A stretch of DNA of 35,682 nucleotides from an uncultured virus (IMG/VR IMGVR_UViG_3300027687_000005) (IMGVR_UViG_3300027687_000005); one strand, 5' to 3'; shown: positions 1-35,682, counted from the first letter of the stretch. Program-made: numbers and translations. Notes: generated by a model not told the origin, from the letters alone.

Positions 1-4
1 AATT

Positions 5-706
5 TTACTCATCTCTCAATGCCACCCATGATACAGGGAATAACTCTTCCATCTTTAAACTAATGTCCCATGCTACCTTCTGTGTCTCTGCCTGTGTGTC
101 ATGGGTGCAACGAAGTTTACACATACGTGCGAAGGCATCAAGGCTACCTGACCAGTACCACTCAGTCATTGTGCTTTGTGGTAAGACCATACGTGCTTGT
201 TCGGGGGCTACACCTGCCTTGATAAGTAAGTCATACGCCTCAAAATCAGAATGCTTTTTCATCCATAGGTAATCTATCAGGGTGCCTTCTCCAGTAATGT
301 TCTCGAAATCTCCGCCACGATCACTCCAATCCTCTAGGTCTACAATACCATCAGAACCCTGTTTCTTATCAGCACTACGACCACGCCACACATCAGGCAC
401 ATAGAACTCAGGTTTATCATCGACGTAGCGCCTCGATACTTCATTCCACCGCAAAAACGAATGCTTGACCAACTGTCTTGCCACAAAAACAGGTGCCTTA
501 ACATGAAAAGATGCGAAGCAATGCCCGAATGGACTGATATGACCATGACTAGCTAAGTAGTTGATAAGCTTAGCATCTTTAGCTTTTAGTGTTGGTGGCC
601 CCCAAGTATTCTCTTCCATCTCAGATGTCTTACCAAAGCTAACACGGGCTGCATTGGCTACAGATAAGTCGCTGCCCATATGGTCTATATAAGTTGCTGT
701 TATCAT
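5..706 (-). CDS. thyX: Flavin-dependent thymidylate synthase ThyX
   Basis: N-terminal MGSDLSVANAARVSF, HISPF, ThyX motif variant RQLVKHSFLRWNEVSRRY, APEQARMVLP, LRC..TQAET. Confidence 0.96.
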   Translation of the reverse strand: MITATYIDHMGSDLSVANAARVSFGKTSEMEENTWGPPTLKAKDAKLINYLASHGHISPFGHCFASFHVKAPVFVARQLVKHSFLRWNEVSRRYVDDKPEFYVPDVWRGRSADKKQGSDGIVDLEDWSDRGGDFENITGEGTLIDYLWMKKHSDFEAYDLLIKAGVAPEQARMVLPQSTMTEWYWSGSLDAFARMCKLRCTHDTQAETQKVAWDISLKMEELFPVSWVALRDE

Positions 707-888
707 TAGAATGGTACCTCACCGTTGTGATCTCGTGGATCAATATAAAATCCTGGATTCATGTACTCAGGCTTAGTATGTCTCTCCATGATATCTTTCA
801 TTATGGCTTCATGCAGCTTACGTGTTGTGTCCTTAGGGTTTACCCCTTCTAGGCCCATCTCTTTGAGAAAGTCTTTTAAGGTACGCAT
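706..888 (-). CDS. Small hypothetical protein
   Basis: 60-aa ORF overlapping the primase stop and abutting the thyX start; ends in EVPF. Confidence 0.7.
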   Translation of the reverse strand: MRTLKDFLKEMGLEGVNPKDTTRKLHEAIMKDIMERHTKPEYMNPGFYIDPRDHNGEVPF

Positions 889-1670
889 TGTATAATCTCC
901 TTTAGTCGATCCAAGTCACCACTTAACTTGTATTTGATATCATCGTCAAGGCGGAAGGCTGTACTTTTAGCGCCTGTCCATAGTGCTATCTCTCTGCTGA
1001 ACTGCAACGTCTTGTGTGCTGCATCAGGGTCTAGTGCCACGATCACCCTGTCATACTCACCTATTTTAGCCATATGATTGGCTGTTAGTGATGTACCTAG
1101 GATAGCCATAGCTGTCACGTTAGGTAACTCCTGATAGGCTACTATAGCTGATACACAGTCCTCAACCACAAGCAGAGTAGTGCCCTGCCCTACCGTGTAG
1201 TAGTCAGCCTTGCCTGTGTAGCGATACCACTTAGGTGTCTTGCCGCCTACTGACCTACCGTTAGCGTCAATGATGCGGCCCTTGTAGTGAATAGGGAATA
1301 CAACACGTTCATCCTTAACGTCATACAGTAGCCGTGTATTCTGGATACCCCAGCGTCCAACAAACTGATGGAACTTATCGTGCTCTGTGCTGGGCTGTAC
1401 AACATACTCCGGTATCTCCATAGTCTCTGCCTCTCGTGCTACTGGTATTTCTCTATTAGATAACAGTAGCTTGATCTCTGCTGCTGTCATGTCTGTGTGA
1501 TGGTAGCCGCCTATCGAACAGTCCAACTTGTAACAGTTGTACTTTATCTGGCCCATCTCCTTTGTTACCGTAAAAGTATTCTTGGCATGGCATACAGGAC
1601 AGTTGAGCCTACGCGACTCATCATCACGCAAGTCCATGCTGTCGAGATACTTACGAATGTTCATCATCAT
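876..1670 (-). CDS. DNA primase (Zn finger plus TOPRIM)
   Basis: CPVC...CYKLDC Zn ribbon; TOPRIM motifs VVED, ILGT, VALDPDA. Confidence 0.9.
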   Translation of the reverse strand: MMMNIRKYLDSMDLRDDESRRLNCPVCHAKNTFTVTKEMGQIKYNCYKLDCSIGGYHHTDMTAAEIKLLLSNREIPVAREAETMEIPEYVVQPSTEHDKFHQFVGRWGIQNTRLLYDVKDERVVFPIHYKGRIIDANGRSVGGKTPKWYRYTGKADYYTVGQGTTLLVVEDCVSAIVAYQELPNVTAMAILGTSLTANHMAKIGEYDRVIVALDPDAAHKTLQFSREIALWTGAKSTAFRLDDDIKYKLSGDLDRLKEIIQCVP

Positions 1671-2562
1671 TTCCTCTGGCTGCTAGAGCCTTACTGGCCC
1701 CACTGAATGTATTGACCATGTACGGCTTAATGCTGGCTACGTTCTTATGCCCTGTTACCTGCATGATACCAGCAAGGTCAACCCCCGCCTCCATCATCTC
1801 AGTCACGGCTGTCCTGCGTAAATCCATAGCTGTTAGCTTTGATGGTAGCTTAGCTTCTTCTAGTAACGCATTGATAAGACGAGATATCTCCTCCTTATTG
1901 TAGGGCGTGTAGGCCCCTGCCTGTGGCTTAACTCGTGGTGCTACATAATCTTGGAAGCCAAAGTCGGACTTCTGCTGTTGCAACATTTTACACAATCCTG
2001 GACTGATAGGTAAGTGCACCTCTGCGCCTCGCTTAGACTGTGTTAAGTCCATGCGGCACTGTGTCAGGTCTAGCTTATCCCATTTAAGAACTCTCATGTC
2101 GCCTATACGCTGGCCCCAATCATAAGCCATATGCACAATCAGGGTAATACTTCTCCATTTGATATCACCGTAACCAACAGTCAGGAATTGCTTGATGTGC
2201 TCCTTCTCCCACTTCACCCGCCTAGTGGTGGATGCTTGTGTCTTTATGATTGATACAGGGTCATGGGTCATAACGTCCTTACGCAGGGAATACTTCCAAG
2301 CAACGCTAAGTGCTGCCTTCATGTAGTTGGCTGTGCGTACCCCTATCTTGACCCACCCTTCATAGGCGGTGTTAAGGTGGCTTGCTCTGATGTCCCCTAC
2401 CCTGAAGTTTTTTAGCATCTTACCGCTAACCTTAGTGTCTCCTACTTTCTGTAGGTAATTGTAGTAGGATGTTTGAGTGCTACCGCTGAGCCTAGCGAAG
2501 TCATCACTCTGCAAGTAGAAGTTAAAGACCTTCTCTAGCCTGTCTGTGCTCTTTGGTATCAT
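1651..2562 (-). CDS. int: Tyrosine recombinase/integrase
   Basis: Catalytic motifs GQRIGD (R), QSKRG (K), MDLRRT, TGHK and PY; RBS AGGAG upstream. Confidence 0.9.
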   Translation of the reverse strand: MIPKSTDRLEKVFNFYLQSDDFARLSGSTQTSYYNYLQKVGDTKVSGKMLKNFRVGDIRASHLNTAYEGWVKIGVRTANYMKAALSVAWKYSLRKDVMTHDPVSIIKTQASTTRRVKWEKEHIKQFLTVGYGDIKWRSITLIVHMAYDWGQRIGDMRVLKWDKLDLTQCRMDLTQSKRGAEVHLPISPGLCKMLQQQKSDFGFQDYVAPRVKPQAGAYTPYNKEEISRLINALLEEAKLPSKLTAMDLRRTAVTEMMEAGVDLAGIMQVTGHKNVASIKPYMVNTFSGASKALAARGNDDEHS

Positions 2563-2709
2563 CTTTTATTTCTCCTTTCTGTTTTTTTGATAAGTGACCT
2601 GCCCAATGAGTGCAGTCATCGTGCGGATCGTCCTCATTGGGTAGTCCCTCAAAAGGCATAGGCTATAAGCAAACCAATAAAGGGCCATAGGATAAAGATA
2701 GTTATTAGT

Positions 2710-2955
2710 TTATCTAGCATACTTTGGCCCCTTACGGCTGCGAGTGTTGGTCAAGAGTGTACGGCCCTTGGCTGTTCTGAGGCGTACCTGCATCACACCT
2801 GCCTCTTTGAGTAAGCGATCCATTAGAATGGTTGCATCATAGGGTGTGAACACTGTTGTTACATAGAACTCAGAATTGCTGATTGTTTTGTATACCTTCA
2901 AGGCTCTACTTGGTATCATTGCTCTGACACTCCCAATACTCCACCGTTTTCCCAC
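2710..2955 (-). CDS. Early hypothetical protein (true start probably near 2919)
   Basis: ORF in the co-oriented early cluster; ATG at 2919 overlaps the upstream stop (ATGA). Confidence 0.6.
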   Translation of the reverse strand: MGKRWSIGSVRAMIPSRALKVYKTISNSEFYVTTVFTPYDATILMDRLLKEAGVMQVRLRTAKGRTLLTNTRSRKGPKYAR

Positions 2956-3176
2956 TCAGCATACAGCCCATTGTCAGACAGGATGTCGTTGATCCTGTGG
3001 TTCACACCAAAGTCATCCAGCCCTGCATCAAACTCTCTGTAGTAGTCAGCCCACACTGTGTCATAGTTTTCCTCTGCTGAGATGCGGAAGGTATCATCAC
3101 CGTTGTAGCCACCCTCATAGACGGGAACGCCAATCTTTTTTAGCTGATTGAATGCTGTCCTGTAGTTACGTTTCAT
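2916..3176 (-). CDS. Early hypothetical protein
   Basis: 86-aa ORF with GLYAEWEN motif, translationally coupled. Confidence 0.75.
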   Translation of the reverse strand: MKRNYRTAFNQLKKIGVPVYEGGYNGDDTFRISAEENYDTVWADYYREFDAGLDDFGVNHRINDILSDNGLYAEWENGGVLGVSEQ

Positions 3177-3307
3177 TACTTCATCTCCTCTCTAGCTTCT
3201 ACGTATGCCTTATACAGCGTATCGCATACATGGTCTTCCATGCCTTTAGGAACCTTTACGTGCTCCTCTATTATGGCAATAATCTTAGCTTTTGTTTTCT
3301 TGTCCAT
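3176..3307 (-). CDS. Small early protein (43 aa, not in ORF track)
   Basis: MDKKTKAKIIAII...EAREEMK; GGAG RBS; TAATG coupling at both ends. Confidence 0.6.
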   Translation of the reverse strand: MDKKTKAKIIAIIEEHVKVPKGMEDHVCDTLYKAYVEAREEMK

Positions 3308-3486
3308 TACTTCTCTCCTTTGATGTAACACTGCTCTACCTCACCTGAAGTAAGAGCGCAATTAAAACCGTTATTCTCGTAAATGGCACAGATCATGTTG
3401 CCATCCCACCACACTTTGTAGCCATCACTAGCCCAGCGCACATCCTTACCCTCCGCTAGGGCCTTGGTTAACTCTCTAAGTAACAT
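3307..3486 (-). CDS. Small early protein (59 aa, not in ORF track)
   Basis: MLLRELTKALAEGKDVRWASDGYKV...; fills the gap between neighbours exactly. Confidence 0.65.
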   Translation of the reverse strand: MLLRELTKALAEGKDVRWASDGYKVWWDGNMICAIYENNGFNCALTSGEVEQCYIKGEK

Positions 3487-3729
3487 CTATTCATCTCCCT
3501 TGATGATACCGCAAAGCTCTAACATCTGCTCTGCATAGTCGGATTGACCGTTGAAAATCTCTTGTGCTTCATCTGAGTAGCTAACATCATCACCCTTTGT
3601 GTTTGGTGGGTACATGTCAAACCCTCGTGCGTTACATATGTGCATAGTCATTTCATCTGCAATAGTTGAATATAACTCTACAAAGATGTGTGGCGGTATT
3701 ACCACTGCCTGTGCTGGTTCGTTAGACAT
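3487..3729 (-). CDS. Early hypothetical acidic protein
   Basis: 80-aa ORF with GGAG RBS. Confidence 0.7.
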   Translation of the reverse strand: MSNEPAQAVVIPPHIFVELYSTIADEMTMHICNARGFDMYPPNTKGDDVSYSDEAQEIFNGQSDYAEQMLELCGIIKGDE

Positions 3730-3741
3730 TAATATTCTCCT

Positions 3742-3945
3742 CTACTGTAAGAAATGATCCATTACTTCGCAGTAAGTATCTGTGTCTAGTGTGTACTTGT
3801 TATGGTATTCGTCAAAGACTTCATCAGGGGCCTCACTGTTGATGTAAGTCTCAACCGCATCGTCATCCATATCGGCTGGTACTTCATAAACAGGGAACCA
3901 TGTATCTGTGCGTGTTACTTTTAGTTGAACTTTACGAGTTTTCAT
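3742..3945 (-). CDS. Early hypothetical acidic protein
   Basis: 67-aa ORF, ATGA overlap with upstream gene. Confidence 0.7.
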   Translation of the reverse strand: MKTRKVQLKVTRTDTWFPVYEVPADMDDDAVETYINSEAPDEVFDEYHNKYTLDTDTYCEVMDHFLQ

Positions 3946-4169
3946 CCCTTGTTCTCCTCTATGAAAGCAAAGCCACCGCCGTTGCCCTCCTCATCCTGAG
4001 ACAGTGAAACCATAAGTTCACCACCCCCCTCACTGTTAGGCTTTTGTATGATAAACACAGGCCAATCTCTCGCACCGTATTCATCCTCCTGAAAGTAAAA
4101 GCTTACAATCTTGCAGCCTACTAGCTGCCTAAAATATTTATCCATGTCCATTAGATATACTCCTCCCAC
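3942..4169 (-). CDS. Early hypothetical protein (start probably 4151)
   Basis: C-terminal SQDEEGNGGG motif; ATG at 4151 coupled to upstream TAA. Confidence 0.7.
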   Translation of the reverse strand: MGGVYLMDMDKYFRQLVGCKIVSFYFQEDEYGARDWPVFIIQKPNSEGGGELMVSLSQDEEGNGGGFAFIEENKG

Positions 4170-4342
4170 TCATAGGGTGTGATGCCTGTCATTACAAACT
4201 CACGTTCATCTGCGCTTAGGTTAGGCATGGCATCCTGTGCCAGCATACCGCAATTCCAAGCATGTAAAGCACCCTCCGATAGGTCAAGGCGCATTGTGTT
4301 TGTTCTGCCCGTCAGTGGGCTTCGGCGTGTGATAGTAATCAT
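4151..4342 (-). CDS. Conserved early phage protein
   Basis: SPLTG..NTM...AQDAMPNLSADEREFVMTGITP.EW pattern; TAATG coupling. Confidence 0.75.
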   Translation of the reverse strand: MITITRRSPLTGRTNTMRLDLSEGALHAWNCGMLAQDAMPNLSADEREFVMTGITPYEWEEYI

Positions 4343-5070
4343 TATGCATACTCCTTTTCATCAATACTGTTAAACTCATATACTGCTGTAGCAAAGCCAC
4401 GGGGTGTGGCAGAGCGTATATCTTTAGTGCGCTGTGACTTACCGCCAAGCTTTAGGTGCTGCCTACTGTGGCCCTGCTCTGGTGCTACGGGATCAGTCCA
4501 AGGCATCTTGAAGCCCCCGCCTGTCCATAGGCATGTCTTCTTGGGGTAGGCATCACGTTCTGCAATGTACTCAGGCCAACGTGGGTGCTCTGCCTGATCG
4601 TCAGGGATATAGCCGCCATACTCATAGGGGTGAAAACTGTAGTCAGGCTTGCGCCACTTGGTAGCTAACACTGACACGGGGTTCTCTATGAAGTAAGGGA
4701 TAGCCATGCCGTTGAACATACGCGCCACCGCCGTTGCATGTCCTACTGCATCAGCCTGAAAGAAGGGGTTGGCCTCTGCCTTGCGCTTGAAGTGTGCCGC
4801 ACCGCTTACAGCCATGTCAGTACAGACAGGGAAAGCCATGCCGAATACTACAGGCTTATCACCAAACTCTGATTGTATGGCGTTTAGTGTAGCTTGATCA
4901 TGCAGGTCAGCGTGGCGGTAGTGGATGTTTCCCAAGCCCCAAAAGTCTGTTGTATGTCCCTCTACAGGGTGTTGAATGTCAAAGGCGTAGCAAGTGTAAC
5001 CTGCTTCAGCCCATGGCTTTAGTGCTTCGCCTGTGAAGTCGTACAGGCTCAAAACGATACCTTTGCTCAT
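4342..5070 (-). CDS. Phage DNA (cytosine-5) methyltransferase-like protein
   Basis: VLSLYDFTG (motif I variant), FDI, FPVCT (catalytic PxC-like), IENP (motif VI-like). Confidence 0.75.
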   Translation of the reverse strand: MSKGIVLSLYDFTGEALKPWAEAGYTCYAFDIQHPVEGHTTDFWGLGNIHYRHADLHDQATLNAIQSEFGDKPVVFGMAFPVCTDMAVSGAAHFKRKAEANPFFQADAVGHATAVARMFNGMAIPYFIENPVSVLATKWRKPDYSFHPYEYGGYIPDDQAEHPRWPEYIAERDAYPKKTCLWTGGGFKMPWTDPVAPEQGHSRQHLKLGGKSQRTKDIRSATPRGFATAVYEFNSIDEKEYA

Positions 5071-5214
5071 GATAAAATCTCCACTGTTACAGTAATATTT
5101 TGCATGGCTGCATATGCTTCCGCATGTTTGTCAGCCTCTTGAAGGGTTTTCACCGTATGAAAGCACAAGGCTGTGCCATCTGTGGTGCGTGTTAGGTGTA
5201 GTCTAAGCATGGCC

Positions 5215-5454
5215 CTAGAACCTTTCTGCTAGTTGTGCGGCTGTCATAAACGTAACCTTTTTAGTCTCACGGGTGAACGCCTCAATCATACGATTTTCCC
5301 AGCCATGCGTGATTGCATAGACCCAGCCTGCATCTGCCTCTGTGTGAAGGGTGCGCGTTGCACCCTCCCTATCTATCACGATAAACTTGAAGCGGGGGTT
5401 GCCTTGGGCGCTGCGAGTGAGGCGGCGCATTGATTTGACGAAATAGCGTTCCAT
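5215..5454 (-). CDS. Early hypothetical protein
   Basis: 79-aa ORF with S..GNPRF motif, co-oriented. Confidence 0.7.
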   Translation of the reverse strand: MERYFVKSMRRLTRSAQGNPRFKFIVIDREGATRTLHTEADAGWVYAITHGWENRMIEAFTRETKKVTFMTAAQLAERF

Positions 5455-5459
5455 GTTGA

Positions 5460-5696
5460 TTATCCTGCGAAGTGGCGCACACGGCGCGTTGTGGTTTTGT
5501 TGGCACTCTTTTCGATATAGATAGAGCGCTTGCCGAAGTGCACGGCCTGCATACTTTTACCCTTATCTAAGCCCCAGCGCCGCACCTTTTGGCGCTTACG
5601 TGTTAGACCTTTGAGGCCACACAGATTAAAGCGGAAACCATCAGTGCGATCATTAAGCGGCTTTGTTGCGATACATATAAACATTAGTCGTTCCAT
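5460..5696 (-). CDS. Basic early hypothetical protein
   Basis: Arg/Lys-rich 78-aa ORF, co-oriented with neighbours. Confidence 0.7.
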   Translation of the reverse strand: MERLMFICIATKPLNDRTDGFRFNLCGLKGLTRKRQKVRRWGLDKGKSMQAVHFGKRSIYIEKSANKTTTRRVRHFAG

Positions 5697-5872
5697 TCTG
5701 GCTGCGCCATTAGAGTTGATTTTACTTCTTTGGTACTGATCCCAAAATGATCAGCAACCTGTTGCACCGTCAAGTTAGTGCTGTCGAATAGTTCTATGAT
5801 TTCCCAATCCTGTGGTTTATTTGTCATACTAATACCCCATCCCATTTTGATGTTACTGTGGCATAGCCACAC
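5684..5872 (-). CDS. Small HTH-like protein (start probably 5827)
   Basis: LTVQQVADHFGISTKEVKSTL resembles a helix-turn-helix; ATG at 5827 overlaps upstream TGA. Confidence 0.6.
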   Translation of the reverse strand: MWLCHSNIKMGWGISMTNKPQDWEIIELFDSTNLTVQQVADHFGISTKEVKSTLMAQPEWND

Positions 5873-6027
5873 TTTAATAAGCCCCGCAAAAAACCACGCT
5901 GAAACGGGCTGTCAGGTGGGTCATAGTCAAAAGATGATATTGCCACATCAACATTAAAATTAGGGTCATCAGCAGACTTTGTGGCGGCTTCACGGCCTGC
6001 GTGATAGCGTTCTAGGTTATGTGTCAC
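5824..6027 (-). CDS. Early hypothetical protein
   Basis: GTG start with AGGAG RBS; DPPDSPFQRG motif. Confidence 0.7.
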   Translation of the reverse strand: MTHNLERYHAGREAATKSADDPNFNVDVAISSFDYDPPDSPFQRGFLRGLLKCGYATVTSKWDGVLV

Positions 6028-6223
6028 CGTATTGCTCCTTTATTTTAGATCGGCTTTAATTATAGCCCACACGTGAATAGCCTGTGTTTTCTTGGGCATG
6101 TTTGGTGCGTGACGTTTTACAGCCTTAAAAAACTTAATGATCTCTTTAATGGTTTTCATAATAGTTTCTCCTTTGTTGGTTGTGCCTTAATGATACAGCC
6201 CCTCAAGGCTGTACTTTTAAAGC

Positions 6224-6421
6224 TTAGAAGCGGCCCTCTAGAAAGTCGCGTGCCTCAGTATTTAGATGACCAAGAAAGCCACCCGTTTGGATAGGCTGCC
6301 CCTTTCTAAAGGCTGTTATTTCTTCGCGTTCTGCGTTGATCATCATTACCTTGCGTTGGCCTGTTAGGCCTCCCGCTTTGGTGATCTCTAAAAAACCGAA
6401 GTCGCGTTGTATTATTAGCAT
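6224..6421 (-). CDS. Early hypothetical protein, paralog of 4151-4342
   Basis: Shares IT....LTG....M ... A...G...Q ... L....R.F..G pattern. Confidence 0.65.
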   Translation of the reverse strand: MLIIQRDFGFLEITKAGGLTGQRKVMMINAEREEITAFRKGQPIQTGGFLGHLNTEARDFLEGRF

Positions 6422-6431
6422 GTTAATCCCC

Positions 6432-7064
6432 TTATATGTTGTGGATGCGTTTCCACGTTGTCCAAGTTATTGCTTGCAATTCGCTTGGCTTGATCTTTAT
6501 GCGCTTAGCTGCCGTTACGTATGCCGCTTGCAATTCACGATACTGCTTTTTCCCCATGTTAGTTTTGTCACTTGTTAAGCCTTCGCGCTTGCCCCTTGCG
6601 ATATTGAGCGCATGACCATCGATAGTCACCTCATCTAGCCCACGAATATTAGAGTAGAATGAACGTATTTTCTGCCCATTGAGACGGGTTAAGATAGCAT
6701 CATCATCGGTCAAGTTATCCTCTAGAATGGACCAAGCTTTCTGTTTCATTTTATTGTAACATGACACCTTAAAATCATCCAAAGTCTCACCGTTTACCCA
6801 TGCCTGACACATACGCAAACCATCCTTGCAATTGCGCTCCCAACGATTGTTAGGCGATAGGCCAGCAAAAACGCCTATAACTGATTTTTCATCAACACCA
6901 GTCGTTAAGCTAACCCATGCCGCCATGCGCTTGGCTCTATCATACCATTCCACACCATCCGCAACATCTGATACAGTTGCAATTCGGTATGTCTTAAGGA
7001 TGTTTTTGACATATCCCATAGTTGATGGAAGGTTTGGGTTTTGTTTGATTGTAAAGGCTTTCAT
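6432..7064 (-). CDS. DUF7178-like protein, possibly DNA glycosylase (HhH-like) fold
   Basis: Motifs WY, LSPNNRWERN, GQKIRSFY.NI, VTIDGHA, LQAITW. ATG at 7064 has a GGAG RBS, so it is preferred to the 7160 start. Confidence 0.7.
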   Translation of the reverse strand: MKAFTIKQNPNLPSTMGYVKNILKTYRIATVSDVADGVEWYDRAKRMAAWVSLTTGVDEKSVIGVFAGLSPNNRWERNCKDGLRMCQAWVNGETLDDFKVSCYNKMKQKAWSILEDNLTDDDAILTRLNGQKIRSFYSNIRGLDEVTIDGHALNIARGKREGLTSDKTNMGKKQYRELQAAYVTAAKRIKIKPSELQAITWTTWKRIHNI

Positions 7065-7126
7065 AGTATTATCTCCGGTTGGGTTAATATTATAAAGTGA
7101 CACTATTAAAAGTGTCACCGTTAATA

Positions 7127-7336
7127 TTAAAACGCTGTTGCCTCTATTTCTTTGCGCCAACTATCCCTCTCTTTTACATCTTTGCGGCAAGCTTTTATCG
7201 CGCTATCTATTGTTTTTCTATTGCCTATCAATTCAGCAATATCATCATCTGAATAACACTCAACTAATATGTCCCAACCGTCTTTTTCATAGTTGGAACA
7301 AGCAAAAGCTTTAACGGCATCAATTAGGTTTTTCAT
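7127..7336 (-). CDS. First early gene, hypothetical
   Basis: NYEKDGWDILVEC motif; leader CCGGAGATAATA identical to that of the next gene. Confidence 0.75.
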   Translation of the reverse strand: MKNLIDAVKAFACSNYEKDGWDILVECYSDDDIAELIGNRKTIDSAIKACRKDVKERDSWRKEIEATAF

Positions 7337-7354
7337 TTTATTATCTCCGGCTTG

Positions 7355-7480
7355 GTTGATACATTGATAGGGTAAGCTTTAAAGATCGAGCGCATTGCTG
7401 AAACAGTCTATTGCGTAACCTCTTGTCTCTTTGGCGCATGCCGTAGCATGTTTCGCCCTTACCCTACTGAATGTATTAAC
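7355..7480 (-). ncRNA. Structured leader RNA of the early transcript (multi-way junction with cUACGg tetraloop)
   Basis: Nested inverted repeats 7355-65/7470-80 and 7368-76/7458-66; inner arms 7381-7432 and 7433-7457. Confidence 0.55.
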
Positions 7481-7570
7481 TACCATTATCGGCGCTTGGC
7501 CTAGGTGGGTTCAGTCTATTTATTTTCAAATAACGTGGTCAGTCTCTTCACTGCCTGTTTGATGTAACAA

Positions 7571-7599
7571 CTTAGATATTAAATCGGAATGATTGGCAA
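7571..7599 (-). promoter_or_regulatory. Possible sigma70 early promoter
   Basis: TTGCCA -35 on the minus strand upstream of the early arm; -10 is weak. Confidence 0.35.
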
Positions 7600-7686
7600 G
7601 TAAAAAAGATGCATGTTTTTACCATAAGAATAATTGAGTGACAAATAAGACACAATGGCTTGTGCCAGTATGTAAAACATCAATGG

Positions 7687-7746
7687 TTTTTTACACTACT
7701 TATATAGGCAGGAAAATCACATCTTTTTTACACTACTTATATAGGC
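7687..7746. repeat. 23-bp perfect direct repeat, two copies
   Basis: TTTTTTACACTACTTATATAGGC at 7687-7709 and 7724-7746. Confidence 0.9.
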
Positions 7747-7908
7747 TCTATTTGGGGCCATTTATCACCGTATTGATAGCCATATGCAATAAGCTGAATA
7801 TGAACGTAGAAGCTGGTTTTAGAGCCGCTGGAATGTTTCATGGGGCCAGTAGGTCGCAAGTCGCAGAAAGTTTCCCCCCACTAGAAACGCCGCACATTGC
7901 CTGTGTGA

Positions 7909-7991
7909 TTGATAATGGTTCGCAACTAATCGCTGAAATGAGGTTTTCTAGCTGGATTTCACTCTCAGGAATATATGAGAACCATTATCAA
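7909..7991. promoter_or_regulatory. Pair of inverted Fur-box-like sites
   Basis: TGATAATGGTTCGCA (7910-24) and TGAGAACCATTATCA (7976-90) versus 7-1-7 consensus TGATAATnATTATCA. Confidence 0.5.
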
Positions 7992-8421
7992 CTAGGAGGA
8001 TGTATCACATTCAAGTTGTTGCATGTATAGTAATACATTCCAGGACTTGAATATGTTATTGCTACATCAACAAGTCTCACATATAGAGCGGTATTAGTTG
8101 TGATCACATTGTTATGGGTACTTGCTCGGCTAGGTGGCATTTTGTGATCACAAGGGGGATAGGGTAGGGCGGAAACCTATTGTGCAATACTACTGACTAA
8201 CAATCAGTTGTAATATGTAGCAAAAACAATACTTTACCTATTATAGTATAGGCTTATTTGTAGGGCAGGGGAGGGGAGACGATACAAAAACCCTTATTTA
8301 TATGGCTCTAGCCTCATCGTACCTTATAAAAGAGGGGGCGCGCATGCACCACTGGGGGGTGTGGGGTAGTACGTACACCTACAAATACACAGAAGTGGTT
8401 TTTTAGTTTGTGACACACCCC

Positions 8422-8451
8422 TTTACAAATACATATACATAGTGTATAACT
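8422..8451 (+). promoter_or_regulatory. Promoter upstream of the HNH gene
   Basis: TTTACA-17-TATAAC followed by AAGGAG RBS. Confidence 0.65.
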
Positions 8452-8473
8452 CTATATAATAAAGGAGATACCT

Positions 8474-9211
8474 ATGAAAAGCTGTACAGTATGTAATGCA
8501 ACAAAAGAATTGCATGAGTTCGACAAAATACGGAATACTAAGGGTGATCAGGTTCCGACAGGGAGGTGTAAGGACTGTAGAAAATCCTACATAAATGAAT
8601 ATAATAGTAGAAAATCCTATAAAACAGGCTTAAAACGGGAGGAATACCTAAAAAGTGTACGTAAACCGAAGCTTTCTCCTGCAGAAAAAGAGGAGCTAGG
8701 TAAAACTAAGTGGAATGCTGCATATTTTAAGGCATGCAAAAAAGCAGAGCAAGATCGTATAGATTTTCTCATTGCCAATATTAAAACCTGTGGCAAGTGT
8801 AGTAAAGATTTAGAACTAGCTAGGTTTCATACACGAAATCGTAAACGTAAAGACGGTAGTACCTATAAAACAACCTACTCTTGGTGTAAGACATGCAGAC
8901 GTATTAATAACAACTACTATGAAAGCACAACTAATGGTAAAAAAGCAAAGAAGAAAAGAAAAGCACTGCGCGATAGACGCAGCAAGCAAGCTACACCTAA
9001 ATGGCTAACCACTGAACAGAAACAACAGATAGTAGATACATATGAGCGTATGCGTGACCGTAGTGTCTCTACAGGTGTGGAATACCACGTAGATCATATA
9101 GTACCGCTAAAAGGCAAAAACGTCTGTGGGTTACACGTTCCCTGGAACTTACGTGTAGTTGGAGCTAAAGAGAACATCTCTAAGAGTAATACTTATGATG
9201 GGTGGAAATAG
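8474..9211 (+). CDS. HNH endonuclease with N-terminal Zn-finger repeats (homing-type)
   Basis: Four CxxC pairs; [26 protein letters not shown]......N..KSN. Confidence 0.9.
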
Positions 9212-9330
9212 TGATCACGGAATGTTACAGTATGTTACAATTACATCACAATGTAGAATAAAGTGTACGATTATTCATTTAGGGGGTTGTGGGGGTACTT
9301 TCTTTAGCTATAACTACGTAGTAGTAGTAG

Positions 9331-9492
9331 AGAGTAGCTACATTCTTAGTAATAACTAAATACAAGTAATAAATAAGAAGAGTAGCTACTCTATATAAGA
9401 GTTGTTACATTAAGGTCAGTGGAAGAGGAAGAGTAGCTACTCTATAGTAGTAACTCTATACAAGTAATAAGAAGAAGAGTAGCTACTCTATA
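9331..9492. repeat. Array of palindromic repeats AGAGTAGCTACTCT
   Basis: Perfect 14-bp palindrome at 9379, 9430 and 9476 inside the 19-mer GAAGAGTAGCTACTCTATA; partial copies at 9331 and 9614. Confidence 0.9.
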
Positions 9493-9550
9493 TTACAAAA
9501 TAGTAACAATAGCCTCTTGTAGTCCATATTCTAATGTAGTAGACTAGTTC

Positions 9551-9670
9551 TTGTAACATCCTCCCTCAGTACAATAATAATGTTACAACAACCTGGTACG
9601 TGCTTCACTCTATGTAGCTACTCTCTCCTCACTCTCCTCATATGTAGTTTGCGGCACGTACCACTTTTTC
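9551..9670 (+). ncRNA. Candidate sRNA: two hairpins with CU-rich loops and a U tail (cuckoo-like)
   Basis: Stems 9551-59/9580-88 and 9594-9603/9654-63; loops contain CCTCCCTC and CTCTCCTCACTCTCCTC. Confidence 0.5.
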
Positions 9671-9688
9671 CCCCTTAAAGTAATAAAA

Positions 9689-9979
9689 GTGTTGACTCTT
9701 ATGTCTAAACGCATACAACTATATGCATCCGATTCCGTATTAGAAGAGTTCTACTCTGCATTAGCTACTAATGATGTTAGAGCTTTCTCACGTGTACATA
9801 TCCCTCGTAGTGACGTGTTCTACGTTAGAGAGCATCTACGATCTGTATTCCCTGATAAAGAGTTGACCTTAGATTACGTAGAGCGCTGTATGTACCTTGA
9901 AGGTATGTTGACCAGACATGACGTATTAGACCCTGATAGGAAGAGGCCCTATGAAAGCTCCAAAGAAGACCCCCGCTAA
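9689..9979 (+). CDS. Hypothetical protein (start possibly 9701)
   Basis: VHIPRSDVFYVR motif; first gene of the late arm. Confidence 0.7.
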   Translation: MLTLMSKRIQLYASDSVLEEFYSALATNDVRAFSRVHIPRSDVFYVREHLRSVFPDKELTLDYVERCMYLEGMLTRHDVLDPDRKRPYESSKEDPR

Positions 9980-10238
9980 GCCTACTAAGGCTAAACGTAA
10001 CTACACCATGAGTGGTGAAGGTAAGTACGACAAGTCCCCTAAGCGTATGGCAGACAACCGTGCTCGTAAGAAGGCACGTTATGCTATGGAAAAGGGTGGT
10101 ATGGTATCTAAGGGTGACGGTAAGGATGTTGATCATAAGGACGGTAATCCTCGTAACAATGCTAAGTCTAACTTACGTGTACAGTCTGCAAGCTCTAACA
10201 GAAGCTATCCTCGTAACAAGAACGCAGGTAAGGCATGA
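9951..10238 (+). CDS. Small basic HNH-motif protein (possibly packaging-associated)
   Basis: GDGKDVDHKDGNPRNNAKSNLRV...NR. Confidence 0.8.
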   Translation: MKAPKKTPAKPTKAKRNYTMSGEGKYDKSPKRMADNRARKKARYAMEKGGMVSKGDGKDVDHKDGNPRNNAKSNLRVQSASSNRSYPRNKNAGKA

Positions 10239-10513
10239 CAGTAGAATACAGGGGTGAAACATTTGCAGGTTATAACAAGCCAAAGCGTACACCTAAGCAC
10301 CCGGATAAGTCCCACGCTGTACTTGCCAAGGAGGGTGACACCATTAAGCTCATCCGCTTTGGTGAGCAGGGAGCCTCCACAGCAGGTAAACCCAAGGAGG
10401 GTGAATCTGACCGCATGAAGGCTAAGCGTAAAAGCTTTAAGGCTAGGCACGGTAAGAATATCTCTAAGGGTAAGATGAGTGCAGCATACTGGGCTGACAA
10501 GGTTAAGTGGTAA
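10235..10513 (+). CDS. Basic conserved phage protein
   Basis: KLIRFGEQG...RKSFKARH...SAAYWADKVKW; ATGA coupling. Confidence 0.8.
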   Translation: MTVEYRGETFAGYNKPKRTPKHPDKSHAVLAKEGDTIKLIRFGEQGASTAGKPKEGESDRMKAKRKSFKARHGKNISKGKMSAAYWADKVKW

Positions 10514-10677
10514 CTTGGTTACTTGTACATGTAGGTTTTGCTATGGTGTACTTCCAAGGTCAGCCACCATCTACGTATGTTAAGGTGTGCAAGTATCAGC
10601 ACCCTACTAATCAGTTTAGTATAGAACGTCACTGGGTATGGCCTGAGATGCAATGCCCTCCAAGTTTAAGGAAGTAA
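10507..10677 (+). CDS. Small Cys-containing protein (56 aa, GTG start, not in ORF track)
   Basis: VVTWLLVHVGFA...KVCKY...CPPSLRK fills the gap; similar to 30819-30992. Confidence 0.55.
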   Translation: MVTWLLVHVGFAMVYFQGQPPSTYVKVCKYQHPTNQFSIERHWVWPEMQCPPSLRK

Positions 10678-10679
10678 GT

Positions 10680-10829
10680 ATGTCTCTATATAAAAACATA
10701 CACGCTAAGAAAGCTCGTATTGCAGCTGGTAGCAAAGAAACAATGCGTAAGCCCGGAAGCATGGGTGCCCCTACTGCAGCTAACTTTAAGGCAGCATCTA
10801 AGACAGCAAAGGTTAAAAAGAAACCATGA
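10680..10829 (+). CDS. Small basic protein (49 aa, not in ORF track)
   Basis: MSLYKNIHAKKARIAAGSKETMRKPGSMGAPTAANFKAASKTAK... Confidence 0.75.
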   Translation: MSLYKNIHAKKARIAAGSKETMRKPGSMGAPTAANFKAASKTAKVKKKP

Positions 10830-10981
10830 AGGGCGTAAAGCATTACACTGCAGACGGTAAAGAGTGGACAGGTAAGACCCACAAGCATCCTGATGGAAAG
10901 CTCATGACGGGTGCTAAAATGAGTAGCTCCTCTAAGAAACTTGTACATCTTAAAGACTTAAAGAAAGCAGTAAAGAAATGA
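10826..10981 (+). CDS. Small basic protein (51 aa, not in ORF track)
   Basis: MKGVKHYTADGKEWTGKTHKHPDGKLMTG...; ATGA coupling. Confidence 0.7.
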   Translation: MKGVKHYTADGKEWTGKTHKHPDGKLMTGAKMSSSSKKLVHLKDLKKAVKK

Positions 10982-11046
10982 GTTGTAAGCAATGCAATGA
11001 TGGAAAGTGTACGTGTAAGGACGACACTACCAAGAAGGGTAAATAG
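10978..11046 (+). CDS. 22-aa Cys-rich peptide
   Basis: MSCKQCNDGKCTCKDDTTKKGK; ATGA-coupled; ends 3 nt before the next start. Confidence 0.4.
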   Translation: MSCKQCNDGKCTCKDDTTKKGK

Positions 11047-11049
11047 AAC

Positions 11050-11361
11050 ATGAAGTACTATCAGAAGTATCAGACTGCCTTAGAGGCTGCAGGCTACCGT
11101 GTAGATGAGTATGGCTACGTATGGGACTCTATGGGCAACCAATCAGCTGGTGAAGACAACTATGGCAACGTACAGAGTAAAGACCCTAACGTTACAGCTA
11201 TCTGTATTGAACAGGATGAAGCGCCTCTACTGTCTAAGCTTGCTAAGGTTACTAAGAAGGTTATAGCACCTAAGGGCAAGAAGCGTGCTCGTACTGATAA
11301 AGGTCACTACGTTAAGGATGATCCTAGTACTCCTGAAAATGAAGCATGGGTTGACGAGTAA
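11050..11361 (+). CDS. Hypothetical protein
   Basis: C-terminal RARTDKGHYVKDDPSTPENEAW motif. Confidence 0.75.
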   Translation: MKYYQKYQTALEAAGYRVDEYGYVWDSMGNQSAGEDNYGNVQSKDPNVTAICIEQDEAPLLSKLAKVTKKVIAPKGKKRARTDKGHYVKDDPSTPENEAWVDE

Positions 11362-11720
11362 TGTCTATAGTTAATCAGGGCAAGCCATCACGGATGAAGT
11401 CTGTGTATGGTCACAACAGTACCAACGCTGTTGAAGTTATATATACTTGTCCTCCTAACTGTGTAGCAGAGTGTACCTTCATTCATGTAGTTAATGGTGG
11501 GGGTAGTACTAACTCTGTAGACGTTGAGTGGTATGTTGCTGCTGATACTTATACTTCTCACTTCTTGAGTGGTAAGAGTTTAGGCGCTAATGACTACATA
11601 AGCTTTAACAATATAGACCTAGTGCTACAACCTGGAGATAAGATACAGGTACAGCCTACAACCGCTGGTCATATTGATACTATCATTACAGTTACAGAAA
11701 CGTTTGTGCCTATTGGGTAG
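11361..11720 (+). CDS. Beta-rich putative virion protein
   Basis: IYTCP...LVLQPGDKIQV pattern; TAATG coupling. Confidence 0.6.
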   Translation: MSIVNQGKPSRMKSVYGHNSTNAVEVIYTCPPNCVAECTFIHVVNGGGSTNSVDVEWYVAADTYTSHFLSGKSLGANDYISFNNIDLVLQPGDKIQVQPTTAGHIDTIITVTETFVPIG

Positions 11721-11812
11721 CGGGTATGCAAACTTAGATGAGGTAAACTAGTACGTTATAGATATAACTATGTGTGAGTCTAACAAAGACATAACACACA
11801 TGGAGATCCACA

Positions 11813-12040
11813 ATGGAACTAGTATATAACTACCACAGCAAGTTTAGAGTTAAAACTACAAAGATAGTTAAGACCCTATTCAAAGCACTATTTAAGTTCT
11901 TCTCAGACTTAGGTGCTTCTATTTCTAAAGCACAACAACTTAGAGCAGACTTCTGGTTGATTAACAACCTGAGCGACAAAGACCTTAAGGACATGGGTAT
12001 TACTCGTGGAGAGATTAAACAGCGTTTTTACAGTAAGTAA
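11813..12040 (+). CDS. DUF1127 (YjiS-like) small protein
   Basis: C-terminal LSDKDLKDMGITRGEI matches the DUF1127 LxDxxLxDIGxxRxxI signature. Confidence 0.8.
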   Translation: MELVYNYHSKFRVKTTKIVKTLFKALFKFFSDLGASISKAQQLRADFWLINNLSDKDLKDMGITRGEIKQRFYSK

Positions 12041-12260
12041 GAAAACTCTTGCATTATTACTATTGGGGAGTATAACTATTAGTTGTAGTACTTCCTCAAT
12101 AGTGCTACCTATGTCCTGCCCTAAAGATAATAAGAAATGTCAGCGGAACTTAGATGCACAAACCTTATCATACATTGGTCAAGATAAAGCAGCCGTACAG
12201 CTTATGTGTAGCGACCCTGATCTTCGTAATGTTATTGGTGAGGATTGCAGTAGCTGGTGA
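12006..12260 (+). CDS. Putative lipoprotein
   Basis: KKTLALLLLGSITISC lipobox-like signal and four further Cys. Confidence 0.55.
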   Translation: MERLNSVFTVSKKTLALLLLGSITISCSTSSIVLPMSCPKDNKKCQRNLDAQTLSYIGQDKAAVQLMCSDPDLRNVIGEDCSSW

Positions 12261-12867
12261 TGTTGTTGGGGACTTCTCTAATGGTTACGATAACTCTACA
12301 GTAGACAGTAACAACTTAGAGAGTGCCACTACTAACAACTACAACGCTACTGGTGCTGGCAGTGCTGCCCCTGTAATGAGTGCAATAGCACCTACTATTA
12401 TGGGTGCTGGTGGTAATGACAGTTGCTTGATGCCTCTTACTACAGGTATTCAGGTTACAATGTTTGGTTTTAGCTCAGGTGGAGCTATACAGGATGAGTC
12501 TTGTAACAGACGTAAGAATGCTAGGCTATTAGGAGCACCACAGCAAGTTGGTGGACTAGGCCTTCAGGTATCAGCTATTAGTATTCTCTGCCAAGATCCA
12601 GTTGTATTTCGTAGTATGATGTTAGCGAATACACCCTGTCCCATTAATGACAGTAAGACAGGTAAGTTGCTCATGGGGAGAGCAGCTATACAAAAGTACA
12701 GAGATAGCCCAGCGCTTTACATAGTTGGTTATATTCTAGACATAAAGTTTTGGGATACCCTTTTACGGGTGGGAGAGGAATACACAGATGAAGACGCTAT
12801 TGAAGACACTGCTCCTAAGCTCAGCCTTAGTCAGCGTTTCCGCAGCAGTAAGCGCACAGGCGACTGA
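12154..12867 (+). CDS. Putative exported Cys-containing protein
   Basis: Hydrophobic signal ending AVA-G; SAIAP, DSC, D.SC.RRK.AR, LCQD, TPCP motifs. Confidence 0.75.
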   Translation: MHKPYHTLVKIKQPYSLCVATLIFVMLLVRIAVAGDVVGDFSNGYDNSTVDSNNLESATTNNYNATGAGSAAPVMSAIAPTIMGAGGNDSCLMPLTTGIQVTMFGFSSGGAIQDESCNRRKNARLLGAPQQVGGLGLQVSAISILCQDPVVFRSMMLANTPCPINDSKTGKLLMGRAAIQKYRDSPALYIVGYILDIKFWDTLLRVGEEYTDEDAIEDTAPKLSLSQRFRSSKRTGD

Positions 12868-13618
12868 TCCTAACACAATGACGGGTCAAGAAAAGATTGA
12901 CTATCTCATTGCTTCTATTGGTGACATACAAGCCCGTATCTTAGACAGTGGTGTTCGTACTGTAGGTGCTGTAGGTTATGCTGCTATTGGTGGTGTTGTT
13001 ACAGATGCAGCTATGGCTGATGGACTAATTACTGTAGATGAGTTAGGCATGTACCTAGACGCTAGAGATCTTGTACTTACTCATGACTACGCTATTGCTA
13101 CCACAGCAGAGCAGCTGTTCATGCAGGAACATGCAGCTAATATGAATAGCCTCAACACAGCAGTAGACAACTTAACTGCAGCCTCTTCTGTTATCATGGT
13201 TGCTGTAGAAGTTGCATCCATTGCAAGTGAGGCAGATACAAAGCCTGAGCAGGTAGCCCTACAGGGTATGCTAGACACAGATGGATATAGCATTGATGCT
13301 AAAGAAGTTAATGACTACAACGAATCTATAGTTGCTGTAGAAAAGTTTGCACAACAGGCTGGTGCTTTTATGGCTGCAGCTAATAATAATGAACTGACAG
13401 CAAGCATTGATAGCTATGCTACTCAGGGTAACTTTATGGTTGGTAGCTACACAGCTATTACTTATACACAAAACATTGATGAGTTTGTAATTACGTGGGC
13501 TGACTCTGGGTTCAACTCTGGTTGGCAGGGTTACTTAACTCCTGAGATGAAGAACGCAGCTGATCTTTATGCTGCAGGTGAATACATTAACGAGTATGGT
13601 GGATATCCAACACAATGA
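12788..13618 (+). CDS. Putative exported acidic protein
   Basis: Sec-type signal peptide MKTLLKTLLLSSALVSVSAAVSA-Q. Confidence 0.8.
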   Translation: MKTLLKTLLLSSALVSVSAAVSAQATDPNTMTGQEKIDYLIASIGDIQARILDSGVRTVGAVGYAAIGGVVTDAAMADGLITVDELGMYLDARDLVLTHDYAIATTAEQLFMQEHAANMNSLNTAVDNLTAASSVIMVAVEVASIASEADTKPEQVALQGMLDTDGYSIDAKEVNDYNESIVAVEKFAQQAGAFMAAANNNELTASIDSYATQGNFMVGSYTAITYTQNIDEFVITWADSGFNSGWQGYLTPEMKNAADLYAAGEYINEYGGYPTQ

Positions 13619-14163
13619 TGGACATAGGTTTTAGTATTGGTGGTTACAACATTAAGGGCTGGATGGTTGCAGTAGCACTTCCAGTTCTTTCTTCTGTTGC
13701 AGGTGGTGTGTACTGGTCTTATGATACAGTACAACGCTTCTATGGAGTTGAGGCTGGTATTGCAGAGGTTGTAGAGAAGTCTGCATCCTTTGATGTTAAA
13801 GCAGGAGCACTAACCACTCGTGTTACTTCTGTTGAGACTACAGCCCAGCGCAACCTTACTGAGGTCAATACTAACTTAGGGTCAGATATAGGCTCACTAG
13901 AAGCAAGACTTACATCTCGTATTCAAACTCTAGAGCAAGCTATCCTAGACAATGATGTACGTGGTCTAAACCAGAAGCTTGCACAGTTATCTACAAACAT
14001 GTCTCAGATCCTTGAACAGCAGAAAGTGCTTTTAGACTTGCGTAGTCAGGTGGATAAGGCTACAACTATTACAGATGGACTAGGTAATACTCTTGATACG
14101 CTAAAGACAGAAGTCGATGACATCTGGAAAGCGTATGATGAACTAGTCGATAATCCACTATAA
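13615..14163 (+). CDS. Membrane-anchored coiled-coil protein
   Basis: N-terminal TM segment WMVAVALPVLSSVAGGVYW followed by long heptad repeats. Confidence 0.75.
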   Translation: MMDIGFSIGGYNIKGWMVAVALPVLSSVAGGVYWSYDTVQRFYGVEAGIAEVVEKSASFDVKAGALTTRVTSVETTAQRNLTEVNTNLGSDIGSLEARLTSRIQTLEQAILDNDVRGLNQKLAQLSTNMSQILEQQKVLLDLRSQVDKATTITDGLGNTLDTLKTEVDDIWKAYDELVDNPL

Positions 14164-14173
14164 GGAATATACT

Positions 14174-14545
14174 ATGGCACGTAGCCTCACAGAAAACCAA
14201 CAGAAGTTCCTAGAAGTATTGTTTGACGATGCTGGTGGTGACGTTGTATTAGCTAAACGCCTTGCTGGATATAGTGAGAACACTCCTACACGTTTAATTG
14301 TTGAAGCTCTTAAGGATGAGATTGCAGACGCTACACGCTCTTACTTCTCACGCTCTGCACCAAAGGCTGTTATGGCTCTTGTTGGTGCTTTGTCTGATCC
14401 TACTGAGTTAGGCATAAAAGAGAAGATGGCTGCAGCTAAGGACTTGCTTGATCGTGCAGGACTTGGTAAGGTGGATAAAGTAGATGTTACTTCTAATGGG
14501 GGTGGTATCTTTTATCTGCCACCAAAAGAAGGTAATAACGAGTAA
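14174..14545 (+). CDS. Terminase small subunit (putative)
   Basis: LTENQQKFL...AKRLAGYS HTH, AAKDLLDRAG; position upstream of TerL. Confidence 0.65.
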   Translation: MARSLTENQQKFLEVLFDDAGGDVVLAKRLAGYSENTPTRLIVEALKDEIADATRSYFSRSAPKAVMALVGALSDPTELGIKEKMAAAKDLLDRAGLGKVDKVDVTSNGGGIFYLPPKEGNNE

Positions 14546-14547
14546 CT

Positions 14548-14970
14548 TTGCCTAGATATGATTATGATAGAGACTTAGGGTTTTGGGAACTACCAAAGCC
14601 TTTTAAGGGTAAACAGAAAGAGTGGCACGTAATAGCTCGTGTTACTTTAAGGCAAGTACCCTTTGGTTACAGAATACACCCAGAAGATGAAAAGCTCTTA
14701 GAGCCTATTCCTGAAGAGTTAGAAGCATTAGAGCTTGCCAAGCGTCACTTAAAGCAGTACTCTTACCGTGAAGTATCACAATGGTTAAGTAAGACTACAG
14801 GACGTTACATCTCACACATGGGATTGCATAAGAGAGTAAAAGTTGAGCAAAAACGTAAGACATCAGCTGCAATTAAACGCAAGCTTGCCAGAAGGCTCCA
14901 AGAAACGCTCACGCAGATCGAAAAGCTTGAAGAAGGTCGTGTCGGAAGCTACAGTATCCGCGAAGATTGA
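14548..14970 (+). CDS. DNA-binding protein (recombinase C-terminal-like HTH)
   Basis: VPFGY...LEPIPEE...YSYREVSQWL...ISHMGL. Confidence 0.6.
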   Translation: MPRYDYDRDLGFWELPKPFKGKQKEWHVIARVTLRQVPFGYRIHPEDEKLLEPIPEELEALELAKRHLKQYSYREVSQWLSKTTGRYISHMGLHKRVKVEQKRKTSAAIKRKLARRLQETLTQIEKLEEGRVGSYSIRED

Positions 14971-16423
14971 AGAAAAGCATTCAGTACCTGCTACAGCTAA
15001 GGCTGATGACTTTGACGTAGAGTTTGCACAAGAGGTTGTCTTCAAGCCGAATCCCGGCCCACAGACAGACTTCCTGAGTGCATCAGAGCGTGAAGTGTTA
15101 TACGGCGGTTCAGCTGGTGGTGGTAAATCATACGCTATGCTTGCTGACCCTCTACACGGATTAAACCATCCTCACTTCTCAGGATTGCTTGTACGACATA
15201 CTACAGAAGAACTAAGGGAACTTATACAGAAATCACAGGAGCTATACCCTCGTGCAGTACCCGGTATCAAATGGTCAGAGCGTAAGTCGCAATGGACTTC
15301 TCCTCAAGGAGGTCGCCTATGGATGTCTTATCTGGATAAGGATACAGACGTTACCCGCTATCAAGGTCAGGCCTTTAACTGGATTGGCTTTGACGAACTT
15401 ACACAATGGTCTAGCCCTTACGCTTGGGATTATATGAGATCTCGCTTGAGATCTGCACACTCTAATGAACTTGGCCTCTACATGAGAGCCACTACAAACC
15501 CCGGAGGAAACGGACATAGTTGGGTTAAGAAAATGTTTATCGACCCTGGAATTGCTAGTAAAGCGTTCTGGGCCACACATGTCGAATCTGGTGAAACGAT
15601 TAGGTTCCCTAAAGGTCATAGTAAAGAAGGCCAGCCTCTATTTAAGAGACGCTTTATTCCTGCCTCTCTATTTGATAATCCGTACTTGGCTGAATCTGGC
15701 GACTATGAAGCGATGCTTCTCTCTCTGCCAGAGCATCAGCGTAAGCAGCTACTTGAAGGTAACTGGGATGTTAATGAGGGTGCCGCTTTTCCAGAGTTTG
15801 ATCGCAAGATACACGTCATTGAACGCTTCGACATCCCTGAGTCTTGGACAAGGTTTCGCGCTTGTGATTACGGGTATGGCTCTTACACTGGTGTTATCTG
15901 GTTTGCTGTAAGCCCTGATGAACAACTAATCGTATATCGTGAGATGTATAACTCTAAAGTTACTGCTTCTGACCTTGCTGATTTGATACTTCAAGCTGAA
16001 GCAAATGATGGTGGCATACGTTATGGAGTACTTGATAGCTCCCTCTGGCACAATCGTGGTGATACTGGGCCTTCACTGGCTGAACAAATGATCCACAAGG
16101 GGTGCCGCTGGCGTCCCTCAGATCGTTCAAGAGGCTCACGTGTAGCAGGTAAGAACGAAATACACAGACGCTTACAAGTAGATGAGTTTACTAAGAAGCC
16201 TCGCATTGTTTTTATGGACAACTGTACAAACACCATTGCACAATTACCTAGCATCCCACTGGACAAGAGAAACCCAGAGGATGTTGATACTAACGCAGAG
16301 GATCACTTGTATGACGCTCTACGTTACGGCATTATGACAAGACCACGCAGCAGCATATGGGATTTCAACCCAGCAAAACAACGCTCAGGTTTCCAAGCAG
16401 CAGACCCAAGCTTCGGCTATTAA
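14843..16423 (+). CDS. terL: Terminase large subunit 1 (Terminase_6-like)
   Basis: Walker A YGGSAGGGKS, Walker B IGFDE, ATTNPG, nuclease DYG and DHLYDALRY; start uncertain. Confidence 0.95.
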   Translation: MSKNVRHQLQLNASLPEGSKKRSRRSKSLKKVVSEATVSAKIEEKHSVPATAKADDFDVEFAQEVVFKPNPGPQTDFLSASEREVLYGGSAGGGKSYAMLADPLHGLNHPHFSGLLVRHTTEELRELIQKSQELYPRAVPGIKWSERKSQWTSPQGGRLWMSYLDKDTDVTRYQGQAFNWIGFDELTQWSSPYAWDYMRSRLRSAHSNELGLYMRATTNPGGNGHSWVKKMFIDPGIASKAFWATHVESGETIRFPKGHSKEGQPLFKRRFIPASLFDNPYLAESGDYEAMLLSLPEHQRKQLLEGNWDVNEGAAFPEFDRKIHVIERFDIPESWTRFRACDYGYGSYTGVIWFAVSPDEQLIVYREMYNSKVTASDLADLILQAEANDGGIRYGVLDSSLWHNRGDTGPSLAEQMIHKGCRWRPSDRSRGSRVAGKNEIHRRLQVDEFTKKPRIVFMDNCTNTIAQLPSIPLDKRNPEDVDTNAEDHLYDALRYGIMTRPRSSIWDFNPAKQRSGFQAADPSFGY

Positions 16424-16435
16424 GGAAGAAAGAAC

Positions 16436-18568
16436 ATGGCAGAGATTAACGACCTTTCGTTTGAGACAGACGATGTAACAGCAGCAGAGGATACCAAGGA
16501 TAGTATCTTTGAAGAAGCCTCTAGTGTTGTTTCTTTTGTTCAATCACGGTTCACACGTTCTGAAGACTCACGGCGTTCAGATGAAGAGCGTTGGCTTAAA
16601 GCATACCGCAACTATCGTGGCCTCTATAGCTCTAGCGTAAAGTTTACTGACACTGAGAAGTCTCGTGTGTTTGTTAAGGTAACTAAAACCAAGACACTTG
16701 CTGCTTATGGTTCTATTACAGATGTACTATTCGGTAACAACAAGTTCCCTATGACGGTTGACCCTTCTGTACTTCCAGATGGAGTAGCAGAGTCAGTACA
16801 CATTAACATTGACCCTAATGCTGCCGCTGCTGGTGATGCACTTAAAGCTGTGACACAACAACCTGCTCCTAGACCTTATCTTATAGGCCCTGACACTAAG
16901 CTATTGCCGGGTGAGACACTTAATGACCTATCTGCACGTTTAGGCCCTCTGTCAGGTAAACTAGGCCCTGTTAGTGATAAGCTAATTGAGGGTGACGGTA
17001 CTACACCAAGCACAGTTACATTTCATCCTGCATTGATTGCAGCTAAAAAGATGGAAAAGAAGATCCATGACCAGCTAGACGAATCCGGTGCATCTGTGCA
17101 TCTACGTTCTATGGCCTTTGAGATGGCTCTACTTGGAACAGGTGTCATGAAAGGCCCCTTTGCTGTAGATAAAGAGTATCCTAACTGGGATGAAGATGGT
17201 GAGTATTCACCTATCGTTAAAACAGTACCACAAACAAATCACGTATCATGCTGGAACTTCTACCCTGATCCAGAAGCTGCTTCTATGGATGACGCAGAGT
17301 ACATTATTGAACGCCATAAGATGTCACGCACACAACTTCGTGGCCTTAAAAACCGTCCATACTTCATGAAAGATGCTATGGACACTGCTATCTCCAAAGG
17401 CCCTGACTATGTGCAGAAGCACTGGGAAATGGCTATGGAAGATGATGAAGCTACTCCTGAGTCAGAGCGCTGGGAAGTGTTGGAGTTCTGGGGTTTTGTA
17501 GATGTAGACATTCTTGAAGAGCATGGTGTTAAGATACCTCGTGAGTATAAAGACTTAGATGAGCTTAACTGTAACATCTGGACATGTAATGGAGAAGTAT
17601 TACGTTTTGTACTCAATCCATTTAAACCAGCACGTATCCCATACTATGCAGTACCTTATGAGCATAACCCTTACAGCTTCTTTGGTATCGGCATTGCTGA
17701 GAACATGGATGACACGCAGACCTTGATGAATGGCTTTATGCGTATGGCTATTGACAATGCTGCTCTATCTGGTAACCTCATTATTGAAGTAGATGAGACT
17801 AACCTTGTTCCTGGACAGGACTTAAGTGTGTACCCGGGAAAAGTGTTTAGGCGTCAAGGGGGTGCCCCGGGTCAAGCAATCTTTGGCACCAAGTTCCCCA
17901 ACGTAGCCCAAGAAAACATGCAACTCTTTGATAAAGCACGAGTACTTGCTGATGAGTCTACTGGTTTCCCTAGTTTTGCTCATGGTCAAACGGGAGTCAG
18001 TGGTGTTGGACGTACTGCTTCTGGTATTAGTATGCTTATGTCTGCTGCTAATGGTAGTATCCGTGCAGTAGTTAAGAACGTTGATGACTATCTTATACGA
18101 CCAATGGGTAAGGCATTCTTTGCATTTAACATGCAGTTTGACTTTGATGAGTCTATTCGTGGTGACTTAGAAGTTCGCGCATCCGGTACAGAGAGCCTTA
18201 TGGCTAATGAAGTACGCTCACAACGATTAATGCAGTTCCTGCAAGTAGCACAGAACCCAGTATTAGCTCCCTTTGCTAAGATGGACTACATCATTCGTGA
18301 GATTGCTAAGTCTATGGATCTTGATCCCGATAAGGTTACTAACTCTATGCAGGATGCTGCTATCCAAGCTGAGATCCTCAAAGGCTTCCAGACGCCACCT
18401 CCGGCCCCTACAGGCCCTGAAGGCGTTCCAATGCCCCAAGGTGGCCCAGCGCCACAAGGACAAGGCCCAGCAGGTGTACAGGACACTACAGGAAGCGGCG
18501 GTGCTCAGATGGGCATAGGTACAGCACCAACTCCGGGCGAACAAGGGTTCAGTGGTAATGTCGCTTAA
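16436..18568 (+). CDS. Portal protein
   Basis: 710 aa directly after TerL; LGTGVMKGP, FFGIGIAE, RTASGISML, Pro/Gly-rich tail. Confidence 0.9.
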   Translation: MAEINDLSFETDDVTAAEDTKDSIFEEASSVVSFVQSRFTRSEDSRRSDEERWLKAYRNYRGLYSSSVKFTDTEKSRVFVKVTKTKTLAAYGSITDVLFGNNKFPMTVDPSVLPDGVAESVHINIDPNAAAAGDALKAVTQQPAPRPYLIGPDTKLLPGETLNDLSARLGPLSGKLGPVSDKLIEGDGTTPSTVTFHPALIAAKKMEKKIHDQLDESGASVHLRSMAFEMALLGTGVMKGPFAVDKEYPNWDEDGEYSPIVKTVPQTNHVSCWNFYPDPEAASMDDAEYIIERHKMSRTQLRGLKNRPYFMKDAMDTAISKGPDYVQKHWEMAMEDDEATPESERWEVLEFWGFVDVDILEEHGVKIPREYKDLDELNCNIWTCNGEVLRFVLNPFKPARIPYYAVPYEHNPYSFFGIGIAENMDDTQTLMNGFMRMAIDNAALSGNLIIEVDETNLVPGQDLSVYPGKVFRRQGGAPGQAIFGTKFPNVAQENMQLFDKARVLADESTGFPSFAHGQTGVSGVGRTASGISMLMSAANGSIRAVVKNVDDYLIRPMGKAFFAFNMQFDFDESIRGDLEVRASGTESLMANEVRSQRLMQFLQVAQNPVLAPFAKMDYIIREIAKSMDLDPDKVTNSMQDAAIQAEILKGFQTPPPAPTGPEGVPMPQGGPAPQGQGPAGVQDTTGSGGAQMGIGTAPTPGEQGFSGNVA

Positions 18569-18746
18569 GAAGCTAGTAAACGATAAAGAACTATGGGATG
18601 CATTTACTCAAGAGTTAGATGAGTGCATCTCACAGCAACACAAGAGTATTGAGAACATATCTGATCCTGTAGAAGTGTATCGCGCTCAAGGTAAGATCTC
18701 AGCATACCGTAACTTGAAGTACTTGAGGGACAAAGTGAATGGCTGA
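18552..18746 (+). CDS. Small conserved post-portal protein (start probably 18558)
   Basis: VYRAQGKI..L..L motif. Confidence 0.75.
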   Translation: MVMSLKKLVNDKELWDAFTQELDECISQQHKSIENISDPVEVYRAQGKISAYRNLKYLRDKVNG

Positions 18747-21135
18747 TATAGATAACCAAATGGAAGAAGCTCTACGTTCTTCTATGAACAGCGGCTCCCT
18801 ACAGTCTAAAGAAGAACAGAAGGCAGCACAGGCTGAGCTTAAAGTTTTTACTGACCAGAGAAACAGCGTAGACTTTACCCTTAAGGATGCTGCTACCTTT
18901 GTTGCTGAGATGACACCTATTGTTGGTGACGCTATGGCAGCTAGAGAAGTCTATGATGAACTACAGAAAGATGAACCTAACTACTACTTAGCGGGTGCGC
19001 TGGGCGGTGCTGCACTTATAGGGCTTATTCCCGGTGTAGGTGATATAGCTGCTAAGGCTATTAGGAAGGGTGCTAAGGAAGTATTTGATGTAGCCAAGCG
19101 TGTAGAGGTTGACCCTAATGCTATGGGTTCTGGTCTTGGCAATGTTAAGTTAAAGCCTAAAGAAATAGAGCTACCTCCTGCTGAAAACTCCGCTAAAACG
19201 CAAATATCAGGAACCCTTCCTACTTACAAGAAAGCGGATACACTACTAACTGAGCTATCAGGAGAAGGTAAAACGCTAGACTTTGGTGCAGGCTTAGGCC
19301 TGTCAAAGAAAGAGCTTGGCTTTGATACGTATGAACCTTTTCCTAAGGCTGACTTTACGCCTGACTTCAGCAACCCTTCTGACATACCATCAAACTCGTA
19401 TAGTAAAGTTACTAATCTAAACGTACTAAACGTAGTACCAAGAGATGTTAGAGACACTATTGTACAGGATATTGGACGTATACTTGAGCCTAATGGTAGG
19501 GCCGTTATAACTACACGTGGTAGGGATGTAATGGCTGCTAAGGGTAAAGCTGGCCCAGAACCTATGTCTATTATAACCTCTTCAGATACTTATCAAAAAG
19601 GCTTTACACAGCCTGAGCTTAGATCCTACATAACAGACACACTGGGAGATGGCTTTGCAGTAACCAACAATAAGCTGGGTGCAGCTGGTGTTACAGTACA
19701 TAAGCTACCTACACAAAACTTCAACGAAGGCGGAATAGTAATGGATGATCAAACAAGACAGGCCTTCGCACTAGGTGGCTTAGCAGAAGATGTAGACCCA
19801 GTGTCAGGCAATGAAGTGCCAGTAGGTTCTATGCCAGAAGAAGTACGAGATGATATTCCTGCTCAACTGAGTGAAGGTGAGTATGTTGTACCTGCTGATG
19901 TAGTACGCTTCTTTGGTGTTAAGTTCTTTGAGGACATTCGTGCTGAAGCTAAACAAGGCTTTGCTCAGATGGAAGCTAATGGTCGTGTAGGTGGTGAGCC
20001 TGTTAGTGGTATGGAAATGGGTGGCGATGAGTTACCCTTTGATGTATCAGAACTACAGATGGTTGACGATGGAGAGCCAGAACAGCCTATGATGAATAAG
20101 GGTGGTTACATTTCTGGTTATGCTGCAGGTGGTTTTAATCCTTATAGCAGCATTGGTGGTGGCTTTGAGATTCGTACCTACATTGGCCCTGATGGTCAAA
20201 AGCAATACATACAGTTTATGAATGGTTCACCTATTTCCCCTATTCCTGCAGGTTACACTCCTGAAGCAGCTGTTGCAGAACAAGTAGCTGAACAGGTTGC
20301 TACTTCTGCTTCTACAGGTACTACTGCACCCTCTTCCTCTCAATTAAGTGAAGATAGAGGTACTTATACTGGTGGAGATGATTCACAAGAACCCCCTGAA
20401 TCTATTGATTGGGCAAACCCAGATGAAGGTACTCCTGAAAAGTTCCAAGAAGTAATGGGACAAATGACGGGTACGGGTAGTACAGTATTTACTGGTTTAG
20501 CTACATTGGTTGGTGGCCCCTTGATGGGACTAGGTATAAAAGGTATGATGAAGTTACAAAGTAACGCTATGCTTAAAGGTATACAATCTCAGCTTGATAA
20601 CCCTGACATTGGTGAAACGCAAAGGATTAAACTAACGCAGATTCAATACCAAATGCAAGGTAAAGATGAAAACGGTAATGACAAGCCAGAAATAAAGAAC
20701 TTGGCTAACTTGTTTGACGGGGATACATATAAAGGTAACAGCCTATCAGAGAGCATAGCTAATATGTTCACTGCAAAAGATGGCAAGTCTTACAGGAATG
20801 GTCAACTTGTAGATGACGTGACAGGTGCGGTTCTTGAGCCAGGTATTATGAATAGCACCAGCAATGATAACAATACACCTCCAGCTGCTGCAGTAGCAAC
20901 TACTGTTGCACCTATAGTAGATAATAACGATAACAACAATGGCGGTAGCTACACTGGCGGCAGTAGCCCAAATCTAGGATATAGCTCATCAACACCTATA
21001 GCTGATGCAAGACCCGTAGCAAGAACCCCTTCCGCTACAGGGTCTGGTGTTGGAGCCTCTGGCCCAGCTGGCGGTGGTAATTGGTCACCCTCTACTAAAA
21101 AGAAAAAACAGTATCTTGGTAACAGTGGAAAATAA
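18739..21135 (+). CDS. Internal virion protein with pre-toxin-like N-terminus and class I SAM methyltransferase domain
   Basis: TPIVGD...LIPGVGD; LDFGAGLG, YEP, NVLNVV, ILEPNGRAVI; DDIPAQLSEGEYVVPADVV core; located in the head module. Confidence 0.7.
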   Translation: MADIDNQMEEALRSSMNSGSLQSKEEQKAAQAELKVFTDQRNSVDFTLKDAATFVAEMTPIVGDAMAAREVYDELQKDEPNYYLAGALGGAALIGLIPGVGDIAAKAIRKGAKEVFDVAKRVEVDPNAMGSGLGNVKLKPKEIELPPAENSAKTQISGTLPTYKKADTLLTELSGEGKTLDFGAGLGLSKKELGFDTYEPFPKADFTPDFSNPSDIPSNSYSKVTNLNVLNVVPRDVRDTIVQDIGRILEPNGRAVITTRGRDVMAAKGKAGPEPMSIITSSDTYQKGFTQPELRSYITDTLGDGFAVTNNKLGAAGVTVHKLPTQNFNEGGIVMDDQTRQAFALGGLAEDVDPVSGNEVPVGSMPEEVRDDIPAQLSEGEYVVPADVVRFFGVKFFEDIRAEAKQGFAQMEANGRVGGEPVSGMEMGGDELPFDVSELQMVDDGEPEQPMMNKGGYISGYAAGGFNPYSSIGGGFEIRTYIGPDGQKQYIQFMNGSPISPIPAGYTPEAAVAEQVAEQVATSASTGTTAPSSSQLSEDRGTYTGGDDSQEPPESIDWANPDEGTPEKFQEVMGQMTGTGSTVFTGLATLVGGPLMGLGIKGMMKLQSNAMLKGIQSQLDNPDIGETQRIKLTQIQYQMQGKDENGNDKPEIKNLANLFDGDTYKGNSLSESIANMFTAKDGKSYRNGQLVDDVTGAVLEPGIMNSTSNDNNTPPAAAVATTVAPIVDNNDNNNGGSYTGGSSPNLGYSSSTPIADARPVARTPSATGSGVGASGPAGGGNWSPSTKKKKQYLGNSGK

Positions 21136-21223
21136 TAAGAGGGTCTACAAGTAACACTACAAGACTACCCATATAACTATAAGGCTACCCAGCTACGGCT
21201 GGCCCCAACATAAGGAGAAAAAC

Positions 21224-22162
21224 ATGTCGGAAGCCCAACTGCAGACTGATTCTGCGTCACACCAACGAAATACAAACCGTGTTATGCGGGATGAAGAGGA
21301 ACTAAAAGCCCTACTCAAAGAAGCGGGGGTAGTTACAGAGGCAGCAGATGAAGAAGCTGAAGAAACCACCCAAGAGGAACCCGATAGCACGGAGCCTGTC
21401 GAACCCAGTGTTCAGGCAGAGAGTAGTTCCGAACAAGAAGAAGAACCAAAAGCCGAAGCACAAGATGAAGATCTAAGTGCAGAGGAAAAGAACTTCAAGA
21501 AGCGTTATGGTGATCTACGGCGGCACACTCAAGAGAAAGAGAAAGAGTTCCAAGCACAGCTGGATAAACTCACATCTCAACTTGATGCAGCATCAAAGAA
21601 TGAGCTTGTACTACCTAAGTCAGAAGATGAAGTAGAAGCTTGGGCTAAGAAGTACCCAGATGTTGCTGGTATGGTAGAAGCTATTGCTGATAAAAAAGCT
21701 AATGAACGCTCCTCTGAGCTAGATAGTCGCCTTAAAGAGATTGAGAAGTTACGCACACAGGCTCGTAGAGAGAAGTCCGAAGCAGAGCTTATGTCTATGC
21801 ACCCCGACTTTGCACAGATACGCTCTGATGACGCCTTCCACAAGTGGGCAGAGACACAGCCTAAAGTGGTACAGGATGCACTATATGAGAATGTAGATGA
21901 TGTTAAGTCTATTGCACGTGTACTAGATCTGTATAAGTCAGATAACGGCATCAAGACAAAGAAAGTTACCTCTACTGCTGATAAGGATGCAGCTACCTCA
22001 GTTAAAGGTAAACGCACCGTAGTAGATGCAAATGACTCTTCAACCTACCTCAGAGAATCACAGGTAGCGAAGATGTCTATTAAAGAATACGAGAAGCGTC
22101 AAGACGAGATTATAGACGCTCAACGTAAAGGCAAGTTTATTTACGATATGTCAAAGAAATAG
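21224..22162 (+). CDS. Capsid scaffolding protein
   Basis: Acidic N-terminus, FKKRYGDLR coiled coil, HPDF; directly upstream of the capsid gene. Confidence 0.85.
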   Translation: MSEAQLQTDSASHQRNTNRVMRDEEELKALLKEAGVVTEAADEEAEETTQEEPDSTEPVEPSVQAESSSEQEEEPKAEAQDEDLSAEEKNFKKRYGDLRRHTQEKEKEFQAQLDKLTSQLDAASKNELVLPKSEDEVEAWAKKYPDVAGMVEAIADKKANERSSELDSRLKEIEKLRTQARREKSEAELMSMHPDFAQIRSDDAFHKWAETQPKVVQDALYENVDDVKSIARVLDLYKSDNGIKTKKVTSTADKDAATSVKGKRTVVDANDSSTYLRESQVAKMSIKEYEKRQDEIIDAQRKGKFIYDMSKK

Positions 22163-22163
22163 T

Positions 22164-22192
22164 TTGACATTCCTTGATTAGTAGATAAAACT
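22164..22192 (+). promoter_or_regulatory. Capsid gene promoter
   Basis: TTGACA-16-TAAAACT. Confidence 0.6.
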
Positions 22193-22400
22193 ATAGGCAT
22201 GTACATTGTTAGGTGATAACCCTTTGTACATGCTTTTAACTAAGCACTCCCACATAAAAGAACTACCTCCAATTATAGGCCCAGCGCTCCAAGGGTGGCA
22301 ATCCTAAGAGCAACGCTGACTACCCTAATAAGAAGAGCCTCTTTTCAGTGAATATGTAGTGTCTATCCCCTAAGCCACATATCTTTGAAAGGATTTTCTC

Positions 22401-23468
22401 ATGGCTATTACTTCCGCATCAGGCGGCTTTAACGGTAGCTGGTCCCCAGTTATTTATTCCAAGCAGGCACAGATTGCTCTACGCAAATCTGCCATCACTA
22501 ACGCAATCACAAACAACTCTTACTTTGGTGAGATTGCTAACCAAGGCGACACAGTTCGCATCCAGAAAGAGCCAGACGTAACTGTTAACGCTCTGCAACG
22601 TCACACAGGTATCTCAGTAGAGAAACTTGACGACACTGACTTCTCTTTGACCATCGACAAAGCCAACTACTTTGCTTTCAAAATGGATGACATTGAAGAT
22701 CAATTCGCAAACGTAGACTTCTCATCTTTGGCAGCAAATCGTGCAGCCTATAAGATGGCTGACGCAATGGACCAAGACTGCTTGTCTTACCTGTCAGGTC
22801 ACACTACTGCAGGCGCTTTCATCACTTCCACTTCTGGTGATGCACAGCACGCAACAGCTGGTTCTTTAACTGGTGAATTGTTTACTGCAAACCACTTGGA
22901 CGCAACTGACTTCGGTTCGTTGGGTACAGCTGACTCCGCTTCAACAGCTTATGCTAATGGCGATTCCATTCCTCTTGCTCCACGTCTTCCAGGCGCAACA
23001 GCGTTGTCTACAGCGACTGTTTCTCCTTTGACTGTTCTTGCACGTATGGCACGTCAGATGGACACAGCTAATGTGGACTCTCGTGGGCGTTATGTCGTTC
23101 TTGACCCGGTGTTTATTGAGATGCTCAAAGACGAGGATTCTCGCGTAATGAATGCCGACTTCGGTGGTACAGGCCTTATGAACGGCTTGGTATTGAACAA
23201 CCTGCACGGCTTCCGTGTTTATGTGTCCAATAATCTTCCTAAGAAGGGCTCAGGCGCCGGAACTTCTGGGGCTTTGGCACAGGACGTAAACTTTGGCGTG
23301 ATTGTTGCTGGTCAAGACGAAGCTTGCGCTTCTGCTGAGCAGATCAACAAAGTAGAGAACTACCGTGACCCAGACAGCTTTGCTGACATTGTTCGTGGTA
23401 TGCATCTATATGGTCGCAAGATTCTTCGTCCAGAAGCTCTTGTAACAGCACACTATAACGCTGCTTAA
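22401..23468 (+). CDS. Major capsid protein
   Basis: PVIYSK, GEIANQGDTVRI, FAFKMDDIE, FADIVRGMHLYGRKILRPE; strong codon bias. Confidence 0.92.
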   Translation: MAITSASGGFNGSWSPVIYSKQAQIALRKSAITNAITNNSYFGEIANQGDTVRIQKEPDVTVNALQRHTGISVEKLDDTDFSLTIDKANYFAFKMDDIEDQFANVDFSSLAANRAAYKMADAMDQDCLSYLSGHTTAGAFITSTSGDAQHATAGSLTGELFTANHLDATDFGSLGTADSASTAYANGDSIPLAPRLPGATALSTATVSPLTVLARMARQMDTANVDSRGRYVVLDPVFIEMLKDEDSRVMNADFGGTGLMNGLVLNNLHGFRVYVSNNLPKKGSGAGTSGALAQDVNFGVIVAGQDEACASAEQINKVENYRDPDSFADIVRGMHLYGRKILRPEALVTAHYNAA

Positions 23469-23481
23469 TCTAACTAAAGTC

Positions 23482-23512
23482 GGGGCTGGCCTAGTGCTGG
23501 CCCCTTCCCTCT
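23482..23512 (+). terminator. Possible terminator hairpin after the capsid gene
   Basis: GGGGCTGGC-CTAGT-GCTGGCCCC with G-U pairs, then a pyrimidine tract (weak U tail). Confidence 0.5.
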
Positions 23513-23531
23513 TACCTTAAGGCATACAACA

Positions 23532-24248
23532 ATGGCTACTTATATTACATTAGTAAATGATTTGCTTCGTAGGCTTAACGAGGTTAGTATTAACACTACC
23601 GACTTTGATACAGTAAGAAACATCCAAGCCATAGCTAAGGATGCTATAAACTCATCAGTACGTGAGATACTGCAAGAGGCCCAAGAGTGGCCCTTCACGA
23701 TAGTTACATATACACAAGCATTAACAGTAGGCACAGGAACTTATGACTTCCCTGCAGACTTCTCTAAGGTAGATTGGGAAACCTTTTACCTCAAGTCTCT
23801 GGATGGATCAACCCCTTCGCCGCTACCCGTACTAACATATGAAATGTATCTTCAATCTTACCGTGCTAGTGATGATAGCAGCGGTGAAGCAGGATACAAT
23901 CTTCCTACATGCGTCTATAAAACACAGGAAGATAAGTTTGGTATTACACCCCTTCCTGACAAAACATATAGCATTGAGTATCGTTACTGGAAATACCCAG
24001 AAGACTTATCACTTGCTGATGACGTGTGTGTTATACCTTCTAGGTTTAAGCATATCCTTATTGATGGTGCTATGATGTACATGATGCGTTTCCGCTCTAA
24101 CGAACAGTCTGCTAACATCCATCAAGATAAGTTTACAAAAGGCATTAAGTCCATGCGTAGGTTAATTGTTGATAGTCCTACCCAACTATACTCCACTGTA
24201 ACTGGTGGCTTTCAGAGTTCTACCGCACCTAAGAAAAGCTTCTTCTAA
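23532..24248 (+). CDS. Head-tail adaptor (tail tubular protein A-like)
   Basis: TYITLVNDLLRRLNE, WPF, P.PDKTY; position after capsid. Confidence 0.75.
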   Translation: MATYITLVNDLLRRLNEVSINTTDFDTVRNIQAIAKDAINSSVREILQEAQEWPFTIVTYTQALTVGTGTYDFPADFSKVDWETFYLKSLDGSTPSPLPVLTYEMYLQSYRASDDSSGEAGYNLPTCVYKTQEDKFGITPLPDKTYSIEYRYWKYPEDLSLADDVCVIPSRFKHILIDGAMMYMMRFRSNEQSANIHQDKFTKGIKSMRRLIVDSPTQLYSTVTGGFQSSTAPKKSFF

Positions 24249-25787
24249 ATGGATAACCTAAAAACTCACCTTACAGTTTGTGCAGGTGGTCTTGTAACTA
24301 ACGTAGACCCTCTCACGCAGGCATCTGCTATGAGTGGCAGCGCTATACGTATGATTAACTACGAGCCATCTCTTTCTGGTGGCTATCGGCGCATTAGTGG
24401 ATACCTTAATGACTATGGTACTGTCGCAGGTACAGGCTCTATTCTTGGTGTTAATGTAAATGCTAATATAAATGATGGTATTTTTGCTTGCAGGAAACCT
24501 TCTTCTGGGTATAACTATCTACACAAGTGGAATAACAGTACGACTAGCTGGGATGCAGTGACATCCGCTGGTACACCTAACATGACAAACGTTTCTCGTG
24601 TACGGTTTATTAATTATAACTGGTCATCGGAGAGTATGCTTCTAACTGATGGTGTTAATCCTGCAGCTGTTTATGATGGCACTACTTATACCGCTCTTAC
24701 TCATGCAAATGCTCCTACTAACCCAAAGTATTCAGAAGAGTTTGCTTCTCATGTATTTCTAGCAGGAGACTCTGCAGATACACAGATACTTCACTTCAGC
24801 GCCCCTTTAAATGCTGTAGACTTTAGCCCAGCCAATGGTTCAGGTGTTATCAACGTAGGCTACAAGATAACAGCCATCAAAAGGTTTCGTAATGAGTTAT
24901 ACATCTTTGGTGCGAACAGTATTAAGAAGCTTGTAGGCAATAGCATAGCTGATTTTCAGTTACAGAGTGTAACATCTAACCTTGGTTGTGTTGCCCCTGA
25001 CTCCGTAGTAGAGTTTGGTGGTGATCTACTCTTCTTGGGGCCAGACGGTATTCGTCCTATTTCTGGCACTGACCGCATTGGTGACGTTGAACTTGCCCCC
25101 GTATCTAAAGAGATTCAAGACATTTTTGACAGGTACTACTTGTCTGAGGAAGTCTCAGATGTTAGTATTGCAGTAATACAAAAAAAGTCTCAGTTCCGGT
25201 TCTTCTTTAAGAATGATTCATCTCTCTCCCTTATTGGTGCTATTCGTAAGAGCCAAGGTAAGCAGAGTATTTTTGAGTACAGCCAGCTTATTGGCATAGA
25301 AGCTAACTGTGTAGCTAGTGGTTACATTGGGCAGTTTGAACATGTGATACATGGGGATACCGCAGGTAAAGTTCATAGGCAGGAACGTGGTGTTTCTTTT
25401 GCAGGAGGGGATATATTTAGCCTATATCAAACACCCTACTACTACATGGAAGACCCTGAGGTACGTAAAAACATCTACGACATTAACACATACATGAAGT
25501 CAGAAGGTACTACAGAAGTATTTGTAGGTGTCTCATATGACTATGATGACATTAATACTAACAACCCTACAACCTATGACTTTTCTACACAAGGTGCAGC
25601 TGCACTATACGGCACAGCTATCTACGGTTCTGGTGACATCTATGATGGTAATCCGTCCCCTAAGAAGCAAACAAGCATATCAGGCTCTGGTAAATCGGTT
25701 TCTATCAGTTATGTTACTAACAATCAAAGTGCAAGCCATACTATTCAAGCCATTACGCTTACTTATGGCATAGCAGACAGGAGATAA
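24249..25787 (+). CDS. Tail nozzle/stabilisation protein
   Basis: Beta-propeller-like; GGL, GYRRI.G, LGCVAPDSV..GGDLLFL..DGIR. Confidence 0.75.
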   Translation: MDNLKTHLTVCAGGLVTNVDPLTQASAMSGSAIRMINYEPSLSGGYRRISGYLNDYGTVAGTGSILGVNVNANINDGIFACRKPSSGYNYLHKWNNSTTSWDAVTSAGTPNMTNVSRVRFINYNWSSESMLLTDGVNPAAVYDGTTYTALTHANAPTNPKYSEEFASHVFLAGDSADTQILHFSAPLNAVDFSPANGSGVINVGYKITAIKRFRNELYIFGANSIKKLVGNSIADFQLQSVTSNLGCVAPDSVVEFGGDLLFLGPDGIRPISGTDRIGDVELAPVSKEIQDIFDRYYLSEEVSDVSIAVIQKKSQFRFFFKNDSSLSLIGAIRKSQGKQSIFEYSQLIGIEANCVASGYIGQFEHVIHGDTAGKVHRQERGVSFAGGDIFSLYQTPYYYMEDPEVRKNIYDINTYMKSEGTTEVFVGVSYDYDDINTNNPTTYDFSTQGAAALYGTAIYGSGDIYDGNPSPKKQTSISGSGKSVSISYVTNNQSASHTIQAITLTYGIADRR

Positions 25788-25790
25788 ACC

Positions 25791-28700
25791 GTGGCAGGTT
25801 ATACAAGACAATCTACAGCAGACATCATCCCCACCGCAACGCTACGGGCTGCTCCAATCAACGCTGAGTATAATGCTCTACGTGATGCATTCGCTGCATC
25901 TGGTGGTCACAAGCATGATGCCAGTACAGGTGAAGGTGGCTACGTTCCTCTTATCGCAGACGTAGATGCTAATAACAAAGTACAGGTTAATACAGGCTCC
26001 AATACAGTAGACTTCTACGTTGAAGTATCTGGTGTACCTGTTCAGCAAATCAGTGTTCGAGATGGTGTATTACGCCCTATTACAGATAATGACATTGACC
26101 TTGGGGCGTCTGGTGCAGAGTTTAAAGACCTGTACATTGACGGTATTGGCTACATTGACACACTGGCTGTTCACGAGAATGCTACAATAGCTGGTACACT
26201 TAACGTAACTGGGGTTATCACTGCTCCAGCTGGTGTCGTAGCTAATATCACAGGCAACCTCACTGGTAACGTAACAGGTAATGTTACAGGTAATCTAACT
26301 GGTAATGTAACGTCCTCTGGTACATCTACCTTTGCTGACCTTGATGCAGTTGACCTATCTGCTACAGGTACAACAGTTATTACATCTGGTGACATTAACT
26401 CAGGTACTATTGATAACTCAGTAATTGGTAACGCTACTCCTGCTGCTGGTACATTTACTACCCTTACAGCCAACACAAGCCTTACAGCTGCTACTGCCGA
26501 TATTAATGGCGGTACTGTAGATGGCGCTACTATTGGTGCTAATAGCGCATCTACTGGTGCCTTCACTGCACTATCAGCCACAGGTACATCTACTCTTTCT
26601 ACTGTAGATATTAATGCTGGTGCCATAGACGGAACTACTATTGGTGCTTCTACACCCGCAGCTGGTAGCTTTACCACTGTGTCTACAACAGGGCAAGCTA
26701 CACTAGCTTCTGTTGATATTAATGGTGGAGCTATTGATGGGGCTACTGTCGGGGCAACAACTGCTTCTTCCGGTGCATTCACCACTGTAACGGCTTCTGG
26801 TGGCGTCACAGGCGCTCTTACAGGCAACGTAACTGGTAATGTAACTGGTAACGTAACTGGTGCGATAACGGGCAATGTAACTGGTGATCTGACAGGTAAC
26901 GTAACTTCAGCTGGTACATCTACATTCAATAACGTGACCATCGACGGTACGTTAAATATGAATGCTGGTACTACAGCCACGATCACTAACCTTACTGATC
27001 CCACTAATGCACAGGATGCAGCCACTAAAGCCTATGTAGACACAGGTATCTCTAACCTTGTAGCTTCTGCCCCCGGTACGCTTGATACATTAAACGAACT
27101 GGCTGCAGCCCTTGGCGATGACGCAGCCTTCAGCACCACAGTAACTAACAGCATTGCTACTAAGCTTCCACTAGCTGGTGGTACAATGTCTGGTGCCATT
27201 GCTATGGGTGCCAATAAAGTAACTGGTGTTACTGATCCTACAGCGGCACAGGATGCTTCCACTAAAGCCTACACAGACGCACAACGTGATACCCGTGTAG
27301 CTAAATCAGGCGATACGATGTCTGGCAACCTAGCAATGGGTTCCAATAAAGTTACTGGCCTTGCTGCTCCTGTGGACGCAAACGATGCAACTTCTAAGAC
27401 ATATGTAGATGGCATCTTAGGTTCGGCTACTGTCGCCGCAACATCTGCAACAAACGCTGCTACCTCAGAAACCAATGCTGCAACAAGTGCAACTAACGCA
27501 TCTAACTCAGCAAGCGCAGCAGCTACCAGTGAGACTAACGCCGCTGCCTCATTTGATGCATTTGATGATAGATACCTTGGCGCTAAGTCTTCTGCACCTA
27601 CAGTAGACAATGACGGTGATGCTTTGGTTATTGGGGCGCTCTATTTCAACAGTACAACGGCAATCATGTACGTTTATGGTTCAGGTGGCTGGCAAGCTGC
27701 TGGCTCATCTGTGAATGGTACATCAGATCGTCAGACATATACTGCTACAGCAGGTCAGACTGTCTTTGCTGCAACATATGATACTGGTTATGTAGATGCG
27801 TACCTTAACGGTGTAAAGCTTATTGCTGGTACTGACTTCACTGCTACTTCTGGTACAAATATTACACTTTCTACAGGTGCAGCAGTTAATGATACAGTAG
27901 ACATTGTAGCTTACGGTACATTCGTACTAGCAGATCACTATACTAGCACACAGTCTGATGCACGTTACCTTCAAATATCTGGCGATGGTAGTACTGGCAA
28001 TCTGTCAGTTACAGGTAATATCTCTATCACTGGCACTGTAGATGGACGTGATGTCGCTACAGACGGTACTAAGCTAGATGGTATTGAGGCATCTGCCGAC
28101 GTTACTGACGCAACTAACGTAACCGCTGCTGGCGCACTGATGGACAGTGAGGTCACTAACTTAGCTCAGGTCAAGGCATTTAGCTCCTCTGACTATGCCA
28201 CAGCCGCCCAAGGCACTACTGCTGACGCTGCCCTGCCTAAAGCTGGCGGGACTATGACGGGCGCTTTGGATGTCCAAGGCACAGTGACGGCTGATGGGCT
28301 GACTGTGGATGGTAGTGCTGTAATAAACAACGCAGCTAGTATAGGTTATGGTGGTGATTTAGTTCTTACTTTGAACGATACCGCAAATGATTATCCAATG
28401 CTTCGTTTTACAGGAACATCAGGTGGTTTGTTTGCAGTGCGTTCTGAGGGAAACAAGAGTTTAAAGTTCTATGAGGACACAGGATCATCTTTAAAATCCA
28501 GAATGTATATTGCTGAAGGCGGCGACATCAGCTTCTACGAGGACACAGGCACGACGCCAAAATTCTTCTGGGACGCTAGTGCTGAATCGTTGGGCATTGG
28601 GACGAGTTCGCCTAGTTCATTTAACGGCGGTGCAAACAACCTTGTAGTTGGCTCTGGCTCTGGCTCTGAAGGCATGACTATTTATGCCGACAGTTCATCT

Positions 28701-29492
28701 AATAGTGCAGTATTCTTTGCGGATGGAACTTCTGGTGCCGCTACATACACGGGTCAGTTAAACTACCAACACGCATCTAATGCTATGACGTTCCACACAA
28801 ATGGCGGCTCAGAAGCCGCTAGGCTGGACAGCAGCGGTAACTTGCTTGTGGGTAAGACGAGTGCTGCTTACAATACGGCTGGTTTTCAAATTCAGTCTAA
28901 TGGTATTGCTGGAGCAACTACTTCCGTTGGTAGGCCTTTCTATGTAAACAGAAAAAGCACTGATGGTGCACTTTTTGACCTATATAAAGACGGCACATCT
29001 GTGGGCAGCTGGATGTCACGGGCTGGTGTTGTTTCGACAATAATACTTGACCCTCGTTCTGGTGGTGGCGGTCTCTCTGGTGGCGGTGCAGCATTGTACC
29101 CAACCAATAATGTGGGCGCACTTTCTAACGGAGCTTTAACACTTGGTGATGCGTCATATAAGTTCAATGACGGCCACTTCTCAGGAACAGTCAACGCAGC
29201 CAACTTCAACACCACCTCAGACGCTACACTCAAGACCAACGTAGAGACCCTCACAGGCTCTCTGGATGCCGTTAAGTCCCTGCGTGGTGTATCATTCGAT
29301 TGGCTAGAGAATGGCAACTCAGAGGTCGGCGTAATCGCTCAAGAGGTGGAAGCAGTTCTACCTGATTTAGTCAGCACTAACGGCGAAGGCATTAAGTCAG
29401 TCAAGTACGGTAACATGGTTGCGGTGCTGATTGAGGCAATCAAAGAGCAGCAGCTTCGCATTGAAGCCCTCGAACTTAAACTAGGAGAATAA
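25791..29492 (+). CDS. Tail fibre with C-terminal peptidase S74 intramolecular chaperone
   Basis: GNVT repeats, DPT.AQDA.TKAY.D repeats, APGTLDTLNELAAAL; S74 motif SDATLKTNV...GVIAQEVE..LP.LV. Confidence 0.92.
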   Translation: MAGYTRQSTADIIPTATLRAAPINAEYNALRDAFAASGGHKHDASTGEGGYVPLIADVDANNKVQVNTGSNTVDFYVEVSGVPVQQISVRDGVLRPITDNDIDLGASGAEFKDLYIDGIGYIDTLAVHENATIAGTLNVTGVITAPAGVVANITGNLTGNVTGNVTGNLTGNVTSSGTSTFADLDAVDLSATGTTVITSGDINSGTIDNSVIGNATPAAGTFTTLTANTSLTAATADINGGTVDGATIGANSASTGAFTALSATGTSTLSTVDINAGAIDGTTIGASTPAAGSFTTVSTTGQATLASVDINGGAIDGATVGATTASSGAFTTVTASGGVTGALTGNVTGNVTGNVTGAITGNVTGDLTGNVTSAGTSTFNNVTIDGTLNMNAGTTATITNLTDPTNAQDAATKAYVDTGISNLVASAPGTLDTLNELAAALGDDAAFSTTVTNSIATKLPLAGGTMSGAIAMGANKVTGVTDPTAAQDASTKAYTDAQRDTRVAKSGDTMSGNLAMGSNKVTGLAAPVDANDATSKTYVDGILGSATVAATSATNAATSETNAATSATNASNSASAAATSETNAAASFDAFDDRYLGAKSSAPTVDNDGDALVIGALYFNSTTAIMYVYGSGGWQAAGSSVNGTSDRQTYTATAGQTVFAATYDTGYVDAYLNGVKLIAGTDFTATSGTNITLSTGAAVNDTVDIVAYGTFVLADHYTSTQSDARYLQISGDGSTGNLSVTGNISITGTVDGRDVATDGTKLDGIEASADVTDATNVTAAGALMDSEVTNLAQVKAFSSSDYATAAQGTTADAALPKAGGTMTGALDVQGTVTADGLTVDGSAVINNAASIGYGGDLVLTLNDTANDYPMLRFTGTSGGLFAVRSEGNKSLKFYEDTGSSLKSRMYIAEGGDISFYEDTGTTPKFFWDASAESLGIGTSSPSSFNGGANNLVVGSGSGSEGMTIYADSSSNSAVFFADGTSGAATYTGQLNYQHASNAMTFHTNGGSEAARLDSSGNLLVGKTSAAYNTAGFQIQSNGIAGATTSVGRPFYVNRKSTDGALFDLYKDGTSVGSWMSRAGVVSTIILDPRSGGGGLSGGGAALYPTNNVGALSNGALTLGDASYKFNDGHFSGTVNAANFNTTSDATLKTNVETLTGSLDAVKSLRGVSFDWLENGNSEVGVIAQEVEAVLPDLVSTNGEGIKSVKYGNMVAVLIEAIKEQQLRIEALELKLGE

Positions 29493-29494
29493 TT

Positions 29495-29797
29495 ATGGCT
29501 GTAACATTTACATGGTCTGTAGCAAACCTTGAGCGCACAACAGCAGACGGCGGTGTGACAGTAGTCCACTGGCGCTGCGATGGCGTGGATGGGGAGGCTT
29601 CGGTTGGTCAGTATGGCACAACCTCATGCACACCTGACGCATCTGCATCTGACTTCATTGCATTCGACAGCTTAACTCAAGACACAGTGCTTGCTTGGGT
29701 CTGGGATACAGTCGTCCGTGCTGACGTTGAAGCAAGCATTACGGATCAGATCAAAGCTGAGTTGAACCCAACGACTACCGCTGGGCTTCCTTGGTAA
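29495..29797 (+). CDS. Tail-fibre-associated protein
   Basis: TWSVANLER..DGGV..VHW...GLPW; GGAG RBS. Confidence 0.7.
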   Translation: MAVTFTWSVANLERTTADGGVTVVHWRCDGVDGEASVGQYGTTSCTPDASASDFIAFDSLTQDTVLAWVWDTVVRADVEASITDQIKAELNPTTTAGLPW

Positions 29798-29827
29798 TCT
29801 CTACGCTAATAGTGAAGGAACACGAAG

Positions 29828-30136
29828 ATGGCGATTAAAGTAAACGGTACTACGGTTATTGATGATAGTAGGAACCTTGTAAATATTGTAAGTGGGGCTG
29901 GTAGTAGTACAGACCTTGGTGCTGTTGGGAGTTATGTATTTGCTCAGTACAGAGGAAGCCCCGCATTTACCCAAGGCCAAGTGATTGCTGCTGGTACATA
30001 CGCACTAAGACCAACCAACGCCTTTGGCAACACGGGCGGGACAAACATATCATCAGGGTCTTGGCGCTGTATGGGAATTAAGGCAGACAGTTTTACAAAT
30101 GAAGAAGCCTCTACACTTTTTGTAAGGATTTCATAA
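29828..30136 (+). CDS. Short tail fibre-like protein
   Basis: MAIKVNGTTVIDDSRNL, GAVGSY, GSWRCMG, LFVRIS. Confidence 0.7.
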   Translation: MAIKVNGTTVIDDSRNLVNIVSGAGSSTDLGAVGSYVFAQYRGSPAFTQGQVIAAGTYALRPTNAFGNTGGTNISSGSWRCMGIKADSFTNEEASTLFVRIS

Positions 30137-30552
30137 TGACTATAACAATCACACAAGTTCGCAATGCGGCGTCCCTTCAAGCGGATAACCTTCGCATGAA
30201 CGTAGAGATTAACCATCCACAGCACGGCTGGATACCTTACACTCTTAACCCTGCCGATACAGACACCACGATTGACAATGATGCAGTCATGGCTCTGATC
30301 GGCACAGGCTTCGCAGCATATGTTCCGCCTACACAGGCAGAGCTAGATGCAGCCGCTGCCGCACAGGTTCGTGCAGATCGTGACAATCGTTTGACCACAG
30401 AGGTTGACCCACTGGTGTCTAACCCACTTCGCTGGGCTGACCTTACGTCTGACAAACAGGCTGAGTGGTCACAGTACAGGACTGACCTACTGGGTGTACC
30501 ACAGCAGGCGGGTTTCCCAGCAGACATTACTTGGCCCACTAAGCCTGAGTAA
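30136..30552 (+). CDS. Tail fibre assembly chaperone (XkdW-like)
   Basis: HPQHGWIPY, VRADRD..L, W..YR..L..VPQQAGFP..ITWPTKP. Confidence 0.8.
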   Translation: MTITITQVRNAASLQADNLRMNVEINHPQHGWIPYTLNPADTDTTIDNDAVMALIGTGFAAYVPPTQAELDAAAAAQVRADRDNRLTTEVDPLVSNPLRWADLTSDKQAEWSQYRTDLLGVPQQAGFPADITWPTKPE

Positions 30553-30818
30553 TGAAAGACCAAGACGGTTGGCACATATCCCGAAGTGTCCCCGCAACTC
30601 TCTTGCTCGGCCTTATGACACAAGCTGCTGCAATCGTATGGACAGTGTCCATGATGATGGCGGATATCCAGCAGAACAACGAGAAGCTAATGAACTTCTC
30701 TGAGCGAGTGTCGAAGGTCGAGACAATGGTACAAAGCCAAGCAGTAAGCATGGCTCGTATTGACGAAAACATTCAACACATTCGAGGCGCTGTCGAGAAG
30801 ATGGCCCAAAAACCCTAG
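30552..30818 (+). CDS. Membrane-anchored coiled-coil protein
   Basis: TM segment followed by ARIDENI coiled coil. Confidence 0.7.
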   Translation: MKDQDGWHISRSVPATLLLGLMTQAAAIVWTVSMMMADIQQNNEKLMNFSERVSKVETMVQSQAVSMARIDENIQHIRGAVEKMAQKP

Positions 30819-30992
30819 GTGCTCTGCACTCTGGTGTTCGTTGGGTACGCCCATATGTTCATCAACGGTCAAGGAAGTTGGTTTCACAAGAGGTGCTATT
30901 ACTTTTGTGGAACCAACTCCCATTGGTACGACAGGGTGTTCAGGGTGTCCCCAAATTTCAATTGTCAGGGGAGGATAAAACTCAATGATTGA
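30819..30992 (+). CDS. Small Cys-rich protein (57 aa, GTG start, not in ORF track)
   Basis: VLCTLVFVGYA...KRCYYFC...NCQGRIKLND; fills the gap exactly. Confidence 0.55.
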   Translation: MLCTLVFVGYAHMFINGQGSWFHKRCYYFCGTNSHWYDRVFRVSPNFNCQGRIKLND

Positions 30993-31452
30993 AGTATTAG
31001 CACTCGCCTCGGCGGTAAGCACTATAGCAGGCAGTATAAGCAGCGCAGTCCAAGCTGGTAGAGATGTTAGTGCTGTTCTCCCTGCATTCGGTAAACTTGC
31101 AAAACTAGAGGCAGATATTAGCCTTGCTGAAAGTGGTCGCCACAAAGGACCACTGCGTAGGCTCTCTTCTACAGAAGAAGAAGGCTTCGCAATCAGTATG
31201 GCTAAAATGAGGCATAAAGAGGCAATGGACGAATTAAGGTCTATCTGCCAGCTATATGGTCCACCGAATATGTGGGCCACCGTGGTGCGAGAACAAGCCG
31301 CAGCTAGGAAAAGACGGGCTGACTTACTAAATGCCCAAGCCAAGCAGCGAGACAAGATATTCTACTCCATAACTATATCACTTTCCATATTGGTATTTTG
31401 TGGAGGAGCCGCAGGCCTCTTCTGGTTTGCCACCCTACTAGCTGAAAATTAA
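30985..31452 (+). CDS. Membrane protein (C-terminal TM)
   Basis: MIEVLALA N-terminus, coiled coil, hydrophobic C-terminus; GGAGG RBS. Confidence 0.75.
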   Translation: MIEVLALASAVSTIAGSISSAVQAGRDVSAVLPAFGKLAKLEADISLAESGRHKGPLRRLSSTEEEGFAISMAKMRHKEAMDELRSICQLYGPPNMWATVVREQAAARKRRADLLNAQAKQRDKIFYSITISLSILVFCGGAAGLFWFATLLAEN

Positions 31453-31466
31453 TCTAAGGAAATAAC

Positions 31467-31859
31467 ATGAACCTCAATCCTCTCGGCGGTATCGTCGATG
31501 GGCTTGCGAAAGGTTTAGATGACCTCTTCACATCTGATGAAGAGCGGGAAGCTGCAAAGCTAAAACTAGCTACACTAATGCAGCAACCTCATATGCTCCA
31601 AGCAGTGGCGAATATCGAAGGTGCTAAGCATCGCTCAATATTCGTTGCTGGCTGGCGTCCAGCTATTGGCTGGGTCGCTGCCCTAGGCTTGGGCTATGAG
31701 TTCCTAGTCAAACCATTTGCAGGCCTGATTAACGCATACCTAACGCTCCCCGCAGAACTCCCAAGTTTAGCAGGGGACCAACTCATGACCCTCGTACTTT
31801 CCCTCTTAGGCCTCGGTGGTCTTAGGACATTCGAGAAAGTCAAAGGAACATCAAAATGA
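31467..31859 (+). CDS. Holin, GTA-type 3TM family
   Basis: FTSDEE, FVAGWRPAIGWV, LLGLGGLRTFEK. Confidence 0.85.
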   Translation: MNLNPLGGIVDGLAKGLDDLFTSDEEREAAKLKLATLMQQPHMLQAVANIEGAKHRSIFVAGWRPAIGWVAALGLGYEFLVKPFAGLINAYLTLPAELPSLAGDQLMTLVLSLLGLGGLRTFEKVKGTSK

Positions 31860-32086
31860 CACAACAAGAAATGATGGAGCTTCTGCATAAGACCCTTGCA
31901 GAAAACCTACTGCTTCGCATTCAGGACCCTGAAGCTAAGTCTTCGGACCTGAACGTAGCCCGACAGTTCCTCAAGGATAATAACATCGATGCTATCCCTA
32001 CAAACGATAGCCCCCTCGGTGACCTTGTAGCTAACCTTCCGAACTTCAACGATGAAGATGCGGATACATCAGAAATGCGCCATTAA
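31856..32086 (+). CDS. terS: Terminase small subunit, T7 gp18-like
   Basis: LH..LA..LL..I......SDLNVARQFLKDNNI. Confidence 0.85.
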   Translation: MTQQEMMELLHKTLAENLLLRIQDPEAKSSDLNVARQFLKDNNIDAIPTNDSPLGDLVANLPNFNDEDADTSEMRH

Positions 32087-32091
32087 ATCAT

Positions 32092-33816
32092 ATGTTTCCA
32101 GATAGAACCTCATTAGGTGTGCCACGGACGCAGGACCCTCTAAGCGACTTCCGCAAATTCCTGTTCGTCTGTTGGCAACACCTCAACCTGCCAGTCCCTA
32201 CGCCAGTCCAATACGACATCGCAAAGCACATACAAGACGGTGAGAAACGTATCATCGTTCAGGCTTTCCGAGGCGTAGGGAAATCTTGGATTACATCAGC
32301 ATATGCAGTGTGGCTCCTCTATATGAACCCACAGCTAAACATCTTGGTAGTATCCGCTTCCAAGTCACGAGCTGATGACTTCACAACCTTCACCCTTAGA
32401 CTGATTAACGAGATGCCTATACTTCAGCACCTCATCCCTCGATCAGATCAGAGACAATCAAAGATTAGCTTCGACGTAGCACCCGCTAACGCCTCACATG
32501 CCCCCTCAGTAAAGAGTGTGGGTATCTCAGGGCAACTTGCAGGGTCCCGAGCTGACGTATTGATTGCAGATGACATAGAAGTACCCAATAACTCCATGAC
32601 ACAGGGGATGAGAGATAAACTCTCAGAGGCTGTTAAAGAATTTGATGCTATCCTAAAGCCTGATGGTCGTATTATCTACCTCGGCACCCCACAGAACCAA
32701 GAGAGCCTATACAATAAGCTCCCAGATCGTGGGTATAAGGTACGCATCTGGCCTGCTAGGTATCCTAATGAAGACCAATTGGTTTCTCTAGGGGATAAAT
32801 TGGCGCCTAGAGTGGCTAAATCACTGAAGAATGCCCCAGAGTTACTAGGGAAATCTACAGACCCTGACCGCTTTGATGACTTCGACCTAGCAGAACGTGA
32901 AGCATCCTACGGTAGGTCAGGTTTCGCCCTACAGTTCATGCTCGATACAAGGCTCTCTGATGCCGAAAGATACCCTCTGAAGGTGTCTGACCTAGTAGTG
33001 ATGGACATACCCACTGAGGAGGCTCCTGAGAAGGTCGTGTGGGCTTCTGGTGACCAGTATGTCGTGCAGGAACTTCCGAATGTAGCCTTCAACGGAGACT
33101 ACTACCACAAGCCTATGTATATCTCAGATCAATTCGTAGAATACAGCGGCTCAGTGATGTCCATAGACCCCTCAGGACGCGGTAAGGATGAAACGGGGTA
33201 TGCAGTCGTAAAGATGCTTAATGGCTTCCTATATGTCCGTAGGTGCGGCGGGGTAACTGGTGGGTACTCTGAGGAAGCCCTCAAGAAACTTGCTATGATT
33301 GCTAAGGAAGAGAAGGTTAACGAGATTATCGTCGAGAGTAACTTTGGTGATGGTATGTTCAACCAACTCATGATGCCTATCCTAGCAAAGATACACCCAG
33401 TCACTATGGGTGAGGTACGTCACAATACACAAAAAGAGAAGCGCATCATCGATGTACTAGAACCTGTGATGAACCAACATAAGCTGGTGATGGATAAGAA
33501 GCTCATTAAGAGAGACTACGAAAGCACACAACACCTCCCACCTGAACAAGCCCTAAGATACCAACTCATGTATCAGCTAACCCGTATCACTGCAGAGAGA
33601 GGGGCATTGTCTAACGATGACCGCTTAGACTCCCTAGCTATGGCAGTTCAATACTGGGTAGATGCAATGTCTCAGGATGCTGAAGTTCGTATAGGTGCTC
33701 GTAGGGAAGAGATGCTCATGGCAGAGGTAGATAAGGTAAGACAATCAGCCTCTATGGGCCTAGCAGTCATTACAGGACACCTAGCAGATGGGTTCCAAAA
33801 GGGGATGAAGTGGTAA
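32092..33816 (+). CDS. terL: Terminase large subunit 2, T7 gp19-like
   Basis: QAFRGVGKSWITSAY, GSRADVLIADDIEVP, LGTPQ, SIDPSGRGKDET, DDRLDSLA. Confidence 0.96.
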   Translation: MFPDRTSLGVPRTQDPLSDFRKFLFVCWQHLNLPVPTPVQYDIAKHIQDGEKRIIVQAFRGVGKSWITSAYAVWLLYMNPQLNILVVSASKSRADDFTTFTLRLINEMPILQHLIPRSDQRQSKISFDVAPANASHAPSVKSVGISGQLAGSRADVLIADDIEVPNNSMTQGMRDKLSEAVKEFDAILKPDGRIIYLGTPQNQESLYNKLPDRGYKVRIWPARYPNEDQLVSLGDKLAPRVAKSLKNAPELLGKSTDPDRFDDFDLAEREASYGRSGFALQFMLDTRLSDAERYPLKVSDLVVMDIPTEEAPEKVVWASGDQYVVQELPNVAFNGDYYHKPMYISDQFVEYSGSVMSIDPSGRGKDETGYAVVKMLNGFLYVRRCGGVTGGYSEEALKKLAMIAKEEKVNEIIVESNFGDGMFNQLMMPILAKIHPVTMGEVRHNTQKEKRIIDVLEPVMNQHKLVMDKKLIKRDYESTQHLPPEQALRYQLMYQLTRITAERGALSNDDRLDSLAMAVQYWVDAMSQDAEVRIGARREEMLMAEVDKVRQSASMGLAVITGHLADGFQKGMKW

Positions 33817-33823
33817 CACCTTT

Positions 33824-33847
33824 TAATTAGGTTGCACCATAGAGGAA
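33824..33847 (+). promoter_or_regulatory. T7-class phage RNAP promoter (phiOR-like)
   Basis: TAATTAGGTTGCACCATAGAGGAA resembles K11/SP6-type AATTAGG..CACTATAG promoters; directly after TerL. Confidence 0.65.
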
Positions 33848-33876
33848 GGGGAAGGAAACCCCCCCCCCTTTAACAC

Positions 33877-33982
33877 CCTATAGGTACTGTAGGTAGAGCT
33901 GTAGAGTTCTATAGGTACTATAGGTCTATAGTTCCTGTAGGACCTATAGCTCACAGCGAGATACAGGGACTATAGGTCCTAC
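33877..33982. repeat. Short CT(A/G)TAG repeat tract (T7 SRR-like)
   Basis: About nine CTATAG/CTGTAG units. Confidence 0.8.
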
Positions 33983-34045
33983 ATCATCCTGCAATGGTTG
34001 GGGATGGTATCCCCCTTTTAATACAGAGAAGAGTAGAACCTAGTA

Positions 34046-34303
34046 ATGAATACTAAGAACATAGCACAGCTGTGGAAAGACTACAGATACCACAGACTAG
34101 CTGATAAAGCAGAAGCACAGCTAAGGTTCCACTCCAATGCAGAGTTAAAAGACATAGGTATCACTAGGTCTGATATATCCCGCATGGCCCACAGTAAATG
34201 CGGTTGGTGTTCTAAGCCTGAGGTTATCCGCGAGATGACTGCAGGAGAGCGGCAGGCCAGTAGGGTCCGAGAGGTCCTGAATAATTCTGACGAAAAACTA
34301 TGA
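34046..34303 (+). CDS. DUF1127-like small protein with CxxC extension
   Basis: LRFHSNAELKDIGITRSDI followed by CGWC. Confidence 0.7.
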   Translation: MNTKNIAQLWKDYRYHRLADKAEAQLRFHSNAELKDIGITRSDISRMAHSKCGWCSKPEVIREMTAGERQASRVREVLNNSDEKL

Positions 34304-34575
34304 GGGGGTATACGTAATGGGCGTTAGCGAATTTCCCCCCTCATGCCCACCTTCCTTTTAAATTCCCACCAAAACAGGCCATTTGCACCAGCATTTGCAC
34401 CATGTCCGGCTAAGTGATTGAAAGGGTGGGGGTGGGTATCAGTTACCGCCGCTATTGCCGCCCTATTTATGGGCAGATGCAGGGGCCTTTTGGTTGCTGC
34501 AGGATTGGCGCCGATTGCCGCCGCTTGCTTCCCTCTTTTTTGTCTACCCTGCCGTTTTCGTTTTTCCTGCAGGAC

Positions 34576-34633
34576 CCAACAGGACCCACCTGGCAACCAA
34601 CAGGACCCACCTGGCAACCAATAGGCAACCAAC
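34576..34633. repeat. 21-bp tandem repeat plus degenerate copies
   Basis: CCAACAGGACCCACCTGGCAA at 34576-96 and 34597-34617. Confidence 0.85.
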
Positions 34634-34758
34634 AGAACAACAGCTTTCCCTGTTGTTTTCAAATTATTTTGCATCTGGTGCAAATTAACTGTTTACAATC
34701 CAGCCACTGGCGGTTACTTACTGGCAACAACTTCAATCAGCCTTGAAAGGGCCACATC

Positions 34759-34932
34759 ATGAATAACCAAGAATTCACCTTAGAAATATACGCCACTGCA
34801 GGGTGTCATGACTTACATCTTATGGTACGTCCAGATGATGACCTTGATGATAGATTTGATGCTATATGCCAAGATACTGGGGAAACCCTCTGGTTGAATG
34901 GTTGGAATTTCAGCATTGAGGTGGCGGAATGA
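34759..34932 (+). CDS. First early ORF of segment B (57 aa, acidic, not in ORF track)
   Basis: GAAAGG RBS; MNNQEFTLEIY...DDDLDDRFDAICQDTGE.LWLNGW. Confidence 0.65.
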   Translation: MNNQEFTLEIYATAGCHDLHLMVRPDDDLDDRFDAICQDTGETLWLNGWNFSIEVAE

Positions 34933-35015
34933 AAACCTTCACAACAATCCTCACCGCCACGGCAATGGTCTCAGCACTTGCAGTGCTAGCAGGTGCCCTA
35001 GCCGCTAATCTTTAA
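34929..35015 (+). CDS. 28-aa hydrophobic peptide
   Basis: MKTFTTILTATAMVSALAVLAGALAANL; ATGA coupling. Confidence 0.45.
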   Translation: MKTFTTILTATAMVSALAVLAGALAANL

Positions 35016-35063
35016 TCAAAATCTACCTACCATCAGTAAGAAACCAACAAGAGGAACTATACC

Positions 35064-35561
35064 ATGAAAATCTATGCAGCTTGCTTAGCATCATATAACA
35101 ACGGAACACTTTATGGAAAATGGATTGATGTTGTCGGGGAATGGTCCGACGAAATCAGCGATCAAATCCAGAACATGATTGACGCATCGCCGACACCCGG
35201 CGCGGAAGAATATGCAATCCACGATTATGATAATTTACCCGACTTTGGAGAGCATCCAGACTTGCAAGCTATTTCGGATTATTGCCGACTTGTTGAGGAA
35301 TATGATCATCTGGGTGAGGACGGTGTGCGCGCTATTGTCGACAACTGTAATGGCAATGTCGATCAAGCCTCCAAGGATTGCGAAAACGCCGTCTGTTATA
35401 GCAGCTTTCAAGATTATGCAGACGAATTGGCCGACGAAATGTTGCACGGCGTAGGCCAGAATATTGCATCATATTTCGATTACGAAGCTCACGCCAGAGA
35501 CCTCCGCCACGATTACATCGTGATTGAAATCGACGGGAGGCACACAATCATCACCCACTGA
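35064..35561 (+). CDS. ardA: Antirestriction protein ArdA
   Basis: IY.ACLASYNNG.L.G.WID, EEYAIHDYD, YFDYEA.ARDL; strongly acidic. Confidence 0.92.
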   Translation: MKIYAACLASYNNGTLYGKWIDVVGEWSDEISDQIQNMIDASPTPGAEEYAIHDYDNLPDFGEHPDLQAISDYCRLVEEYDHLGEDGVRAIVDNCNGNVDQASKDCENAVCYSSFQDYADELADEMLHGVGQNIASYFDYEAHARDLRHDYIVIEIDGRHTIITH

Positions 35562-35611
35562 GATTTGTATCGGTGACCCTGCCGTTTTCGGTAGGGCATC
35601 CCATGCAAATC
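35562..35611 (+). other. Long interrupted hairpin (RNase III site-like or terminator)
   Basis: GATTTGTAT..CCCTGCCG-TTTT-CGGTAGGG..ATGCAAATC. Confidence 0.6.
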
Positions 35612-35639
35612 CCTGCATGTTTTGAGAGGACTAATTAAG

Positions 35640-35682
35640 ATGACAATCGGCGGATATAAATTAAAAGATGAGGGCTTTGGCT
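35640..35682 (+). CDS. Start of next early gene (truncated)
   Basis: GAGG RBS then ATG, open to the window end. Confidence 0.5.
   Translation, partial: MTIGGYKLKDEGFG

Follow-up and report, generated by a model that had tools for sequence, protein, structure and literature searches.

A roseophage contig with two unrelated terminase systems is probably an assembly chimera joined at an identical tail-fibre stretch

The uncultured-virus sequence IMGVR_UViG_3300027687_000005 (IMG/VR), analysed over its full 35,682 nt and referred to here as the window, contains two intact, unrelated terminase systems. The first lies in an HMO-2011-type roseophage arm (1–28842, genes on both strands), assigned by 100% identity to contigs G001 and L089, family matches and megablast. 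The second lies in a T7-like (Autographiviridae-like) roseophage arm (29201–35682), assigned by identity to contigs G003, L004 and L003 and by a gene order like that of roseophage CRP-227; this arm runs from the late right end of the genome through the genome termini to the first early genes. BLASTP comparison of the two large terminase subunits, TerL-1 and TerL-2, gave no significant similarity (best E-value 1.4). GC content was 0.443 in the left arm versus 0.481 in the right, with a step at the junction.

Family profile matches placed ThyX, primase, integrase (1651–2562) and methyltransferase genes on the minus strand of the left arm, and a possible TerS, TerL, portal, capsid, adaptor and the N-terminal 1017 residues of a tail fibre on the plus strand. 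TerL-1 (14843–16423, plus strand; 526 aa) is of the HMO-2011 type (phrog_979, 4.1e-60; PF03237, 5.8e-08), carries the Walker A motif YGGSAGGGKS at residues 87–96 and shares 81% amino-acid identity with the TerL of CRP-207; by megablast, nucleotide identity of the window to the HMO-2011 TerL was 70.4%. The SU10-type portal cognate to TerL-1 (16436–18568, plus strand; PF23899, 8.3e-27; phrog_332, 7.1e-76) and the HMO-2011-type major capsid protein (22401–23468, plus strand; phrog_267, 3.9e-54; PF25209) are 84% and 81% identical in amino acids to the CRP-207 portal and coat protein, and a profile match identified an SU10 adaptor at 23532–24248 (plus strand), downstream in the same module. An initial reading of the window, made from the sequence alone (the sequence-only reading), had described an intact TerL at 14843 accompanied by portal and capsid, and the profile matches, the position of the motif and the homology to CRP-207 bear this out. 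The nearest relatives of the left arm by megablast were CRP-207 (76.7%), CRP-2, CRP-603 and HMO-2011. The region at 7.5–9.7 kb, which the sequence-only reading had proposed as a probable genome end, has a low GC content of 0.38 and contains endonuclease genes.

In the right arm, contig L004 matched window positions 29478–34245 at 99.96% identity and ended at 34245, and contig L003 matched 30503–35682 with 16 mismatches. Fifteen of these 16 differences fall inside 30603–30725, a locally variable patch identified by strain comparison within an 88-aa ORF (30552–30818, plus strand), and the same letters were present in the public run X5. A GTA-type holin with three transmembrane segments (31467–31859, plus strand; PF11351, 2.4e-11; phrog_3427, 1.2e-26) shares 92% amino-acid identity with CRP-227 gp45. 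It is followed by a 76-aa TerS of the T7 gp18 type (31856–32086, plus strand; phrog_891, 3.7e-14), in the position of CRP-227 gp46 ('DNA maturase A'), and by TerL-2, a 574-aa protein of the T7 gp19 type (32092–33816, plus strand; phrog_38, 5e-119) in which the PF22530 match (3.3e-40) corresponds to the T7 terminase RNaseH-like domain. TerL-2 is 90% identical in amino acids to CRP-227 gp47 and 100% identical to its counterparts in L003 and L004. The second intact gp18/gp19-type pair previously noted at 31856–33816 is thus corroborated by the matches to phrog_891, phrog_38 and PF22530, and it sits at the right genome end in the gene order of CRP-227. L003, which continues the window, encodes an 830-aa T7 RNA polymerase outside it (PF00940, 3e-98; PF14700, 1.2e-22).

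Just after TerL-2 lies a cluster of CTATAGG-type 17-nt repeats with a 14-nt inverted repeat (33878–33983; repeat families D1 and I2), and a repeat scan located a second short array at 34571–34638. In the region 34225–34509 the two deposited ends of CRP-227, right and left, align next to each other, window positions 34225–34300 corresponding to CRP-227 39295–39370 (of 39373) and 34382–34509 to CRP-227 77–203. Farther downstream is ArdA, an anti-restriction early gene of the T7-like phage (35064–35561, plus strand; PF07275, 1.3e-28; phrog_2059), which is 100% identical in L003. The mapped ends lend partial support to putative T7-like genome termini, or a concatemer junction, at about 34.30 kb. 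Of the genome-end region proposed after TerL-2, the short repeat arrays, the adjoining CRP-227 ends and the downstream ArdA gene were recovered, but the T7-class promoter was not: the CTATAGG motif is confined to the local cluster, being absent elsewhere in the scanned parts of the T7-like contigs L003, L251, L083 and L252. A sigma-70 scan found one site versus 2.5 expected.

Between the two terminase modules lies a tail-fibre ORF (25791–29492, plus strand; 1233 aa) that is open but composite in this contig, with a Peptidase_S74 domain at residues 1143–1194. Its N-terminal part shares 84–86% amino-acid identity with the HMO-like contigs L086 and L145, and from nucleotide 28843 onward no base of the ORF differs from the T7-like contig G003. 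The native 942-aa fibre of G003 has the Phage_T7_tail N-terminal domain (2.7e-25), by which such fibres dock on the T7-type tail, whereas profile search gave no match to this domain (PF03906) in the fibre of the window, as a chimeric join predicts. The join happens to fall in frame, and the composite fibre therefore resembles an intact gene.

The fibre tip is followed on the plus strand by a DUF7936 protein (29495–29797; PF25590, 1.5e-29; phrog_7802), a 102-aa ORF (29828–30136; phrog_2282, a tail-fibre C-end family, 3.1e-05) and the tail-fibre assembly chaperone Tfa (30136–30552; PF16778, 1.1e-12; phrog_4628, 3.9e-28). Homologues of the DUF7936 protein also follow the fibre in the T7-like CRP-227 (gp40, 79%), the HMO-like contig L159 (78%) and L084, a third podovirus type (95%). 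The 102-aa ORF varies between phages, its homologues sharing 45–68% identity, and Tfa shares 88% amino-acid identity with CRP-227 gp42, 76–77% with the HMO-like L159 and L145, and 79% with contig G005. The cassette of fibre tip, DUF7936, small ORF and Tfa is a real feature common to HMO-2011-type, T7-like and third-type podoviruses. The exchange of a fibre cassette between two podovirus lineages, as suggested from the sequence alone, is supported by its presence in both, and the cassette extends to the third type as well.

The depth of the two arms was compared in four public runs of four studies (X1, X2, X4 and X5), X1 being the probable source run of the window. Depths are those of Logan contigs, given as one value per contig with rare variants dropped, a resolution at which true hybrids present as a minority would go unseen. 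The left and right arms had depths of 31.7 and 155.2 in X1 (left/right ratio 0.20), 4.5–7.1 and 34.2 in X2 (0.13–0.21), 13 and 20.4–25.2 in X4 (0.52–0.64), and 8.95 and 126.5 in X5 (0.07). The coverage step that had been proposed as a check was therefore present in every run, always with the right arm deeper, and the ratio varied between runs from 0.07 to 0.64. Where contigs ran from the upstream part of the T7-type fibre into position 28839 and beyond, their depth was like that of the right arm (41.8 in X2, 141.2 in X5), and none of the Logan pieces listed for the four runs spanned both arms. Among 162 fetched related loci, none that had a T7-type TerL also had an HMO-type capsid, adaptor or 512-aa tail protein; independent genomes with both terminases, named beforehand as evidence against a chimera, did not appear in this set, from which records very near the window may be absent.

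The path from one arm to the other was followed through the contigs that end or diverge at the fibre. On the HMO-type side, two contigs match the window at 100% identity: G001 (33,690 nt) over 1–28265, ending at 28265, and L089 over 18266–28646, ending at 28646. G003, which is the 23,046-nt contig of L083, matched 28843–30826 with no mismatch; to the left of 28843 it has in common with the window only a 34-nt island (28277–28310, plus strand; 100% match to L083 10012–10045). This island recurs unchanged in the fibre gene of the T7-like phage itself and forms a graph branch point: Logan contigs end at 28306, and loose ends lie at 28277 and 28310. A Logan contig bridging 28578–28872 resembled the left arm in depth (25.5 in X1, 15.5 in X4), and the HMO-type path enters the sequence identical to G003 at 28843–28872. 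The HMO-type continuation, G005 (23,080 nt), starts at window-equivalent position 29199, first differs at 29201 and is 93.6% identical over 29199–29944. Comparison with G003 and G005 thus delimits a 358-nt stretch carried by both phages (28843–29200, plus strand; fibre residues 1018–1137), and Logan contigs break at 29193–29222 in X2 and X5. The switch from HMO-type to T7-like sequence must lie within this stretch, inside the fibre ORF. It had been placed between the C-terminal part of the fibre gene (about 28 kb) and the holin; the fibre end of that interval is retained, and the extension to the holin is not.

A chimera with its switch farther right, at about 30.4–30.55 kb, would call for an HMO-type phage in the window's own sample whose whole 1.7-kb cassette (28843 to about 30545) matched the T7-like one exactly, and we consider it unlikely. 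Logan contigs break at 30432–30529 in all four runs and leave loose ends at 30542 (X5) and 30552 (X1), the X1 contig 28843–29664 is unbroken across 29200, and the full cassette is present in the HMO-like relatives L159, L145 and G005. The breaks at 30.4–30.53 kb, however, also fit strain variants of the T7-like phage (contigs G002 and G003 differ by a SNP at 30528 and in the patch at 30603–30725), G005, the only HMO-type continuation found, differs from 29201 onward, and contigs of X2 and X5 already break at 29193–29222. The HMO-type exit from the shared path is not visible in X1; G005-type sequence, at 93.6%, falls below the 95% identity threshold used for matching Logan contigs.

Each parent genome could be closed, as judged from the assembled contigs, without any part of the other. 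G003 carries the T7-like structural module, with genes for an exonuclease, RNR, PhoH, portal (phrog_449), scaffold, capsid, tail tubes A and B and internal virion proteins. G002 (17,524 nt) encodes T7 RNA polymerase (PF00940, 3e-98), T7 SSB, primase/helicase and DNA polymerase. The two contigs overlap at 30503–30826, and their far ends divide a single thyX gene, residues 1–90 lying on one and residues 107–232 on the other, which gives a T7-like circle of about 40.3 kb (CheckV estimates 43% and 56%). Sixteen of the 324 overlapping bases differ, which indicates two strain variants. For the HMO-type phage, the last 1,353 nt of G005 dovetail with the left end of G001 at 99.85%, giving a circle of 33,690 + 933 + 23,080 − 1,353 = 56,350 nt (CheckV estimates 61% and 44%). 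The gene order of G005 is Tfa, a second fibre and an endolysin-domain protein, followed by PhoH, RNR, MazG and a Cas4-exonuclease; with the DNA polymerase and helicase in the left extension of G001, the RNR, PhoH and MazG genes of G005 complete the HMO-2011-type module. No T7 markers were found on G001 or G005. This circle combines data sets, G005 and G001 may come from different assemblies, and G001 may not be independent of the sample of the window.

Taken together, the unequal depth, the contigs that end or diverge at the fibre, the separate closure of the parents, the GC step, the CRP-227-like gene order of the right arm and the result for the 162 loci argue that the window is very probably an assembly chimera of two separate roseophages, joined at the identical fibre stretch; this was also the simpler explanation of the sequence-only reading, which had invoked a near-identical receptor-binding cassette. 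Positions 1 to about 28.84 kb would derive from an HMO-2011-type roseophage of about 56 kb, and about 29.2 kb to the end from a roughly 40-kb T7-like (Autographiviridae-like) roseophage. Both phages are present in the same waters, with fibre genes identical at 28843–29200 and a homologous cassette thereafter. We infer that the switch was made by the assembler, which would have entered the 358-nt stretch via the HMO-type fibre and left it via the more abundant T7-like path. The outcome would be a composite fibre ORF, open and in frame, on a contig bearing both terminase systems.

The true recombinant or co-integrate that had been put forward as the alternative would have arisen when the two co-infecting phages underwent homologous recombination in the fibre stretch they share, and would have been sequenced at low abundance. 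We regard such a natural hybrid as very improbable. Recombination could plausibly have used the identical 358-nt stretch, the composite fibre ORF keeps an open reading frame across the join, and free T7-like phage mixed with the hybrid would likewise leave the right arm deeper in all four runs. Against this, the join recurs in none of the 162 loci, both parents close without it, and the arm depth ratio differs between runs. Moreover, a path through the T7-like termini to the early genes needs much of both genomes (56 + 40 kb), and such a molecule seems too large for either capsid. It is likewise very improbable that the 358-nt patch is a live recombination site between the two phages in co-infected hosts, from which two-terminase hybrids arise in nature at low frequency. 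Two prophages lying side by side in a host chromosome can practically be dismissed: tyrosine integrases occur in both phages (window 1651–2562 and T7-like L003 7079–8143), but the junction falls within an open fibre ORF and not at an att site or tRNA, profile searches found no host gene in the whole window, the T7-like part runs through its own termini, and the arm depths are unequal.

With the window read as an assembly chimera, the two-terminase hybrid is not a real feature, but the shared fibre tip itself is. The contig should not serve as a phage genome, be counted as a case of two terminases, or be treated as a single unit for taxonomy or host prediction, and the database entry would be better split at 28.84–29.20 kb. 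Two abundant, unrelated marine phage lineages and a third podovirus type have the fibre-tip/DUF7936/Tfa cassette in common. That two of these lineages carry a stretch free of differences points to recent exchange of a host-recognition part among phages of the same Roseobacter hosts; the identical stretch would reflect recent natural recombination between both lineages. A very recent natural transfer of the receptor-binding tip between two phage families, with the cassette circulating in at least three podovirus backbones, is likely.

The right arm resembles the Autographiviridae roseophages CRP-227, CRP-114 and CRP-361 (Microb Genom 2024, PMC11092137), with 80–83% nucleotide identity over window positions 29163–33785 (83.3% for CRP-227). 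The resemblance to gp40–gp49 of CRP-227, a cultured phage, holds gene for gene (DUF7936, small ORF, Tfa, two small ORFs, holin, TerS and TerL), although the p155 ORF of the window shares only 25% identity with CRP-227 gp44. As in the T7-like CRP roseophages, the contigs that continue the window carry T7 RNA polymerase, an integrase and T7 SSB. Unlike the CRP-227 group, the window has an HMO-type genome in place of the T7-type fibre N-terminus and everything that precedes it.

The left arm belongs with the HMO-2011-type phages, namely Puniceispirillum phage HMO-2011 and roseophages CRP-207, CRP-2 and CRP-603 (ISME J 2022, PMC9038755). Term searches of PMC11092137 and PMC9038755 and a narrow library search gave no mention of cassette sharing in these lineages. 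The TerL, portal and capsid of the window share 80–84% amino-acid identity with those of CRP-207, with nucleotide matches over 14.3–23.5 kb, and the reconstructed 56.35-kb circle fits the 54–55-kb genomes of HMO-2011-type phages. CRP-207 has another order of structural genes downstream of the capsid, and at the DNA level it shares no fibre-tip cassette with the window or CRP-227 (best stretches 41–54 nt).

Inter-genome chimeric contigs are a known artefact of short-read metagenome assembly, and the window has the usual marks of one, with a shared identical repeat, contigs that end or branch at its edges, and a step in depth; nothing about it is unusual in this respect. Mosaic exchange of fibre tips and chaperones between unrelated phages of one host is likewise a known kind of event, and the S74 fibre C-terminus with downstream Tfa in three otherwise unrelated podovirus backbones conforms to it. 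What goes beyond general mosaic exchange is a stretch that is identical over at least 358 nt in two co-occurring marine phages, and it is this identity that would have misled the assembly.

ORF listing and family scans showed that the window holds two phage backbones. In the left arm, the HMO-2011-type roseophage part, ThyX (5–706), primase, tyrosine integrase (1651–2562) and methyltransferase genes were identified by family scan on the minus strand, and coding is on the plus strand from about 7.6 kb. A possible TerS (14174–14545, plus strand; phrog_2538 at 2.4e-05) and TerL-1 (14843–16423, plus strand; phrog_979 at 4.1e-60, YGGSAGGGKS at aa 87–96) are followed, in order, by a SU10-type portal, a capsid protein, a SU10-type adaptor, a 512-aa tail protein and a 1233-aa fibre (25791–29492, plus strand) whose C-terminal end is a Peptidase_S74 domain. 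Downstream of the fibre lie a DUF7936 protein, a 102-aa ORF, a Tfa-type chaperone, two small ORFs, a 3-TM holin, a second TerS (76 aa; phrog_891 at 3.7e-14) and the T7-type TerL-2 (32092–33816; phrog_38 at 5e-119, PF22530 at 3.3e-40), beyond which are short repeat arrays, a DUF1127-like small ORF and ArdA. TerL-1 and TerL-2 belong to different PHROG families and showed no relatedness by BLASTP (best E-value 1.4). Both systems are thus present, and the sequence-only reading was correct in seeing two unrelated terminase systems on one contig. The stretch at 7000–10000, where the HMO-type genome has its divergent junction and where the sequence-only reading saw a possible genome end, has a GC content of 0.38 compared with 0.44–0.50 elsewhere, and holds an endonuclease VII/HNH-like gene (8474–9211) and an HNH gene (9951–10238).

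Megablast searches of GenBank phages assigned the two arms to an HMO-2011-like and a T7-like lineage. Positions 1–25000 matched 12 records, the longest matches being to HMO-2011-type roseophages: CRP-207 (76.7% over 14297–23506), then CRP-2 and CRP-603, with the HMO-2011 TerL at 70.4%. Positions 25791–35682 matched seven records, every one a Roseobacter phage, and six of these match inside 29163–33784: CRP-227 (83.3%), CRP-114, CRP-361, CRP-171, CRP-113 and CRP-804 (a TerL match of about 190 nt). Of these, CRP-227 is placed in the Autographiviridae by the taxonomy line of its record. By annotation and tblastn, 29495–34300 is collinear gene for gene with CRP-227 gp40–gp49.

Independent contigs were found for each parent. 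The nearest virus record, the 33,690-nt HMO-type contig G001, is 100% identical to 1–28265, stops at 28265 and reaches 5,425 nt past the left end of the window; a second contig, L089, matches 18266–28646 at 100% identity and ends at 28646. On the T7-like side, a 4,767-nt contig (L004) covers 29478–34245 at 99.96%, and L003 (G002) runs from 30503 to the window end with 16 mismatches and then continues beyond. The T7-like contig G003 (L083) matches 28843–30826 with no mismatches; to the left of 28843 it has in common with the window only a 34-nt island at 28277–28310. Upstream of the shared part G003 has genes for tail tube B (T7-type), for internal virion proteins and for a 942-aa fibre. The N-terminal domain of this fibre is Phage_T7_tail (2.7e-25), a domain that the window fibre lacks.

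Twenty public sequencing runs contain part of 27600–29900. Depth across 25000–33000 was examined in four runs from four studies using Logan contigs, which give per-contig depth and not raw reads and from which rare variants are dropped; evidence was taken only from the parts of the window that these contigs cover. The right arm was deeper than the left in all four: 155.2 (3,574-nt contig) against 31.7 (4,249-nt contig) in X1, the possible source run of the window, 34.2 (one contig) against 4.5–7.1 (several) in X2, 20.4–25.2 (several) against 13 (one) in X4, and 126.5 against 8.95 (one contig each) in X5. None of the listed Logan contigs in the four runs spanned both arms. In X1, small contigs at 28281–28607 and 28578–28872 had left-arm-like depths of 18.8 and 25.5 (15.5 in X4) and led into a contig starting at 28843 with a depth of 162 (38.8 in X4). 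A second upstream path was also seen: X1 and X4 have loose ends ahead of 28839, and X2 and X5 have contigs joining different upstream sequence to 28839 onwards, at depths of 41.8 and 141.2. The joint from 28310 to 28839 is consistent with the fibre of G003 itself, which has both places in common with the window. Contigs broke at 29193–29222 in X2 and X5, coinciding with the start of G005, a further HMO-type contig. Within 28.84–30.53 kb the X1 depths were 162, 135, 111 and 111, a series confounded by strain variants.

Both parent genomes could be followed away from the join. G005 (23,080 nt) starts at the equivalent of 29199 and is 93.6% identical to the window over 29199–29944; the two first differ at 29201, and their Tfa proteins are 79% identical. 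Further along, G005 encodes a second fibre, an endolysin-domain protein and large virion proteins, with endonuclease VII, PhoH, RNR, MazG and a Cas4-type exonuclease on the opposite strand. The final 1,353 nt of G005 overlap the left end of G001 at 99.85%, giving an HMO-type circle of 33,690 + 933 + 23,080 − 1,353 = 56,350 nt (CheckV 61% + 44%). The HMO-type phage's own continuation past the cassette (fibre S74 tip, DUF7936, small ORF and Tfa) was thereby identified via G005, and no T7 markers were found on G005 or on the G001 extension. Other searches gave related sequences: a 33-mer of the last part of Tfa had exact matches in four viral contigs, none of them HMO-type; among the 80 kept of 403 relatives of the second-fibre protein of L145, an HMO-type contig, none was near-identical to the HMO-type phage of the window; and a 29-mer scan of the metagenome collection gave two matches, the contig of a third podovirus type described below and an HMO-like scaffold of 1,316 nt (80% identity) with Tfa, a second fibre and a second Tfa.

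For the T7-like phage, G002 (17,524 nt) encodes T7 RNAP (PF00940 at 3e-98), integrase, T7 SSB, primase/helicase and DNAP, and G003 (23,046 nt) encodes exonuclease, RNR, PhoH, portal, scaffold, capsid, tail tubes and fibre. The two overlap at 30503–30826. No nucleotide overlap was found between their far ends, which are placed next to each other because one thyX gene is split over them (aa 1–90 and aa 107–232). The resulting circle of about 40.3 kb (CheckV 43% + 56%) compares with 40,413 nt in CRP-114 and 39,373 nt in CRP-227. ThyX occurs in both phages (window 5–706; 4276–4524 and 10704–11039 of the T7-like contig parts L251 and L252), the proteins being 35–46% identical, as does a tyrosine integrase (window 1651–2562, minus strand; L003 7079–8143); either phage could be temperate.

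Since the HMO-type path was traced as far as 28872, identity to the T7-like contig holds from 28843 on, and no HMO-type continuation was found other than G005, which departs from the window at 29201 and beyond, the change of genome must lie inside 28843–29200, corresponding to fibre aa 1018–1137. The earlier placement between the C-terminal part of the fibre and the holin is narrowed by the G003 identity, the Logan contigs and G005. GC content changes from 0.443 to 0.481 across the switch. A switch further right, near 30.5 kb, is a less likely alternative, for which the HMO-type phage of the window's sample would have to carry the whole cassette unchanged. Contig breaks at 30.43–30.53 kb in four of four runs fit that alternative; they also fit strain variants of the T7-like phage, which show a SNP (30528) and a patch (30603–30725). 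In that patch, within the 88-aa ORF at 30552–30818, two otherwise identical T7-like contigs show 15 differences in 123 nt, 11 of them at 30707–30725, and run X5 has the same letters; the pattern suggests replacement of a short segment rather than scattered SNPs.

Among 162 loci, each covering at most ±10 kb, many on short contigs and drawn from collections that may exclude records very close to the window, none combined a T7-type TerL with any of three HMO-type proteins (capsid, adaptor and 512-aa tail protein). A loose rule flagged 21 loci. In flagged loci with a T7-type TerL the "HMO" matches were short fibre motifs only (29–157 aa); L104 and L143, with portal matches of 23–24%, and the HMO-like L127, with homologues of the 88-aa and 155-aa ORFs, had no T7-type TerL. 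The two-terminase contig is very probably an assembly chimera, formed through a fibre-tip stretch truly common to both phages. The same explanation had been preferred from the sequence alone and is upheld by the unequal arm depths, the separate closure of both parents and the lack of the join among the 162 loci. The contig should be split at 28.84–29.20 kb.

Phages of three kinds have the cassette: it lies 3' of fibres in T7-like phages (CRP-227, G003), HMO-type contigs (the 57-kb L159, L145, G005, and L086 without DUF7936) and a third podovirus type, the 35.6-kb contig L084 (cassette at 9410–12845). The L084 backbone (1–21746) has TerS phrog_1482, TerL phrog_2/5902 and virion proteins phrog_2941 and phrog_3287; this contig is 93% identical to 29163–29935 and has the exact 33-mer in Tfa in common with the window. 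L249, a short HMO-type contig, shows only Tfa copies flanking a second fibre. Cassette exchange of this sort is a known kind of event. Two unrelated phages that co-occur show no difference over at least 358 nt, from which we infer that the fibre-tip stretch was recently exchanged between them. Cultured CRP-207 (HMO-type) and CRP-227 (T7-like), grown on one host strain according to their records, have no shared cassette at the DNA level, so exchange is not shown among isolates. In L127, 9181–10019 holds homologues of the 88-aa (60%) and 155-aa (76%) ORFs directly 3' of DUF7936; on such sequence comparison, genes right of the cassette apparently also move between lineages. No description of fibre-cassette sharing between these lineages was found in the available part of PMC11288001 or in passages of PMC11092137, on Autographiviridae roseophages, and no mention of tail fibres, host recognition or exchange in the available text of PMC9038755, on HMO-2011-type phages.

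At the right end, 34225–34300 matches the final bases of CRP-227 (39295–39370 of 39373) and 34382–34509 matches its positions 77–203. As both CRP-227 ends match here, the window continues without a break across the T7-like termini, at about 34.30 kb, and on into early genes, ArdA among them; this partly supports the proposed second genome end and new early region after TerL-2. The contig L004 ends at 34245. Several repeats lie near these inferred termini. At 33861–33983 a run of ten C precedes four CTATAGG-type repeats of 17 nt and a perfect 14-nt inverted repeat, and a 21-nt tandem pair lies further on, at 34571–34638. The T7-class promoter suggested after TerL-2 did not hold up. CTATAGG was rejected as a phage promoter, the motif being limited to the repeat cluster 3' of TerL-2 (33878–33983) and absent elsewhere in the scanned parts of the T7-like contigs, and a sigma-70 scan gave one site against 2.5 expected. 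The ArdA-type anti-restriction gene (35064–35561) lies early in the T7-like genome, about 0.8 kb in from its left end; in T7, gp0.3 is an anti-restriction gene with a similarly early position.
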